DNA from: Perkinsus olseni
Lineage: Eukaryota
Reading direction: 5' to 3'
NCBI GenBank assembly: GCA_013115125.1
Contig: JABANN010000040.1
Location: 1-64,000, forward strand
Length of the DNA stretch: 64,000 nt
In this document: positions 1 through 64,000 of the stretch, one piece after another
How positions within the stretch are numbered: position 1 is the first letter of the stretch
Layout: each line of letters opens with the position of its first letter
Notes under the pieces: generated by a model
The model's database searches: none
What the model was told of the DNA's origin: nothing
What the model saw: the letters and a program-made list of their open reading frames with translations, nothing else
Program-made: the position numbers and the translations under genes

Positions 1-589
1 GCTTGAGGTTGGGGAAGTAGTGCTGAAGCTCAGTAACCCACTCGACACCGATGAAACCGGCACCGACGACGAGAACGGTAGCCTTCTTCTTGTTGAGGGC
101 GGCGAGCTTCTCGTGCTCCTCGAAGATATGACGACGGCGACCCTCGATGAAACGCTCATCGATGTGCTTCCACTCGGACGCGGCGATGGCACCCTCGTTT
201 ACAGTGGGGGCCCAGAGAGACTCACCCCACTTGGAGAAGAGACCGAAAGTGCAACCGGCGGCGATAACACAGTAGTCGAAGGCGACCTCCTCCTCGTGAT
301 CGGAGAACATGGGCTTGACGTGAGCTATCTGCTTCTCACCGTCGAGCTGAGTAACCTCACCCCAGAGGAACTTAATGCCCATGGTGCGCTCAAGAACCGA
401 CTGGTAAGTGAATGATAGAGCGTCGTAATGAGTGGGCTTCACGTAGGCACGGAGAATACCGGGGGTGTACTCGAAGTACTCCTTGGCATCAATAAGGGTG
501 ACGTCGAAACGACCCTTGAGCTCGTTGGCGGCGAACATGCCGGAGAAGCCACCTCCGATGACTAAAGCGCGACGCTTGTCAGAAACCAT
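1..589 (-). CDS. FAD-dependent pyridine nucleotide-disulphide oxidoreductase, AIFM2/AMID/FSP1-like (N-terminal part, runs off window)
   Basis: Minus-strand open frame from ATG at 589 (absent from the ORF track because there is no stop in the window): MVSDKRRALVIGGGFSGMFAANELKGRFDVTLIDAKEYFEY...FDYCVIAAG...ATVLVVGAGFIGVEWVTELQHYFP. Two GxGxxG Rossmann motifs. Confidence 0.85.
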   Translation of the reverse strand, partial: MVSDKRRALVIGGGFSGMFAANELKGRFDVTLIDAKEYFEYTPGILRAYVKPTHYDALSFTYQSVLERTMGIKFLWGEVTQLDGEKQIAHVKPMFSDHEEEVAFDYCVIAAGCTFGLFSKWGESLWAPTVNEGAIAASEWKHIDERFIEGRRRHIFEEHEKLAALNKKKATVLVVGAGFIGVEWVTELQHYFPNLK

Positions 590-1749
590 TAAAAGAACAA
601 AACTAAAAAAAGGATCACAATATGTACTTGAACCAGTCCTGAAGGAATACACACGAGAGTTGAACGCCACCGCTAACAATCGTCCGACCTCAGCGCTAGA
701 TTCCCTCAGCTCGGCGCTGTGACAGGAGCACGAAGGCGAATCTTGCGAGCGACGAGTGTGAGCTGTAGGACTCGGCCGTCCTCCCTCCACATCGAAAGCT
801 GAGCTATCGCAGCCTGCGATAGCTTCGTTTCCAACTCCCAAGATAAACTTCGATCACCGTATGTAGTAACTCCAGCTTTGTACTCCGCTTGACTAATCGA
901 GCCAAAAAACGGCTACTTCTAATGTTCGACGAGCCGAAGGCCATTAAGCAAACATGGAGACATTTTGTGTGCTAAGCCTAATATCCAGTCTGGATGACCC
1001 AGAATGACCAAATTGTGTCTGTTCGCCACCGCTTTCGAAGCTAGCTCTCTGCACCACACTGGCCACTCGATCACGAGCCGAAAAAGTGCCTTGCTCGACA
1101 AAAAACGACAACGAGCTCAGCTCGGGAGTTGCTGCGGTGACCTGCCCACGTAGGGTATACTCAACAAACACGAGTCCATAACGTTATGAATGAAAGGGGT
1201 GTATATTATACTTAAGTCGTCTTGAACACAAACATAGGGTCTTTATCGTATTTATCGTCAAACCGCTGCAACCACCGATCCAGCAAGTCTTGAGGGCACC
1301 TCATAAATCTAGCATCGCCGCCGCCACTCGTGTTGAAGGATTCTATGTACCTGAGGAAATCACAGTGACAGTCCGCCGCAAGTCGAATGATATGAGCATT
1401 TTTACCGGAAGAGATTCAAAGCGACTTTCCTCGCAAACTCCCTCTTGAAGTCTACTGATTCGCTAACTGTACTCATCTTGGGTAAGAGGGACTGAAAATC
1501 CACCAGTGAGATTCACCGATCGGAATCTCGCAGCACCTACCTCGGAGGGCTCGAAGGCCAAACCAATACGAACAGCAGGCATGATGGCGATATCCGGGTT
1601 GAGCGGCCAGCCTGGTGAGAAGATATCAGTCGGCTTAGCATTTGACAAGGCGCCAACGAACGTGGCACCGTCTGAGAAACAACAAACTCAGGAGAAATCC
1701 TTTCTCCGCCATGATGAGGATCCGTTATTACCTGTTGTCGCTGTGTAGT

Positions 1750-3740
1750 AGACTCCTAAACCCACAGTGTCCGAGGGGACAGGTCGCAGGAGAAACACCG
1801 AGAACGATGATATACTGCTCGGGTTGGGCACATCGACGTGCCAGCTGACACCACAACACAACCAAGTACACGATCGACCTCGGAGCGTGCGACCTGCACT
1901 ACCTAGTTTCCGTCTCTTGAACGAAGTCAGTGATAACAGGTCTTCCAGGTATTGCCAGACCGAACATAGGGCCAGGTGCATTAACAGGGGGTGTGTTCAT
2001 GGGGTCAATCAGTGAAATAAAGTTGAGCTGCAATCTACGACAGAGGACCTCGATGGCCGACCTCTCAAAACTATGGAAAAACCAAACATGAGCAAAGGAC
2101 AACAACCTCTGAGGCTCCTCATCATAAGACCATGGTACAGCGGGCAACAAGCCCCAAGACGGTTTCAAAAGTACGCTGGCTTCGTGCGGAGGCAGTTGGC
2201 CTGGTTCAGCATGCCCTCTCGAAAACGCCATATTCTGTCCAGTGGATTCCGGAATCTGAAGGACTCTGTCTAAGACAGCTTAGAGAAGGGCGACGAAGCA
2301 CTCACTGTGAGCTTCTGTACTTCTCCAAGTCGCTAACAAGGTCCGGCTTCCAATCAAAATTTGCGCGAGAGTCAGTAGTGAAGAGGTCGCAGTCTCTCAA
2401 CGTGAGAGAGCCTAGAAGAGTCCTCGAGACTTGAAGCGTCTGAAGCGAAAACCAGTCGAGCTTACCGTGACTTCGAGACCGAACTAGCTCGTTCTCTCGC
2501 TGCCCAGATCTTCCACCGAATGACTCCGGATTGGCGGTCAAGTGCCGTATTCTATTATCAAGGAAAGCTAATCGCCGAGCGACCTGAACCGAACAATACC
2601 CGAGACCCTGGACCAGCGGAAAACATACTCGGGGTGAGTCAAGGTCTGGCGTGTGTAGAACGAGCTGGGCTTTGTGGTCATTGGTCACAGGACCTAGGGA
2701 GTGAATCAGCTCTCTCTGAGGACTCATGAGTACTACCCACTTACCGAGCCCTTCGATGACAGCGAGCATGTCTCGGCAATATTGGGCACCACTGCTCAAG
2801 CTACTGCTGGTGCCGTAGCTCTTACTCGCCAACGAGGACGTGAGAGAAGAGTAACTGCTGGATCGACTGACCATACTCGCTACAGAACCTGAGGCAGGGC
2901 GCAACCTAGATGGCATCTTGAGTCCATTGTCTTGCCTTCAATCGCAGCGCTTTTACGAGTCCCTCCTGATGCACCGCTTGACCCGCGGGTGAAAGAAGAC
3001 AATACACAGGCCATTGACACGAGGCAGCAGCTGACAAAGCCTGAAGGATGCTCTTCCAGCCACCGCTCTCTGATAAGTGGTAGATGTTAAGTATTCGCAC
3101 CCAAGACTCGCGTGAGGCAAACACAAGAGCAATCCGAGAGCGAAAGACCGTTCAGCAGCGTGATTAGGTGCCTGGCCAGCACCTGGCGATGAGACTTCAG
3201 CCTCGCTGTCGCATTTAAGGTTTAGCGCAGAAGCGCAGACAAAACCTTCAACAGCACTCTCCTACCGATCATCCAGGGGAGCTGGGGACTCGGTATGCGT
3301 TGCCAGAAACACAGTGAGAGTCACTGGGCTGCTCAGAGCGCGGGCCCGCAGGCACTTCTCTCCCACTGGCTCGAAATCCGCCATCCGACCGCACTACCGG
3401 GGCTAACATGCACCGGGCACTGGTCAAGTGCTACAAAGGGTCAGCACTATCGACCGTCAATCGACACTGTAACAGAGTTCCTCAGAGATTAGGGAGAGCG
3501 GACCTCTATAGCCTAGCTCAAGCAGGAACTTGACGCAGTTTGGCAAGAATAAATCAAGGAACGTTGCCTACGCTAATCATCTGGACTCGAAAGCCTGATA
3601 AGCCGGCGGTACTGTACGAGACTCCCACAGAGAGAGCTGAAGTTCGCACCCGTCAACGGGCTCGTGCAGGTTACAACGCCATTGGCAAGATATGTTCGCA
3701 CTGCGGCCGAGGCGACGTTATTGCTCCCGACTGATAGACG
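1750..3740 (+). mobile_element. Possible degenerate non-LTR retrotransposon remnant
   Basis: No spliceable gene; stops in all frames. The 3' part gives LKQELDAVWQE and RAEVRTRQRARAGYNAIGKICSHCG in different frames, resembling the C-terminal (L.RLRTGH...CxxC) region of LINE ORF2. No intact YADD motif seen; boundaries approximate. Confidence 0.3.
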
Positions 3741-3961
3741 ATGAGCAGCTGAGTTAAGATATAGACTTTATACGAAGTGGAGAGATCTAAAAAGATAGCC
3801 TCAAAAGGCCCTTCACCACGCCTTCACTGAAGGTGAGCCTTGCCTCCAAATCGATCACGAGGGCGAGCGGTGAATTTTTTTCGTGGATGTACGAACCTTA
3901 CTGATCAGTATGCCTTGAAGATAACGGAATTATTTGTCACAGTTGAGTGTAGATTTTCGGT

Positions 3962-6900
3962 ATGGAGCAGACTTCGTTACTAGACCAGCTCAGTGACGAG
4001 CAGAAGAAGCGGTTGGAAGATCTCAAATGCGAGCCAACGGACTTGGAGGAGTGTCTCTCCGATGCCGATCCCGAGGAGTTCGACGACGGCCAGGTAGCAT
4101 CTGGGCGCCGGACAGCGTCATCAGACTGAACGGGAGCTGGTCAGTGGGCCTCTATGGACTATTACCAGTCAATCGTGAGGCGTTGAAGGGGTCTTAGACT
4201 GCTTGAATGGGATTCGGCAGAGTTACGGTATTGAACGTGGCAGATACCCCGAGACGAGGCCTTCCAGTCGACCATTATCATAACCAACTTGCCTAAGGTC
4301 GAGGAACGGAAGCTGGATAAGCTCAAGCATGTCTTGGCTAAGACAATCAGGAAGGTTGATGGTTGTGGCGAGGAAGAGCCAGACATGTAGTACTGGGATT
4401 TGGTATGGCTTTGAGAAAACAGCGGCGCCCTGTTGCCATCGGTTTGATGGCATCAAGCACCATCTCGACTCAGTGGATCGCTTGAATACGTCACGAGCTG
4501 TTTTCGGTGTGAGTGTTGCTATGGTGCGTGATAGTTACATGCCAATCAACGAGGAAGAGGGTCACACCGACGGTGTGGCGGTGGTCACATTCGCCAAGGC
4601 GAGCCACGCCGCGGAGGCTTTGAAGGTAATTGGTGACAGCGCTATTGGGTCCCTGAGTGCACTGCGGAGCAGGTTCTCGACCATTATCACTTTGGCAAGG
4701 CTAACGTGCTGCGGACTTTCGCCATCGATCACAGAGACGAGGTGCTCGCATGCAATGATGATGGTACAATGCCGGAGGAGGACGAGGGTGAGGAGTCCGC
4801 AGATGTAAGCATACGCCAAGCACCTCCATTCTTGGAGGAGATGGATATTTCTCAGCATTTCCAGCACGGTCGTTTGATGGCCGGCTACACTCTGAAGGAT
4901 ACTCGGGATTGGATGTTGGACAAGGAGTGGAGGGAAATGCTCGCTATAAGGTTCGCCTGAGAGAAGCACTACGTGCGAGTATTCCCTTAATGCCATCAGA
5001 TATGAGAAGCAAACGGAAGTCTCATGGTACACCCACCTGGACAAGCGTGGGCCTGTCATCCAGTATGATGGCGCTCGGGAGCGGGCCCAGCGGAAGGTGT
5101 GGACCGACTCTAATGTGGCTTGGAGTCCGAGGGGCACCTTCTTGGTCACCTTCCACGCTCCTGGTGTCAATCTTTGGGGCGGTGAGAACTTTGAGAAGAA
5201 GATACAGTGCGAACATGCTAGGGTTCGTCGTGTTATCTTCACCAACAATGAGAGGTAGGGAGTTGCTTGTTTGCCTTGAGTGACTTGTGAGTTGACGCAG
5301 GTACCTGATGACTTGGAATGGTACTAACCCGTCCCATGCTGATCTCGCTGCTGTGCGGATATTCGATCTCTTCACTGGGGAGTGCAAGCGAACGATGCCC
5401 TTGCCTGAGCTGGCTGCCGTTGCGGTAATAACACCAGGGTGTAGTCTGCCCGCCTACTCAGTGTGCTTGTTGTAGGACCCTATCGTCCCGGCTGAGCCCG
5501 CTGTGTCTGGCCCCGGAGCACCTGTTGCTGCCTCGAGAGGAAGACGCACGGTAACGCCCGTACTCGGCCTTCGTGAAGGAGCATCAGCGCTTATTTTTAT
5601 CAGATTCCGATGTACATGTGGTCCCACAGCGGAGATTACTTTGCCAAGAGGTTGGACAATGGAGTGTAGGTTGCATGCTCTGTCGCCAAGGCTTCTGGAA
5701 AGTGCCTTCTCAGAATGATCTATGAGACTCCCTCAATGGAGATGAAGGAGGTCTTGAAGTATCCTGGCATCACGGCGATCTCCTGGTGTCCGGCCAAGCG
5801 GGACATCCTCGCTGTCTGGGTACGTCTCACTCGGTCAGGCTCGCAGCCGCTCGTATGCGGCAAGTGTTCAGGTTCCCGAGAGCGCCAACTCTCCCGCAAG
5901 GTTTGCTCTGCTGGAGTCCAAGAAGAAGAGCCCCTTCAAGGAAATCGTTGCTAAGAACGCTTTCCAGGTGGGGAATCGGACCGCCCGGTCACTCGGCCTA
6001 GATCACCCGCTCATCTTCCTGTGGCTTCAGATCGACAACAGTCGGCCTGCTGATATCTATTGGCATCCTCAAGGTGACTACGTGGCGACTAACGTTCTGC
6101 GTGTGTCCAAGAGCGGCAAGACTGGGTAAAGCTTCTAGAGGTCCCTATCGACGACGCGTTGCTATGTCGTCTTTTCTAGAAACCCGCTGTTGGAAATCTT
6201 CCGTCTCAACGAGAAGGGTTGCCCGGCTGAGAAGATTGAGCTAAAGAACAGAGCTGTGAAGGCGGTAAGTGGCCGGCTCTTGGACTATGATCACCGCGGG
6301 TATCCGCTTCCTATTAGGTTCACTGGGAGCCTCATGGCAATCGCTTAGCTGTTGTGAACACTAGCACTGAGGGTCGCGACCCAAAGATCTGGTTCTACGA
6401 GGTAGGCTGATGGGGGGCGGTTAAACGGTGGTCGAGACCAGTGTGTGGTGGCTTAGGTGAAGACGACCAGCACCATCGTTGGAGCTCCTGCTACAGTGGA
6501 GAAGGTCGCTGAGTACTCCATGACCAACTACATGCATCTCTTTAAGTGGAATACGTTCGGAAAGTACAGAGTCGACTCACTAGCTTTTTGTTCGAAGACT
6601 GCGTGCGTAGATACTGGGTCATGTGGTCTGAGTCCAGCGGTGAGATCGTCTTCGGATGCCTTACTCCTGAGAACAAGGTGGATATCCACAACACGGATGA
6701 GCACTTCATGCTCAACCATGTCGCGTGGGACCCTAGCGGAAGGTGAGCCCTCGCGTCGTCTCTCGTACTCATGTCCATGCCTGTGTCTGGAAGGTATCTC
6801 CTCACCGCCGTTACCCAGAACATCTTTGAGAGTGCGGCGGGCCGAGGGTACAGGAATGCTCAGGAGAGCGGCTTCTGCATCTGGAGCTTCCAGGGCCGTC

Positions 6901-7419
6901 TTATGTAACAGTGCGCCTTTGTAGTTCCTTGTGGGCATAGGGTTCGGTGCGCAGGTACAAGTGCCCGAAGGAAAGCCTGTGGTTCGCGGACTGGAGGCCC
7001 CATCCGAAGCAGCTTCTGTCTGAGAAGGAGGTTGAGGCCATCAGGAAGGACTACAAGCAGTACATTGCACAATACGAGGCTGGTGATCGGGACTTCGCTA
7101 GCCAACAGCGTGCGGCCGCGGTTGCAGACAGGAAGGCTATTCAGAACGACTTCAGGTGGGTGCCATGAGATTCTTTCGGAAGTGCCTAGTGGGACTATTG
7201 TAGATCTATGCTCAAGGACCTCAAGGAGTACCGTGCTGAGCTGTGCAAATCACAGGGTTGCGAGGACTGGGAGCAGGTGAGCTCACGGAGCCTTGGGTTA
7301 CGTGCGGACTGTGGGGTATTGTGTAGGGCTTCAAGCGTTTGGCTGCCTCGAGAGAGACTGTCACATTCACCGAGACCAGAGAGATCGATCAAGGAAAGCC
7401 GGTAATACTTTGCCAGTGA
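3962..7419 (+). CDS. EIF3B: Eukaryotic translation initiation factor 3 subunit B (multi-exon)
   Basis: RRM exon FQSTIIITNLPKVEERKLDKLKHVLAK; WD region VWTDSNVAWSPRGTFLVTFHAPGVNLWGGENF, ERYLMTWNG, IYWHPQGDY, DEHFMLNHVAWDPSGRY, WRPHPKQLLSEKEVEAIRKDYKQY; last exon ends KPVILCQ*. Many short GT-AG introns. Confidence 0.93.
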
Positions 7420-7823
7420 GCAGGTGGCATTACGTGCATCTCTATAATAACTTTGCGCTTACATACATGAACTGTAATCCTCGCCTGGAATGCTTCGAGT
7501 CATTGTTGCTATTTTTCAGCAAGAGGAGTTGTACTCGTTCTGAGGGGCCTGCTGTCGTGCCCCCGGTTGCTAACCTCACAATGGTGTCAAGCTTAGCAGC
7601 AGCCCCTGCACCAAGGCCGATCTCTACTCCGTTACTCCTCATAACACTGCTTCATAGGCCATCCTGGTGCCACCGCCGCCGCTGTACAACCGCAAAGTAT
7701 CTCGCTCACGTTTCAACAGTCGATTTTTGGTGGCTTGGGTTAGTCGTATAAGGAGTGACTGTGCGGGAGCCGATACCAAAATTCAGGGTGGAGAGCGTCC
7801 GTCGACAGCCACTAGTTCGGACC

Positions 7824-9401
7824 ATGTCTGAACCTCCGCCCGAGCAGGAGGGCGATCAGGGGTTACCTGTTGTCGAGAGCAACTCTTTGGAAAAGGATAG
7901 CGTTGAAGCTGATAAACAGATGGATGTACGATGGGGTCCCTTTTTGGGAGGTTGGCTCGTTCCAACTCACACACCTAGCGAGGCTCTCGGCCATCATTTA
8001 CGAAGTGTAATCGTGTCACTGGGTGAGGGGAGGCAGCAGGTCCGACGGGGGGCTCATACATTCCCGGTAGGCCAGCAGGTTTCGGATTTTCCCTCGATTC
8101 TTTTATCGGTGCTGTTTGAAGCCATGGATGAAACATTGGCAACCTCGCTGATGTGTCTGAGCTCGACCGTTCATTTTCATTCTCAGGTTAGTCGAGAGCC
8201 GTTGAGTGGTTACGAGGACCTAGTTACTGAGGAGGACCTGTATGCTCTGGAGCGGTCGCGGAGAGGACCTCGACGCCCGTCTTGGAAACTGCTCAACCCA
8301 CCGAGGAAGAAAACAATAGACGAAGCGAATCCAGTTGTAGTACATCTAGGGCTGTCGCAGACAATCCGGGCCGGGACAAGTGTGGGAAATGCTATATGGG
8401 TGATTAGTCGTTGTGAGATCACAGCTGATCGGCCCCGGCGGTCTTCGCGGTCGCGTTCAAGAAACGGTATTCAAGACCAAGGCACGCTCGGGTCCTAGTT
8501 CGAGAGAACCTAGTCCTTGTTTTGTATTGGCTGGATATTATCTTGTTGGGCGCTTCACTTTAGGGCCAGCGCAGGGCATCTCCGAGTAAACGTCGATCGT
8601 CTCCTGACTACGCGGACCTCCTGCCGAGTGGAGATGAGGAGAGTGACGATGAGGGCCACCAGCGGCGTCGCGGACGTTCTCGCGAGCTCACTACCGCGGA
8701 CATCGGAAAGAAGGTGTGCTTCGCAGCCGCTCGCTGTCGATGATTATGAAGATCAGACTGGCGGTAGTCCGCGGATAAGGCCGAGAGTACCGAGTCGAGA
8801 CGAGGATCGACTGCCGCGAAATACAAGCGGTGATATCAGGTATTTTCGGAATTCGTTTGATTTTATGCACGATGGTCCCCGTTGGTTCAGGAAGCAGTTT
8901 TATCGGCATAGTGATAACGATTCCCATCGGCGATTCTTCGACCGCAACAGACACACAGGAAGCCGGTTCGAAGACCATTACAAAAAGTACACGACGGTGG
9001 AGGATCAGAAGAGGGTGCAGAGCAATCGAGTCGCGGGGATCAGCGATTTCCTTGCCTGGGCTAAGGACGCGAAGGGAGTGGGTGACGGAGGGACACATGG
9101 TGAGTCCTTGCCTTCGTCATTTCCACTTCGCATCGAGCCTGAACTATCGCACATCTTCGCGCAGGCCAGCAGCGGCCAAAGAAGTCATCGAAATCGATAT
9201 CTTTATCTCCGAGGAAGAGGACCAGTCGACGGAGATCTCGGAGTCGATCTCCCAACTACGATGATAGAATTGAAAAACGCGGGGGTCACCGTGGTGTTGT
9301 ATTTGGTAGACGGCGATGAGTTGTGTACCAAGCACGAGTTGTGTTCCACAGTGGATATCACGCGGCAGTGGGATAGTATATTTCCCCTTCACACGCCTTA
9401 G
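7824..9401 (+). CDS. Hypothetical protein (multi-exon)
   Basis: Long plus-strand ORFs 7755-8498 and 8517-9401 interrupted by plausible GT-AG introns; no family recognised. Confidence 0.45.
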
Positions 9402-9811
9402 AATCACGTGTCTTAGTCTAAGCCTTTCTAAGACTCTTAGAACAGTATGTTTCCCCATGTCACGCATGTTAATGTCTTCACCGCTTCTTCGTCAGGCATA
9501 CACGACGAGATGCCGCATACAGCACATGCTTCGCACCTGACGAATACGCTGGTTACTCACATGGATGGCCCTTTCTGCCAATTTTTAACTATTCCACTGA
9601 TTGAGAAGTTTAACGCAAATCTGCAAATATTGTGATACCTCTTTTTTCCTGGTTCCCAGTAGAAAGCCAGTCGTAGTAAGCGAATCGTCCCGTGCGACTA
9701 GTACAGCACTTGAATAGTGATGTGAAAGAACTAACGGGCCAGAGTCGCTACAACGACCACACAAGCAGCAGAACCACCAAAGGCGGGTAGCAAACTGATG
9801 ATGTAAACAGC

Positions 9812-10344
9812 TTACAACCTGCGACCACGGCGACCGCACTTCTTCCTGGTGGAATCGGTGGGGATGGGGGTAACATCCTCGATACGGCCGATCTTCATGC
9901 CAGCACGAGCGAGGGCACGGAGGGCAGCCTGGGCACCGGGACCGGGGGTCTTAGTCTTGGTACCACCGGTGGCGCGAAGCTTGATGTGAAGAGCGTTAAC
10001 ACCGAGCTCCTGAGAAAAAAGCGATCATCCAACCTAGAAGCAAGAGATGAGAGGAACTATCCCGAGACAGCGGCATTTCCCCGACTTATTACCTTGCACC
10101 TGACGGCGACATCCTGAGCGGCAAGCATGGCAGCGTAGGGAGAAGACTCATCACGATCAGCCTTCACCTTCATACCACCGGTAACACGGACCAAGGTCTC
10201 GCGACCGGACACATCAGTGACGTGGATGAAGGTATCGTTGAAGGAGGCGTAGATGTGAGCAACGCCGAACACGAGCTCACCCTCACGGACCTGGGGACCG
10301 AGCTGGATGGGCTCTTCGGTCTTAGGGGCTTTCTTAGGGGCCAT
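9812..10344 (-). CDS. RPS14: 40S ribosomal protein S14 (uS11); exons 10344-10093 and 10009-9812
   Basis: [56 protein letters not shown]...[60 protein letters not shown]; one GT-AG intron. Confidence 0.98.
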
Positions 10345-10601
10345 TGGAAAAGTGGCTGGTACTAGTTCAGAGAAGCACGGCGCTCGCCAAGGCAGGATTA
10401 GCGCAATCGATTGGAGAAATAGTTGAGGAAGAGCAAGATTATGCAAGTGCGCAAGCTACCGGGAATTGTCCAATGCTTTGGCCACGTCACGTCAGAGCTC
10501 CACGTGAGTTCCGTAGCACAGTGTTGATGCTGCTCGTCGCAGGGAGATTGACATCGATTGACCTTGGCTCAGTAGAGCCTTCTTCTCATTTCACTGACAT
10601 C

Positions 10602-12926
10602 ATGTCAACCTCTACTGCTCAGCAGAGCAACAGCCCGGACTTCGCATCTACGCTGCAGTTCTACTCATCCTCGGCGCCGCCCGCCACGATGTCCAATCAA
10701 GATAAGATGGTCAACTTGGGCAAGCGGGCAGGTAGTAGCAGTAGAGGTGTATGGGAGCGCACTCAGAAGGCTGCTACGAATAAAGCGCGTTGGCACGTAC
10801 TGTTGTTTGGTGCGTCCGTTCGTTCCTTGATGGATGTAAGCGTTTACTGACTGATCGACTGAAAGCAGTGGTAGTAGTACTGATATGCAGCTCGCTTGTC
10901 GAATGGATCAGGCTTTGAGAAATCTCCCCTCGATGGGTGTGCCCACCTCTGTGTCTCATGAAGCTCATCCCGTTTTCGGAAGCGAGTTTGCCGTGGATCA
11001 TTCGAATGCTCGTTTACTTGAAGTTTTCGGCGTTCGTCGAAGAGCTTTCAACGAACACTAGAGGGTGGGCAAAAAGCACGCGGATATCAGTACCTTCTCG
11101 CTGTAGTAATTGCCAAGATCTCACTCAAGTAGTGTAAAGAACACTACGGAACCAGTTGGTAACTTTTGGGACGCCCGCTAGAGCGGAAGATTTTCTATCC
11201 AAGCTCTGGTATAATCAGGCGCTTTGCAGCTGCTATGAACTGGAGCTGTGCAGAGTAATTTTCACTCTCCTTTGTACCGTGTAGGTCAGAGCATTCAAAC
11301 GAATGCCCCAGTCGTCCTTGGCGCGATATCCAGTGCAATCGCTGGTGCTATGAACACCGTCAAGGATGCAGCATCGGGAGCCACAGGAGCATCAACCACT
11401 GCTAAAACTGATGACTTGGACAGTAATACATGGGGGATATTGGGATAACTCTCATCCGGCTCAGCGTCACGGGTAATAATATTTTTCACAACCCAACAAG
11501 GTGCAACAGAGCTGTAGTTTACTCGTTTCCATCACATTCGAGCTTTCGGCTCTGAGTGTCTGAGGTCTCGTGTATGTAGTGGCCCGTGGGGATCTTACCT
11601 ATCCCGCTGGACCGGCAGTACCCTGTTAGTTTGGGCAGTGGTCCTTCCGGTATTTAACTTGTGACGTACCTCACGTTGCCTTCAGCGTTCGATTTGGAGC
11701 TGGGAAAGGTCGATACCGCTGGCCAAACCTCTTCTGGGAGCTCGAGTGCATCGAATGGTCAAGGTAGTATGCCAGGCCCGGGGGTACCGCTGGATTGGTG
11801 CTTTGCCTTCAATTTTTGGGACATCCGGGAATGCCGGACAGACGGCGTGCTTTCGGACGGAGTGGCTGGCCGCTAGGTCTTATGGAATAGATTGTGCCTG
11901 TCAGCTGGGGAGAACGCAAGTTTGATCTCGCAGTGGACGAGCTCAGCCATGCAGTCCGGTACGCAGGCGTTCCAGGGGATGAAGCAGCAGGCGTCGGTGA
12001 GCACTCGGGCTAGTTGGGTTCATGTCCCACTAATCTTCGAGTATCCTGAGGTTAACAATGAAGCCATAGTTGGTGTCTGCACGTTCCGGTTCAGAGGCGG
12101 GTCTTGTCTCCTCAGGATATGGCATCAACTCGTGATACGATAGGGAAGTTCATCATGTTCTTCGCTGCGGGGTGCATATGCATGATGTTGGCCTTGACGT
12201 TCCTCCCGATGGTAGTAGAGGGTATCCCCATTCTCGGTAGCCGTACGAGTGAGTTTACTATCGAACTAGGGGATGTGTCAGCCAGGCGGCTTTGGGAATC
12301 TTGAGGTTGTGATGCTCCGCTCGGGAACAGTTTCACAGATTCAGCGGTTTGTAGTGTCGTGATGTTCGAGCTGCGTTAGAAGGCAGCCCAAGGATAGTTC
12401 TTTTTTCGCAGGTTGTGATCGCACCCCAGAAGTTCGCCCTCATGTTCACCGTGGGAAGCTGTTTGATTCTAATGAGCTTCTCGGTGTTGAAGGTAAGCAT
12501 CCCGTGTGTCATTTGCATTTACGTGTTGAGACTCAACCGTGTCGGTTCGTGACGGTTTCTTTCCCGTGCTTCAGGGCCACGCGGCATTCATAGCGCACAT
12601 CATGTCTCCGGAGAAACGACTCTTCACGGCTGGGTATGCAGCCTCGCTCGTCGCAACATTGTACGGTGCTCTGGTGAGCAAGTCGTACGTTCTCACTGTT
12701 GTTTTCTCCCTCATTCAAGTAGTGGCACTGGCATACTTCCTCGTCAGCTATATCCCGGGAGGTAGGAACAGCTCGGGCCAAGCCAGTCGTGCCAGCGAGC
12801 ACTGTCTCAGGCACAAGGGCCCTCACGATGATAGGGAGTGTGGCGGTTTCAACAGTGAAGAACTTGTTCTCTTCAAACGCCGGCGCTGCTACTTCAAGCT
12901 CACAGTCAAGCGGACTTCCGCTTTGA
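10602..12926 (+). CDS. SFT2: Got1/Sft2-family vesicle transport membrane protein with N-terminal low-complexity extension
   Basis: Four hydrophobic helices across exons: KFIMFFAAGCICMMLALTFLPM|VVIAPQKFALMFTVGSCLILMSFSVLK|GHAAFIAHIMSPEKRLFTAGYAASLVATLYGAL...VALAYFLVSYIPG|GTRAL. The 5' exon structure is less certain. Confidence 0.85.
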
Positions 12927-13194
12927 AGTGGGTATCTAGTTTGTTTTTGGTAATGATGAATAATGTACATTCTACTGAGGGGTCTCTAAAACTGCTGCGT
13001 TTCTACTACTACTGCCAAACTGCACACGGACAGGGAGAGGGTTCAGAGCGTTTGGTGGAGCTTATAGAAGATCATCGTGTAGCTTGGATGCCACCGACAC
13101 AGCAGTAACCGCTTAACCTACGAAGGGCGCTCATGTTTCGTGTTGTTAATTGGTCGGAGCAGCGGGGACGTGGATTTCAGTTGTTAGTCGGCTG

Positions 13195-16100
13195 ATGGCG
13201 GACGTCGCCGCACTACTTGAGTCAATAGAAAGGTCTCAGTCGGAGGTCGAAAGTGTGAAGTTACGGATAGCAAATGTAGCTGGTAGTACTGCAGGGAGAG
13301 GATGGGAGGCTTCGGGATGGATTGCATTTATACCTGCGTGACGGCCATGCGCTGATGACTTCCTTGTTGAGGTCTCACTGATCGCTCCTTGAAACCGCGT
13401 TGATTGAGGAAGCAGCGCACTAACTCCGTTTTCGTGCTCCTATTGTTGTGTGAACTGATCGCCTGCTCTGCGGCGTATCGGGAGACCCGCTGAGAAATGT
13501 ATCCTGAAGGTAAACTGAACCAAGTGAGGATGGCGGTTGCAACTTCGTCGGGGCCCTCCTCGGCCATGAAGGACGTTGGTACTAATCGGCTGAGAGATGA
13601 GATCGCTAAGGCCCGAGACGGGATTAAGCAGTAAGGAGACTGCGAGTTTGAGCTGAGCGGCGGTGGGAGGGGGTCTGGTTAGGTTCAAGAATTTGATCAA
13701 GGACGCTGCAGAGGCAGCCGCAGCTGAGGAGCAAACTACGATGGGATTCGGGGCGCTCAAAAAACGCATGGCGCACGATGACAAGACTAAGACACTGTAA
13801 TGACAGGCGAGTGTTGGTAGCCGGGATGGGTGATTGATAGGTATGAGAGAATCGGCGGCGACTTGACATTGGAAACGGCTGTGGAGATGGCATACGGCCG
13901 AGCGCTCCAGGACCCGAGGACAAGGTAGTGCTGGCTGACTCTGGTACGATCACTCGGTGTTCGAGCTTCCACATATCTGCCGAACCTTTGCCGGCTTCTT
14001 TGTGAACTCCGTCGTGGTCAGGGCCTACTTCGAGAAGAACCAGCGGAAGATGGCTTCTATTCGACAGAAAATGCACCAGGTGACAATGCTATGATAAGCC
14101 GCAGCCTGGGCGGTAGCATGCTTGGTATTTCAGTTCCTCTCGGGGTTGATGGGTGGACCGGTACTCTACGACGAGGAGAATGTGAAGCCCGCCCATTATC
14201 ACATGAATATTACTGACTACCACTTCGATGCGGTGAGTCCCTGTTTCGCAGTACTTGCAACTGCGGTAACCTCGATACGGGTGCAGGTGGTTGAACACTT
14301 CCAGAATGCCGTCGAGGAGCTGGGCGTTCACCCAAATGCCGTACTTGACGCTGTTACGGCTTTCCGGACGGTGATTGGACTGGCTGTCTGGGAGGAGATA
14401 GTGAAGGGATGTTCGATCAGGTTCGCAGGGAGATCACTACAGGTTGCACTGTGCGCATGGAAGTAGCACGGCGGAACATGGAGAAGGGGAAAGACCTTCT
14501 TTATAGGAAAGTTGGCGGTACTATCAGTATGAGCGCTGGAAATGGGAGGATCTTTGGCGCCTCAGAGGCGAAAGGCGTTGCTAAGTTTATGGAGAGGCTT
14601 TATGATCTCATCTGTATTGATACGCGCATAAAAAAGTTCTTCCAAGGCAAGGATGTTAACAAGTGGGTTGATGGGAAGTCGAAGGCGCGTCGGCCTGAAC
14701 TGAGTTCGTCGATTAGGGTCAAGAAAAGCCAGACTGTGTTCTTCACGGAAGTCCTGGGGGGTGACAATAAGTGGAAAGGTGGGGGCTGCTGAGATGATGA
14801 TAGATCGAAAAAATGTGAATTTTCAAGGTCGGTCCATACCAGAAATTCATAAGGGCATGAATGTCGATGACTACCACTTCGACTGTTTGCTCATGAACGC
14901 AGAGAAGGCTCTGTCGGGTCTTGGTGTGGAGGAAGACACCATAGACGAGGTGACACCAGCGGGGGGTGTTCTGTCACTTAGCGGGAGATTCCTGAGGGCA
15001 GGTACTGGTTGTGCTGGAAGGGTTCCGCGCGGAGGTACTGAATCGTAAGCGAGGGATTAACGCGGCACATAAGGTGGTAGACGGGAAGACAGTCCTTGAG
15101 CGACTGGGAGGAGAGATGAATATGGAGTCCCTCATCGAGACGATGTGAGCTCGGCCGTGCCAGCAGGTCGGAGTCGTTCTCGAAGGCTGAGGAATGCAGG
15201 TATTCTGGATGCCTAGTAGACCCAAGAGTCAAGTACTACTTCGCGCTGGAGCCGGCCAAGATGACGAATCTAAAGTCGAAGATGGTAACCCCGCCTTGCT
15301 ACTGGTGGTTATGAAGAAGTCTGTCGCAACAGGCACAAGTCATAGTTGGGCTCAGTGGCGGCCCGGCGGTCTACGACTTGAAGCGTCTTCGGCCCCTTCA
15401 TTACAACATGAATATCACCGACTACCACTTCGATACGATGCTCGAGAACCTTCGCGTGAGTTTTGTTCGGGACACAATCGCCGAGAATTGCGAACCGTCC
15501 ACCGCACCCGTGTTACGATGGTCGTCATGTGTGTAGGTGGCATGTGAGATGATGGAGCTCACTCCAGAGCTTACGCGGGATATTGCAGAAGTTGCCGCAT
15601 CTGTGCGACCGGACATCACGGCTGGGTGCACTGTTCGACTGGAGATCGCCCGGAAGAAGACTGAAAGCGCCGGTACTGTTGGGAGCGGACGAATTGACGG
15701 CGCTAACTCAGGACTGATCGATGCCTTCCGATATTTCGTCTTTCCTTTCCCACGGCCGAGTTACTGAGAGCGGCGTTCGAATCATGATCAAGTGTGACAG
15801 GCACGGACGGGCTCTTCTGCGTCCTCGGCGGAGATGAAGGGGTGATGAAGTTCATGGACAAGCTGTATGAGTCGGTACTACTGGACGATCGAATCCAGCA
15901 CTTCTTCTCGGGTGCTAAGCTGGACTCCGTGAAGAAGAGTCAAGGTAGATGCGGCACCCGTCGCTCCCACTCTTTCCGGTGATCATTATCACCAGTCGCG
16001 CTCTGAATGCCCCGTTTTATTATGAGCTGTGCTGGCTTTCGCTGATACTGTGTCTCTTCAGCGGAGTATGTGGCGCAGCTTTTCGGCTCCGCCCGGGAGT

Positions 16101-19100
16101 ACATGGGCAGAGAGCTCCCTCGGATACACGCGATGATCAGAATTGCCGACTTCCACTTCGACTGCTTTATCGAACAGTGCAGGAAGAATTTGGCGGCATG
16201 CGGGCTGGATTCGGACTCTGTGGACGAATGTAGTGAGGGCAGTGGTTGTCAAGATCAGTCCCGAGTTACCCACGCTAGTCGTTTCGATCCCGCCGTCCGA
16301 CTCGTATTGAGGCATCGTGCTCCTCTTAAAAAGTGCGAGCTCGGGAGTTTCGTATCGATTGATGTTTCAACGGCGTTCCTAGCTAGTGTAGCTTAGTGGC
16401 AGAGCGTCAGTTCTGTAACCCGAAGTTCTGCGATTCAATCCAACCAATCAGCTTCTATCGTTGAATTAATTCGTCGAAAATTTCGCTGAAAAGTCGGCAT
16501 TTCCTGTACACTGAAGGTTGGCGGTTCAATCCCGCCATTTGGAATTTGGTACCAAAGTTTGGAATCAGGCAATTTCCAGTATCAATTGACACTTTTCCGG
16601 CTTTGAGTGGTTTTTCAAGGCGGTTTAGCTTGATGGTAGAGTGTCAGTGTTGTAAACTGAAGGTCGGCGGTTCAATCCCGTCATCCGGCTTGTATTGCTC
16701 CATTGACTCATTCGAAACTTTTCGGAAAATTTGGAATCAGGCAAGTTTTAGTAACAATTGACACTTTTCCAGCTTCAGTTGGCATCTCAAGCCGGTTTAG
16801 CTTAGTGGTAGAGCGTCAGTCTTGTAAACTGAAGGTCGGCGGTTCAATTTCGCCATTCGGCTTGTATTGCTCCATTGACTCATTCGGAATTTTTCGGAAA
16901 ATTTGGGCTCAGGCAATCTTCAGTGTCAATTGACACTTTTCCAGCTTCAATTGGCATCTCAAGCCGGTTTAGCTTAGTGGTAGAGCTTCAGTGTTGTAAA
17001 CTTAAGGTCGGCGGACCAATCCCGCCATCCGGTTTGTATTGCTGCATTAACTCATTCAGAATTTTTCGGGAAATTTGGAATCAAGCAAGTTTTAGTAGCA
17101 ATTGACACTTTTCCAGCTTCGAAAGGGGTTTCAAGCCGGTTTAGCTTAGTGGTAGAGCGTCAGTCTTGTAAACTGAAGGTCGGCGGATCAATCCCGCCAT
17201 CCGGCTTATGCAGTAGCTTTTCAAACCGGTTTAGCTTAGTGGTAGAGCGTCAGTGTTGAAAACTGAAGGTCGGTGGATCAATCCCGCTATCCGGCTTATG
17301 CTGCATTGACTCATTCGGATTTTTTCGGAAGATTTGGAATAAAGCAAGTTTTAGTAGCAATTGACACTTTTCCAGCTTCGAATGGGGTTTCAAGCCGGTT
17401 TAGCTTAGTGGTAGAGCGTCAGTCTTGTAAACTGAAGGTCGGCGGTTCAATCCCGCCATCCGGCTTGTATTGCTTCATTAACTCATTCGGATTTTTTCGG
17501 AAAATTTGGGCTCAGGCAATCTTCAGTGTCAATTGACACTTTTCCGGCTTTGAGTGGCTATTCAAGTCGGTTTAGCTTAGTGGTAGAGCGTCAGTCTTGT
17601 AAACTGAAGGTCGGCGGTTCAATCCCGCTATCCGGCTTATGCTGCATTGACTAATTCGGAACTTTTCGGAAAATTTGGAATCAGGCGATTTTCAGTAGCA
17701 ATTGACACTTTTCCAGCTTCAACTGGCATCTCAAGCCGGTTTAGCTTGATGGTAGAGTGTCAGTGTTGTAAACTTAAGGTCGGCGGACCAATCCCGCCAT
17801 CCGGCTTGTATTGCTGCATTAACTCATTCAGAATTTTTCGGGAAATTTGGAGTCAAGCAAGTTTTAGTAGCAATTGACACTTTTCCAGCTTCGAAAAGGG
17901 TTTCAAGCCGGTTTAGCTTAGTGGTAGAGCGTCAGTCTTGTAAACTGAAGGTCGGCAGTTCAATTCCGCCACCCGGCTCGTATTGCTCCATCGACTCATT
18001 CGAAACTTTTCGGACAATTTGCAATCAGACAAGTTTTAGTAGCAATTGACACTTTTCCGGCTTTGAGTAGCTTTTCAAGCCGGTTTAGCTTAGTGGTAGA
18101 GCGTCAGCCTTGTAAACTGAAGGTCGGCGGATCAATCCCGCTATCTGGCTTATGCTGCATTGACTCATTCGGATTTTTTCGGAAGATTTGGGATAAAGCA
18201 AGTTTTAGTAGCAATTGACACTTTTGCAGCTTCGAGTGCGGTTTCAAGCCGGTTTAGCTTAGTGGTAGAGCGTCAGTCTTGTAAACTGTAGGTCGGCGGT
18301 TCAATCCCGCCATTCGGCTTATGCTGCATTGACTTGATGCATTGATTTAGGGTCTACGTAGTCTAAGAGTTTCTTCCTTAGGCACAGTGCTGCTTGAGAC
18401 AGCGCGGGCGTCCGTTGTGCACCCCGATCTGAGAAAGCACGACTCCAAGCGAGCGCAGCAGTTAGCAAATATGAAACCGATGTAATCTCATCTCCAAGCG
18501 AGCCTCTTTCTCTTTTTAGGGTATGGTTTTTTCTCTATTATCGCACTTTTGATGCGCGGTTCGAATCACGTAGGCTTTGGATGGGATACTGACTCATTAG
18601 GTACGATCGGATTGGAGGCGAGCCTGCACTTACTAAGCTTATTGACATAGTATACGACAAGGCACTTGTGGACACGAGTCTGCGTAGCTTTCTCGAGAAG
18701 AATAAAGCCAAGGTTTCTTCTATAAAGAAGAAGATGATTCAATTCCTGTGTGGAATAACCGGTGAGTGCGCTATCATAATCAGCGCTAGCTATCGACGTG
18801 CGCCCAATCCTATGTCTACCGTCAGGGGGTCCAACCAGCTATGATGCCAACGATATGCTACCGGCGCACTACAACATGAATATCACGGATTATCACTTCG
18901 ATGCAATGTTGATACTCATCCGAGAAACCTTCCTTCGGGAGCTGGATATGAAGCGAAGTAGGCACGGGAACTCCGGTTGCGCATATTCGGCCGTTGGCTC
19001 AGGCGATTCTCGGGAACTCATGAAACTGCTGCAGCCTGTGAGACCGATGGTTACTACAGGCTTTGGCGTGAGGAGAGAAATAGCGTTGAAGAATCTGTCA

Positions 19101-20647
19101 TTAGGCAAAGACCAGCTGTACAGGAAGTGAGTACTATCAGGCTCGGCTAGGCCGTCAAACGAAGCAGCTGAGCTATCGTCTCATCGGAGGTTCTTCCGTT
19201 TAGGCTGGGCGGCGAGAAGGGCATTCGGGAGACCCTGAATGTTCTGTACCAAATCGTGGCCACCGATGCTCGAATCAAGGAGTTCTTCGTCGAAAAGAAA
19301 ATCAAAAAGATAAAAGAGGGGCAAACGAAGTACTTCATCGAAATGTTTGGAGGGCCGAAGACGTCCACCGGCCGCGAGCTCTACGCCATCCACGAGAATC
19401 TTGGAGTCAATGATTTCCACTTCGATGCCTTCATGGCCGACCTCCAGCGGGCTATGCTCGGCACTGGCGTTGATGAGGTGATTATGGATGAGGTGCTGAT
19501 CACCGTAGAACAAGTACGACCTCAAGTGATGGGCAGGAAGACTGTCGAGGGTAGAGGGACCCTGGAGTGATTGGGCCCGACTGAGTATGTGTATTCAGTC
19601 GCCGGAGTGATGAAGAACGGCAAGACGCTGCTGATGCGGCTAGGTGGCGATATGAACCTCGAGTCTCTCGTCGAGAATATGTGAGTTGCCCTGAAAAGGC
19701 CGCCCTGCCTCGGGCGTGAGATTCTCAGGTACGATCGTGCCGTTGTGGACTCGAGGGTGCAATTCTTCTTTAATCGAGACAAGGCCACACAGAGGAGGAT
19801 CCGCATGAAAATGTAACGCTTTCTCTCCACTGTACCGTCGCACTAGCTGCATGTGAACCAGGTACCAGTATCTCAGTGGAGCCTTTGGTGGCCCGGTACA
19901 GTACGACCCTGCCAACTTGAAGCCAGCTCATTATAATATGAACATCACCAACTATCACTTTGATGCCATACTAGAGATCTTAACTAGAGCTGCCAAGGAG
20001 ATGAATATTGATGCTGACACGATGGACGATATGACCCAGGTCGGTGGCTGCTGGATGTAGTGTGCAGTACATCGCCATTATCATCGGCAGGTCGTGAACG
20101 GTATCCGCTCTGACGTTACCATCGGCTGCACGGTGAGAATGGAAGCTGCGAGAAAGAAGAACGAGACCGACGGCTTGGATCAGCTATTCATGAAACTGGG
20201 CGGCCACGAGGGAATCTCCACCTTCATCAGTCGCCTGTAGTCACATAGCGTGGGTGCTCAAGGGATGGGTTGAATGTCGGCAGATATGAATTCGTCGAGA
20301 GAGACAACAGAATCAATATGTTTTTTGAAGGCTCCAAGCTGGAGCTCATCAAGAAGGCCCAGGGCGACTACATCAGCATGCTGCTCGGAGGTGCTGTCTC
20401 CCGTACTTTTGGTGGACACAGCGGTGTCTCCTTAGGTTCGTCCGAGTACAACGGGAGAAGCCTCGAGGAAATCCACCAAACCCTCGCCATGACTGACTTC
20501 CACTTGGACTGCTTCCTCCAGTGCGTTCAGAAGGCCCTCAGGGACTGCGGCGCCGAGCAGGACACGACTGATGAAGTTGTCGTTCGACTGGAGTCTGTTC
20601 GGAAGGCGATCCTCCACGCTCACTACTCCGACGCCCAGTACAGCTGA
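13195..20647 (+). CDS. Polymeric group-I truncated (2/2) haemoglobin: short N-terminal helical region plus 8 tandem globin domains
   Basis: Spliced translation gives eight units, each with an LYxxLGG-like start (VGE in domain 2), Tyr B10, a D.R...FF-like CD region, a GG hinge (GS in domain 4), proximal His F8 and HFD/HLD. Starts: YERIGG (~13842), LYRKVG (~14500), LERLGG (~15095), LFCVLGG (~15812), YDRIGG (~18602), LYRK|LGG (~19115), LLMRLGG (~19628), LFMKLGG (~20184). Ends HAHYSDAQYS*. Confidence 0.92.
16382..16453 (+). pseudogene. Highly degenerate tRNA-Thr(TGT) copy
   Basis: GCTAGTGTAGCTTAGTGGCAGAGCGTCAGTTCTGTAACCCGAAG...TTCAATC; anticodon and T stems broken. Confidence 0.7.
16619..16690 (+). 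pseudogene. tRNA-Thr(TGT) copy 1, likely defective
   Basis: G2 mismatch in acceptor stem, D-loop AG changed to GA, G at position 32. Confidence 0.65.
16791..16862 (+). tRNA. tRNA-Thr(TGT) copy 2
   Basis: Cloverleaf with TCAGT-CTTGTAA-ACTGA; invariant C61 changed to T, so function is uncertain. Confidence 0.65.
16963..17034 (+). pseudogene. tRNA-Thr(TGT) copy 3, defective
   Basis: GGTTC changed to GGACC in the B box; anticodon stem mismatch (ACTTA). Confidence 0.75.
17135..17206 (+). tRNA. tRNA-Thr(TGT) copy 4
   Basis: Matches the array consensus except T54 to A (GGATCAA). Confidence 0.6.
17225..17296 (+). pseudogene. tRNA-Thr-derived copy 5 with anticodon TGA
   Basis: TCAGT-GTTGAAA-ACTGA; A1, T54 to A and T-stem wobbles. 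Confidence 0.7.
17394..17465 (+). tRNA. tRNA-Thr(TGT) copy 6 (array consensus)
   Basis: GCCGGTT TA GCTT AGTGGTA GAGC G TCAGT CTTGTAA ACTGA AGGTC GGCGG TTCAATC CCGCC ATCCGGC T; intact A and B boxes, T6 run ~25 nt downstream. Confidence 0.9.
17566..17637 (+). tRNA. tRNA-Thr(TGT) copy 7
   Basis: Consensus apart from two changes that give G-U wobbles. Confidence 0.8.
17735..17806 (+). pseudogene. tRNA-Thr(TGT) copy 8, defective
   Basis: GGACC B box, ACTTA anticodon stem, altered D loop. Confidence 0.75.
17907..17978 (+). tRNA. tRNA-Thr(TGT) copy 9
   Basis: Intact anticodon arm; one A-C mismatch in the T stem. Confidence 0.65.
18079..18150 (+). pseudogene. tRNA-Thr(TGT) copy 10, likely defective
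   Basis: C-A mismatch closing the anticodon stem, T54 to A, additional wobbles. Confidence 0.6.
18248..18319 (+). tRNA. tRNA-Thr(TGT) copy 11
   Basis: Intact boxes; T-T mismatch at the top of the anticodon stem. Confidence 0.7.
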
Positions 20648-20699
20648 AGGCCGCCCTCGGGCGCCCAAGGCGCAGATGGCGGACGCCCTACCGCCGTTT

Positions 20700-21861
20700 A
20701 TATTGCTTCACACGCATGACCATTTTTGATGTGCATCTGATGTGCTCAGCGGCAGCCTTGAGGGTCGAGTTGAAAGCCATTCGGTTGAGCTCCCCTCAGC
20801 TTCCTTTCGCGGCATGGCCACTCCGGAAGGCAAGCGGCCACGATGTCTCGCCTGCCTCCTTGGGATGCTCCGCGGCAGTCGGTCGAGACTGCATGCTGTA
20901 GAAGTTAGGCTGACAGACGACGATGTCACGTTCAACAGCGGAGCGAAACAACAGAAGCGCGTCTCGAGGACGAGGCGGTTCAACACTAGAGCCGCCCAGA
21001 CCGACGAGTCTACTGTTGGCGGTGGAGGCGGCCGGAAGCTTTCTGTGGCCGTACCTGTGCCGTGGGCTGGGGACCTCCCGACCACACCGATGTCCTTCAG
21101 GAAGCAGAGGACTCCCAGTGGTGATGGATTCTGGGAGGCATCCCATGATCTGACGTAATTGTATCTTCGCAGGTTCATCATGTGGTGAGAATCCAGAGGG
21201 GGCTGGGAAGGCCGGAACCTCCGTAAGCTCCGGACCTGAGCTGCTGCAGGGAACGCGGTATCACGTTGTGTTCCTTGGAGACACCGATTCGGTAGTATGG
21301 ACGACATCGCTCGCTGCAGGGACTTGATGCAGAGAGCTCGAGCAGGCGAGTAGCTTTCTCAGGTTTCTTACTCATCATCGTCGTCAAGTGCTTTGTCATC
21401 AATTTCTTCGTTCCAGCGCTCGACATGTGAAGGCGAGGCGGAGGAGGTGGTGGTGGATGCTGCTGGTGATGACACGAGTCGCAGCGCGGTAAGCAGTCTC
21501 TCACGCCCGCAGCATCACCTAAGGGAGCTTCGCATAAGCCTGATACTTCCCTGGCCCCGTCCATTCGTCACCATCGTCACAATTCGACTCTAGTGTCGAT
21601 CTGAGCTCGGAAGCATCGGCATCTTGGTCCTCGTCTTCAGTGTGCTCCGCCCGAAGAGTCACAGGAAATCGTGGCGGCTCTACAGCGACGCCTTCGAGAG
21701 CGCGAAGCCCAGACTCGAGCGTTGATGCACCGCTGGCGGGCATACGTCCGAGGCGGTGCGGTCCATGATGTGGATCGGATAATTAGTATGAAGATAGAGT
21801 CCCCTTGTGGCCTTCGCCGGGGCGCTACAAGCTCATTAGCTCTCTCGTAGTCATCATGCAT
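20700..21861 (-). CDS. Hypothetical protein (multi-exon)
   Basis: Minus-strand exon-like stretches (ESGLRALEGVAVEPPRFPVTLRAEH; PRDALLLFRSAVERDIVVCQPNF) separated by plausible introns; model and ends uncertain. Confidence 0.35.
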
Positions 21862-21974
21862 ACTACTCCTACCAGTGACAATTCTGAAAGTTGTTATGAT
21901 CACTATCCTCCTGCCTTGGGTTCAGTGCGAAGGCCAATCATTCCGTTTTTAAGGGCGATATTGCCTTCGTAGTG

Positions 21975-23470
21975 ATGTCGCAGCATGCACCGCATTCATC
22001 AGCGTTACTGGGCTTGGAGGATCCAGACAGCCTCGTGCCGGGCCTACTGAGACTCAACTTGGGAGGAGGGGATTCGCAGGAAAAGGAGGTTGAGGCCAGC
22101 GGCCCTGAAGTCGGAAAGGACCTCCCCGAGGGAACTCCGGAGTTCGTTCCGAAGCCGGGTGAGCTGTTCGCCTTCGAAGGCTCCCGGAAGTTTTGTCGGG
22201 CGTCAGGATTCGTCGTGAAGACCATATTAGAGAGATGCACGAACGGAGGGGATATGCAAGCGAGGGATGAGAAGGGCGAGGCCGTGGCGGAGTTTTATGT
22301 TAATGTTTGCTACGACTACAGGTGAGGAGTCAAAGCGGACTTGATCGGCTCCGACGTCCTCCTTTCAGAGTCCTGCAGCCTCAGACTCGGGAGGGCAAAC
22401 CGGCCAAGGAGCTGGAAACGGCGCTCATACCGGTCTCAATAGGCCAACGTCGCGAGGATATGAAAGCCTCAGAGAAGGCCATCAAGAAGCGCGTAGGGCC
22501 CTTCCTGTGCCTTCCAGATGGATCCCTCGGGCTCAGGTTATCGTTGACGTTGTGGTCCATACTGACGTAATGGTGAAGGCAAAAGACAATGCACAGTTCA
22601 AGAGGTGAGCGTCGGCCCTCTAGGAGTGCTTGGAATGGCGTCCATTAGGTTCGTCGGCTTGCTATGTCTCGATCGATTGATCGATCTAGAGAGGATGATG
22701 GAGGCCTACAACCGCGAGTTTGAAACGCCTATGGAGCAGCAGCAACCAAAGGCGATTCACACCACCATGTCGGGTGTGCACGGAGTACGCTATTCTCCTT
22801 CCACGTGTTCCCTTGCATCTCTCGGACCTCAGGCATCGGTCGCCGCTCTGCGCTTTCGGGAGGCAGCACTAGAGCTGCCCAAGATATCGTACACAGTGTC
22901 CGCCCTCGTCGGCACTTCTCGAGCTCTGTAGTGTTTCAGGTACAAAGCTGGCAAGCAACCTCTGCCACACGTCCTGCAAGCCGACGCCGACCCCAAGCTG
23001 GTGCACGCGGGGTCCGCCAAGGCTAAGGGGGCTGATTCGACCTCGGAGGCCAACCCGTCCGCTGAGAGGAAACACGAGCCTCAGATCGTGCCGCTCGGTG
23101 GGACCTCAGGAGGTGACTTTTTATTACGTGAACGAAAGACTGTGAGACTCCATTAGCCGATCACCCGATTGCGTTGCGAGTTTGCTTGACACATGTCAAC
23201 CTTATCTGACGGTTTGCAAAGGGCACTGCGGAGCTCTAGGCAGAGGGAATGTATTAGATCGTACTGGATACCTTTCGGTAAGACGGAGTCTTAGCTAGGG
23301 TATGGACTTCTCGAGTCTCGGAGATGATGCTTGTGATGGACAGACTGTGAGATGCGCTAGTGTTTCGTGGTCGTGCACAGCCCCCGAGACTGTGGAAGCG
23401 GATTCTACCGGGAGGAAGGGAAGTGCTCTAGCTGACAGTGACCTCGCTGAGCAACATTCCTGGGCTTGAT
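21975..23470 (+). CDS. PIH1-domain protein (R2TP / dynein-assembly co-chaperone family)
   Basis: FVPKP|GFVVKT...EFYVNVCYDY|RVLQP...LIPVSIGQRRED...VIVDVVVHTDVM...FKR|FVGLLCLD...YKAG follows the PIH1 N-terminal consensus; 3' end uncertain. Confidence 0.75.
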
Positions 23471-23491
23471 GAACAGGGCCTATTCAACAGT

Positions 23492-26150
23492 CTAAGCTGG
23501 TTCCCCACAGCGAGGCTAGTCTAACTAAGCCGTACTGTCGGCGTTGGACTTTAGACTCACATGCCGGTCACTACACTGCAGAGAACGCAAATCAACAGAA
23601 CTCCTGAACAACGGTGACGTGGGACATCGGCATCATGTTGGCATGCGTACCGAAGACTTCCTCCGCGGGGGTTTAGAGGCGCTCCTGCCAAGGCGCATAG
23701 TAGCTGATGCATCCAAGAGTCGTTGCAGAGCTGAATTGAAGCCAGCACTGAGCCACGAGGTACTTCCGACCGGAGCAGCCTCGGGGCGGGAGGGCCGGGC
23801 ACGTCTCCTCGTCCTTCTCTCTGGTAGTACAATTTGGGAGCTTGCGCCTCCTCCAGCTTGCGCTGGCTTGGATCGCTTAGATCGGGGCACTCGCTCTGGC
23901 AGGACGATGCAGATCGCTTCGCTGTTGGCAGGACTCTGGGCCGCACAACACTCTGAATCTACCTCTCCATCCGAGCTGACCCACAGAGCCGCAGTATCGG
24001 TGCTGCTAGAGGCGGGGCTCACACCAGCAGCGGTCAGCATTGCGGTGATCAACAGACTGGCCCGCTGGGATGAGGCTGCACTCATGTCGCGGTACCCCCG
24101 TGTTGGCGGTTGTTTGCCAACCCCAACCTCCTCTGACGAGCTGGATTCGCTTATTGAAGCATCATCATTCGCTCCATCGCGTCGTCGTCCGGGGATCTTC
24201 TCGCCGTTCACTGCCTGGGAGTTTTCGGATGTACCGAGTCCGGCGCCGCAGTGCGGACACCGGAAGCTGCGTCCATAGGCTGAAGTCTGCACTCCCTTTT
24301 CTGCTGGACGATGCTCATCTTCGTAAGCATCGTCATTTGGATCAAACGAGAGCCGAGGAGGCGGTGGAGTGGATATGGCGAATACTTTAGCTTGGAAAGG
24401 TAGTGGCACGGGTGCCAGTGCTGAGCCGACAGACTCGGCCCTCTGCTCCTCCCAGTCAGCCACCATCGGCGACGGTTTCATCTCGGTTGCACTGGACTCG
24501 GCTGCGCTTCCTAAGAAGGACTCTATCGCTGCGAGAGCTGAGGAGAAGAGGGCGAATCTGAACGGATCGCTACAGCCTACTGGATACCTCGAGCCTTGCC
24601 GGGTGACGGTGGTGCGCCTCTCCCATGCGTTTCGCTGATTATTGTACTGGTAGTGGACATACAAGAGGCCTGCTCACAACACAACCCGACTGGGGCCGGA
24701 ACACAACGCGGACGGCAGCAGCCAACACTGGTGAATGGTAACGTGGTAAGTGTTCATGTAGCGACCAGGGCATCATCGCCTCCTTCGTCTCCGCGCTGGA
24801 GAGGCTGGAAGAGGAACATAAGCTACAGCAGTTGCAGCACCTAACGTCGAGCGGCGTATGAAGGGAGGGGCCTCTGCCGGCTTCTCGGCCCCCCAGAGCG
24901 TGTTGAACCATGCCGCTGCAGAGTCGATGTAGCTCTCGGATTCATCACCAGCAGTGGTAGTCAGGACTCCATCCGTCACGTGCACGCTGACTCCCGGTGA
25001 AGGGTCCCCTCGAGGACTGTTGGGGGTCCCAGCCTCTCCGCTAGTGCTTCCAGCGAACGAGTTTCGATCGTCCTCGGCACTCTGCTGTTCTTCCACTGTT
25101 TCACTTGCTGACGGTGGCATCGGCTGGATAAGAAGAGAGCTCCTGGCCGCGTCTACCATGGGTGGGTTCTCTCCCAGAGCATCCAACTCCGACCCCGCCC
25201 TTCCGTACTGCGGATCAAACCCTGTTCTCCCCGTTAGTGACAGGATACTTCCATATGCTCCCTCGCCGCCCAAGAGGGAAGGCCGAAGAGGCAGCTCTCC
25301 CTCGCCTGCGGTCACCGATACGCCCTGGTCGGCCCCCTCGAAGTCGGCCCCCATAGCGTCCACAAACCAGTCTGGTGGTGCCGATGGGGCGTCGAGTCCG
25401 TCGAGTATGGTACAGGAGACCGCGGCATTGGCCCGCATGATGCTCTCAGTCTGGACGCTCACTTTTACTTTCTGAGGGGGCCGCTTGAACATGTACGGCG
25501 CAGGAAGTGCGGAGTCGTAGGCCACATCCCCCCACACCCGAGTCTGCGTAGGCCTGCTCACCACGCCCGGTCGCCTCTTTCCCTGCGTGAGGCCTGGGGA
25601 GTTCGGGTTGAACGCCGACCCGCGAGGCTCCAGAGTATCTCTAGGAGAACTCAAGGGGCCCGATTTCGACCTAACTTGACCTCCCGTCGCCACAGTGGTT
25701 CTCAGCCCAACTTCAACCGTTTGCACGCACGCTGAGCTCATCTGCCGGGCCTTCCGGTGATCCCTGCTCGCTACGCGGGCTATCTCGTCTACTATGCACT
25801 TGATAACATGAGGAAAGACATCCCACTGGGCCTGAGGGAGGACCTATCGAGCGGGACGATGACCTCTCCCCGACTCACCGCAGTGTCGCAGCCCATTTGG
25901 TCGATGTAGCTGAGCTGGTGCTCGGCGAGTTTGTTAGCAATGACGAGAACTCTGAGCATCAGCGTGCACAGTTGCGGCGACAGGGGTGAGAGGACTTGGG
26001 GAATGTACTGGGAGAGCTGCTCCCAGTCCCGAACCTCCCTCAGGCCGACCGGGCCTGCTGGAGGGACTGCCCCCGAGTAGAATAGCGAGGGGATGGTGGA
26101 GGGCATAGGACAACTGAAAGCCTTCCTCGAGCTCCGCTTGGGAACCAAAA
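23492..26150 (-). CDS. Hypothetical protein B: helical domain plus disordered region with VQT/TQT motifs
   Basis: ORFs 25792-26148, 24773-25741 and 23633-24664 joined by GT-AG introns; domain DWEQLSQYIPQVLSPLSPQLCTLMLRVL...LAEHQLSYID. May be the second half of the gene upstream. Confidence 0.6.
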
Positions 26151-26199
26151 TCGCAGTGGAGCTGATGACGACAAGCCATGGTACATGGTACGGTAAGAC

Positions 26200-28092
26200 G
26201 GATGGTAAGCATCTCTAGGAGACTCTACTTATTGGCACCTCTCCTCCTCTGGAAGGCTGAGACAGAGTTGGGGAGGACGATAGGGTCCTGGATGGACGGG
26301 CCTGAGGAGATAAAAATGGTTCGGAAGAAGCGCACGTCAACACTTACCTGATTCGGGAGGCTGCTGGTCCCTCTCTCGTGACGATGAGAAGTAGCGGGAC
26401 ACCGCTGATGTGATCTGCATCACGCGCGCCCCTTCGACCTCTCCCTCCCTTGAAGTCACTCTCAACGTTGAACTGCTAATCCGTCTCCGCTGTGATCGCT
26501 TTCTCTTAGAGGGAGGCGGATCTTGCCATAGCCCCGAGACCCAGGTAGTTAACATATTCGCGTACTTGTCAACGGCCTGCTGCTGCTCAACTTCTGCACC
26601 TTCAGCGTCCTCGAGGGAGGACTCGTGCCAGGATGAGATATCGGACCCCGCCTTCTTGCTCTGTGGATGAGCTTGAGGCGGCGGGAGGGGAAGCGCTACA
26701 ACCACCTGCTGCTGGCCCGGAGCTTCCCGATCGAAGGAAGCTCGAGCTCTCGAGCTCACGGGAATGACCGTTGTGTTATCATCCCCTTCTATTGCGCTGC
26801 CCCCATGAGCGTCTGCGTGAGAGGACACCCTCGCATCGGAGGGCCGGGGGCACTGATCAACCTCGCCAGAGGCCCTGCGGGCGCAAGAGGAACTTCCACC
26901 TGCTCGCTTCGTTCCAGCATCAACAGCCACAGCACTTGTCGAGGAGGGAACTCGCCTGTGGACCAGGCCTCCTTCCTCCGGTCGGGCCGGGGCCTTCACA
27001 TCTAACGAAGGGTTGCGCTGTGACTTCCCAACTCCTTCCATTAGCTTCGAGCGTCCACCATTCGCCTCCACCATGTCCACCAGCACTGCATCGTTGTTCG
27101 CCAAGGTGGTAGAGTTCTCCGGAGCTGCTCGACCTACTGCTGCCTCGGTCACGCGTGGCGAGGCTTGACTTGGTGATGCCTCCTTCCCTCTCAATGCACC
27201 CGTGTGAGCTCGATTGAGAGCGCTGTTGACGCTGCAGTGTAGAGTGAAGGGCCCTGACTCCCCGCCGAGGCTAGCCAACCCCTCGGATCTGTCTCGTTCC
27301 GAGCAACGTTCAATTTCCATCTCAGTACCCGCGTGGCCGCCGGCAGTCTGAACACTACTGTCGGCTAACTGAGGGAACGGAATCGTCCCCGCCTCACGTA
27401 CGATAGCGATCGCGCTGATACCGAGACTACGCGTCGCCAACATGGATGAAGTACCCACGCTTCGGCAGGGCTTCTTCGTGAGGGTGGGCCGCCGGATGCA
27501 GCGCCGGCACGGAAGGTCGGCCTGGGATTCGGCCGCTTGCCGCTTTTGAGGGGCTACCATCGTATTTGTGCCCCGGGTAACCGTGGGCCGAAAGTCGAGA
27601 GGATCCTCCCTGGCCGTGGACGGTGTTTGGTCTCGAGGCTCCGTCTCCCTAGCGCTGGAAGGCACAATCACCTTGGGCTCGAATTTGCCGCTCTTTAAGG
27701 GAGCCGTCTGGACGCCACGCGTCAAGGCCTTGGTACTGGACTGGCGCGCTGAAAGGTCCGCGAGGGCCTTACTAGCCGCTACTGTTGCAGTCTTCCGATG
27801 CTGGCAAACGATGACCACCTCGTCCACGATACACTTGAGGACGCACGGAAAGATCTCCCACTGGGCCTGAAAGATGCCACAGCATTCGAGCGGCGGTTGC
27901 AAGTAGCACTACCGCTGTCTCCTTATCCAGAACCTCGATGTGGTTCAGTTGGTGCCAAGCCAGCCGCTCAACCACCTCCATCAGCCGCAGCATAAGAGAG
28001 CACAACGGCGGCGCCCTCCGTCCCAACGCCCGGGGTATGTACCGGGCCAGGGCGCTCCAATCCTCGGGATCGTCAGTGCTCAGTCGTGACAT
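26200..28092 (-). CDS. Hypothetical protein A, paralogous to the adjacent protein B
   Basis: MSRLSTDDPEDWSALARYIPRALGRRAPPLCSLMLRLMEVVERLAWHQLNHIE followed by the 521-aa ORF 26337-27902. Confidence 0.6.
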
Positions 28093-28399
28093 TCTACAGA
28101 ACCAAATGACCAAGCAAACCTGAGGTTGAAGCTTGCTCCAAACAGAGACTACTGCCCTCGGGACACCCGACCTAGAGCGAATCCGAGGTTGAAGCGTGCT
28201 CTGAACAGAGAGCACTGCCCTTGAAATTGACAACGCGGTAGATATGGTATCATTGATCGAAAACAAATACGTTGTAATAGTCCACAGTTGGTGAAACCTT
28301 AGAAGGGAAAAGAAGGTCTACCGAAGGCCTCCAGCAATCGAGGACATCAGCCGTAGGTCCGCAGCAGCAGCAGCACTCTGTCGGCTAGACCTACTGAGG

Positions 28400-31300
28400 G
28401 AGCCGATCGAAGGGTTTCTCACCGTCCAGAGAGGCTTACCGAAAAAGCAAGTCGGTCACTACGAGGTAGCCAAAACGTGGAGAGGTGATGGCGTAGGTGG
28501 TCCTGAATGTATGATAGACCACAGGCCGAGTGATGGAGCACCTCACATCTGGCTTCCTCCTCTCCACTTAATGGCGTGAAGTCGTCGTTGAGGTCGTCAC
28601 CGAAGACCCAGTACGTTGCAGCCCTCATGGTCGGAGAGTCGGGGTCGGATATCGGGCAGGCGTTAGGGTTGAAACCGTACCTGCAGGAAGCGCAGCATGG
28701 ACAGAGCTGACGTTGGCTGAAGCTGCAGAGCCTCCCCAGCGGGCCTTACACAGAGCAGTCGGTCATGTGGCCTACGGTCACTTGCCAGGCCGCTTGATGA
28801 GTGATGATCCAATTCCTCACGTACTGCGCTTCCCTGTTCGAGCTCAATTGGAGGAACCACTGGAGGGCGGTAGCACTCGAAGGGCCGCTCCCCGAGCCAT
28901 TGGTCACGGGCGTGACATACATCTGAAAAGAAAAGAGGTATGCCGGGGACAGTCTCTCAACCTTGTCTGACCTCAATGACTCTGCCACCGACCAAGTTCA
29001 CCAACGTCTGCCTTTGCCATTCACAGTCGACAGCAAGCGGGCACCGGACCATCACGCAGGACCCTGCTCCGCCAACGCCGCTTTCCTGGGAAGGAAAACG
29101 CATAGCGAGACGGAGAAGCGGCAGGCTAGCGATGCTCACCTCGCCGTCAGAAACGAAGAGCTTGTCGGCCGGCAAAGCAAAGCGCCTTATTGCTGGCATT
29201 AAATTCTTCACTCTAACTTGGAACATAGTCGTGGAGGACGAGTCCGCAGCAGCACCACCACCGATGTTGCTTCCGTCGAACGACATACCATAACTTTCGC
29301 TCATCGCGCCTGTATCAAAGCCGCGAGGTTCGAAGGCAGAGCAGGGTGCAGTCAGTGGGGAGGCATTGTTCATGAAATGCTGGGCACTCCGGATACTCCC
29401 GCCACCCGAGCCTGCCGACGGTGTTGCCGGCTGCTGCTGCTGTCCCAGTAAGGGCCCCCTCCAGGCCTCCCTCATCGCCGCAGGAGGACCCCATACGGGT
29501 TCCGGCAGGGAAGACGGAGGCCCCTGGAGCCAAAGGGAGGGGTCAGGGTTAGGGAACGGAGCGAAGGAGGGATGCTCGATGTTGGGCAGGGGCTCCCAGA
29601 CACTGCGAGATGGCGATGTATCCGATGTTATACCACCAGAGGTCACCGACTTCGGTCGTGTCGCTGGAGGGGCTGATGCCGGTCCTTCCTGGCGGTTCTT
29701 GGCGGCCACGGCGGGCGTTGCAGGCAACGGCAGACCGGCAAGCTTCGGCGAGCCGCTGACGACACTGCCAGGGGTCAGGTCACGGACGGGTGGAAGCTGC
29801 GGAGGCGGCGGTGGAGGGGGAGGAGGGGTTACCGGGGGCTGCTTCTGTTGGGGCGTCACTTGTCGGGGTAACGCTTTCTCTGGTCTCTCCGCCTTGACAG
29901 GGGTCTTCTCCACAGCCTTCGCCTTCACCTGAGGCTTCTTCTTCTCAGGAGAATCATCAGCCACCTTGCGAGCAGGCGGCGAGGGCATCGTCGCAATCGT
30001 TGGTGGAGGAGCCTTCTTAGCTGGCCGCGCCGGTGTCGATGCGGGAGGAGCCGTCCCCGCTGGCTTCTGCACCTCCTTCGCTGCTCTCTGCTGAGCTTCC
30101 GAGGCCGCCGCTAAAGCCGCTTTCTTCTCCAGTATTTGCTTTGCCTTCTGCTCGGCCATCATCTGCTGATGCCGCTTCTTCTTGCTTTGTACGGCACACC
30201 AAGCCATATCAGCCGACCGCTGGGCCGCCTCGGTAGGACTGATCGCCGCTGCCGGAGGCTCTACCGTAGGCAGTGGCTGTAGCAAGGAAGCGGCTCGTTC
30301 CGTTGCAGAATGCTTATACTTGCCGCTATGGACGATGAGCTCGAGGTCGCTGTCCTCGTCACCGCTCTCCTCCAACGCACTCCCCTTCATGGAGGCCGTC
30401 TCTGCCTTGCCACTGGTGGCCAGAGAAGAATCATCATCATCCAGCACCTCCGAAACCATCGTCGTGGAGGCCTTCTTCTTCTTAGTCTGCTTCCGAGCCT
30501 GTGGCTGCTGTACCGTCTGATGCCTCCAACCCGCGCTTGCCGTCGATAGCTCCAAAGCACGCTTGCGGTCCCTCTCCGCGATACGAGTTTCCAGCACCAG
30601 CAGCCACTGCGCGTAGATCGACTTGGCCCTGCTCACAGTGTTCTGCTGCCATGCCTTAGAGTTAGGCTCTACTGTTGAGGATGCACAGTAGGCCGCCATC
30701 CACTTGTTCAACTCGTCGACGGACCCCCAGGCTCGGATGCAGGCATGCCACCACAGGTGGTCCTTCGGTATGCTGGCTGCTGTGACCTCGTTGCTGCTGT
30801 TGTGATGTGCTGCTGCACCGCCCTTCTTTTTCGACCCTCCCTTTCTCTTTCCACCCTTCTTGGCAGCTCCTGCGAGACTTCCAGTCCAGGCCTGCTCGAT
30901 CTGTGCTGGCAGAGGTGGTGCGTTGGAGACGCTACCCGATGCCGCCATGACCTGCGGCGTCGGTAGCACGGTAGCAAACTTCTGCTTCAGCACATTCATC
31001 GACAGCTTCACATCCTTCTTCACCAGACCACTTATGACGTGGCGAGGCGTGCAGATGAGCTTCCCGACACAGCCGGGCGTGTAGACGCAGTCCTCGCTCT
31101 GGCGGTCCCGTACGAGATTTTGAATGCACATATCGTGGAAGGCCCGTTCTGGGTGGCAGCCCTCACTGCAACGGACTCGGGCAGGATGGAGTGCCGTCCC
31201 GAGAGGCATGTCACACTTGAAGCACCGGGGCCCTTGGACGACCCTTCGGACGTGCTCCTGGATGCTCTCCACCGAGGCCGAGTCGATGAGCTGCTCCGGG

Positions 31301-34300
31301 GTCAGCTGGCGGCCTATGGGACCAGTGAGGACACTACTGCCGGTGGTACGTGTAACGTGCCAGCCCGAGTCTAGAATCTTCCCCTTCGCTGTAGACGAGC
31401 CCGCATTGGCCTGAGGCAAGGAAGATCCCCAACCTTCTCACGGGAGGGATGCCCACCTTCTCCTCCGCATTGGCTGTGGCATCCGTTGCTGCGGCCTTCT
31501 CTCCAACTGCCTTCTTAGCAGCTTTCGCCTAAAGGCCACCGACTACTCAGGAGACGGCAGCAATGAAGGACATACCTGTGGCCTCGAGGGAGCCATCTGG
31601 CGCTGATGTTCCTTGCACAGCCCCTCCATGGCGTCATCCAACTTAGCCGCCGCCTCCGCGATATACCTCTCCGCGACTCTCAGCTCACCGGGAGTAGCAG
31701 CGCCCAGCGTTGCAGCCAACTGATAGTACCATCATACGCTCTACGACGAGTAAGGTGGGGAGATGGACTACCTGGGTCGCCGAGAGAGTGCCGCCTGACG
31801 TAGTGGCAGCTAGCAAGGAACTAGTCCTCGGGACCAGTATCTGCGAAAGAGTCATGGTCTGCCCTGATGGAATGTGGGGGTATCACCTTTCTTTTAACGG
31901 CAGTTACTGGAGGGATGGTATCGGGCAACGCAGCCTCCGCTGGCGGAGCGGGGGTCTCCTCGTGAATACTGTCCTGTTGAATAGTGCCTGGCAGCAGAGG
32001 CGTGCGAACCTCTCAGCGTGAGATGAGAGAACTGATGACCTGGCGACATGAAGATGAGAATATCGCCGTCGATGATCCTCTCCTCCCTCACAGTACGGTC
32101 CACATCACGCTTGATGGTTTGGCGAACATTCATCTCCTCCCACACCTGCTCCCAGGCATGATTGAGTAGGGCGAGGACGCTATCAAGCCGCTACCTCGAC
32201 AGCCTCGGCATCGCTGTCGGCTGCTTCGGCGATGGTGGCACCGTCTGGAGTATGGCTGCTGATCTTAGCCCGCACCGCGGGGAAGTAGTCACGGAGTCTG
32301 CACCGAGTGTCCAGCGTGACCAAGCCTATTGATATTAGTCGTAGCGTCTGAGGACAGTACTGATACTCCAATAGAAAAACTTGACTTCTCCTCACCTTGG
32401 GATGGACGAACTTCACCCACACTGTGGCCTCCTCTGTGACCATTGGTGGACTCTGTTGCGCCGCGGACGACTGCTTCGACAGCTGCCTCGGAGACGTCGG
32501 GCGATTCATCATACACAACACCTACACAGGCGTTGCCTTCTACGCTACAGGCGTGGTGACGACCCACCACAACGTGGCCGATTGTATTAGAGTTGGGCTG
32601 ATGCCCCAATCGGTCGCTCCTCGATGACTGCTGCTGCTGCTGTTTCTGCTGGGCCGGTGTAGCTGCCACCGGCTGCTGCTGCTGCTGCTGGGGCTGTTGC
32701 TGTTGCTGCTGTAGCGGTTGCTTCTGCTGCTGCTGCTGCTTGCCTGCCGTGCCCTGCTGTTGTTGCTGACTAGCCAGCGCCGCCTGGTGTGCCGCGGCTT
32801 GGACCGTCGAGGGCATGTAGGATGCGATCTGGACAAAGAAACCGTCACCACCCTTCATGAAGGTCATCACGACTCACCATCCTAGACGGTGTCATCAGTT
32901 CGAACCTTTCCTGATGGGTATCAGCGTAATAGCGCAGCGCGAAGAGCCTCTGCATGTGCTTCGGTATCTTAAAGTGTTCTTCAACCTGCCCAAGGCCGCG
33001 ACTATCGAGAGACCCCCATCACTTGACACCGCCTACCGCTTTCATCAACCTCTCTACCGGTATGTCCTTCCGCACCAGGAACTTCCTCCCCTTATGCGGA
33101 AACATGCCGTTGAGATAGTAACCATCGACCTGAACGGCTACACTGGCGAGAAGCCTGACGAGGAGGTGGGCCTACGTTGGTCAGCTGACCCTCGGTGACT
33201 AGGGTGACCTCAATCTGCATAGACGCCGATGCTGCAGCCGCCAGAGCAGCGGCTTTGACTGAAAGGGCGCAGCTCAGCCTGTTGGTAGACCACACGAGAG
33301 CACTTACTGTCCTGATTGGACTGGCCGCCGTTCTGCTCAGCTCGGGCCTGTGTTAGAGCCAGCTGGTCGTAGATGAGAGGAGAGTGCGCCGCCGGATGCA
33401 GGGCGTGATCCCGAGCCACCAGCTGATGACACTGCAGATGTATCGGCTGAGGCAACGCGCAAGTCAACACAACACATTGGAGTGGTCCGGCAGCACCTTG
33501 TGGAGACCGATCTTCTTCGGCAGCCCCGCCGTGACTTCAGCATACAAGCTGGGCCGAATGTGCCTGAGCCGAAGCGGTTAGGTGACGAAGAAGGCTACAC
33601 CATTACCACCCACCTGAAGTCCACCCCGCGCTCATACAGACGATCTTCCTGGTCCTCCCGTACGTAGCAGAGGCCCACACAGGCCCACTCCGGTGAGAAC
33701 ACCCATTCTGTGCAATGGAAGCCATCTTGGAGGACCTGGGCAACGACCTAGCAGTCTCATGACAGAGGCATGTTGAAGGCGTCGTACCTCCCTGTAACCG
33801 TCGTCAATCCGACACCAGCGGCCTCTCCGACTCTGTCGGACTAGGACGTAGTAGTGGCCGACACCAAGGCCTTCAGAATCAGTAGCTCCACAGACGTTGG
33901 TACAGAACGTGACAGAATGAAGACGATAGCGGAACTCCGAGGTCGCGGCGCGGCCTCCATCCTGAGGGAGAGTGACTGTTGCCGGGAAATCACACGCCGG
34001 ACCCCTCCTCCTAGTACCACTCGAGCCGACAGTGCAACCGCTGGGCTGTCCTCCTCGCCGGAGCTGCTGACGCTAGCCCTCTCACACGTGTCGTCACTCT
34101 CGCTGCCCCTGACAGAAAAAGGGCTTCCCCCTTGCAGCTCACTGCAGCTGCACCGCTCACCCTTTTCGCCCCTCCCCGCTTCGTGACGTTGTCGGAGATC
34201 CCTGACACAAGATCCCCGTGCCATAGCAGCATCTGGCTCGCCACCCAGAGTACCGTCCGACTCAGCTGTTGATAGCGCTGGCTAGCCGCCTCCACTACTA

Positions 34301-37300
34301 CTGGGTCCATATACGGCGTGAAGTCCAGTTGCTCCGATATATCCAACCTGATCGAACTGCTGATGCCCAGCGGCCTCCGCCCTGTCGTCTCACCTTTCCT
34401 TTATTTTATTAATAAACTGTAAGTGCAGGATCGGCGGTATATTAATGAACTGGCACGAGCGTCTACTCCCCGACCCGTCTTCTGAAAGTTGGACATCATC
34501 CGACGCGCCGCTGCCGCCTAACCCTAGTGTCACCTTCACCACCCACAGTGACACCATCCACGGCAGCATTGCCACCACAGCAAGCCCCTCCGCCCCCGCC
34601 CCCGCCGGCAGCATTGCGGTGCTCTGCTGTGCTCATAGGGTTCTGCGTCCAGCAGGAGAGATGCTTCTCGATCGAACCTACAGGAGCGTCATCCGAGCCG
34701 CAGTAAAGGGAGGAGATGGAGGCTTACTGCTCTTGCCGTTATTAAAACGCAGATGGCTGAACGAGTATGCCTCACTGGTCGTTGGCCCGGCTGATGATGA
34801 TGACGTGGCCGAATCTCGATCCTACAGGCAGGAGTCCCCTCGGGAAGCAGCGGACGGCGCCCTCACCTCAGCGTGGTGGTGGGCGTGGTGATGATTGCCA
34901 CGACCAGATGCAGCGGACGACCTCGATTCGGAGTCCTAACATGAGCCAGTCCACCACCCCAGACCCATGCTGAGCCCTACTACCTGGCTGGATGCTGAGT
35001 AGACCGCCCACCCCTGGAAAAGATCAGCCAGGCGCTCCCACGCCGTCTTCGATATCAAACTGAGGAGACCGCCGAGTTACAGGGAGCAGCTGCCAACGGC
35101 AACTCGACTAACCTCGCGTGCTTCTGTAGCTTGTCGAAGAAACTGGAGTAGATCCTCTCGGGGGAGACGCTACAGTTGGGCCCATCAAGGCCCAGGGCTT
35201 TGATGACACCCGAGGTGTCGATGACTTGGCAAGTGCACGGTATCGGATAATCGCTCTCAGAGGGAATATCTCCCGAACCCTTCTGAAGCAAGTCGGACTT
35301 TCGTGGCGCGCGAAAAAACCCGGACCACCTTAGCGTTGTCTTTGACGTTGGCTCCATTGCATATGCGACAGAAACCGCTCTCGTCCTGCTGCATCTCCAT
35401 GCGGGCAAACAGTAGCTGCAGCTCCCGAATCAGACACGGCTGCGGCGGCGGCGGAGGGGTCTCCTCGGGATCGCCTAACCCAGCAGTACAGATAACAATA
35501 TTCCAAACAACCGAGCTTCGCTCCGCTAGGATTTTATCACCTCCATCATCCCCCTGGTGCCCTTTCTTATCACCACCATCTCCATCAGAGCCTCCCTTCC
35601 TCTTCTTCAAGTACTCCACAATCTCCTCTCGGAGTAGCTGCTGTTTATGTAGCATATAGTCAACGCACTGACAAGGCACGTCGTCCACGACGTCAGATAT
35701 CGGGCACTCCCCCCCCACGACCTTATTCAGCTTTCGCATGACACTCCTCAACATCAGCTGGTGCTTCTGTAGATCCCCAAACTTAGGATGGGGCATCCTT
35801 CTCTTCTCGCACGACAGCAACTCGTCTACGATTTCCATAAGTTGCTCGATCACAACTCGGGACTAAGGAAACCGACTTCGGAGCCGCTGCAGCTGCCGCT
35901 GCTACGCCCACCTTTCTGAACCTCCCCAGCAGGTGGCGCTCCATCTCCTCGAATTTTCTAGCAGCTCTCGCGCCTAAAGCCAACCCACTACCGCCAATCC
36001 ACCCGGAGCATGATCCCACCTCTATCGCTTGGGTTGCCACCTGCCCGATCTTCCGCTGTTGGCACCGCTGGGCGCCTCTGGGACGACAGCAACTCCCTCT
36101 CGGCCACCCGAGCGTACTCGGACCTGGCCATCATCACAGTGGCACCTTACCGTCCAAGCAAAAGCCTACTTTCCTGTGACCAATTCCATTATCAATCTGA
36201 GGTCGCCACAGACCCCCTCCAAGTCCCCCTCGATGGACTGTAGCGAATCCACCCTTTCCTCGATGTACGCTGCCGCCTCGGAGTCCTCACTACCTAGATC
36301 CGGTATCCTGAAAGCAGCAAGCTTCAATCACTGCAGGCCTCGCGGAGCTGCGGTCACCACCCGTTTTTAAAGGTGGCGTCGAGATCCGGACCGCTGCCTG
36401 GCTTGGTGTCAATACTGTAGATCGCCTGATCGTAATTCGAACGATGAAGGTCCCACTGGCGGCGGCAGTAGTACCTTGCGGACCGCAGGGATGTAGAAGA
36501 GGCTCTGAAGGAGGGAGTTGATATGATCCGTGGCCAACACGTTGGAAAGCAGGGCGCCGCCAAAGTTGCCAGGGCGGGGGGCCCAATCGCAGTCACAGCC
36601 CAACTTAGTGCAGCTAGCACTACTGCTGCCATCACCACCTGACAGGAGCCTCCATGAGCTTCCACACGCTTCGTCGACATCCCCACCCCCGGCAGCGTCC
36701 CCCTCTTCCCCCTCTCCGTGCCCCTCCTCCTCCTCATCCCCATCCTCTTCTTCCTCCATCATGGCCACTGCCCAGAGGGCCTCTCTGTACTCTGGTGACA
36801 TCGGATGACGCGACCAGGAGTCGTGGGCCATAGACCGCGTGAGAGGCCCAACACTCAGTGGGTGGGCGAACCGGGGGTAACTAAACCCCGGCAATTGACG
36901 ACCTTCCTACGAACCCCTCCATCCTTACACGCTGGCTCGTATCACCAGTGTACCGTCCGAGCTGAGATAGCCGTCCCTTCTATTAACGAACCTAGGGGGA
37001 TGGTGAGAGTCCTACCCTACTGAGGATGGGCAGTACCTTGTGTCTAGTAGAGTGTGCCAACCTCGGTCCGGACAGACGTAGCTGAAGGTCCAGGTGTCGG
37101 TCTTGGTGTAAGGGAACTTGTGCTTAGTATTCATGACAGATATCTTATAGTAGACACAGGGACAGCACCTGCAGTAACGCCATGACCGCTCCTTCAAGGG
37201 GAGGCAACAACTACTACTACTATTACCAGTCAGGCGGATAGGGTTCAAGTGGCTCCTCATCATCATCATCAGCCTTTACGGAATTAGTTGTGACCATGGG

Positions 37301-37960
37301 CATGCCATGCTCGACATCATCCTCGTCCGAGCTAAGATACTCGTCATCATCCTCCCCAATGCCACTATCCTCAACCTTCGCTCGCTTTCCTCGAGGGTCT
37401 GCAACACAGCGCCATCACCAATGGTATCTTCCAAGCGTATCCAGAGCAGTACTTTCAACGTCGCTAGCATCTCCCGACTGGAGATGGTCGTTGCCACTAC
37501 TGGCAGTAGTGGTCGTGGAGTTCACGTTTTGTGGCGGCACTACTTCGACGAAGGCCGACAGATGGTTGTGAGAGGACTTGGATCTACAGTGGCGTACCCT
37601 GAGTTAAGTACTATTGTCCAGCACTACTACCCTTGGGGCCAGACGAGTAGCCTGAAGCTGAACCCACGGACGTTCTTCACATCGCTGCGGACGCAAACGC
37701 GGGGCCGAGTATCCCGCCAGAATCTCTTGATGACGAGTTCCACCTGCGACAACACTCATGGTGGGTCACGTCCAACCTATTTCGTATCTTCCCGTGATGA
37801 ACCTAGGATACCCTACCTCGTTCTCTTTAAGAGGGGCGAATCCATTTTGATCAGTCGGTGCTGCTGCTCCTGCCTGCGCACGGGTATTGCCAGCGGAAGT
37901 TCTCGTTGAAGTAACGCTGCCGCCCACCGCGTTGGAGGTAGAAGCAATGACGCCGCTCAT
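28400..37960 (-). CDS. USP7/UBP12-like protein (MATH + USP + UBL repeats) with Cys-to-Asp catalytic substitution and a long C-terminal extension
   Basis: MATH: VRGFSFRLLVWPQG...HLSAFVEV...DTWTFSYVCPDRGW...GYLSSDGTLVIRA. Cys box LSNVLATDHINSLLQSLFYIPAVRK; FINIPPILHLQ; ISEQLDFTPYM; His box YRLHSV...GHYYVLVRQSRRGRWCRIDD; GLCYVRE. UBL: VWVKFVHPK...WEEMN...IIDGDILIF. Linking exons lead into the 820-aa ORF 28957-31419; 3' end approximate. Confidence 0.85.
32624..32770 (-). repeat. CAG/CAA coding microsatellite (interrupted polyQ)
   Basis: Encodes SQQQQQGTAGKQQQQQKQPLQQQQQQPQQQQQQPVAATPAQQKQQQQQ within the USP7-like gene. Confidence 0.9.
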
Positions 37961-38257
37961 TCAAAATACTAAAGTCCATTTGCCGTCCAGTTCACCTTCG
38001 ATGCAGCACCAAGGCAACTTCCCCAAGATACGTCACGATCTCCTACCCACAGCAGATCTCAACAACGACGCACTGCCAAATGCGTTTAGCGCGCGCCCGG
38101 CATTCTGTCCGCGTGTTCAATAGATCTCTCCTGAGTTTCAAGAACGCTCCCAGGATCGTATTTTACACGTTAAATTCAATCCTGGGAGCGCTCCTGAAAC
38201 TCAGGAGAGGTCTATTGAACACCCCCTGTCATTTTTCCGCCTGGTATAGCATCACCA

Positions 38258-40335
38258 ATGGCTCCTTCTTCTTCACTCACCGACCAGCAGCTGATTCGGC
38301 CCCTCGTAGATGAGCTGTATGCCAGGTGAGAGCTGTTTATGTGCAAACTGGCTTGAGACAGTTTCATGGCGCGTGACGGAGAGTTCTGCTCCCATCTTAC
38401 TCGCAGCCCTTCTCATCAAACTCCAATTCATCTGTTTTCACTGTTTTCCGACGGTCTTTGTCGAGCCTATGAAGTTGAGGAGCGAGTTCGCTTCTCTCCT
38501 TTAACTGAAGAAAGGCTACTGGAACCTTCATCGCGGGAGGTCGAGCTGGTATCTTTCAGAGAAAAAGATATTCGCAGGTTCTTCTATGAAATCCAAGCAG
38601 CAGAAGATTCCTATGCCACAGAGACGCGGGCAGCTGCGGACATCCAGCGGATATTCCGCGGGGCCATCTGCCGGTTTCAATACGAGAGGGTAGTAAATGG
38701 TGGAGAGTTCCTCGAGGTGGCAATGAAAGTTCTTCCGCGTGCGCGACTCGGGATCGTATGATACGCTGGCCAGGATACGTTGCTAGGTCCGGCGGGCGGT
38801 GGAGGCGATCCAGCGTGTCTATCGCGGTCATGTCGGGAGGTGCAAAGTGAAGGCACTGAGGGTAGTAAAGGGAGTGACTGATCCTCATTGGTGAGGGCTG
38901 GAATCAGACGAGGGAGCGCGGAGAGCAGCAGCTAGCGTTCTTCAACGCCCAGGCAGAAACAATACAGCGCGTTTTCAAAGGCTTCTGGTCCAGGAGGTAC
39001 CTCCATGACTACTACGCTATGAAAAGGTGGGGGTGTGGTACTCTCTCCCGTGGGGCTCTGGGAGGCAGGGGGACAGTCAGAAGGTTGTGTTCCTAGATAT
39101 CTGTTGGAGGTCGCTGAGAGGGGGGAGCGTTCGCGGAGCTACTTGCAAGAGAGAGCGGACGCCCGTTCGAAGGCTCAGGAAGAGGTACTTATGCACGCAC
39201 ATGGAAGGAGGAATTACTCCGATACAGGAGAACGCGAGAGGCCAAGAATCTGCGATACGGAAGATTCTTTCGGAGTGCGGCCATCTGGTGTCCACCAGCT
39301 CTGTACTGTGATGAGGTGTTGAATCTTTCGCGTCTCTGTGGTCTCCTCAGTGTCCCGGGGTCTACAACCCACCCTATGCTAAGGCCCTGCCGCATGTCTT
39401 GGGGGAGGTAGGGAGACCACAGTCCTCGAAGAATGGAGGATGTCGTCTTAGCCGGTGGAAACGCAAATTAGGAAGTATGCTAAACCTAAAGTGGTCAAGA
39501 GCATTCGAAGGCCTAAGCCTTTCGAAAAATCGCCTCAGCGGCGTGCTAAAGTATGTGCTCCTACTCTCATTCTAATCAGTGGAACATCTAGGTTACACCG
39601 AAGCGGCCAGTAGCGGAGGACCTGGCAGGGGACCCAGCCACGGACTTGGTAGGCTTCGTAGAGGGTCTCCAGTGGTACCCTCTACCGTCAGGCGTATCAG
39701 AAGTTTTTGCTGTCCACCGTGACAGCCAATGTAGGGCGGCAGCAGCCCATCCAGGGCCCATTCAGATCGAAGGAGCAGGTAGTGGACTACCGCCCCCCCG
39801 GCAGCGAAAGGTCCCTGCGCAGATCGCCCTCTCCAATACACGGGCAGAGAACAACTTCAGCTCACTGAGCAGCTCCGTGTGCTACGATAAAGTGGAGAAG
39901 GAGATCCGAATGCAGAACAAAATATCGAAGCTCACGCGCAAGGGACCGGGGTTCCGAGTAGGGATCGCTCCTGGGAGGTCTTCGCTCCACTGCCTCGAGC
40001 AGGTTATGAAACCTCACGTGTTGCGGTATGGCCCAACGGTCCAGTCGGACAGCCTTTACTCGGCCCCAGTGAGCGCACCTGGCCTCATCGGCATGCGTCT
40101 GCTTCTCCCTCCAGGCTGAGTTCCGAAGCGACTACACGGAGCTGCCGAGGCTACCGGGGAAGACCAAGTTTTATACGGCACTTGAGTCCGGCAAGAGCTT
40201 TCAGGTCGTACTGTCGAACCGCCTTAGTACGTCCATTCAGGGTGGTTGTATTATCAGGATTATACCACTGAGTTCGATTCGCAGAAGGGGGCCTCCTCCG
40301 TCCCCGTACTGCCTCGACTGGACCCTTCGAAGTGA
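38258..40335 (+). CDS. IQ-motif protein, SPATA17-like
   Basis: IQ motifs AAADIQRIFRG, AVEAIQRVYRGHVGR, AETIQRVFKGFWSRRYLHDYY; then HLVSTSS|VPGVYNPPY and QGPFRS, resembling SPATA17 conserved blocks. Confidence 0.7.
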
Positions 40336-40465
40336 CAGCATGGATGCCATGATCGTACTATTGGAGTACCGATTGCAATCTGATGGCCTTCGATGGCTGT
40401 TGCGTTCTGCAGTACTCAACAGGGATTGATTCCCTCGCAGTGGTTGTGCTGCTGCTTCTCTGTCC

Positions 40466-43116
40466 ATGTCCTCCCGGGCCAGCACGACGGCCAGCAACGG
40501 CTCCTCCACCAGTGGCCGGACGGGGGAGAAGAGCGCCTCGACGCATCGAAGTCGGCATCAAATCCGGGAACGGAACAGGTGGGTATGGGGGCTAGCCAGT
40601 CGGCTGTCATCGACGTGTTTGCAGGGAGGTCGCTGCCCGGGCCAATGCCGAGCTGCGTAATGAGAAGCTGAAGACCTTGGACAAGGACGCCCTGAATAAG
40701 CTGGGCATCCTTCGAAACGCCAATATGATACAGGCGGTAGGGCTTCTGCTGAGTGGAGCTGCTGTTTGTCTTGGACTCCGTTCCGCCTCTCCTTAGACAC
40801 TGGCAGTCGACTACCAGTTCCACGTTGATACCCCCGTGCCTGATACGGGCTTCAAAGTCGCTCCGATGGAGGTGAGTACCAGGCCGGATGACAGGCCGTT
40901 AACGGCGTCGGGTTGGACAGAGTCGCGCTGTTGTCATGGCGGGTCATCGTCCCTTTCATCCCAGGTCTCTACTGAGGAGCTATCGAAGTTCCGTTACACC
41001 TTCCGAGCCCTAGGCCCGGTATCATCCATAGTGGATGAGGCTAGGCTGGGCTTTGTTGACCTCATCGACCCTACCATGTGGGTCTTCCCCTCACTGTCAA
41101 CCTCGAGGGACTTCAGTGGATCAGGTATGCTGCGTGCAAGCCGCTGTCGGGGTCAGACCGGGCCAAGTTGGACCCTGAGGACCTTGCCTTGCTCTCCTCC
41201 AAGCCACCTGAGAGCACCTCCTCCAACGCCCTGGTCACGAGTGCTGCAGGTTGGGCGGAAGGAGTGGTACCAGTCTACGCGTGCACAGCTGTTTTTAGAT
41301 ATACCGACTGTCGATCTGACTGCTGGGAAGGCATCTGAGGTCGAAGCCAAGCCCCAGGAGACAAGCCCAGGTTCGGCGTCCTTCCCGGGCCTCCTTTCTT
41401 CGATCAACTCTGCTCAGCTGCGAGCGCCGTTTACACCGCCCACTTCCTGAGGCGGCCCAAGATCATGGCCAATGATATCTTCCTTGATACCGACAATAGG
41501 GTAACGGAGGTCTTGAAGAAGCAGAAGCAGCAGAAGAAGAAAGCAGAGAAATTGGATGGTAGTGGAGTGGCGGCTGCTGTTGTGGATCGTACATCGGCTT
41601 CAAGTGCTACGCGGAATCTATCGGAGCGGTTCAATGACTGAGGTAGTTGCTTGCTCGTTATTAGTACCGACGGAGCGAGAGGTGGTCGATGTTGCGGAGA
41701 AGTCCTTCGAGGAGGCTAAGGAGGTGGACGCTGAGGTGAGCTCTTGCCGGCGGCGACACTGCTGCCTGCCATCGCGAGTCCCCGGTAGTTCGCCAAGACC
41801 CGACTGCTGTATCACCCCACGTTCAAGCGGAAGAAGCACGTCAAGCGGGTGCTGCCACTCTTGCCCAATGTGGACCTTTATCTTGGCCATGACTACATAC
41901 AGGTGAGCCGTCCTCCTCGGCCAAGTGAGGCGGTCTGGAGGCCCCCCTCTGTTGGGTAGGTTAAATTCGACGAGCCCCCAGAGAACCTCATGCCGGGTCA
42001 TGCTACTAAGCATCGGAAGAGAGCAAGCAGCGGCACGGGGGCGCCCTCGAGTGCAGTGGCGCCGCCCTGGGCAGGTGGAGTCCTGCGGAGAGAGGGGAGT
42101 AGGGATAGCGACTCTGAGGATGAGGATGTCGAGTTTGGCTGTAGGTGGGGGAGGCACTCGTACGATTTAGCGAATGGATGGTATCGGCTTCGTGCGCGTA
42201 TGCCCACGGTTAACCTAGGTCCCCAATTCGGATACTACCAGAAACCGGAAGCTGAGGATAATACTGATACCGCAACAGACGCTCTTCTTGACAAAGTGGG
42301 TGTACCCCCTACAGTCGGTATCGTCCGTGAGCCTCTCGTATCAGGGCCGATCATTCGTGTGGTCCAATGAAGGTCAGATTAGACAGAAGGAAGATGAGGA
42401 GACTGAGGTGGGCGGCATCTAAACTCGGAGGAGGGGGACGATGGCCGGGCGATAGTGGTACAATCGGTGTTTCGATAGTTCCTATTCCACGTCCCCTCGG
42501 GTAAGGACAAGCCCGCCGTGTACGGTCCGATCGGTCCGAAGATGCTCCTGAGGAAGAAGCAGAGTGCTGGCTTTGGCGGCGCGAGTGGGAGGTAGGATGA
42601 GCGTCTCTCCGCGTTGGCGGCTTACAAGGTGGTGCTCTCAGGAAGAAGCTGTCCAAGGTGCGGGTGGAGTCCCTGCCCAGCCGGTCAACGGACTCGACTG
42701 CTTCTTGCGCTAAGGATTTGAGTACTTGGTTCCAACGCCCTATCACCGTTGAGGAAACGCAAGTGAGCAAGTGAAGACGAGGTATTAAGATCAATATATA
42801 ACCTTAGGCTTTCGTTTCGACCTCGAAAGGCTCCGTCGAGGAAGGAGAGGCTGGAGCTACGGAGGGTGCCAGCAAGAAGAGGAAGGCCGACGATGTACGA
42901 GCATCAACCTCGGATACGTTTTGAAGTCGACTGGCGTTGTTGTTCCAGAGTTCCCCTGCTGATAAGAAGCGACGGAAAGGAGATGCCGAGGAGGATGAAG
43001 ACAGCTCCTCGGCGGACTCCGACTCCGAAAGCAGCTCGAGTGGTAGCGGTAGTAGTGGCAGCGACGATGATGATGATAGCAGCAGCAGCGGGGAGGAAGG
43101 CTCCGATAGCGACTAA
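40466..43116 (+). CDS. PAF1: RNA polymerase II-associated factor 1
   Basis: DYQFHVDTPVPDTGFK...FVDLIDP...KLDPEDLALL...FLRRPKIM...VAEKSFEEAK...YHPTFKRKKHVKRVLPLLPN...YIQ|VKFDEPP; acidic Ser/Asp-rich tail ending EEGSDSD*. Confidence 0.8.
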
Positions 43117-43202
43117 CTGTATTTTTGCTTCCGCCAAGGCTGGCCTGTTGCTTTTCGCGTGGGGCCAGTTCCACGGGGGAGTCCTCAGTAGTTGTCGGTC
43201 GC

Positions 43203-46200
43203 ATGTCCTCCACCGATGCTGTATCGGTGGCCGTGGCTCCTGATGATAGATTGAAGATCAGCACTACGGACACAGGAGAGGAGCCCAGCCCACCGCCCAC
43301 CAAACGGGTCAGGGTGTCTGCCGAGGAGGAGTCAGGGAAAACGGTAGTAGCTGAGAATGACAGAGGCAGCTGTAGCATGGCTGTGGATCTAGGCTGAGAG
43401 CCCTGTGGCTCCAACGCGACCGTCATCGCCGGTGACCGCACCCGAAGATTCGCCTATCAAGTTCGGTTCGGCACTTCCCGACGGGACCCCGGTTTACGTG
43501 GAGGCTGGAGAGGGATGGTGGATGTGCGTGGTGCCTGGGAAGGACCATTGGACGTAGTGATGCAGCAGCTGCCGCCGCCTCGGAACATGCGAACCGCGCA
43601 GGTTCAATCCCAGCCTAGGGTCATATTTCAACGCCCAGACGCAGGCGCTGACCACGGAGTCAGTAGAATTAGCCTTACCTAATGAAGCTGTCGAGATGTC
43701 TCTTGCACAGTCGCCAGAGGAGGGGGGATCCCTAAAGGGCCGAATTAAATTGTGAGTATCGTTGATTCTGTCGGCCAGGGCGGCCGGGCAAAGCCATTTT
43801 ATGACCTTTCATCCGAACTCTGATCATCGTAGTAGTGATAGTAGGACATAAAGCTTCCGCAATCGGAATCAGATCAGGGCAAGATTGTAGCCTGTCAATG
43901 ATAGGGTAGTCGAAGCTCCGCTCCGCGAGGGAATCTCACCGCGTAGAGTGTCTTCAAGTATGGCTGTGCTCAGTTACTCGCCTCAGCGTCACTTCGGTTA
44001 CATTACAGTAGAGGGGTTGCTGGCTGAGGGAGGAGACGAGGATGATGACGACACATCGGCCAGTCAGGACGACCTCTATTTCAATAGACGCAACCTGCTA
44101 GATTCCACTGAGATGTACTGCGCTTGGGAAGGCCTTCTCGAGCTTGTAGTGATCGCCGATGCTCTCAGAGGGAAGCTGGATTCAGGGATACCAGTCACCT
44201 TCGACATAGCCGAGGACAATGGCCAGTATAGTGCGGTGAACGTGAAGGTATTGCTGGCGGGCGTCGTCTGTAGTAGTCCCCTGAGCTTGGTTGCTGTTAC
44301 TCTAATTGGTCGCCGTCGCTGAGGCAACAAGGTGGTCGTCGTTGCGATAGGTACGTCCTGAGGGAGACACCGGCGAGTCTCCTGGGGCCAAGTCCCTGAC
44401 TACCACTACTGGTGGAGACAGCAGTGCCGAGGCCGCCAAAGGGGAAGAGCCGGATGATGATGAAGAAGATGGAGATGAAGATGATATCGAGATCGACGTA
44501 TGGCAGAATATCCAGGCCCACTACGGTCAGCGACCAAACCCTCAGAAAGGTAGGCCCGTGTCTTTGGCGCAGTCCGAAGATTCATAACCTTGTCTGCCAT
44601 CAACCCTGGGAGGTCTAAGCGTATTTGAGCTCAGCTCAGTGACCGTCTGATAAGCGATACCGATTCGTACCGTTTTCTCAGGCGTAGCATTGTGTGAGGA
44701 CCGGTACTTGGAGAAGAAGCGCCTGCCTGTGGCTTCCCTGCTACCGGAGGGAGCTGATGTACGTGAGCTGAGTATTATCTCTTCCCTGCCGTGATGATTC
44801 CCTCACCAGGAGACCTATGCCTGCGGTATCATTGGTGGGGTCCTCGACGGTCATGGTGGCCAGTGCTGTGTCGAGTAGTAGCAGCTGAGGGCCTTGTGAA
44901 GCTTGCCTCTACTGGGGACCCCTCAGATACGTGTCACAGCACCTGTTCCGAAATATCGCGGCACAGCTGCAGAACACGGCCCGACAGCGGAAGAAGGGCG
45001 GAATGAATGAAGTCCAGAAGTTGGAGAAGTTCATGGTGGGCTGGAGAGGGGAGGGAGATATCGATTAGTATCTTCACCTCAGAGGAAAGGATTCCAGGTC
45101 ACCGAGCACAACTTCATGAGTATCTTCGGGAGGAAACGGAAAGATACCAGTGGATGTAGTGCCCACCTCTGAGGTCGTTGAGTGGACTTGCCCCTCCCCA
45201 GGCACTGCTTGCGTGGTCGTCTTCTATGGCCCGAATCTTGATGGAGAACTCAATCTCGTCACAGCCCATTTAGGAGACACTAGAGCGGTAAGGGGCGGTA
45301 CCGCCGTTTTTTGAAGCTTCGATTGGAGTGCACTCTCGTGTTTTGGTACAGGTTCTATGCCGTAACGGTCGAGCGGTCCAACTGACGGAGGACCACAAGC
45401 CGGACAATGAGGAGGAGCGAAGGCGGATTGAGGCTCTACCGAAGGGTGAGGGGGGCTGCACGGGCGAGGGAGATCTTTGAAGTGTTTATCGGATGGTAGG
45501 GAGAGTATGCCAAGTCCAAGGCATATGGCGAGTTGTGAAGCAGGACCTTCGAGGTCTCCAGGGGCTAGCAGTGTCGAGGGCGTTTGGTGACCATCAAATG
45601 AAGGAACCAGAACCGTAGGGCTGGTCGAGCGTGTAGATGCCTTGCTGCAACGCGGATACACTTGGCGGGAAGAATTGGGGAAGATGTGGTATGGCGTTTC
45701 GGCTTTTCCGCAGTTACGTCAGCGCGGATCCAGAAATCGTGGCGACACCGATAGACTTCGACCAGGATGAGTTCGTAGTGATAGCAACGGATGGTATCTG
45801 GGACAAGATAGACAATCAGGAGGTAGTCTGCTTGGCTGGGACGAGGACGGCTGACGGGACTGCTGCTGCTGCTGCTAGGCTATAAGCTACCTTCGGAAGT
45901 ATCGTGCCTTGGGCAAGCTGGATGAGGGCATCAATGACCTTTTGGAGATCGCAGAGAAGGTAACTGCGCGGAGGGCCACTGTGGAAGGGAGCTGCTGTGT
46001 TGTCAGCGGGGCAGCGAGGACGACAAGACCGTGATGGTCTTCTCCATGGACTGGCGACCATCGCCGGAGCCACCAGAGGAGGAGTCTGAGGTGGATACTG
46101 AAGAAGACATGGAGCTGCCACCGATGACGCAGGATGCCATACCGGCCATGACGCCTGATGATGACGTCACTCCCGATGCTGATGTAAGTCCTCTCGCCTT

Positions 46201-46300
46201 GACCGCGATCGCGTTCATCGGCTCTTCGCAGTCGCTGCCTATGGAGACTCCGTCTAACGCCGGAATACTCGACGACGATATAGATGATATGTTCGCCTAA
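43203..46300 (+). CDS. PP2C (PPM) protein phosphatase with an N-terminal cold-shock (OB-fold) domain
   Basis: CSD: LKGRIKF|YSPQRHFGYI...DLYFN...VTFDIAEDNGQYSAVNVK. PP2C: CEDRY, VLDGHGG, TAHLGDTRA|VLCR, LTEDHKP, LAVSRAFGD, VIATDGIWD, GSEDDKTV. Confidence 0.88.
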
Positions 46301-46440
46301 CGTAAAATGCACGAAACCCTGCCGGTCCCCCCTGCACTGCGGGGTGGGGCGGATGTGTACCGTTTCTCCGTCGAGAGCCGTCTTGGGTTGTGGCAGTGGG
46401 GCTTGGGGGCCACCAAGTTGAGCGGCAGAATCCTGCTTGT

Positions 46441-48171
46441 ATGACTGGCCCCTCGCCGAAGAGAGCGAAGGCAGGCCCTCGGGCGACTGACTCCGAGACG
46501 CCAGGCGTCCAGGGGTCCACGAAGGTGCTGGGAGTGCGGCATCCCTGTCTTGACTCTCTGTTGGACTGGAGCGCTATGATGAGATCGGCTCATCGCTGTA
46601 TCGCTCGGGAGAAGCGCCTCTCGACGTGGGCCAGCGACCCGAAGAATGTGTCTGAAGTGGGGAGGCCACAGCGCGGCAAGGAGGTGTTTTGGAGGGGCGA
46701 ATCCAGAGTGGTAACAGCACTTGGACTTGAGCTGGTGGGTGGGCGGACACGAGCTGTGGAACGCTGGTCAATCGGTGGCTGTAGGTCCGCGGTGCAGTCG
46801 CCCCCGATGACCTCTCCTCCGTATCGTTTCTGGTGAGCTCCCAAGTGGCAGTTGAGAGGGTTGATGGCGCTGGACTGGGCTTGGTGGCCAAGGAAGATTT
46901 GACTGCTGGTAGGGGGTTTTCCCATATGAAGCGTGCCGTACCATGATTTTCAGGCGAGCTTGTTTTGGTGGACCGGCCCGTGGTCTCTGTGATGGACCAG
47001 AAGTTACTTTCCGAGGATATCAGCGATACAGAGGCCGTGGCCGCTGCTTTGATGGCGTGAGTGCTCCTTCCAGATCCCTTCATGACAATCACTCCCGAAA
47101 GTTCAGGAAGTATCCGACCCTGGACGCCCTCCCTCCTGAGATTCGGAACCTCCATCCCCTCCGAGATTTGCAGGATGATTCCAAGTGGCAGAGGGCGGTG
47201 ACCGAAGCGGCCCGACTGAACTCTATGGGCTTCTACACCTTCCCGGAGCTGGTAGGAAGGCGCAGCTCCACTGACCAACCTTGGGGATGCTTCAGGCGAA
47301 CTCCTATGAAGACCGTAACCGTTATCTGACAGGAACGGCTGTCTACCCTGTGGCCTCCATGTTCAACCACTCGTGCAGCCCCAACGTCTCCCGAGCCTCC
47401 CTCGGGGACCTCACTTGGTTCCGAACGTCCACCGATGTCAAGAAAGGTCAACAGCTGACCATCTCGTAGGTGGGGATTAGCCTGTCCCTTGTGACCGACT
47501 ACGATCAGGTACATCGGTACGGACCTCCTCTGCGAACCCAAAGCCGTTCGGCAGAAGCACCTAGCGAGGGACTTCTGCTGCAGTTGTCCTGTTTGTTCCG
47601 AGGAGGGTGATGATCGAACTGAGATCATACCCTTCACGTTGCAAGACCGTTTGGAGTTGAAGATGCTGAACCCTTCAGAGCGCTTGCAGAAGACTGCTGA
47701 GCTCCTGGGTGAGGGCAGTGAGCTGCTCCCGAATAACGTCATATCGTCGTATGCTCAGAGTCCCAGAGTGGAGACCGGCGGTTCCTGGCGAAGGAGTGCA
47801 CTAACATAATGGCGGAGCGATGCCGGGCCCTACTCGAGATTGGGCAGTTCCCGGCCGCCGCTGAGCAGTGGGGCGGCGTTCTAAGCTTCTGCCAGAGCCA
47901 TCTGCCTCCTAGCGACCCCTACCTGGCTGAGGTGGCCATGAACTACGTATTTGCTCAAGTCCTTGCCATCGCTACTGCTGATGACCAACATGACTCGCCA
48001 GAGGTTAACTGCCCCGTTGATATTCGAAGATGCCTCGAGTTGGCCTTTGGGCTCTTCAGTGCCATCAAACCGTTCGTTGTCGATGAGATAGAGGCAATAG
48101 TTTCACCAGTGGTTGGCGATGATAATGTTGGTGATTGGGTGCAGCAAATGCTGAGCATAATCGATTCTTAG
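46441..48171 (+). CDS. SET-domain lysine methyltransferase, SMYD-like
   Basis: GLGLVAKEDLTA|GELVLVDRP...AVYPVASMFNHSCSPN...DVKKGQQLTIS|YI...post-SET DFCCSCPVC; helical C-terminus. Start uncertain. Confidence 0.85.
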
Positions 48172-48199
48172 TGTCACGCCAACCTTGTGTTCGTCAGCC

Positions 48200-50103
48200 T
48201 AGGCTTGGACCGTATCGGAAGGAGTTAGTTGTGTAACCGTCAGTACGCGATGAGAAGGGATTGCGTGCACTCCACTGCATGTCAACGCTACAGGCTGTCC
48301 CTGACTGAGCACATCGGCTAGAGTCTAACTGAGCCAAAGCCGGCGTTGGACTATAAACTCACTCACTCCATCAATACGCGATGAGAAGGGACTGCGTAAA
48401 ATGTATCGGCTGATGGCCACAGCTTCTAAATTCCAGCGGATAGCCGTGTAGTCGTATCCCCCAGGATTATCTGACTTTATTGAACTAGAAAAAACAGGTC
48501 TTGGAAGACCCAGCAGACTCCGTAAAAATCACTTGGCGACAGTCACGCATTACAACACGAAGACCACTATAGTAAAATAGACTGTCTTGAAGACACCTTG
48601 CCACTGCTTGCTTGGCGAGGCACAAACTGGAGGTGGAACTCATCAAGTATTGCGAAAGCCGGAGGAATAAGTCTTCCGCGTAGACTAACGGTTGTCGGAC
48701 TCTGCTAGGCGACCACGATTTCGTGCTCTCTGAAGAAAACAAGAAGTTCACAGTTCATCTCCTATCAACGACAAATTCCGTGACAGAAAGAACTGCGCCA
48801 TAGGCCCGAAGTGGCGACGCCTTACGAAGGAAGTGGTGGTCATCGATTCTGCAGCCATCGCAGTGTAGTGCTGGGGACCTGCCAGCGGGGGTTGAGGCCC
48901 ATCAGATATTCCCAACGGCGGTACCCTTAGGGTTTATCCGCGGGAGGATTCCTGCGGCCGCGTACTTGTCGAGATTCGGAGACTGCACAATCGCCTCTGC
49001 CTGAAGCATGATCCTCGACTGAGTCCAGCGAGCTGGGGTCCCTACTTTCGCTTGCCTTCGTGCACGCTCCTCGGCTACGGTCGAGAGGAAGGCCTCGGTG
49101 CTCGGCCCCGGAGGCGGCGCGTCATCATATAAATGATGATGGTGGTGTATGTGGACATGGTCAATGACGATGACCTGAGCATGAAACCTGCCTCGCTATA
49201 GAAAGTTGATGTATTCACCTCCTTAGGCCTTCGCAAGGCGTTGGGACGTTCGCCTGCTTGGGGACGATCGGATCCTCCTTGGAGGACTTGCTCGGTCGTC
49301 GCCTTTGAAAGTACTTTCGGGCGACTTCTCCTTCGATTCCTCGGCTGCCACGCGGAAGACTTATAACCTCGTTCGGTGACCTAACTCCGGAAAGCCCGTG
49401 GGTATCCGTGATGAACAAGGCCAATCTCACCTGTATTTGACCGACTTGGCCGGACACGTTGTCAGGAGCCTCACCACTCAACGTTCTACTGCTCTCTCGC
49501 AGCACGGAGTAAACTGATGTCACGGAATCTGCGTATTGCGAGCCTGGCCATGCTGGCGTTGGCAAAGCCGTTCGTCTTTCCTGAAATGCAGCAGTGTGGT
49601 CACATCTGCCTGCTGTCAACTGCCATACCGCATCCGAGACAATCGTCGTCTCCGACCCTCGACTTGACAGCTCGCCGTTGTGCTGGTCTGAAAGAAGTCC
49701 TGTGCCAACGAACCTTCTCGAGTGGCCATACCTTGTGAAGCAGCAGAGTGAGGAACTTGGTCGGCTACGGCTGAGGGGACCTGAAAACACAACCGCTCCA
49801 CCGTCAGGCGACAGACAGAGCAGTACCGTCTCCGCAATCGTTCCATGAGCCTCTTGCTCTGGGGAGTCCCCACTCGAGATCGAGCACAACTCGCTGTCAC
49901 CATCAGTATCCAGAGATAGCGCCAAGATAGAACTAATCGTCTCCTCGGCCACCAGCCTCGTCTGGGACTCCTACGCGACCGGCCGGTGCGATGAGCGTGA
50001 ACTCGACCCGCATACACCCACCCCTCCTTCTGAGGTCAGCAAAGCTCCCTCTAACACCTCCGAGAGCGAATGTGAAGTGGACATGCGTAGGCCGACCCAG
50101 CAT
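48200..50103 (-). CDS. Hypothetical protein (multi-exon)
   Basis: ORF 49215-49952 plus exons such as VIVIDHVHIHHHHLYDDAPPPGP; ends uncertain. Confidence 0.4.
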
Positions 50104-50287
50104 GTAGTGGAACTGGTAGAGGATGTCCGCGATAGGGCTCAGCCGGCACTCACCAGGTTGCGTAGTAGCAAACTCAAAAGAAGATGAGTAAAAAAGCACA
50201 ACAGATTATTATCATCACTGTTTATAGACGACTTCATGAGCATACTCAAAGGCACACTATCATTATGTACAGCAAATAGTAATACAC

Positions 50288-52799
50288 TTAGTCGGACGGG
50301 GAAAGTAGTGCCTCGAAAGCGGGTGTATCTCCCTTCTCCAAAGCCTGCTCCATTTGGACGATCTTTGAGCATCCCGAGATNNNNNNNNNNNNNNNNNNNN
50401 NNNNNNNNNNNNNNNNNNNNNNNNNNNNNNNNNNNNNNNNNNNNNNNNNNNNNNNNNNNNNNNNNNNNNNNNNNNNNNNGATGTTCAGAAAGGTCGGGCA
50501 TGTCAGCCGGGCAATCTTCATGAGGGAATCCTGGGAACTCATCGTCCCCGAGCCCAGGCATAGCCGAGTAGTCCACAGCATCGTTCTGATGATGATGATC
50601 AGGAGACGCTGAGGCGGTCCCGGAGAGTGCCTCGAAAGCGGGTGTATCTCCCTTCTCCAAAGCCTGCTCCATTTGGACGATCTTTGAGCATCCCGAGATC
50701 ATGATGTTCACGAGCTCAACCTCGGACTTGCCAATCCTATCACTATTGGAGATGTCCCAGATACCTCCGACGCTGGCGCTGTCTACTCCAGCACCACCAC
50801 GGGCTTGAAGGTGCAAGGATTTACAGATATCCTTGAAGTCAGGCCTAGCTGAGAGTAGCGGGACCTTTACCATAACAGATGCACGAAGGCCAGTGCCGAG
50901 GTTGCTTGGACATGTGAGGACGTAACCGAGATGATCATTATGCATGAAGTCGTAGCCCTCTTGCTTGACGACCTCCTGAACTTTGTTAACGGCATCACAG
51001 AATCGGGTGAAGACAGCTTTAATATCGGCACCCTTCTGCATGGATATAATCCTCATGTGGTCTTCTTCATTCACCCACACTAGGAAGTTCTTCTGATCGT
51101 TGGCGAATATACCTCGAGCATCCGGCCAGTGTCGGCCCATACCAGACGAGAGGAGAAGAGTAGAGTCAGGCTCTTGGAAGAGGAAGTGATCTTCACGCAT
51201 CTGATGCTCCTCTGCTGCAGTCATACCCCCAGGCTTCTCAGAATAGCTATTCGACCCAGCAAGCGGATAGTAGTCACCAGCGAGGTCTCCACCCAAGGAT
51301 TTCAATGCCTTAGTTAAAACTCTCTCGACCTCCCTTCTCTCTTCCTTGGTGCAGGACGGCGGTAGTCTGATTCCACGCACGCTCCGGCCTGTTCTCACTC
51401 TAGTAGAGATGACGTAGTTTTGGGAAGGATCAATTGGAGTGTCAAGGAGTTTAGTATAGTCTAAGTCTGTGGGGTGTTTGGCATCAGCAGGGTAACCACC
51501 ATGGCGCTGGTCGATGACGGGATCGAATAAGTCTTTGAATACCTCGTAGCTCTCCTCATCACCAGCGACCATACCGACTGTTTTAATCATCGGATGCCCC
51601 TTATTGTCCATACCAGTTTTGATGCACTTCGCGAGGCCAACTCCATTAGGCGTTTTCTTCTCCTTTAGGTTGTTATATATGTCGGGATTAGCCTTCAAGA
51701 CGTCGGCCATGACGCTGTGATGTTCAGAAAGGTCGGGCATGTCAGCCGGGCAATCTTCATGAGGGAATCCTGGGAACTCATCGTCCCCGAGCCCAGGCAT
51801 AGCCGAGTAGTCCACAGCATCGTGCTCCTTCTTTTGGACGTGAACCGCCGGTTCGCTCTTCGGCGCTTCTACAGCACCGTTCGGAGACGAGGTATCTGAG
51901 CAGTCACGATTTTGGACACGCCATACAGGCCGCATGCTCGACGACTGACGCGAGATTGACAGGGCGCTGGATCTCGCTGACTCACTTCTTTCCTGGATGT
52001 AACCGGCCATGAAGGTTAGAGGGTCTGCCGGTCGGTCTGTGAGCAGCTGTTGGACCATCCCTTGAAGCAGCTGTTGTACTTGAAAATCATCCAGGTACTT
52101 TTTGGCGTTCAACGCGGCTTGATGTCGAGTTTGCCGCTGAGATTTTCTGAAAAGGAGCGCGCCGATGCATCAGGACGATGGCAACTTCTTCTCATAACTC
52201 TGATTCCGGCCCCTAGCTACGAAGAGTAGATTTTCATAGGACCGCTCTCCCCTGAAGCTACGGCAGATCATTTCAGGAGGCAGGAAGCCCTTCGGCGTTA
52301 GTACGGATCTCTCAGACACGATACCTCAATAGTGTCTAAACTGCTGATGCTACTCAGAAGCGCAATGCGCGGGGGGGGTTGCCTTACTTCTGTTTGACTC
52401 GAGGGTCGGTGTGTTTGAAGTTAAGAGACAACACGATCTTCGGACCACCCGCTGGGTTCTCTAGGGCAACCGATTCTGTCTGTTCTCCTTGATCCTTGAA
52501 CCGTTGTAAAGGCACTTGCTGGCTGCCAACCTGAACGGAGTTAGATCGTTCAGCATGGCACTAAGACAAGAGCATCGAAGAGGTGCAATGGCCACCTGAG
52601 TAAACAGGTCGACTTTACAAGATTCCTGATTGTCCGAGGGAAAGCGTAGCGGTTCATTCAAGCGCAGGGGGGCCTGTCTTCTAGTCTCTCCAACTCTGAT
52701 TGACAAGTAGGCTTTCTCTGAAATAAGGCAATACCCAGCCGAACTGCCCCAGCCTAGCTCACCTGGGACGTTGGAAGCATCAGTCACTGTAATGTCCAT
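50288..52799 (-). CDS. Phosphagen kinase (creatine-kinase type) with N-terminal beta-rich and Dpy-30/RIIa-like domains; at least two tandem kinase domains, interrupted by an assembly gap
   Basis: [78 protein letters not shown]. Docking-like [35 protein letters not shown]-terminus [10 protein letters not shown] at 50288. Confidence 0.93.
50381..50479. other. Assembly gap (99 N)
   Basis: Run of N flanked by exact copies of the kinase-domain start and end. Confidence 1.
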
Positions 52800-53209
52800 G
52801 ACGACCACACAGTAGGGCTACTGGAGATAGAGGACAGGTTAGAGAGGAGGAGGCGTCCGAAAGAACTGAGATTAGGAGTTCGGATGAGACGGAAATTCAC
52901 TCACGAAGAGACTCCGTTCGAATCTTGCGCTGAATATGCGCTCGCCCTGATAATCGATAATACAGAGTAGAACGCAATGGGCAAGCAGTGACCCTGCAAG
53001 GGCACTGCATAGATCCAGCCACATGTAGTCATTGGGAGATGGGCTAGTCAAGTAGGCGAGGACAAGTTGATGATACTATGCAATGTTGGAGCAGGGGAAG
53101 CGTCGTGCAGGACATTTCTTCGTCGCGTTTGAGGCGACAAGTGTGGTATCCTTGGCCGTCGATATCCCTTATCACTCTAGGAAGGAAGTCGCAGAAGTTT
53201 TTTACTGTA

Positions 53210-56200
53210 ATGGCTAGTAGCGTCCCCGCAGTAAACGGATTCGGGGACTCGGCCTTCACCTTCGATCCAACAGCTATAACGGCAGGCGCGCCCCCTAAGG
53301 AAGGGACAACAACCACAGGGAGGGTGGCTCCGCAGTCACCATTCGATACCAACTTCGCTTTAACGCAGAAGAGTAGCGGCGGCGGTGCTGCCAGCGGAGC
53401 GGCCAATGTACTACTACTGATCGCGTCTAGTAGCTCTATGTGGAAGTAGTGAGCACTAGTCGAGTACTCGGTCCATTACCGACCCCACTGGCTCGCACAT
53501 ACTGGCGGACGCGAGAACCATGATTTCCCTGCTCTTCCTCATCGCAAGTTGTCTAGGTTTCTGGGTTCGGAATGCCGGACGGTGTCGTTTCCGCTGGTAA
53601 CAAAAACGCTGCTGCTGCTCCTGATGCCCCCGGCAGCGAGAGGGACTGTATCTACATCGACTTCGACATCCTGGGTGATGGCAAGACGGACCCCAATGAG
53701 TAGGCCTCTCCGCTGTACTTCCATCCTGGCAAACCCTCTTGCGTAGATTATTGAAGACGCTTGAGGAGCAGCTAGCGAGCCCCGAGGCCCCAATACGTAC
53801 CAAAAATCTTTCACATCGCGACCTGACTCCAGTCATCATCAGATAATGGCATGTTCGGAGTGTTCGCGGATAAGGCCAACATCGAGGACCTACCCGCTGA
53901 CTCGACCAAGGCAGTCGGGGATGTCTCGGGCAGTACAGCTGGTGACGGTACTAAGGGGGAAAGATGGGCTGTGAAGAGCTATTGGTCGTCTTCGTGGCAG
54001 ACAAGGCAGGAGGCGGCTCATCCGGGACGGACCAGTTGGCTGTCGAGCGTCATTTGGCGAATCTTGAGCTCAGTGATGCTAAAGCCGAGATCGAGCAGCT
54101 CAAGAAGCAGCTGTCAGACTCGGGTAAATCCCAAGGCTCCTTCTTTGCAAGCGTATCGGGCGAGGAGAGGTCCTTGTACTGAGTCCCTCACAGAAGCCTG
54201 GCAATAGCGTCCATTCATCCCCGCTTGTCGTCTCAGTCTCGGCCCACCAGTCGTCTCTAAGTCAGCTATCAGACGCCAGAAACCAGCTGGATGATTCTAT
54301 GAACCAAGTCGCGAAGCTCGAGGTCCGAGCCGGCCGCCTGACTGGGTCTCTGGACTGTTGTGATGACGCGTGTGTGCTCAGGGCGAAGTTAACAGTTTGA
54401 AGAGCCAAAATAAAACACTATCAACAGATTTGAGTAACGCTAAAGATATGTGGATGAAGGTGATACCGGGGTCGGGGACGATTCTCACGGTTTGAATTTT
54501 ATGCTACCATCCCGTTATTAACCGTATGATAGTAAATCTGGGCGTGGCTTGAAGTTGGACCGCTTTCTAGGCGGAGCGAAACCCGCTTTTTTAAGGGGTG
54601 TTGCTACTCCCGTAGCTAGGATAGCGGTCTGAATTCGGGTGGTGGTCAGGAGTCGAGTCGGGCCTCGAAACTCCAGGATGAGCTTAACACGAGGGACGAC
54701 CAGATTGCAGAGGACTCCCGCAGGATGACGGAACTGTCGGCAACCAATGAGGTAGTGGTGGTCGGGGCCATCTAAGATCCATCTCGCATGGTCAATTGCA
54801 GGCGTTGCAGCGCGAGAATGCCCAGTTGAAGAAGCTCTTTGAAGGCTCTGAAAATGAAGTGGCTGCCCGTGCGAGGGCGGCTGAGAACAGTTTCGGGCAG
54901 CTTAACGAGAGGTATCATTGGGTCTAGCATACCGCAGTGGTAGGGCCTTCTCTGGGCAGTTACTTTGGCGATTCCCGGGCGCCACCGACGACATCAAGGA
55001 CCCCAGCGGCTATGGCGTCGAGCTTGGAGGAGATGGTCGCCCCTCCTCAGAGTGATGCTTTCGTCAGACCCCCTACCACTGCAACCACTGCGTTCACTCC
55101 GACGCCAACAGCAGCTCGCTTAGGTCATATCCGAGAGATCAGCTCGTCTTCTACAGCCTACTGTTTTCTCAGGCACTGCGGCGTCCCCACCGAAGACTAC
55201 TACCTTTGGGTCGTCTACGCCTGGGACGTCCGGCGTTGTGAGCGGCGGGCCGCTCCTACCGCATAACGTGGGGTCCCCAGCCACAGTAGAACGCTTCCGA
55301 GCACTTATCGGGGCTCAGGAGGGTGTACTGTATGAAGATGATACACTGCAGGTGAGGCTTGTCACACCTAAGCTACTCGGCAGAGTCGATTGGCTCCCTT
55401 CAGATCGGCCTGCAATCTTCCTACACCTGCGGGATGGGTGAGGGTCAGGTTTCCCTATATTTTGGCAATAAGAGTAATAACGACACAGTGGTGCTCGTTC
55501 CCGACTATGTGTCGGACTCGTCAGGTTCCGGAGCGCTCGATGAGTTCGCGGTGGAGCTGATATCGGGCGATGATATTTCCCTGAAGGCCACTGAGGCAGT
55601 TCCTACAGCCATAAGGGCCAAGCAACAGGTACTAGCTAGAGGTGTCAATAAAATCTGCGAGCATTTAATTGTGTGCAGATACGGTTAGTGGTGAAGGTTG
55701 TTTGCACTAAGCCAACGCAGCAGATTCCAATGATGAGCGTATGATATCCTTTCCTCTGCCATTGCCTAGCTTCAACCTTAGATGCGCTTCCTGTTGTTCG
55801 ACAATACCCCTCGGACACTCTCCTTGCGGTTGCCCATTCTTTTGTCGAAGTTCATGGCCCCCGTGGACATACCAAACGCTGGTGATTTTTTCAGCATGTG
55901 GCGGCATCATGCGTAAGGACCTCCCTATTTAGGTAGTACCACACATCGCCCTACTCTGCTACTAGGTACCATCTGTCGGAGCAATCGGCTGTTGTGAGTA
56001 TAACTACTTCCTTCGACTGCCGTGACAGTCTCTTAGCGCTGGCCCGATCGGCTACCTTGGGAGGGGTACTACTGTGGCCACTGGTTGAGTGCGTTCACTT
56101 GCGTCTCGCGTAGGTCCTCAAGCTTCATTCGCAGCTTGACGCCAACCCCAACAACCTCGTTTTGTGCGGTAAATTCCCGGCAGACAGCCCGGAAGGGATA

Positions 56201-56511
56201 CAGTGCTTCACCCTCCCCAATGCAACGGTAGTATCTGCGGCATTCTAGTGCCCCCCTACTCAGTAGTTCCTCAGGTCCTCGTCCGAATTGAAGTCGGTAC
56301 TGGACCTCAGTATGCGGGAAAGGCTAGGGTTGCGGTAATAGTCTCCTATCGCTCACTAGCTGCCCATTGCAAGTCTTGCCAGGTACGGTCGTCCGAGCCG
56401 GTAGTGGCTCTAGCTGTGAGAGACGACCTCCTGCTTGCCTTCGCTGAGCTCCCAGTGGACGCAGAACCCAGTGACCCTAATTTCGACTCTGGCGCTGCAC
56501 AAGGCCGGTGA
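53210..56511 (+). CDS. Coiled-coil protein ending in an alpha-adaptin appendage (ear) domain
   Basis: Low-complexity N-terminus; heptads (ANLELSDAKAEIEQLKKQL; ALQRENAQLKKL); then FRALIGAQEGVLYEDDTLQ|IGLQSSY...VSLYFGNK...LRLPILLSKFMAPV...FFSMW...LDANPNNLV...VLVRIE...ARVA|VRS. Confidence 0.75.
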
Positions 56512-56735
56512 GGCAATTGTAGTGGCTTCTGATGGCCGGCGCCGCCCCTGCTCCTGAGATCCGTCTATTGCTTGCTTGGCCTGACTAGAATTGCTATTAC
56601 CGCCACTCACCTTTCCGATACATTCTCCGGTGCATCAGCTCAGCTTCTCCATACCATCTTTCCCCTTATTGTGTTCCCGAGTTGGCCAGCGACCGGTTGG
56701 AGTTCTCAAGGTGGTTTTGTGAAGTTTGTCCCGCT

Positions 56736-58119
56736 ATGCTGTTGACGGGATGCCTCCCACTCAGTAGGGGCCGACTCTCCCACGCCCACGCGATAGCTTC
56801 CAGGCGGCTATTAGCTTCCTCATGCGACGCGAAGCAGTTGTCCAAGGCGGTCACCGACAAGTTTTCGCGGCGACACACGTATCTTCGCCTCTCCCTAACG
56901 GATAAGTGCAACATGAGGTGTCAGTACTGTATGCCCCCTTCCCTGTATGGTGATGATAATGATGAAATAAAGTAGTGGGGGAAGAGGGGGGCATTCGTCG
57001 TCGGGTAGTGAAGTTAGCTCGGTGGAGTGGTACTGAAGCGCTACTTATAGTCAACTTAGTCCTGTCCGTACCGGGGCCTATCGCTTATCAGGCCTCCATC
57101 AGCCAACTACCTCACTGCAGATGAGATCGTCACATTAGCGTCAGAGTTTGTTAATGACCTAGGCATCAGCAAGATCCGCCTCACTGGCGGCGAGCCAACG
57201 GTAGTGCTGGGAGTCCCTTCCTTAGTTTCGTCACAGAGTATAACCACTGCAGCAGCAGCAGCAGCCGTTTATGCTATGCATGAAGGACTCAGTAAGTCCC
57301 TTTACTCGTCAGGTTCGCTCTGATTTCCCTCGAATCGTTGAAGGCATCGCCGGAAGCTGCGGCCAGCGCCTCGGCCAATTCGGCATCACCACCAACGGTG
57401 TGGTCCTCGAGCGGCATCTGCCTGTTATGAGAGCGGCTGGGCTCCTTCATGTGAACGTCTCTCTGGATACTCTGGTAGCGGCAAAGTTCCCGATGATATC
57501 CAACAGGCCCGAGGCCTACTGGAGGCGCACTCGGAAGCTGATCGACAGCCTGCGGAGAGACCCGGATTTCCGATTAAAGGTCAACTGTGTGGTCATGCGC
57601 GGGGTGAATGATGATGAGCTTTTGGACTTCGTCGAGCTTACCCGAGAGGAGAATCTTAACGTGCGGTTTATCGAGTACATGCCCTTTTCTGGCAACAACT
57701 GGGGCTCCGGCAAGCTCATGCTGAGCAAGCTAGAAATACTCAACCAAATTCGTGATGCTGTAGGGGCTGATAACCTGGCTGTGGTGGAGCAGAGAGACCC
57801 GCACTCGACAGTCGGGAGAAAGTACCGAGTGAAAGGCTACAAAAGCACCTTTGGTGTCATCAGCTCAATGACAGATCAGTTCTGCGACGGCTGCAACCGC
57901 ATCAGGGTGTCGGCAGACGGCCTTCTTTACAACTGTCTATTCGCTTCGGCAGACTCTGGCGTATCACTCCGAGACGCCATCAGGGAAGGGAGACCTCTCC
58001 GACCTCTTCTTGAGGATTCTCTGGGCCGCAAGCTCTGGGCTTTGGGTGGGCGGGCAGACATGTACGAGCTGGGCGAGAGGGCGGATGAGCTCCGTAATAT
58101 GATGAAGATTGGTGGCTAG
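56736..58119 (+). CDS. MOCS1A: GTP 3',8-cyclase (molybdenum cofactor biosynthesis, radical SAM) with probable targeting peptide
   Basis: [74 protein letters not shown]-terminal MMKIGG*. Confidence 0.96.
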
Positions 58120-58403
58120 ACCGAGGTGTATCTTCTCCGACTGACACCGCACTACCCACTCTGCCGTTGCAGGCTGCCGTATATTTTTTAACATTTTACT
58201 GCTAGGAGTTGTCCTGAATCATCATCATCATTTGGCCCTTATCCATCGCCAAGCTCTCCAGTGTAGTGAATTCACAGGGACCGTCCAGTCGCGTGGACGA
58301 GCGGTGGGCTTCGAAACGTTTGCAGTATCCGTCGGGGCGCCTGAGTGGTGCGCCCCTCGGGTGGAACGGACCGAGCGGAGCTCTGGTCACTGAAGTTGGA
58401 AAT

Positions 58404-60755
58404 AATGTTAACTGTCGTCGGTGGAGGGCCGAACATCGAGGACATAGAGATCGAGGACCCAGTAGTCCTGAGTGTTGACGACGATCCGGTGAATCAGATG
58501 GTCATGCGTAATCCAAGGCAACACTCACCTTCCAAGTCTATCGCCACTTGTAGCGCCTCAGACTCCCTCCTCACAGCTGCAGGGTATCGCGTAGATCAGG
58601 CCATGGACGGCTTCGAGTGCCTTGAGTAACGCCAGCGGAGGAAGCAATCGCTTTGGGTCGGTGGTGGCAGATACTTAGCCAACAACGAGCTGCCCAACCT
58701 CATCCTTCTAGATGCCGTGATGCCGGGGATGAGCGGGTAAGGAGGCGGGGGCCGCCCATGAGTATCTTGAGGTCACCCGCGTTAGATACGATGTAGCTCG
58801 GAAGCTGCGTGAAGACTACCCTCCACAGCTGCCGATCATGATGATCAGCGCAAAGTCTAGCACTGGGGACGTGGTCAAAGGCCTTGGCTTCACGTAAAAG
58901 GCGAGTGCAAAGGGACGCACCGCAGCCCTTACGTGTACAGATGCAACGACTACCTTACTAAGCCGTTCGTGAAGGAGGAGGTCCTGGCTCGGATCGAGAC
59001 ACAAGTGAATCACCGGGTCCGCGTCTCTATCGGGCACAGGCTGACCATGGGCAATAGTGTACTCCTAATCTGTAGCATACAGACTGAGCCTCTCGTGGAC
59101 GAGATTTTTCAATTCGAAGAATACTAACATCGTCGGCATTGCAATGGTTGGTAGACAGGTGAAGTTGAACGCCTTCATCGATCGTGCCCAAAAAACAGCA
59201 CATGATACGGCCATGTTGAAGTTCCTCTTGGGTGATGCTCTCATGCACAGGTGAGAGTATCTTATCTTGCTCCTGACAGCACACCCTCCCTGTAGATATT
59301 TGGAAGCTTTTGATAAGGCCGGAGTGCTCAATGCGCATCAAGTTGGCTTGAAGACCTCGACCGACCTGTAGGCCGTGCCTCGATCGCCTTGTGAAGGACT
59401 GCTACGGACCGCTCAGGAGTTGCCAAGGCCATGGAGGCGCGACCATTGTGATGATGAAGCCAGCCGAATCAATAACCAGTGTAGAAGAGTTCAAGAGCTT
59501 TTCCAAATCCTGCGTAAAGGGGATGGCGATGTGCAGATGGAGTGGTATTAACATACAGATTCTCTTCGAAAAGATGGTGCAAAGCCTCCGTGAGGGAGGT
59601 GCTCAGCTCATCCACGACAACCAGCATCTGTGCACCGTCCTCTCGGGTCGCTCCAACCATGCCGCTGGTGGGTCTATCACGGACATGCACGCCGAAGTGG
59701 ACAGACTGGCAGGAAGCCTTCAGATGCACTTCTCTTCACGACTACCTATCTTGATGCACTGGAGACGATTCCTGATACCTCTCGCCCTGGCGTCAAGCTG
59801 GTCGTGCACACTACGGCGGAGTCAGCTGAGCCTCTGCTTACCGGTGTAGTCGGGGAGTGGATGCCGAGGTAAGGCGGCGCCACAAGTGGTATGCAGTACT
59901 TCCTCCTCCCCAGACGCTTCCTCCTCGGGAACGCTAGGCGGCTAGCTCAATATATCTTGGACGAGGTGCCTTTGGTAGCCTCGCATGACCGCGACTGTGC
60001 CCTGATCACCGACACCTGCGTGAAGGGCGTAGGAGGACAAGTAGACTGCTATGATAATTAGGTTTGACACTCACCCTTGTTGACTCCCTGCTCCAGCTCC
60101 CCGCCTCGTGGACGCTGACAGAGTACGTGGAGATTTCGAAAGTCGTCGCTGTTAATGGGGAGGGAGTTGAAGAGCTTGGCGAGCCTGTAGCGATACGTCC
60201 GTTGCAGCGGACACGATCGCTCACCCGTCGAGGTACTCGTTTGCGCCCTTGGTAGTCCGACTACCACAGATCGAATGCTCTCGGGTGGGTTTGTGCTGAT
60301 AACTGAGCCGGGCGTTGAGCTTCTTCTTCCAGGCGGCAAGTCATACGCCGAGGAGAAGCATGTAGGGGGCGATGCTGAGCAGGCATCGCTGCGCGCCCAA
60401 GTTAGTGACAATAGTCAACGCAAATCTTTACGAAGTTTAGCGTCAGTTGAAAACGCTCGAGAGTATCCAAGACGACATTATGGCCGAGGCCGAGAGCCTC
60501 GTCGGTGCCTCAGCGGCACCGCTGGAGGAAGCCCCTCATCCAGAAACCTGGTCCACTGAGGAGGGCAGCCGAGGGTTGCAGCGGTGGCTACTGCTACTGA
60601 CGGACGTTCGCTGGTGTCCAAACCCGTACCCGCCAGGTTGCTCGAAGAGCGTCGTACGCGGCAGAGTGGATCTCAGTCACAGGAAGAGGCGGCGGCCTGT
60701 GGCGGAGAAAAATTTCCTGAGTCAAGAAACTTGCTTGAGGTATGAGGGCCCCTGA
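58404..60755 (+). CDS. Response-regulator receiver domain fused to a degenerate class III nucleotidyl cyclase
   Basis: REC: VLSVDDDPVNQ...LILLDAVMPGMSG|YDV...PIMMISAK...CNDYLTKPF. Cyclase-like: ATIVMMK, ILFEKM, CTVLSG, VKLVVHT...LTGVVGEWMPR..LLGNARRLAQ. 3' end uncertain and may extend to ~61570. Confidence 0.75.
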
Positions 60756-62188
60756 CCGGGGATCGGCCCCAGCTGCACCGCTCGCTTTACTTCGATGGCG
60801 CCAAGAACTGAGCACATCGGTGGGAGTGTATCTGTCGGTCGGCATCTCACACACACTGAGTCCGTACAGGCCTTCACCGGGCGGAAGAAGCACTCCTTGC
60901 ACGACGCCGTCGTCTTTCTCGAATGCATACTGGCGAGCGCGACTGGTGAGTTGGAAGATACCGACTGGAGGGTTTGCAGTTGCCCATCCAGGACCCCATC
61001 AACTACGGGAGGTTGTGGACGTAGTCCTCAGAGAAGTACGTGCCGCAGTGAGACTGTCGCTGTACGACACCCCGGCAGACACCCTCCGTCATTTCTCGAC
61101 TGGAGAGTCTTGAGAAGGGGAAGGGCCTTGGGGGCGGTGAGGATACCTTCACGCCGGCTCAGTGTAAATTATTCTTCGATCGTTCACGTAGTCCGACAAG
61201 GCCAGCCGAGAACGGTGTCGGTTGGTAGGGGCGTCCGGTGGAAGCAGCCGCGACCCCGGGGACAGTAGCAGATCTGAGCGGCTTGACAGAGACTGCTGGG
61301 AGCGAAGGCAACTTGAAAAGGGAAGAGAGACCTCCCGGCTGTCGAGGTTCGCGTGGCTCATTCAAGTGGATTCTCTCGTTGCACGACTTGCAGGCGACGA
61401 GTCGAAGCTACTGGGGCGGCAGCTGAGGAAGAGCGAGAGGTAGAGGGGCCCCACGCAGCGGCTGGTCATCGATTCCCTCTGAGGGTGTTGTTTCGTTTCG
61501 TCAGGAGCACGGCAGCATACTTGATGATGATGGGCGAATGGAGTTCGAGGGTCCGAGCAGTTACCAAGTAGGGCACGTCCGGGGACGAGGCATCGGCCGC
61601 CGCGTACCGCAGGTCATGAGACTCGCGTCGCTGCGAAGAAGGAATGAGTTCTTGCGGCGTTCTTTGAAGGATGCTGTGGACGGGAGGGTAGACGGACAGA
61701 GAGATAATCGAGGTTGAACGGGGATTAGGAATCGTGGGAGGCCCTTGAGGGGAGGTTGGCAGAGGAGTCCCCATCAGCCGTGAGGGCACGGACGGCGACT
61801 ACCATCGTGGACACGTTAACACGCATCGAGGAAGTCGAGGCTGCTATTGAGCAGTGAGGCCCGTCACCATTCAGCATGGCGATGATGATCATGCAGGTTG
61901 CAGCACAGACAGAGACAGACCCAGTAGCAGTCGAGAGATGAGGGATACGCTCCGGGGTCATGCGACTGTAATGGTGAAGTTAGGGCGCCGTCTCTTCATT
62001 GACTCTCACTATTGTGTTCCTCAGTGGACTCAGGGTTGCCTGAGCGTTACTGGATATGAGCGGCACTGAGTTGTGTCTTGGGGAAGTTGATACTCCCATG
62101 CAACCTGCTTGAACATATCATCATTAATCTTCCACTGAACACAACAATAGAAGAATGTGGACATTAAGAAGGGACACATCAATCGAAC

Positions 62189-62665
62189 ATGTCGCATAGC
62201 CACCTAGCGCGGCTCGTCGCAAAATCTTCCCCGCCGCCAAAGCCACCTAGGAGCGAAAGATGGACTCACGTCATCGGAAAGACTCGACGGCCTACGTGCG
62301 GCTCTATCATTTATATAGTCGAGAGCAGGGCTCGGCAGAACTATCGCGGCGATCCGCGGTGCTGGGGGAAGGCTCGAGCTTCTACCATTTTGATAAAGGG
62401 GAGGGTTGGGCACACTGGCCTGCCCCGACCGGGATCTGAGGGGGCGGCTTCTTCAACCCGAGCTCGCCCACGCCGGACCACCTACCGCTCCACGCCGGCG
62501 CCCGTCTCTCTGTTGTACCCAAAGGCGTGGAAGTGGCAGCGGAAGGCGCCTGTGAGGGGCCGGTGTCGGCCACCTCCGCTGGTGAATTGGGCTGCCGGCA
62601 TCAATGCAGTACAGAAAGCGTTTCTTGAGAAGGGCGATTCGATAACGCCAACTCAGGCACGATGA
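62189..62665 (+). CDS. Hypothetical basic protein
   Basis: 158-aa ORF starting at ATG after an AT-rich intergenic region; no family recognised. Confidence 0.3.
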   Translation: MSHSHLARLVAKSSPPPKPPRSERWTHVIGKTRRPTCGSIIYIVESRARQNYRGDPRCWGKARASTILIKGRVGHTGLPRPGSEGAASSTRARPRRTTYRSTPAPVSLLYPKAWKWQRKAPVRGRCRPPPLVNWAAGINAVQKAFLEKGDSITPTQAR

Positions 62666-62939
62666 GCAATTGCGTCCGGACCTCTTAGAGGCAGCAGTCG
62701 AATCGCTGCGGAGATTTTGTCATGAGCACGGGTCAACCCAAGATACCATTAACAACGGAATGACCGGCCATCTCGCAGTGAAATTGAAATGTTAACAGGG
62801 AATAGGAGACGCTAACTTGGTGTTGTTGGTGTTATTGAGATAAATAGAACAGAGCACTGATAATGGTTCAGCAATTGTCGAGTCAACTATTGCTGCCTTC
62901 GCCTGAGTAACCTCCTCCCATCGCTCAAGTCGCGGAACA

Positions 62940-63952
62940 CTAAATGGTAGCCCGACTCTGGTCATGTCCTTGCGAGACGTCACTTATCCAGGAACTTATG
63001 AAAAAGTTATTCTGCCAGCCCTGCTGGGAGGGGGCAAGTCTAAGGTACTGAGGATCTAGGTGCGACACGTCCACGTAGGCCTGTTCCCTCAAAGAGAAGT
63101 GGGAGGCCCCCTCCGACGTCGTCTCGCTCCACTGATGTTTTGATGACCGCTTCTTCTTTTTCGAGGACTTCTTCGGCGTGTTGATGTAACCGTTGGGCAT
63201 CACCCCGGCGCCGGCCGATGTGGCTGTAGGGCTGATCTGGTTCGGGCCACCCAGTCCGAGAGGGCCGACGAGCTCACCATCAGCGAACGCTACCTGAACG
63301 AATGACAAGACAATGACAGGCGGTTACGAGCTACGAATGCTGATTAGGTCTGTGAGTTCATTGCTTTTGAGCGTGAGTAGAAGTCTCTTAATATGAAGAG
63401 GTGCCTACGACCTACACAGGGCTCCTTCGCGGAGTAGTTGGCGAAGAGTTTAAGTTCGTATTTGTTCCGAATCCACCGCTCCAGATGCCGCGACGTGTCG
63501 GGGTCCAATCTATCACCGCCGCCTCCGCCGTTCGGGAACGAACTTCCGTCGGGTTTGTGAATGTGCGGCGGCACGTTGTACCTGAGGACGACTTCTCGAT
63601 GACGATGGATGGCCAGGCTGTAGCGGCCGGGGTTACTCATAATATTCATTGGCCACTTTGTTTCCCACAGCATCTGCTAGGGCCACCCATTCAGGCTTCC
63701 ACTGGTCTATTGTCGCTGACTGGACGAATGTTATATGGGTTCCAATGCCTCGGTGGATGCCGGCGCAATTGGTACCTGAGAAGGGCCATCACGGCAAGGG
63801 AGGTGAGATGAGGTAGGCCTACAGATGAAGACGCCTAGGTTGACTGATGCCCATCGAGGGTTGGGCGCGTTACAGTCGGCACAGACCGAGTTCTCGGGTC
63901 TTGATAAGATCGAATCTAGCTGAGGGTTCAACGGGGCCACAGGAGTCCCCAT
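62940..63952 (-). CDS. ArfGAP-domain protein (SMAP/AGD5-like)
   Basis: [26 protein letters not shown]|..[23 protein letters not shown]...[10 protein letters not shown]...ERWIRNKYE. Confidence 0.93.
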
Positions 63953-64000
63953 GACTGGTAATGATATTAAGGCGCAACTGAGGGTCGGTAACGGGGAAAA

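Follow-up and report, generated by a model that had tools for sequence, protein, structure and literature searches.

A spliced gene of Perkinsus olseni predicted to encode a chain of eight group-I truncated haemoglobin units

Introduction

In Perkinsus olseni, does one nuclear gene encode a polypeptide made of eight truncated haemoglobins and, if so, what could such a chain do? To our knowledge, nearly all work on truncated haemoglobins (trHbs) has dealt with single units of 12-15 kDa. The locus lies in a window of 64,000 nucleotides, the whole stretch of DNA analyzed here (contig JABANN010000040.1 of assembly GCA_013115125.1, positions 1 to 64,000 of the forward strand), in which a first-pass annotation had proposed eight trHb domains in one spliced frame, built by successive doublings. 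Our analysis makes it highly likely that one nuclear gene encodes the eight-unit chain, and the best overall explanation, in which this chain is organized as didomains with a proposed role toward O2 and NO, is a probable one.

A single gene of 28 exons

Positions 13195-20647 of the + strand form one gene whose 28 exons encode 1165 amino acids, with a helical N-terminal extension of about 105 residues followed by eight group-I (2/2) trHb units (Table 1). A hand-built model with 27 exons, in which every intron is GT..AG and the frame is stop-free, is identical to residues 309-1473 of the GenBank protein P0001 save for one extra in-frame intron of 45 nt in unit 8; the full 28-exon model is likewise devoid of internal stops, with all introns GT..AG. 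The start codon is the first in-frame ATG past a stop and coincides with the starts of homologues in the alignment. P0001 is annotated as "hypothetical" and wrongly merged with an upstream Got1/Sft2 gene; the locus thus corrects the public gene model, this fusion being false. The encoded chain is probably cytosolic.

Searching the six-frame open reading frames of the whole window with the domain HMM returned globin pieces with E below 0.1 on the + strand only, between 13821 and 20644, and outside the locus a single weak match (6941-7165, 7.6 bits, E 0.4). RNA-like contigs were available from one public run (X1, labelled 'RNA?' as a guess), in which 14 of the 27 introns appear as GT..AG joints, 13 are without a listed joint, and no individual contig covers the entire gene.

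Table 1. Coordinates of the eight-unit gene and of the features within it (positions in the window).
Feature	Positions	Strand	Evidence
Whole coding span, eight-unit trHb gene, 28 exons	13195-20647	+	model; P0001; 14/27 introns as GT..AG joints in run X1
Exon 1, start ATG, N-terminal helix	13195-13282	+	joint 13282/13510; start aligned with homologues
Exon 2, N-terminal extension	13510-13630	+	RNA joints both sides
Exon 3, N-terminal extension up to unit 1	13683-13796	+	RNA joints both sides
Exon 4, unit 1, A-B helices, Tyr B10	13841-13924	+	RNA joints both sides
Exon 5, unit 1, E helix	14022-14079	+	RNA joints both sides
Exon 6, unit 1, His F8 motif	14134-14232	+	acceptor joint; donor from GT and frame, as P0001
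Exon 7, unit 1, G-H helices	14287-14370	+	donor joint; model and P0001
Exon 8, conserved odd-to-even linker helix, unit 2 start	14421-14517	+	acceptor joint; model and P0001
Exon 9, unit 2	14566-14662	+	GT..AG, frame, as P0001
Exon 10, unit 2	14717-14778	+	model and P0001
Exon 11, unit 2, His F8	14828-14949	+	model and P0001
Exon 12, unit 2 end, linker, unit 3 start	15002-15144	+	donor joint; model and P0001
Exon 13, unit 3	15200-15284	+	RNA joints both sides
Exon 14, unit 3, His F8	15333-15455	+	RNA joints both sides
Exon 15, unit 3 end, linker helix	15537-15672	+	acceptor joint; model and P0001
Exon 16, unit 4	15801-15944	+	model and P0001
Exon 17, unit 4, His F8, G helix; large-intron donor	16062-16229	+	joint 16229/18382
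Large intron, 2152 nt, splits last helix of unit 4	16230-18381	+	GT..AG skip, one contig, depth 4.84
tRNA-match array in large intron, 11x Thr-UGU type	16619-18319	+	Rfam, ARAGORN, TRF
Exon 18, bridge, unit 4 H helix, linker to unit 5	18382-18481	+	joints both sides, same contig; paralogue conservation
Exon 19, unit 5	18601-18761	+	RNA joints both sides
Exon 20, unit 5, His F8	18826-18957	+	RNA joints both sides
Exon 21, unit 5 end, linker helix, unit 6 start	19003-19126	+	acceptor joint; donor from sequence and P0001
77-nt intron with in-frame TGA	19127-19203	+	retained in one RNA-like contig
Exon 22, nearly all of unit 6	19204-19550	+	Pfam Bac_globin E 4.7e-12; donor joint
Exon 23, unit 7 start	19599-19680	+	acceptor joint
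Exon 24, unit 7	19729-19812	+	model and P0001
Exon 25, unit 7, His F8	19862-20039	+	model and P0001
Exon 26, linker helix, unit 8 start	20091-20236	+	model and P0001
Exon 27, unit 8	20284-20390	+	P0001
45-nt in-frame intron, unit 8	20391-20435	+	P0001; length agreement with units 2, 4, 6
Exon 28, unit 8, His F8, stop TGA 20645-20647	20436-20647	+	P0001

Eight units with two alternating pockets

The Pfam Bac_globin profile (PF01152) recognizes eight stretches in the chain (367.6 bits, cut-off 21, E 1.7e-111), as had been expected of eight 2/2 domains in one frame. The proximal His F8 and Tyr B10, both claimed for all the domains, are present in 8/8 units. The residue strings quoted in the first-pass annotation were each recovered from the spliced translation in the unit to which they had been assigned, and the motifs proposed for the odd units and for their linker occur four times each; the even-unit motif is real as GR, four residues and IH, but in its literal form, GR...IH, has no match.

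Odd and even units differ in the distal pocket: units 1, 3, 5 and 7 have Met at E11 and Lys at E10, whereas units 2, 4, 6 and 8 have Gln at E11 and with it the Tyr B10/Gln E11 distal pair. Other hallmarks are kept in 7/8 units each, including Phe CD1 (Leu in unit 5) and the Gly-Gly motifs of AB (Gly-Glu in unit 2) and EF (Gly-Ser in unit 4). Trp G8 is a mark of trHb groups II and III; here the position is occupied by Val, Leu, Met, Phe or Ile and never by Trp. In sequence searches of the PDB, the best matches of both unit types are group-I trHbs (3aq5, E 1.1e-12 for an even and 4.5e-16 for an odd unit), and group-I chains outrank group-II chains for both. The eight units thus belong to group I (N/T1). 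Of the single-unit trHbs, 34 were scored (from 36 proteins), 27 being even-like and none odd-like, and the even unit is the type nearer to the ordinary single-unit trHbN.

The AF2 model of the chain, obtained with a shallow alignment of 25 rows, has a mean pLDDT of 82.7 and a pTM of 0.69, and Foldseek relates it to 3aq5, 1dly, 1idr and 1dlw (target-normalized TM 0.85-0.93, rmsd about 1-2 A). The units are hence predicted to adopt the 2-on-2 helical fold.

A conserved family and its duplication history

At least 22 proteins, from a set of 179 retrieved, have exactly eight units, comprising Perkinsus paralogues, an Oxyrrhis marina transcript and metagenome proteins. The architecture recurs in P. 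olseni paralogues, P. marinus (Pmar_PMAR024802), P. chesapeaki (FOL47_008915 and FOL47_010479) and O. marina (MMETSP0469 transcript, eight stretches). These relatives are 31-55% identical to the P. olseni protein and share its N-terminal extension, eight positions and odd/even alternation, under labels that are absent, 'hypothetical' or the automatic 'truncated hemoglobin YjbI'. Several of their gene models are run-ons or fragments; MMETSP assemblies contain complete eight-unit reading frames on single transcripts (P0168 and P0172, labelled 'type:complete'). His F8 is present in 22/22 proteins in units 1-4, 7 and 8, in 19/22 in unit 5 (missing in three) and in 18/22 in unit 6 (gapped in four); because of these absences, haem binding by every unit is not required family-wide. 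The gene belongs to a conserved and little-studied family of multi-unit haemoglobins of putative function.

In the unit tree, the predicted period of two is clear, odd and even units forming strongly supported clades (100/99 and 98/91). The period of four is borne out in part: pairs 2+6 (99/93) and 3+7 (98/95) are well supported, 4+8 is weak (81/45), and 1+5 is absent from the free tree. A tree constrained to pair units 1 and 5 is not ruled out by the AU test (lnL 1.59 higher, p-AU 0.537), and the two share intron position and phase; by raw identity, unit 7 is the closest to unit 1, whose best partner of its own type is unit 5 in only 2/22 proteins. The whole pattern is compatible with a 1-2-4-8 doubling. 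Across relatives, units group according to position, with 13 label changes where 8 is the minimum and shuffling gives a mean of 135, and the eight-unit form predates the diversification of the family.

A probable chain of four didomains

The linkers are of two kinds. Those leading from odd to even units have identities of 0.47-0.65 and at most 0.8 inserted residues; those from even to odd units have identities of 0.28-0.43 and up to 12 inserted residues. The chain is best explained as four hetero-didomains, each an odd unit, a conserved helix of fixed length and an even unit.

Polyprotein precursors are common in dinoflagellates, the sister lineage of Perkinsus, and the product could be such a precursor, processed post-translationally into individual units or didomains that work as ordinary small haemoglobins. 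This proximity, together with the eight-unit relative in the O. marina transcriptome, speaks for cleavage, as do the even-to-odd linkers, which show the weakest conservation and the greatest tendency to indels, have the lowest pLDDT (blocks of 66 and 52) and could be cleavage or hinge sites. However, units are merely 18-48% identical to each other (family means 22-43%), each position being its own conserved clade, when dosage-type polyproteins have near-identical units; these values do not fit a cleaved polyprotein of near-identical units. Moreover, the odd-to-even linker is a conserved helix, and the pTM over 1165 residues suggests a defined overall arrangement. We therefore consider a cleaved precursor unlikely.

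Another possibility is that there are two products, the eight-unit mRNA being accompanied by a shorter protein that predominates and that ends after unit 5 by regulated retention of the 77-nt intron or after unit 4 within the large intron. Indeed, record 4 of run X1 is unbroken over 19003-19245 and keeps this intron, both introns upstream having been spliced out; as the retained stretch puts a TGA in frame behind unit 5, part of the RNA would specify a shortened protein. In addition, the large intron contains 11 tRNA matches according to Rfam (44-70 bits; nine by ARAGORN), arrayed with a period of 172 bp (TRF) on the same strand as the globin gene, which could disturb elongation. Against this, units 6-8 retain all pocket residues and are conserved across the 22 proteins, and the complete MMETSP transcripts contain all eight units; contigs, which lose rare variants, give no abundances. 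A predominant short product is thus very unlikely. The locus is also an example of a tRNA gene array within a spliced intron.

That one spliced RNA spans both halves, as the first-pass annotation proposed, is borne out by one contig (single run, depth about 5) carrying both 16229/18382 and 18481/18601, from unit 4 through the bridge exon to unit 5. The bridge exon (100 nt) had gone undescribed in that annotation; paralogues as well as P. chesapeaki conserve it. Two separate four-unit genes, with transcripts ending after unit 4 and restarting before unit 5, would agree with the 2.15 kb between the halves, a short ATG-containing stretch in the bridge exon and a helix-like peptide read in a shifted frame from donor 16230 to a stop, but are largely refuted and extremely improbable given this contig, a unit 4 deprived of its H helix unless the bridge exon is included, the conservation of the bridge peptide, the failure of the domain HMM to recognize the post-donor peptide and the 22 relatives with eight units on one chain.

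Proposed function and significance

The eight-unit chain offers eight predicted haem sites in two alternating pocket types. Each unit would bind one haem b, making eight per chain, and reaction with O2 and NO may fall to the even units, as it does in NO dioxygenases of the trHbN type such as M. tuberculosis HbN. Chlamydomonas THB1 is six-coordinate through Lys E10, and the odd units may be so too, possibly acting as a slower ligand store or a redox partner. Perkinsus species kill oysters and clams and live in haemocytes, where O2 is low and the parasite is expected to meet reactive nitrogen and oxygen species; a multi-haem protein that handles NO and O2 would therefore be a plausible fitness factor, and the whole protein might ensure O2 buffering and NO detoxification for the parasite in mollusc haemocytes and hypoxic tissue. 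This role, drawn by analogy with characterized trHbs, is tentative.

Because the chain is conserved across Perkinsus paralogues and present in the transcriptome of a basal dinoflagellate, the linkage itself is suggested to be functional, the possible gain being cooperativity, a relay of electrons or a locally high density of haem. A more elaborate scheme, in which six-coordinate, cytochrome-like odd units would pass electrons along a rigid eight-haem chain to O2-binding, NO-processing even units, the product being a self-contained, self-re-reducing NO dioxygenase or O2 buffer assembled by its conserved N-terminal helices into a larger particle, is in our opinion unlikely.

Comparison with known systems

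A tandem 2/2-globin chain is, as a kind, already known. The first-pass annotation had presented characterized group-I trHbs as typically single-domain NO dioxygenases or O2 binders; multi-unit 2/2 globins were, however, already described in silico (Hade, Kaur, Chakraborti, Dikshit, IUBMB Life 2017;69:479), as summarized in a citing review (PMC7475203) through which our comparison is made, and this protein and many eight-unit relatives already stand in databases. According to the review, the proteins of Hade et al. carry tandem T1-subfamily units in one protein of protozoan parasites, as in Perkinsus; its wording is 'ciliated protozoan parasites', and Perkinsus is no ciliate.

Compared with the single-unit group-I trHbs of Tetrahymena pyriformis (3AQ5), Chlamydomonas eugametos (1DLY), C. 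reinhardtii (THB1, 4XDI), Mycobacterium tuberculosis (HbN, 1IDR) and Paramecium (1DLW), each Perkinsus unit matches by sequence (E 1e-12 to 4.5e-16), and the modelled fold, His F8, Tyr B10, Phe CD1 (in all units but one) and the Gln E11 of even units are shared. In contrast, the Perkinsus protein has eight units per chain, its odd units have Met E11, Lys E10 and a conserved extra helix past helix H, and E7 is hydrophobic (Ile, Val or Leu) instead of Gln.

Finally, the nine-domain haemoglobin of Artemia is a concatenated 3/3 globin chain of an invertebrate. Both proteins carry many haem units on one polypeptide through repeated duplication; however, that of Artemia is an extracellular O2 carrier of an animal with the 3/3 fold, whereas that of Perkinsus is a 2/2 chain of a protist.

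Gene model and product

Stop-to-stop ORFs on the + strand, from ~13.8 to 20.6 kb of the window, carry truncated-haemoglobin pieces in changing frames, and Bac_globin was listed for eight of the 12 pieces sent to Pfam (E 4.7e-12 to 0.23). A model built by hand from the DNA contains 27 exons, with GT..AG borders at every intron and zero stops, and a homology search with a single-exon unit retrieved P0001, a Perkinsus olseni protein of 1473 aa deposited in GenBank as 'hypothetical protein FOL46_006286', at 100% identity. Residues 309-1473 of P0001 equal the hand-built model, save for one extra in-frame intron of 45 nt removed in unit 8, which was accepted because this unit then equals units 2, 4 and 6 in length. 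Two other splice choices, a donor at 14526/14527 in unit 2 and an intron of 39 nt at 15035-15073, were discarded because P0001 and the lengths of the sister units spoke against them.

Regarding the first 308 residues of P0001, they contain a Got1/Sft2 domain (PF04178, Pfam) and are part of an upstream gene that the GenBank model fuses to the globin gene. At 13123 a very deep contig (~3057) ends, followed by adapter-like letters, so that the two genes are probably separate transcripts. No earlier ATG precedes the one at 13195 in its ORF, and many homologues begin at the position aligned with it. With the Got1/Sft2 part placed upstream, this start codon assigned and the unit 8 intron accepted, the real product of the gene has 1165 aa encoded by 28 exons, over a span identical to the one drawn by the first-pass annotation. 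The globin frame closes at its own stop, and another spliced gene lies downstream (joint 21119/21172). The P. olseni gene model P0005 carries units 6-8 onward into downstream ORFs.

Features of the globin gene and its surroundings (window coordinates)
Feature	Position	Strand	Remarks
Upstream Got1/Sft2-like gene	~12300-13123	+	P0001 residues 1-308
Globin gene	13195-20647	+	Units 1-8
Large intron	16230-18381	+	2152 nt
Helix-like peptide in shifted frame	16230-16310	+	Directly after the large-intron donor
tRNA array	16619-18319	+ (host gene strand)	11 tRNA matches, tandem, 172-bp period
Bridge exon	18382-18481	+	100 nt; unit 4 H helix and linker to unit 5
Intron kept in one X1 contig	19127-19203	+	77 nt; in-frame TGA just after unit 5
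Single-exon unit (search query)	19205-19549	+	
Intron in unit 8	20391-20435	+	45 nt, in frame
Stop codon	20645-20647	+	
ORFs reached by P0005	20730-21360	+	

Transcript evidence

Contigs of the public sequencing run X1, in which 0.36 of the words sampled from the window stretch are present, were aligned to the window. The label 'RNA?' of this run is a guess, and the run was treated as RNA-derived only on the strength of 15 GT..AG joints in its contigs. Of these joints, 14 fall inside the globin gene, each equal to a model intron, and 13 introns of the gene have no listed joint in X1. One contig (depth 4.84) passes from 16229 to 18382, covers the bridge exon and continues from 18481 to 18601. 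This makes the large intron real and puts both four-unit halves on one RNA, as seen in one low-depth contig of one run, which bears out the single transcript across the 2.15 kb intron proposed from the sequence. Unit 4 is incomplete without the bridge exon, since its H helix lies there. Another X1 contig, unbroken over 19003-19245, keeps a 77-nt intron with the two introns upstream removed, and represents either intron retention or an unfinished transcript.

Within the large intron, ARAGORN identified eight Thr(UGU) tRNAs and one copy with anticodon UGA, and some stretches of the array have depth bins of ~27, higher than the exons. Straight after the donor of this intron, a helix-like peptide followed by a stop can be read in a shifted frame. 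It resembles the C-terminal end of unit 8; its ORF gave no match to the domain HMM and the resemblance is probably due to chance. A relic terminal exon just after 16230, left by two four-unit genes fused through a new splice, was considered and dropped, given this lack of a domain-HMM match and the age of the eight-unit form.

Fold and haem pockets

Pfam finds eight Bac_globin stretches in P0001 (367.6 bits), the number the first-pass annotation had expected. Among PDB sequences, chain 3aq5 of Tetrahymena pyriformis is the best match for an even unit (units 2, 4, 6 and 8; E 1.1e-12) as well as for an odd one (units 1, 3, 5 and 7; E 4.5e-16); the best matches of both are group-I chains, with group-II chains far lower. 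The whole chain was modelled with AlphaFold2 on an alignment of 25 family members (mean pLDDT 82.7, pTM 0.69), and Foldseek places group-I truncated haemoglobins on the model at target-normalised TM 0.85-0.93. The matches included no solved multi-unit 2/2 chain.

Pocket positions were transferred through the Tetrahymena alignment, in which we take Tyr25, Gln46 and Gln50 to be B10, E7 and E11. In the mapped alignment, His F8 and Tyr B10 are present in 8/8 units, as had been read from the sequence alone, Phe CD1 is present in seven (Leu in unit 5) and Trp at G8 in none, and E7 is always Ile, Val or Leu. All four odd units carry Lys E10 and Met E11, and all four even units Gln E11 with a small residue at E10.

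Didomain architecture and duplication history

The chain reads best as four didomains, each made of an odd unit and the following even unit. The odd-to-even linkers are nearly indel-free, equal the globin cores in conservation (0.47-0.65 identity to the window protein), form long helices in the predicted model (residues 218-237, 483-502, 739-772 and 1017-1038) and hold the conserved linker motif noted at first reading, whose Gly and Arg are invariant (alignment A1). The even-to-odd linkers have 0.28-0.43 identity and up to 12 inserted residues. In alignment A1, units 1, 3 and 7 are followed by a conserved Cys in the linker helix (residues 224-232, 489-497 and 1023-1031); unit 5 is not, and the window protein has Phe there. 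When 34 of 36 single-unit truncated haemoglobins were scored, 27 proved even-like and none odd-like, so the odd type is derived.

Units of the window protein share 31-48% identity within a type and 18-26% across types. In a FastTree phylogeny of 22 proteins with eight units each and 13 single-unit outgroups, units grouped by position (13 label changes, against a minimum of 8 and a shuffled mean of 135), so the eight-unit state is older than the radiation of the family. An IQ-TREE analysis of nine of these 22 proteins, selected to avoid long branches, and of eight outgroups recovered the odd (100/99) and even (98/91) clades and, among the pairs predicted by the first-pass annotation, 3+7 (98/95), 2+6 (99/93) and, more weakly, 4+8 (81/45). 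The predicted 1+5 pair is absent from the free tree, in which unit 1 joins (3,7) at 90/67; a tree constrained to 1+5 had a likelihood 1.59 higher (p-AU 0.537). By raw identity, unit 7 is the nearest to unit 1, and just two of the 22 proteins have unit 5 as the best same-type match of unit 1; the corresponding counts are 17 and 19 for units 2 and 6, 17 and 7 for units 3 and 7, and 11 and 13 for units 4 and 8. Regarding introns, a phase-2 intron immediately ahead of the first helix is common to units 1 and 5, and units 3 and 7 share one before Tyr B10, also found in unit 8, as well as a second intron that is shifted by 1 nt between them; in unit 4, the large intron falls in the same alignment column as a 52-nt intron of unit 2. 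On these comparisons, the 1-to-2 duplication step is firm and, for the 4-to-8 step, two pairs are well supported and the other two compatible.

Relatives and novelty

The 35 proteins matched by P0001 residues 309-1473 are 813-1588 aa long and 31-55% identical to this query, which itself came back at 100%. They include several P. olseni paralogues and proteins of P. chesapeaki and P. marinus (Pmar_PMAR024802); the others are metagenome records and MMETSP transcripts, of which two carry the label 'type:complete'. Eight Bac_globin stretches are found in the protein of MMETSP0469, which a table in PMC9983209 assigns to Oxyrrhis marina. With a purpose-built domain HMM, 22 of 179 retrieved proteins have exactly eight units. 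The P. chesapeaki and P. olseni models P0155, P0156 and P0006, having 10-11 units and an internal gap sized like the N-terminal extension, resemble predictions that have run on through eight-unit genes in tandem. Some relatives also carry weak additional Pfam labels (DUF7353, DUF7189, DnaI_N, Protoglobin), which were set aside as sub-threshold or overlapping globin units.

When a single unit was searched against the whole library, 946 matches at E <=0.001 came back, many with several stretches and one of them a different protein of twelve units, so multi-unit 2/2 globins are not rare in sequence space. In a survey for extant two- and four-unit intermediates, other multi-unit proteins typed by unit show mixed or unclassifiable patterns, and clean odd-even or odd-even-odd-even cases are probably fragments. 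P0010 (1882 aa) is a different, twelve-unit 2/2 globin without the odd/even alternation of the window protein. Literature searches brought up no open paper about globins of Perkinsus, and those on multiple globin domains or multiunit trHb found nothing. Multi-unit 2/2 globins appear in a 2017 in silico report cited in PMC7475203. The protein is real, well-formed and uncharacterised, and neither its architecture class nor its sequence is new to databases.

Proposed function

A passage of PMC6642578 gives haemocytes as the habitat of Perkinsus trophozoites, and NO or O2 handling by the eight-unit chain is therefore plausible. Each chain would hold eight haem b sites. In the even units, the Tyr B10/Gln E11 pair may have an O2-stabilising role, this pair being the one that stabilises bound O2 in trHbN-type NO dioxygenases such as M. 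tuberculosis HbN and the Tetrahymena protein. In the odd units, the haems may be six-coordinate and either gate ligand binding or act in redox reactions, because in Chlamydomonas THB1 the iron is ligated by Lys E10.

What the first reader, a model, noticed from the sequence alone, without database searches (positions are those of the whole stretch)
14020..20390. Strict alternation of two distal haem pockets along the globin chain
Aligned to the trHbN E helix (E7-x-x-E10-E11-x-x-F): odd domains IRQKM, LKSKM, IKKKM, IRMKM give Lys E10/Met E11; even domains VKKSQ, VKKSQ, IKEGQ, IKKAQ give small E10/Gln E11. Known: E10 supplies the sixth iron ligand in Chlamydomonas THB1 (Lys) and cyanobacterial GlbN (His), while Tyr B10/Gln E11 stabilises bound O2 in pentacoordinate trHbN. 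Inference: the functional unit is a di-domain pairing a hexacoordinate (electron-relay) haem with an open ligand-binding haem, repeated four times as a built-in redox/NO-dioxygenase module.
Basis: partly seen in the sequence, partly recalled or inferred. Interest (0 to 1): 0.78.

Follow-up and report, generated by a model that had tools for sequence, protein, structure and literature searches.

The report
Eight-haem globin with two alternating pockets
A shellfish-parasite gene strings eight small haemoglobin units into one chain in a fixed A-B-A-B order with two different gas-binding pockets; the pairing is old and conserved, but the proposed lysine-to-iron 'electron wire' is probably not how it works.

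Summary
The alternation is real. Window 13195-20647 is a spliced 28-exon Perkinsus olseni gene for a 1165-aa protein: a helical N-terminus plus eight group-1 truncated haemoglobin domains, (AB)4. All eight motifs quoted are correct and in E7-E11 register. A and B are two old domain types (A-A 37-47%, A-B 19-28% identity), kept in eight genes of this genome, in Oxyrrhis and in uncultured eukaryotes. The lysine-ligand reading is weak: E10 of A is Lys 62, Arg 23, other 14 of 99; only 3 of 21 full-length proteins have Lys in all four A domains; five-coordinate M. tuberculosis HbN and THB11 also carry Lys E10. Best reading: two five-coordinate pockets, a tight O2-binding B and a basic, faster-exchanging, reductase-docking A, for O2/NO handling (inferred). 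Multi-unit truncated globins are known in silico; this scan noted the same design on paralogues (e1-7222879, e1-7223522).

The parts
13195..20647 (+). Octa-domain group-1 truncated haemoglobin gene, 28 exons, 1165 aa, N-terminal helical region + (AB)4
   Evidence: Spliced mapping of P0001 residues 309-1473; 15 of 27 introns seen as joints in run X1; Pfam PF01152
13195..13788 (+). N-terminal region, about 105 aa, two long predicted helices; present throughout the family; no known family
   Evidence: Alignment A2; AlphaFold2 helices 4-42 and 55-83 at low confidence in orthologue P0010; no usable Atlas hit
13789..14447 (+). Domain 1, type A: Tyr B10, Ile E7, Lys E10 (codon at 14068), Met E11, His F8, Val G8
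14493..15049 (+). Domain 2, type B: Tyr B10, Val E7, Ser E10, Gln E11, His F8, Leu G8 (Phe in 16 of 21 family members)
15086..15629 (+). Domain 3, type A: Tyr B10, Leu E7, Lys E10, Met E11, His F8, Met G8
15806..18428 (+). Domain 4, type B: Tyr B10, Val E7, Ser E10, Gln E11, His F8, Phe G8; interrupted by the 2152-nt intron
16230..18381 (+). Intron 17, holding a same-strand array of 12 tRNA-Thr(TGT)-like copies, period about 172 nt (not part of the protein)
   Evidence: ARAGORN 9 calls, TRF, 12 copies, spliced out in X1
18474..19061 (+). Domain 5, type A: Tyr B10, Leu CD1, Ile E7, Lys E10, Met E11, His F8, Met G8
19110..19540 (+). Domain 6, type B: Tyr B10, Ile E7, Gly E10, Gln E11, His F8, Phe G8
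19622..20129 (+). Domain 7, type A: Tyr B10, Ile E7, Lys E10, Met E11 (codon split by an intron), His F8, Ile G8
20178..20623 (+). Domain 8, type B: Tyr B10, Ile E7, Ala E10, Gln E11, His F8, Phe G8

Best explanation
A single-chain hetero-octameric truncated haemoglobin, (AB)4. Shown: eight domains of two old types in fixed order, all with the proximal His, joined A-to-B by a conserved helical linker. Inferred: both types bind haem and are five-coordinate when ferrous. B (Tyr B10, Gln E11, small E10, aromatic G8) holds O2 tightly behind a narrowed short tunnel. A (Tyr B10, apolar E11, small aliphatic G8, basic CE loop and E helix) exchanges ligand faster, and its Lys/Arg E10 acts by charge, at the haem propionate edge and as a docking surface for an acidic reductant such as cytochrome b5, not as an iron ligand. 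Fusion fixes a 1:1 ratio and geometry of the two haems. The likeliest job is O2-dependent NO removal or O2 buffering at low or fluctuating oxygen, with re-reduction from a separate protein, since the chain has no reductase domain.
For: Pocket counts in 100 A and 105 B domains after 80% de-duplication: A E10 Lys 62/Arg 23/other 14; A E11 apolar 98/99; B E11 Gln 71/105; B E10 Gly/Ala/Ser/Asn 92/105; aromatic G8 B 97/105, A 20/100; Tyr B10 plus Gln E11 B 66/105, A 0/100; His F8 98/100 and 104/105. Lys/Arg in the CE loop to E11: A 5.2, B 2.9 per domain. PMC4720485 passages: basic E10 supports haem binding; Phe/Trp G8 blocks the short tunnel; apolar E7/E11/G8 goes with low affinity, Gln E11 with high. 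The title of Gacon 1980 names Lys E10 of haemoglobin beta in cytochrome b5 binding (reference list only). Linker conservation A-to-B 0.75, 0.74, 0.66, 0.60 against B-to-A 0.56, 0.55, 0.49. AlphaFold2 of full-length orthologue P0010: pLDDT 82.9, pTM 0.67; a B-A pair alone pTM 0.54. All 8 genes found in the genome are (AB)4. Only PF01152-type domains in the chain; many cytochrome b5 domains elsewhere in the genome.
Against: Nothing here measures haem binding, affinity or activity. Pocket residues drift: 39 of 105 B domains lack the Tyr B10/Gln E11 pair, domain 6 has Phe B10 in 11 of 21 proteins, and G8 is aromatic in 20 of 100 A domains. The A-B interface itself was not modelled on its own. The D4-to-D5 (B-to-A) linker length is as constant (SD 1.3) as the A-to-B ones, and the B-A pair modelled has a longer Gly-rich linker than the window protein. 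The window protein has Lys at all four A sites, and the two Lys-ligated structures (4XDI, 6BME) align best to the A domain of the model rather than to B. No link between the b5 proteins and the globin was tested.
Confidence: 0.45

Rival explanations
1. One reading: A is six-coordinate (His F8/Lys E10) and relays electrons to a ligand-binding B, a built-in NO dioxygenase module.
For: Lys is the commonest E10 residue of A (62/99) and almost absent from B (2/105); the window protein has it in all four A domains; THB1, 2 and 4 use Lys E10 as ligand and E10 ligation can favour electron transfer (PMC7082302, PMC11904497 passages); 4XDI and 6BME align best to the model's A domain (Z 14.0, rmsd 2.7, 119 aligned; Z 12.2, rmsd 3.0, 121 aligned).
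Against: At least 16 Lys/Arg swaps against 1 change at His F8; 3 of 21 proteins with four Lys; Lys E10 in five-coordinate HbN and ferrous THB11; the same A domain fits an open, ligand-bound TrHbN better (8TLS, Z 16.3, rmsd 1.7, 116 aligned), a weak point because the model has no haem.
Confidence: 0.13
2. An O2 store or buffer: a fused alpha/beta-like octamer whose two affinities (or cooperativity across the A-B interface) widen the loading range, with no catalytic role.
For: Eight near-complete haem sites per chain, eight genes per genome, no reductase domain, a compact predicted assembly; many invertebrate storage haemoglobins are multi-domain (recalled, not checked).
Against: Tyr B10 with Gln E11 predicts slow O2 release, which suits enzymatic use better than delivery (PMC11904497 and PMC4720485 passages); abundance of the protein is unknown.
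Confidence: 0.2
3. The alternation is structural history: an A-B pair doubled twice, and the pocket differences persist because of packing, not a division of labour.
For: Whole domains alternate, not only pockets; D2 groups with D6 and D3 with most D7, as two doublings predict; many type-specific positions lie outside the pocket; some paralogues lose polar pocket residues in both types.
Against: E11 of A stays apolar in 98 of 99 and G8 of B aromatic in 97 of 105 domains at 35-60% sequence identity; these residues line the ligand site. History and function are not exclusive.
Confidence: 0.15
4. A gas or redox sensor that signals through the conserved N-terminal helices.
For: The N-terminal region is kept in all full-length members and is predicted helical.
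Against: No output domain is recognised; eight haems are more than sensing needs; the region may only oligomerise or anchor the chain.
Confidence: 0.07

Closest known systems
Multi-unit group-1 truncated haemoglobins (Hade et al. 2017, doi 10.1002/iub.1630, not readable here; Chlamydomonas THB5, four tandem 2/2 domains)
   Same: Several TrHb1 domains in one chain, in microbial eukaryotes; known in silico (one sentence in PMC7475203; THB5 in PMC7082302).
   Different: Fixed (AB)4 with two conserved pocket types, a conserved A-to-B linker helix and an N-terminal helical region. Other tandem TrHb1 proteins found (e.g. P0056, P0057, P0066, P0069) do not sort into these A/B types and several are near-uniform repeats. 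Whether Hade et al. list the Perkinsus proteins could not be checked.
Mycobacterium tuberculosis HbN (PDB 1IDR) and Tetrahymena TrHb1 (3AQ5)
   Same: Same fold (rmsd 1.5-1.7 A to a domain of the model); B shares HbN's Tyr B10/apolar E7/Gln E11; A shares HbN's Lys E10.
   Different: These are single domains. B has lost the basic E10 and gained an aromatic G8; A has an apolar E11 and a two-residue longer CE loop.
Chlamydomonas THB1/THB4 (Lys E10 six-coordinate) and THB10/THB11 (Lys E10, ferrous five-coordinate)
   Same: Tyr B10, Lys E10 and His F8 in 46 of 100 A domains for the first two residues.
   Different: A domains have apolar E7 and E11 and often Arg E10; THB11 shows that Lys E10 alone does not decide ligation.

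Membership tests
Group-1 (N) truncated haemoglobin | 2/2 globin fold, PF01152 | tested here: met
   Pfam 8 stretches in orthologue P0010, window domains 6 and 8 over cut-off; best structural matches are TrHb1
Group-1 (N) truncated haemoglobin | Proximal His F8, Tyr B10, Phe CD1, AB and EF Gly-Gly motifs | tested here: met
   His F8 and Tyr B10 8 of 8, Phe CD1 7 of 8 in the window protein; His F8 164 of 168 in 21 proteins; some Gly-Gly motifs have one Gly replaced
Group-1 (N) truncated haemoglobin | Binds haem b and O2 | not testable with these tools
   No spectroscopy possible
Multi-unit TrHb1 | Several TrHb1 domains in one spliced reading frame | tested here: met
   intron-free orthologue in L001
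Lys E10 six-coordinate TrHb1 (THB1, THB2, THB4), for the A domains | Lys at E10 | tested here: met
   4 of 4 A domains in the window protein
Lys E10 six-coordinate TrHb1 (THB1, THB2, THB4), for the A domains | Lys E10 conserved as a ligand across orthologues (expected if ligation is the function) | tested here: not met
   Lys 62, Arg 23, other 14 of 99; at least 16 swaps; 3 of 21 proteins all-Lys
Lys E10 six-coordinate TrHb1 (THB1, THB2, THB4), for the A domains | Closed, Lys-on conformation | tested here: inconclusive
   Haem-free model: A domain to 8TLS Z 16.3 rmsd 1.7 (116), to 4XDI Z 14.0 rmsd 2.7 (119), to 6BME Z 12.2 rmsd 3.0 (121)
Lys E10 six-coordinate TrHb1 (THB1, THB2, THB4), for the A domains | Low-spin His/Lys spectrum | not testable with these tools
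   Needs UV-vis, EPR or NMR
HbN-type NO dioxygenase, for the B domains | Tyr B10 with Gln E11 | tested here: met
   4 of 4 in the window protein; 66 of 105 in the family
HbN-type NO dioxygenase, for the B domains | Small G8, open short tunnel | tested here: not met
   Phe in 3 of 4 window B domains; aromatic in 97 of 105; Val in 13 of 13 single-domain relatives. G8 placed by counting from the conserved G-helix Phe; numbering recalled
HbN-type NO dioxygenase, for the B domains | NO turnover with a reductant | not testable with these tools
   Needs assay
Flavohaemoglobin-like self-sufficient module | Fused FAD/NAD reductase domain | tested here: not met
   No such domain in the chain

The most novel reading that the evidence does not exclude
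The chain is a genetically fused, alpha/beta-like eight-haem machine with a true division of labour: basic A domains take electrons from cytochrome b5 (with or without transient Lys ligation) and pass them to the neighbouring buried B haem, which holds O2 and turns over NO; the donors are the membrane-anchored poly-cytochrome-b5 chains (up to eight b5 domains, some fused to fumarate-reductase-like flavoproteins) of the same genome. This would be the first truncated globin with inter-haem electron transfer or cooperativity between two unlike domains.
Probability: 0.15. Interest if true: 0.8.

Novelty: new variant of a known kind. Interest (0 to 1): 0.5.

Why it matters
Truncated haemoglobins are studied almost only as single domains, and what decides Lys E10 ligation is stated to be unresolved (PMC7082302). 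This family offers a natural panel: two unlike pockets in fixed 1:1 fusion and many natural Lys/Arg/Gln swaps at E10 in otherwise intact domains, so both the ligation rule and inter-haem communication become directly testable. It may also show how perkinsids and Oxyrrhis handle low oxygen and NO. It is not parasite-specific, and no function has been measured.

Tried and rejected
Neither AlphaFold2 job returns coordinates or haem, so the position of Lys E10 could not be measured. ESM Atlas gave no usable hit for the N-terminal region. No 3/3 globin (PF00042) match in the own genome, exon-wise search, weak. The sequencing-run search listed no holder on record as RNA; one guessed-RNA run was laid, contigs only, no level. 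Longer chains (11 domains in P0006, P0007; 10 in P0008) were rejected as real: at the C14 locus a stop and a new N-terminal region lie between domain 8 and the next domain 1; P0024 (P. marinus, 11 stretches) was not resolved. P0001's first 308 residues belong to an upstream gene (Pfam PF04178 precomputed; relatives start at the same Met). Met E11 as an iron ligand was considered and set aside: it swaps with Phe, Leu, Ile, Val. Ten paper searches found no paper on this family; Perkinsus appeared only in a reference title, the Symbiodinium paper concerns other globins. Hade 2017 and Nye 2019 were not held.
Full report
1. The gene. The interval lies in an intron-rich eukaryotic gene. A search with the one uninterrupted domain returned P0001, labelled Perkinsus olseni by its source, at 100% identity. 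Residues 309-1473 of P0001 map letter for letter to window 13195-20644 through 27 GT-AG introns, followed by TGA; its first 308 residues come from an upstream gene (precomputed PF04178; relatives begin at the same Met). Contigs of one public run (X1, RNA by guess) show 15 of the 27 introns as joints, including the 2152-nt intron that carries a tRNA-Thr array. The product is 1165 aa: about 105 residues of predicted helix, then eight PF01152 domains.

2. The observation. The register holds: domain 6 aligns without gaps to Tetrahymena TrHb1, with Ile on Q46 and Gln on Q50, the residues changed in the Q46E and Q50E structures (that these are E7 and E11 is recalled and fits the title of the paper cited in PMC4720485). 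A paralogous odd domain puts Lys-Met on Lys57-Gln58 of M. tuberculosis HbN. All eight window domains have Tyr B10 and His F8; CD1 is Phe in seven and Leu in domain 5. The alternation involves whole domains: odd-odd 37-47%, even-even 32-43%, odd-even 19-28% identity, and in a tree of 168 domains from 21 proteins the 84 odd ones form one clade (support 0.976). D2 groups with D6 (17 of 21) and D3 with D7 (17 of 21), as two successive doublings of an A-B pair would give; D4+D8 has weak support and D1+D5 is not recovered. I call odd A and even B.

3. The family. A full-length query found 35 proteins at 28-58% identity or self: P. olseni, P. chesapeaki, P. marinus, Oxyrrhis marina, unnamed transcriptomes and metagenome contigs. 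One contig (L001) is an intron-free eukaryote with two copies in tandem. GTDB gave no confirmed relative. The own genome has eight genes at seven loci, each with eight F-G motifs in A-B order (two loci show one extra weak B hit, from a split exon and the opposite strand); the 16 domains at C14 are two genes with a stop and a new N-terminus between them. Eight thus seems fixed. The shorter relatives found were fragments or unrelated single domains (only 8000 candidates scored). Oxyrrhis is free-living (recalled), so this is not a parasite invention. Other tandem TrHb1 proteins among the 150 best of 4562 profile hits do not sort into A and B.

4. The pockets. Two counts were made. In 21 full-length proteins (the window's plus the 20 of 36 hits that are 1050-1300 aa long), E10 of A is Lys 51, Arg 23, other 10 of 84; E11 of A is apolar in 84 of 84; E10 of B is Ala/Gly/Ser/Asn in 74 and E11 of B Gln in 55 of 84. 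In 53 hand-picked family proteins, 314 domains of 95 aa or more, cut to 205 at 80% identity (100 A, 105 B by profiles built from the 21, so the sorting is not independent): E10 of A Lys 62, Arg 23, other 14 of 99; E11 of A apolar 98 of 99; E10 of B small 92 of 105; E11 of B Gln 71 of 105; His F8 98 of 100 and 104 of 105. A third pocket position alternates: G8 is aromatic in 97 of 105 B and 20 of 100 A domains; Tyr B10 with Gln E11 occurs in 66 B and no A. G8 was placed by counting from the conserved G-helix Phe; the numbering is recalled.

5. Is Lys E10 an iron ligand? A ligand should be kept like His F8, which changes once on the A tree. E10 needs at least 16 Lys/Arg changes, close to shuffled labels (mean 20.2, minimum 15); 20 of 23 Arg domains keep Tyr B10 and His F8; 3 of 21 full-length proteins, the window's among them, have Lys at all four sites. 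Arg is not a usual haem ligand (established knowledge), so what is kept is the charge. Lys E10 is also a common default: 8 of 13 single-domain relatives (His 4, Met 1) and 22 of 84 non-family Tyr B10/Gln E11 domains. THB10 and THB11 keep Lys E10 but are five-coordinate when ferrous, and no clear sequence determinants of ligation are known (PMC7082302, passages). PMC4720485 says that the basic E10 supports haem binding and that Phe or Trp at G8 blocks the short tunnel (passages and sections 8, 9). So the derived traits are the loss of Gln E11 in A and the loss of basic E10 plus gain of aromatic G8 in B. Against my reading: Lys is still the commonest E10 of A and nearly absent from B (2 of 105); THB11 looks six-coordinate when ferric; and the Lys-ligated structures 4XDI and 6BME align best to the A domain of a model (Z 14.0, rmsd 2.7, 119 residues; Z 12.2, rmsd 3.0, 121), though an open TrHbN fits that domain better (8TLS, Z 16.3, rmsd 1.7, 116). 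The model has no haem, so this is inconclusive. Ligation in some A domains cannot be excluded.

6. Architecture. The A-to-B linkers continue helix H and are better kept (mean top-residue frequency 0.75, 0.74, 0.66, 0.60; length SD 0.3, 2.6, 1.7, 1.5) than the B-to-A linkers (0.56, 0.55, 0.49; SD 12.7, 1.3, 4.6), D4-D5 being an exception in length. AlphaFold2 of orthologue P0010 (54% identical, same E10/E11 pattern; 24 sequences) gave pLDDT 82.9 and pTM 0.67, high for eight domains and suggesting a defined assembly (the reading of pTM is my inference). A linked B-A pair from L001 gave pLDDT 84.6 but pTM 0.54, an unfixed orientation; its linker is longer than the window's. The A-B pair alone was not modelled and haem distances are unknown. 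No solved structure matched more than one domain in Foldseek.

7. How it most likely works. Shown: order, types, residues, splicing. Inferred: B holds O2 tightly (Tyr B10/Gln E11) behind a narrowed tunnel; A is more apolar and open, and carries a basic patch (5.2 against 2.9 Lys/Arg from the CE loop to E11). In human haemoglobin Lys E10 of beta takes part in cytochrome b5 binding (title of Gacon 1980 in the reference list of PMC8773178; paper not read). The chain has no reductase domain, while the genome encodes many b5 domains, among them acidic poly-b5 membrane proteins and flavoprotein fusions; any link is untested. I give 0.45 to two five-coordinate pockets with charge-based E10 and O2/NO handling, 0.2 to a pure O2 store, 0.15 to structural history alone, 0.13 to the Lys-ligated relay and 0.07 to sensing.

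8. What is known. Multi-unit group-1 truncated globins were described in silico (one sentence in PMC7475203 citing Hade 2017; the paper itself was not held, and may list Perkinsus), and Chlamydomonas THB5 has four domains. Ten full-text searches found no paper on this family or its alternation; most subscription papers are outside the library, and no supplements were read (Table S2 of PMC4720485 could bear on predicted rates). PMC3631397, PMC11453091 and PMC5219038 were seen as passages and did not bear on it. This scan has already noted the eight-domain design and the alternation on other pieces of this genome (e1-7222879, e1-7223522); these notes are not independent support.

9. Verdict. Observation confirmed; interpretation partly supported (di-domain unit yes, Lys ligation unlikely, B probably not the open pocket). 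A new variant of a known kind, with a good natural panel for an open question in globin chemistry. Interest 0.5.

Noticed in passing
window 16230-18381 (+): Intron 17 of the globin gene holds 12 same-strand tRNA-Thr(TGT)-like copies at about 172-nt period, several degenerate (9 called by ARAGORN, one as Ser-TGA); the intron is spliced out in run X1.
   Followed up: partly
L010:2357-4582 and 5232-8264 (+), L014:528-2759 (-), L012, L013, L015 (own genome): Intron-free frames with 2-8 tandem cytochrome b5 domains followed by a membrane domain with a weak SdhC/b558-family match (E 2e-07, below cut-off); all carry a net negative charge. Candidate electron donors; no link to the globin tested.
   Followed up: partly
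L011:749-7093 (-) (own genome): A 2115-codon frame with three fumarate-reductase-like flavoprotein domains, three b5 domains and a similar C-terminal membrane region: a possible single-chain electron path for anaerobic fumarate reduction.
   Followed up: partly
L002/L003 (G000:C14), L004-L008: Seven further (AB)4 genes in the genome, two of them in tandem; public gene models fuse the tandem pair (P0006-P0008) and fuse the window gene to its upstream neighbour (P0001).
   Followed up: yes
L001:3032-6943 and 7037-10537 (+): An intron-free eukaryotic contig carries a divergent and a canonical octa-globin head to tail, beside Utp13-like, mitochondrial-carrier, MCM and M16-peptidase genes; the divergent copy has lost Tyr B10 in domains 5-8.
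   Followed up: partly
P0056 (1882 aa, source label Lacrimia lanifica), P0057, P0066, P0069: Other tandem TrHb1 proteins with 5-12 domains that do not follow the A/B pattern, apparently separate origins of poly-globins.
   Followed up: no
window 10057-10455 (-): Frame resembling ribosomal protein uS11/S14 (by eye, recalled).
   Followed up: no
L009 (G000:C210:802-1170, -): An apparently single-domain TrHb1 frame in the same genome.
   Followed up: no

Follow-up and report, generated by a model that had tools for sequence, protein, structure and literature searches.

We regard the tRNA array described here as likely to be a homogeneous cluster of tandem nuclear genes and pseudogenes for tRNA-Thr(UGU), which lies on the host strand in spliceosomal intron 15 of a globin gene of Perkinsus olseni and whose Pol III genes are putative. 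The tRNA-derived share of this intron was ~95%, and the intron was ~40-fold longer than the neighbouring introns of the host gene. Positions refer to the window, i.e., the whole stretch of 64,000 nucleotides that was analyzed, and are collected in Table 1.

Table 1. Coordinates of the host gene, the array-bearing intron with its tRNA copies and relics, and the bordering exons.
Feature	Position	Strand	Description
Host gene, eight-domain truncated haemoglobin	13497..20647	+	25 exons in the model; homologue models suggest 1–2 further small introns
Exon 15	16062..16229	+	Domain 4, E helix to ...DSDSVDE plus first base of the Cys codon; 3' end set by X7 joint at 16229
Intron 15	16230..18381	+	2,152 nt, phase 1, GTAGTG...CCTTAG; X7 joint 16229->18382, 100 letters on the shorter side
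Relic 1	16283..16317	+	T arm, 3' acceptor strand and trailer of a decayed unit; repeat family D5, 60–77% identity to the matching part of 7 units
Relic 2	16369..16497	+	Decayed whole unit (spacer end, degenerate tRNA, spacer start); repeat family D3, 61–71% identity; found by ARAGORN at relaxed threshold only
Relic 3	16502..16542	+	tRNA 3' half, anticodon loop to acceptor; repeat family D4, 13 copies in register
Copy 1 (TGT)	16619..16690	+	Decayed; C2G breaks a pair; A14G and G15A in A box; Rfam 47.1 bits
Copy 2 (TGT)	16791..16862	+	No extra broken pair; B box GGTTCAATTTC; Rfam 64.8 bits
Copy 3 (TGT)	16963..17034	+	Decayed; T54A, T55C; G42T breaks a pair; missed by ARAGORN at default; Rfam 47.2 bits
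Copy 4 (TGT)	17135..17206	+	T54A is the sole change; 18 nt to the next copy, giving a short 90-nt unit; Rfam 67 bits
Copy 5 (TGA, T36A)	17225..17296	+	Thr-like body; G1A breaks a pair; T54A; ARAGORN 'Ser(tga)'; Rfam 50.7 bits
Copy 6 (TGT)	17394..17465	+	Best copy; 0 differences from array consensus; Rfam 70.3 bits
Copy 7 (TGT)	17566..17637	+	Two changes, each keeping a G-U pair; Rfam 63.7 bits
Copy 8 (TGT)	17735..17806	+	Decayed; A14G, G15A, G42T, T54A, T55C, variants in common with copies 1 and 3; Rfam 44.3 bits
Copy 9 (TGT)	17907..17978	+	G52A breaks a T-stem pair; Rfam 64 bits
Copy 10 (TGT)	18079..18150	+	T31C breaks an anticodon-stem pair; T54A; Rfam 57.9 bits
Copy 11 (TGT)	18248..18319	+	A43T breaks a pair; no T run of ≥4 before the acceptor; Rfam 64.4 bits
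Non-repeat 3' tail of intron 15	18335..18381	+	Pyrimidine tract and AG; the last spacer leaves the unit consensus ~15 nt past the tRNA
Exon 16	18382..18481	+	End of domain-4 H helix and linker, (C)TVLLETARASVVHPDLRKHDSKRAQQLANMKP(M); X7 joints 16229->18382 and 18481->18601; frame kept on both sides

Host gene and removal of intron 15

The exon chain of the host gene was assembled from 14 GT..AG joints and one loose end in contigs of X7, together with nine predicted introns; in the predicted part, short introns were favoured and the chain was adjusted against the paralogous domains. X7 is a public run kept as contigs, in which small RNAs are not visible, and its RNA status was guessed. None of the 14 joints, which include 13796->13841 as well as the one across the array, occurred in the DNA runs X1, X4, and X8; 14 such joints in one gene are hard to explain unless X7 is RNA. 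Apart from the array intron, the 23 introns of the host gene were 44–128 nt long with a median of 52, in agreement with the ~50 nt that the first-pass annotation had given for most introns.

The public protein model P0001 matched the host model exactly across the array junction and contained eight stretches of PF01152 (Pfam, Bac_globin; 367.6 bits, above the curated cut-off). Domains 6 and 8, each encoded by a single exon, scored 46.6 and 27.7 bits with PF01152, respectively. Identities of the best domain pairs were 44% for D1/D5 (46% for D1/D7), 39% for D2/D6, 47% for D3/D7, and 43% for D4/D8; this pairing bears out the earlier statement that the array sits at the junction of two four-domain halves. 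A metagenome scan with the protein of the domain-6 exon gave three loci with 28–48% identity among 317 pattern matches, which are too distant for orthologues.

One X7 contig joins 16229 directly to 18382, skipping 2152 letters with GT..AG borders, and the next joint, 18481 to 18601, belongs to the same depth class. The first-pass annotation had placed the donor of an intron of ~2.15 kb after GACGAAT or 3 nt later and had named reads joining ~16229 to 18382 as a check. The joint found in X7 sets the borders exactly at the former donor, and the alternative donor is not the site used. The acceptor had also been described as lying in frame and completing the last helix of domain 4, and this description holds: the join is made in phase 1 and reads DEC followed by TVLLETARASVV, whose aligned counterparts are DEVVVRLESVRKAIL in domain 8 and DEVLVVLEGFRAEVL in domain 2, and the helix is completed in comparison with the paralogous domains 2, 6, and 8. 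Since the intron is removed precisely at 16229/18382, the array does not interrupt the protein, and the Perkinsus spliceosome thus copes with 2.15 kb of intron packed with stable tRNA folds and T runs. In domain 2, a small predicted intron lies one base off the position of intron 15. The non-repeat 3' tail of intron 15 is probably a remnant of the original short intron.

No contig spanning the whole array was present in any run examined; the copy number of 11 therefore rests on the assembly. This lack of a spanning contig, together with gene models of two other species that stop at this place, would fit an assembly artefact, with the array misplaced or with two separate four-domain genes flanking it. 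Such an artefact is, however, extremely improbable and is already largely refuted. Contigs of X1 (study P1) and X4 (study P2) cover 13300-16650 and 18259/18262-20900 with 0 other letters, so that contigs of two studies enter the array from both flanks; upstream they connect unique exon sequence with the first full unit, and downstream the last unit with unique sequence, with the reservation that X1 may be the sample behind the assembly of the window. The spliced contig runs on across the next intron into domain 5. A second gene would have no usable start codon, the in-frame ATG at 18581 meeting a stop three codons later. Two separate four-domain genes were ruled out by the spliced contig over 16229->18382 and 18481->18601. 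For annotation, this means that a single gene, rather than a pair of genes, encodes the eight-domain protein.

The models that stop here are P. marinus P0006 and P. chesapeaki P0007, both of which pass straight from ...VDEC into the intron and end there, and the 'partial' P. chesapeaki model P0003 starts with TVLLETAR; what other species contribute is thus a break of gene models at the same codon and not sequence. The array would account for globin gene models being split at this codon in both species. A protein search for the second half in P. marinus returned only P0001 and P0003, which is weak evidence either way. Contigs of the diverged run X8 (~3–9%) cover 16060-16598 and 18280-18515 and likewise reach into the array from both sides; the array thus persists in a lineage that is 3–9% diverged.

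Layout of the array and state of its copies

A search with Rfam RF00005 gave 11 plus-strand tRNA matches with 44.3–70.3 bits at a gathering score of 29, whose starts are those of copies 1–11 in Table 1; elsewhere in the 64-kb window, RF00005 had 0 matches. ARAGORN with default settings recognized nine of the 11 units, namely, eight Thr-TGT and one Thr-like body with the anticodon TGA. The anticodon (positions 34–36) was TGT in all units except the one at 17225. Tandem Repeats Finder reported a period of 172 nt with 84–86% matches and a two-unit period of 341 nt; the only periods in the array were 90, 172, 259, and 341 nt. Three relics were recovered by repeat search, which completes the picture of 11 full units plus relics drawn in the first-pass annotation, and the 14 tRNA-derived segments all share the strand of the host gene, as had been stated there. 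The relics had no Rfam match up to E=1. Over 16100-18500, the same Rfam threshold gave, beyond the 11 tRNAs, only a chance-level match to Plastid-ycf2 (20 bits versus a gathering score of 65.7), and no known RNA family was found in the spacers. The material with the strongest decay is located at the 5' edge of the array.

A single copy out of 11 is identical to the consensus, whereas seven have an additional broken stem pair; of these seven, two also carry changes in the A box and two have lost T55. Four copies lack such a pair; in three of them, both boxes match the consensus or the B box deviates at positions 60-61 alone, and the fourth has T54A. T54A occurs in five of the 11 copies and, in one that has no broken pair, makes up the whole difference from the consensus. 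All copies share a mismatch, U6-U67, in the acceptor stem. Compensatory double changes were not found among the copies; every pair that appears 'kept' goes back to a C-to-T change that leaves G-U, an outcome for which mutation bias is sufficient. Variants specific to the array include C60T/C61T/C68T in copy 2 and the pair C65T with C2T in copy 7.

Threonine identity for ThrRS resides in the pairs G1-C72 and C2-G71 together with G35 and U36. This set was intact in the consensus and in seven of the 11 copies, the exceptions being C2G (16619), C72T (16963), G1A with T36A (17225), and C2T (17566).

Loose ends at tRNA borders in X1 alone revealed at least three unrelated upstream flanks and at least three unrelated downstream flanks; therefore, near-identical tRNA-Thr is also present at dispersed loci. 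In contigs with the tRNA at other loci, similarity to the array is lost within 0–7 nt beyond the tRNA, and the spacer is hence not carried along. The X7 contigs over tRNA bodies carry foreign flanks and hence derive from other loci. A tRNA-derived SINE was considered and rejected. SINE copies are dispersed and combine a tRNA-related head with an unrelated body, a tail, and target-site duplications; the array copies, in contrast, form a strict head-to-tail row at a single locus, and the spacer did not accompany the tRNA in contigs from other loci. A metagenome scan for an exact 55-nt stretch of the best tRNA copy gave 0 loci.

Putative Pol III signals and possible modes of expression

Of the elements of a type-2 Pol III gene, the A box was intact in nine of the 11 copies and a consensus B box was present in four. 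In the remaining copies, the B-box region was changed in or beside the box (positions 52 and 60-61, two copies), by T54A (three copies), or by T54A with T55C (two copies). A T run of ≥4 was found at +12 to +29 downstream in 10 copies and is absent in the last copy before the acceptor. The earlier claim that both boxes and a T run are present in each unit is thus only partly true. Three spacer blocks were kept best, namely that of the T run (agreement 0.97), one of 14 invariant nt at -36 to -23, and the CAA at -3 to -1; an invariant run at least as long as the 14-nt block appeared in 215 of 20,000 column shuffles. These blocks sit where start, stop, and upstream signals of Pol III would be expected.

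With regard to origin, a tRNA-Thr gene with ~100 nt of flank may have landed in a pre-existing short intron, after which the unit would have been multiplied by unequal crossing-over; two-unit blocks are 89–94% alike, above the similarity of neighbouring units (repeat families D1 and D2). The copies would then turn over by birth and death. About four intact copies are probably ordinary Pol III genes driven by their internal A and B boxes, with a Pol III start just past the invariant CAA and a stop at the conserved T run 24–29 nt downstream, while the other copies would be decaying. The host gene may tolerate this load because splicing removes the array.

It is also conceivable, but in our estimate rather unlikely, that the array is a neutral tandem repeat, seeded by a tRNA gene and tolerated in the intron without Pol III transcription (e.g., under repressive chromatin). 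The seven copies with extra broken pairs, some of them also without invariant bases, are consistent with this, and so is the only modestly better preservation of tRNA bodies than of spacers: mean pairwise divergence was 0.098 in the former versus 0.166 in the latter (36 pairs, nine full units), and invariant columns (50/72 in tRNA bodies, 59/101 in spacers) were not much commoner in bodies. The lower divergence of the bodies is, for its part, in line with constraint on the tRNA genes. Dispersed copies could supply the tRNA, and clustered tRNA genes of Arabidopsis are reported to be epigenetically silenced (PMC7544208). However, all four copies without an extra broken pair have a downstream T run, the best-kept spacer blocks occupy the expected Pol III sites, and the array has persisted in the diverged lineage; these facts speak against a silent repeat.

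Another reading is that the tRNAs are released from the host Pol II transcript or the excised intron by RNase P and RNase Z, which would couple the tRNA-Thr supply to globin expression. Such release had been proposed in the first-pass annotation as one conceivable consequence, beside transcriptional interference and a chromatin-boundary role. The sense orientation of all 14 segments might point to it, but a tandem array is single-oriented by construction, and the strand therefore counts as one event. Intronic 16348-16601 has a depth of 3.3 in X7 and the spliced contig one of 4.8, which may reflect unspliced RNA; on the other hand, this cover may be DNA because the run is only guessed to be RNA, and the host gene is thinly covered in X7. 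In C. elegans, control of the expression of intronic tRNA genes through the host promoter is documented (PMC4999229). The conserved T runs and internal boxes, in contrast, fit autonomous Pol III units, and we consider release from the intron very improbable. Hardly more probable, though slightly so, is the broader proposal that the array is kept across Perkinsus species for a role, either such cutting of tRNA-Thr(UGU) by RNase P/RNase Z from the host transcript or excised intron, or a Pol III/TFIIIC boundary or roadblock at the seam of the globin halves. A roadblock, if true, would modulate transcription across this seam and could, for instance, tip the output towards a four-domain product made from transcripts that stay unspliced or end too early.

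Comparison with known tRNA gene arrangements

The preferred reading, a tandem tRNA-Thr cluster with putative Pol III genes in an intron, combines tRNA genes nested in introns and tandem tRNA clusters, both of which are known kinds, and it is no new class of element. In C. elegans, 44% of 609 tRNA genes are intronic (PMC4999229); as in P. olseni, tRNA genes of the Pol III type lie within spliceosomal introns of Pol II genes, and splicing of the host remains normal. Unlike them, the P. olseni intron holds a homogeneous cluster of 11 copies with relics rather than a single gene and is inflated ~40-fold.

Homogeneous tandem tRNA clusters of eukaryotes (PMC2888827; for Arabidopsis, PMC7544208 and PMC10701932) share with the array one isoacceptor arranged head to tail in short, parallel units. 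They also resemble it in the mixture of intact and decayed copies and in signs of unequal crossing-over (PMC2888827). The P. olseni unit of 172 nt is shorter, the Arabidopsis tRNA-Cys cluster having units of 0.4 kb in the PMC2888827 survey, and the known clusters are described, in the sections of that survey used here, without placement inside the intron of an expressed gene.

The likeness to the tRNA arrays of Entamoeba, which had been suggested at the outset, is a loose one. Both are tandemly repeated tRNA units in a protist parasite (PMC2652664), and this part of the suggestion stands. The P. olseni array differs in being intronic, in having one tRNA per unit instead of multi-gene units, and in the existence of dispersed tRNA-Thr copies, Entamoeba-type arrays comprising nearly all tRNA genes of a genome; spacer microsatellites, a feature of the Entamoeba arrays, were not found in it with Tandem Repeats Finder. 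P. olseni is a parasite of shellfish and belongs to the perkinsozoan alveolates.

A literature search on Perkinsus tRNA genes, arrays, and introns and on intronic tandem arrays of tRNA genes returned no description of this arrangement, with the reservation that Perkinsus genome papers may lie outside the search. As a clean and verified natural case, the locus has about a dozen potential Pol III units in sense orientation inside an expressed Pol II gene, in an organism with introns that are otherwise ~50 nt long. Copy-specific variants allow the interplay of Pol II and Pol III, as well as the birth-and-death evolution of tRNA genes, to be followed.

Within the genus, the closest published information comes from an article on Dada transposons (Kojima and Jurka 2013, PMC3706591) and their insertions in the genes for tRNA-Ile, Leu, Gly, and Tyr; the part of it used here contains no tRNA-Thr, tandem arrays, or intronic location, and no Dada-like insertion was seen in the 11 array copies. 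The same article gives >500 copies for five tRNA types in Perkinsus marinus, and amplification of tRNA genes is therefore a known Perkinsus trait.

Host gene and splicing of the long intron

The truncated-haemoglobin signature H-x(7)-[FY]H[FL]D was found eight times in the ORF fragments around the array, and the single-exon domains 6 and 8 (of D1–D8) matched Pfam PF01152. With the domain-6 exon as query, a public protein search found P0001 at 100% identity, a hypothetical protein of Perkinsus olseni of 1,473 aa with 8 PF01152 stretches. The exon chain, combining RNA joints of run X7 with predicted introns, gave a host gene model of 25 exons, with 23 small introns of 44–128 nt (median of 52 nt) and intron 15 of 2,152 nt. 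The true intron count may be 25–26 because two further short in-frame segments are absent from the public homologue models.

Run X7, which is guessed to be RNA, contains 34% of the host gene's sampled words. Its contigs, aligned to 13300–20900, revealed 14 GT..AG joints within the host gene, none of which (0/14) was present in the DNA runs X1, X4, and X8. X7 depth is low: joint 16229→18382, skipping 2152 letters with 100 letters on the shorter side, has a depth of 4.84, and the next joint, 18481→18601, equals it. The former matches exactly the primary donor and the acceptor proposed in the first-pass annotation. The join is in phase 1 (...DSDSVDEC|TVLLETARASVV...), and the joined sequence aligns with ...DTTDEVVVRLESVRKAIL... 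of domain 8 and is identical in P0001, confirming an in-frame junction that completes the domain 4 helix. Since joint 18481→18601 keeps the frame into domain 5 (...MKPM|YDRIGGE...), this is one eight-domain gene; two separate genes were thereby ruled out.

X7 depth was 3.3 over the intronic bin 16348–16601, and an X7 contig (19003–19245) passed jointless through intron 19127–19203, predicted from a good GTGAGT...TTTAG pair and domain continuity; the latter may reflect intron retention or the presence of DNA in X7. Because of this unspliced intron and the covered bin, X7 contains unspliced RNA or some DNA.

The best domain pairs were D1/D5 (44% identity; D1/D7, 46%), D2/D6 (39%), D3/D7 (47%), and D4/D8 (43%); this pairing indicates that a block of four domains was duplicated long ago. 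The position of the long intron, within the final helix of domain 4 and adjoining the seam, is the one given previously.

In P0001, the globin is joined to a Got1/Sft2-like membrane protein (PF04178). The fusion is probably an annotation error, because the Got1 part is missing from the models of P. marinus and P. chesapeaki, whose starts lie near MADV/MADI...KLNQVRMAV. Multi-domain truncated haemoglobins form a family (protein models P0002, P0004, P0005): there are P. olseni paralogues (37–44% identity), and an eight-domain relative from an ENA contig (42% identity) has the same inter-half linker pattern. No paper on these proteins was found in our literature search.

Composition of the tRNA array

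An Rfam search of the whole 64-kb window gave 11 tRNA matches on the + strand at 16619–18319 (44.3–70.3 bits; gathering score of 29) and no tRNA outside this interval. ARAGORN with default settings called 9 of the 11 units, 8 of them as Thr(TGT); the copy at 17224–17297 had a Thr-like body with the anticodon changed to TGA. Copies 16963 and 17735 were called only at a relaxed threshold, which also yielded dozens of spurious calls. Tandem Repeats Finder detected a period of 172 nt with 84–86% matches and further periods of 341 nt and 259 nt. The tRNA-derived segments total 14, all (14/14) in identical orientation; G+C content was 0.465 over 16001–18000 vs. ~0.53 on both flanks.

Features of the window (differences of tRNA copies, named by start coordinate, counted against the array consensus)
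Feature	Position	Strand	Differences	Remark
Got1/Sft2-like part of P0001	12530-13108
Host gene (globin part of P0001)	13497-20647	+
Decayed piece 1	16283-16317	+		repeat search; 5' of first full unit
Decayed piece 2	16369-16497	+		repeat search; 5' of first full unit
Decayed piece 3	16502-16542	+		repeat search; 5' of first full unit
tRNA copy	16619	+	6
tRNA copy	16791	+	3
tRNA copy	16963	+	6
tRNA copy	17135	+	1
tRNA copy	17225	+	6
tRNA copy	17394	+	0
tRNA copy	17566	+	2
tRNA copy	17735	+	7
tRNA copy	17907	+	3
tRNA copy	18079	+	4
tRNA copy	18248	+	2
Low-complexity ORF	24773-25843	-
Low-complexity ORF	26337-27908	-
Low-complexity ORF	28957-31437	-
Phosphagen kinase ORF	50139-52169	-
Run of N	50381-50479
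MoaA-like protein	57244-58119	+

A U6–U67 mismatch was common to 11/11 copies; besides it, no pair was broken in 4/11 (17394, 17566, 16791, 17135), and one additional pair was broken in 7/11. Conserved bases were also lost in several copies: A14G and G15A in two, T54A in five (two of these also with T55C), and T36A in one. The A box was intact in 9/11 copies, the consensus B box GGTTCAATCCC was present in 4/11, and a T run of at least 4, 12–29 nt 3' of the tRNA, in 10/11; the first-pass annotation, attributing both boxes and a T run to each unit, is thus correct only in part.

Mean pairwise divergence was 0.098 in tRNA bodies vs. 0.166 in spacers (36 pairs, 9 full units). Because 50/72 columns were invariant in tRNA bodies vs. 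59/101 in spacers, and no compensatory changes were seen in tRNA stems among the 11 copies, constraint on the bodies is weak.

Spacer conservation, with positions counted from the next tRNA, was highest in the T-run block, in a 14-nt block without variation (−36 to −23), and in CAA (−3 to −1); of 20,000 column shuffles, 215 gave an invariant run of that 14-nt length. These blocks lie where termination, upstream, and initiation signals of Pol III would be expected, which is a hint at such a role, and the 14-nt block may be an upstream Pol III element of Perkinsus. Over 16619–18247, this spacer block, CAATTGACACTTTT, and not any part of the tRNA, forms the longest invariant stretch of the 172-nt unit. 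CAA immediately 5' of the tRNA did not vary among units.

Placement in other samples and species

DNA runs X1 (study P1) and X4 (study P2) each contained a 16,097-nt contig over 13300–16650, extending into the first full unit, and a ~5.1-kb contig over 18259/18262–20900, beginning within the last unit, both with 0 other letters; X1 is possibly the sample behind the assembly itself. Twelve short internal array pieces matched with 0–1 other letters. No contig spanned the whole array in X1, X4, X7, or X8; therefore, the copy number of 11 rests on the assembly. The earlier observation and its structural reading were both borne out by the Rfam units, the X7 joint, the frame, and the flanking contigs.

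DNA run X8, bearing the same species label, differs at ~3–9% of positions in the listed pieces. The intron-array arrangement is older than the X8 split, because X8 contigs cover both array edges: 16060–16598 (exon 15 and relic zone) and 18280–18515 (half of the last tRNA, the tail of the intron, and exon 16).

Indirect evidence comes from other species. Protein models P0006 of P. marinus (632 aa) and P0007 of P. chesapeaki (613 aa) end a few residues past ...VDEC, reading into the intron, and P. chesapeaki P0003, flagged partial, begins at the first complete codon downstream of the intron (TVLLETAR...). The longest recorded contig was 32,356 nt for P0003 vs. 8,297 nt for P0007. These breaks would be accounted for if all three species had a long or unassemblable intron at this codon.

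Origin of the array and known systems

In X1 alone, contigs containing the tRNA body but otherwise unrelated to the array showed at least three distinct upstream and at least three distinct downstream contexts. Near-identical tRNA-Thr(UGU) genes, lacking the 100-nt spacer, therefore occupy dispersed loci. In the repeat search, two-unit blocks were 89–94% alike, exceeding adjacent units, and the most decayed copies lay at the 5' edge of the array; these two observations are consistent with expansion through unequal crossing-over. A pre-existing short intron would have been invaded by tRNA sequence, since a small intron is predicted in domain 2, one base off the homologous position (phase 0 vs. 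phase 1); domains 6 and 8 have no intron there. The 47 nt before the acceptor, unlike the unit, would be a remnant of that original intron.

Among known systems, 44% of 609 tRNA genes in C. elegans are intronic, with host promoter influence (PMC4999229), homogeneous parallel tRNA clusters are known from several eukaryotes (PMC2888827), Arabidopsis tRNA clusters are described as silenced (PMC7544208), and high tRNA gene numbers are recorded in P. marinus (PMC3706591). The Entamoeba arrays differ from the P. olseni array in unit content, microsatellite spacers, and genome share (PMC2652664). Within the limited set of journals covered, the literature search returned no account of this arrangement in Perkinsus and none of a tandem tRNA array within an intron. 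The array is a new example uniting two known kinds, intronic tRNA genes and homogeneous tRNA clusters.

Elsewhere, the window contains several long low-complexity ORFs (356–826 aa; see table), for which a Pfam search gave no match. The phosphagen (ATP:guanido) kinase ORF carries an N-terminal Dpy-30 motif (PF00217, PF02807, PF05186) and encloses the window's sole run of N. A MoaA-like radical-SAM molybdenum-cofactor synthesis protein (PF06463, PF04055) was also encoded.
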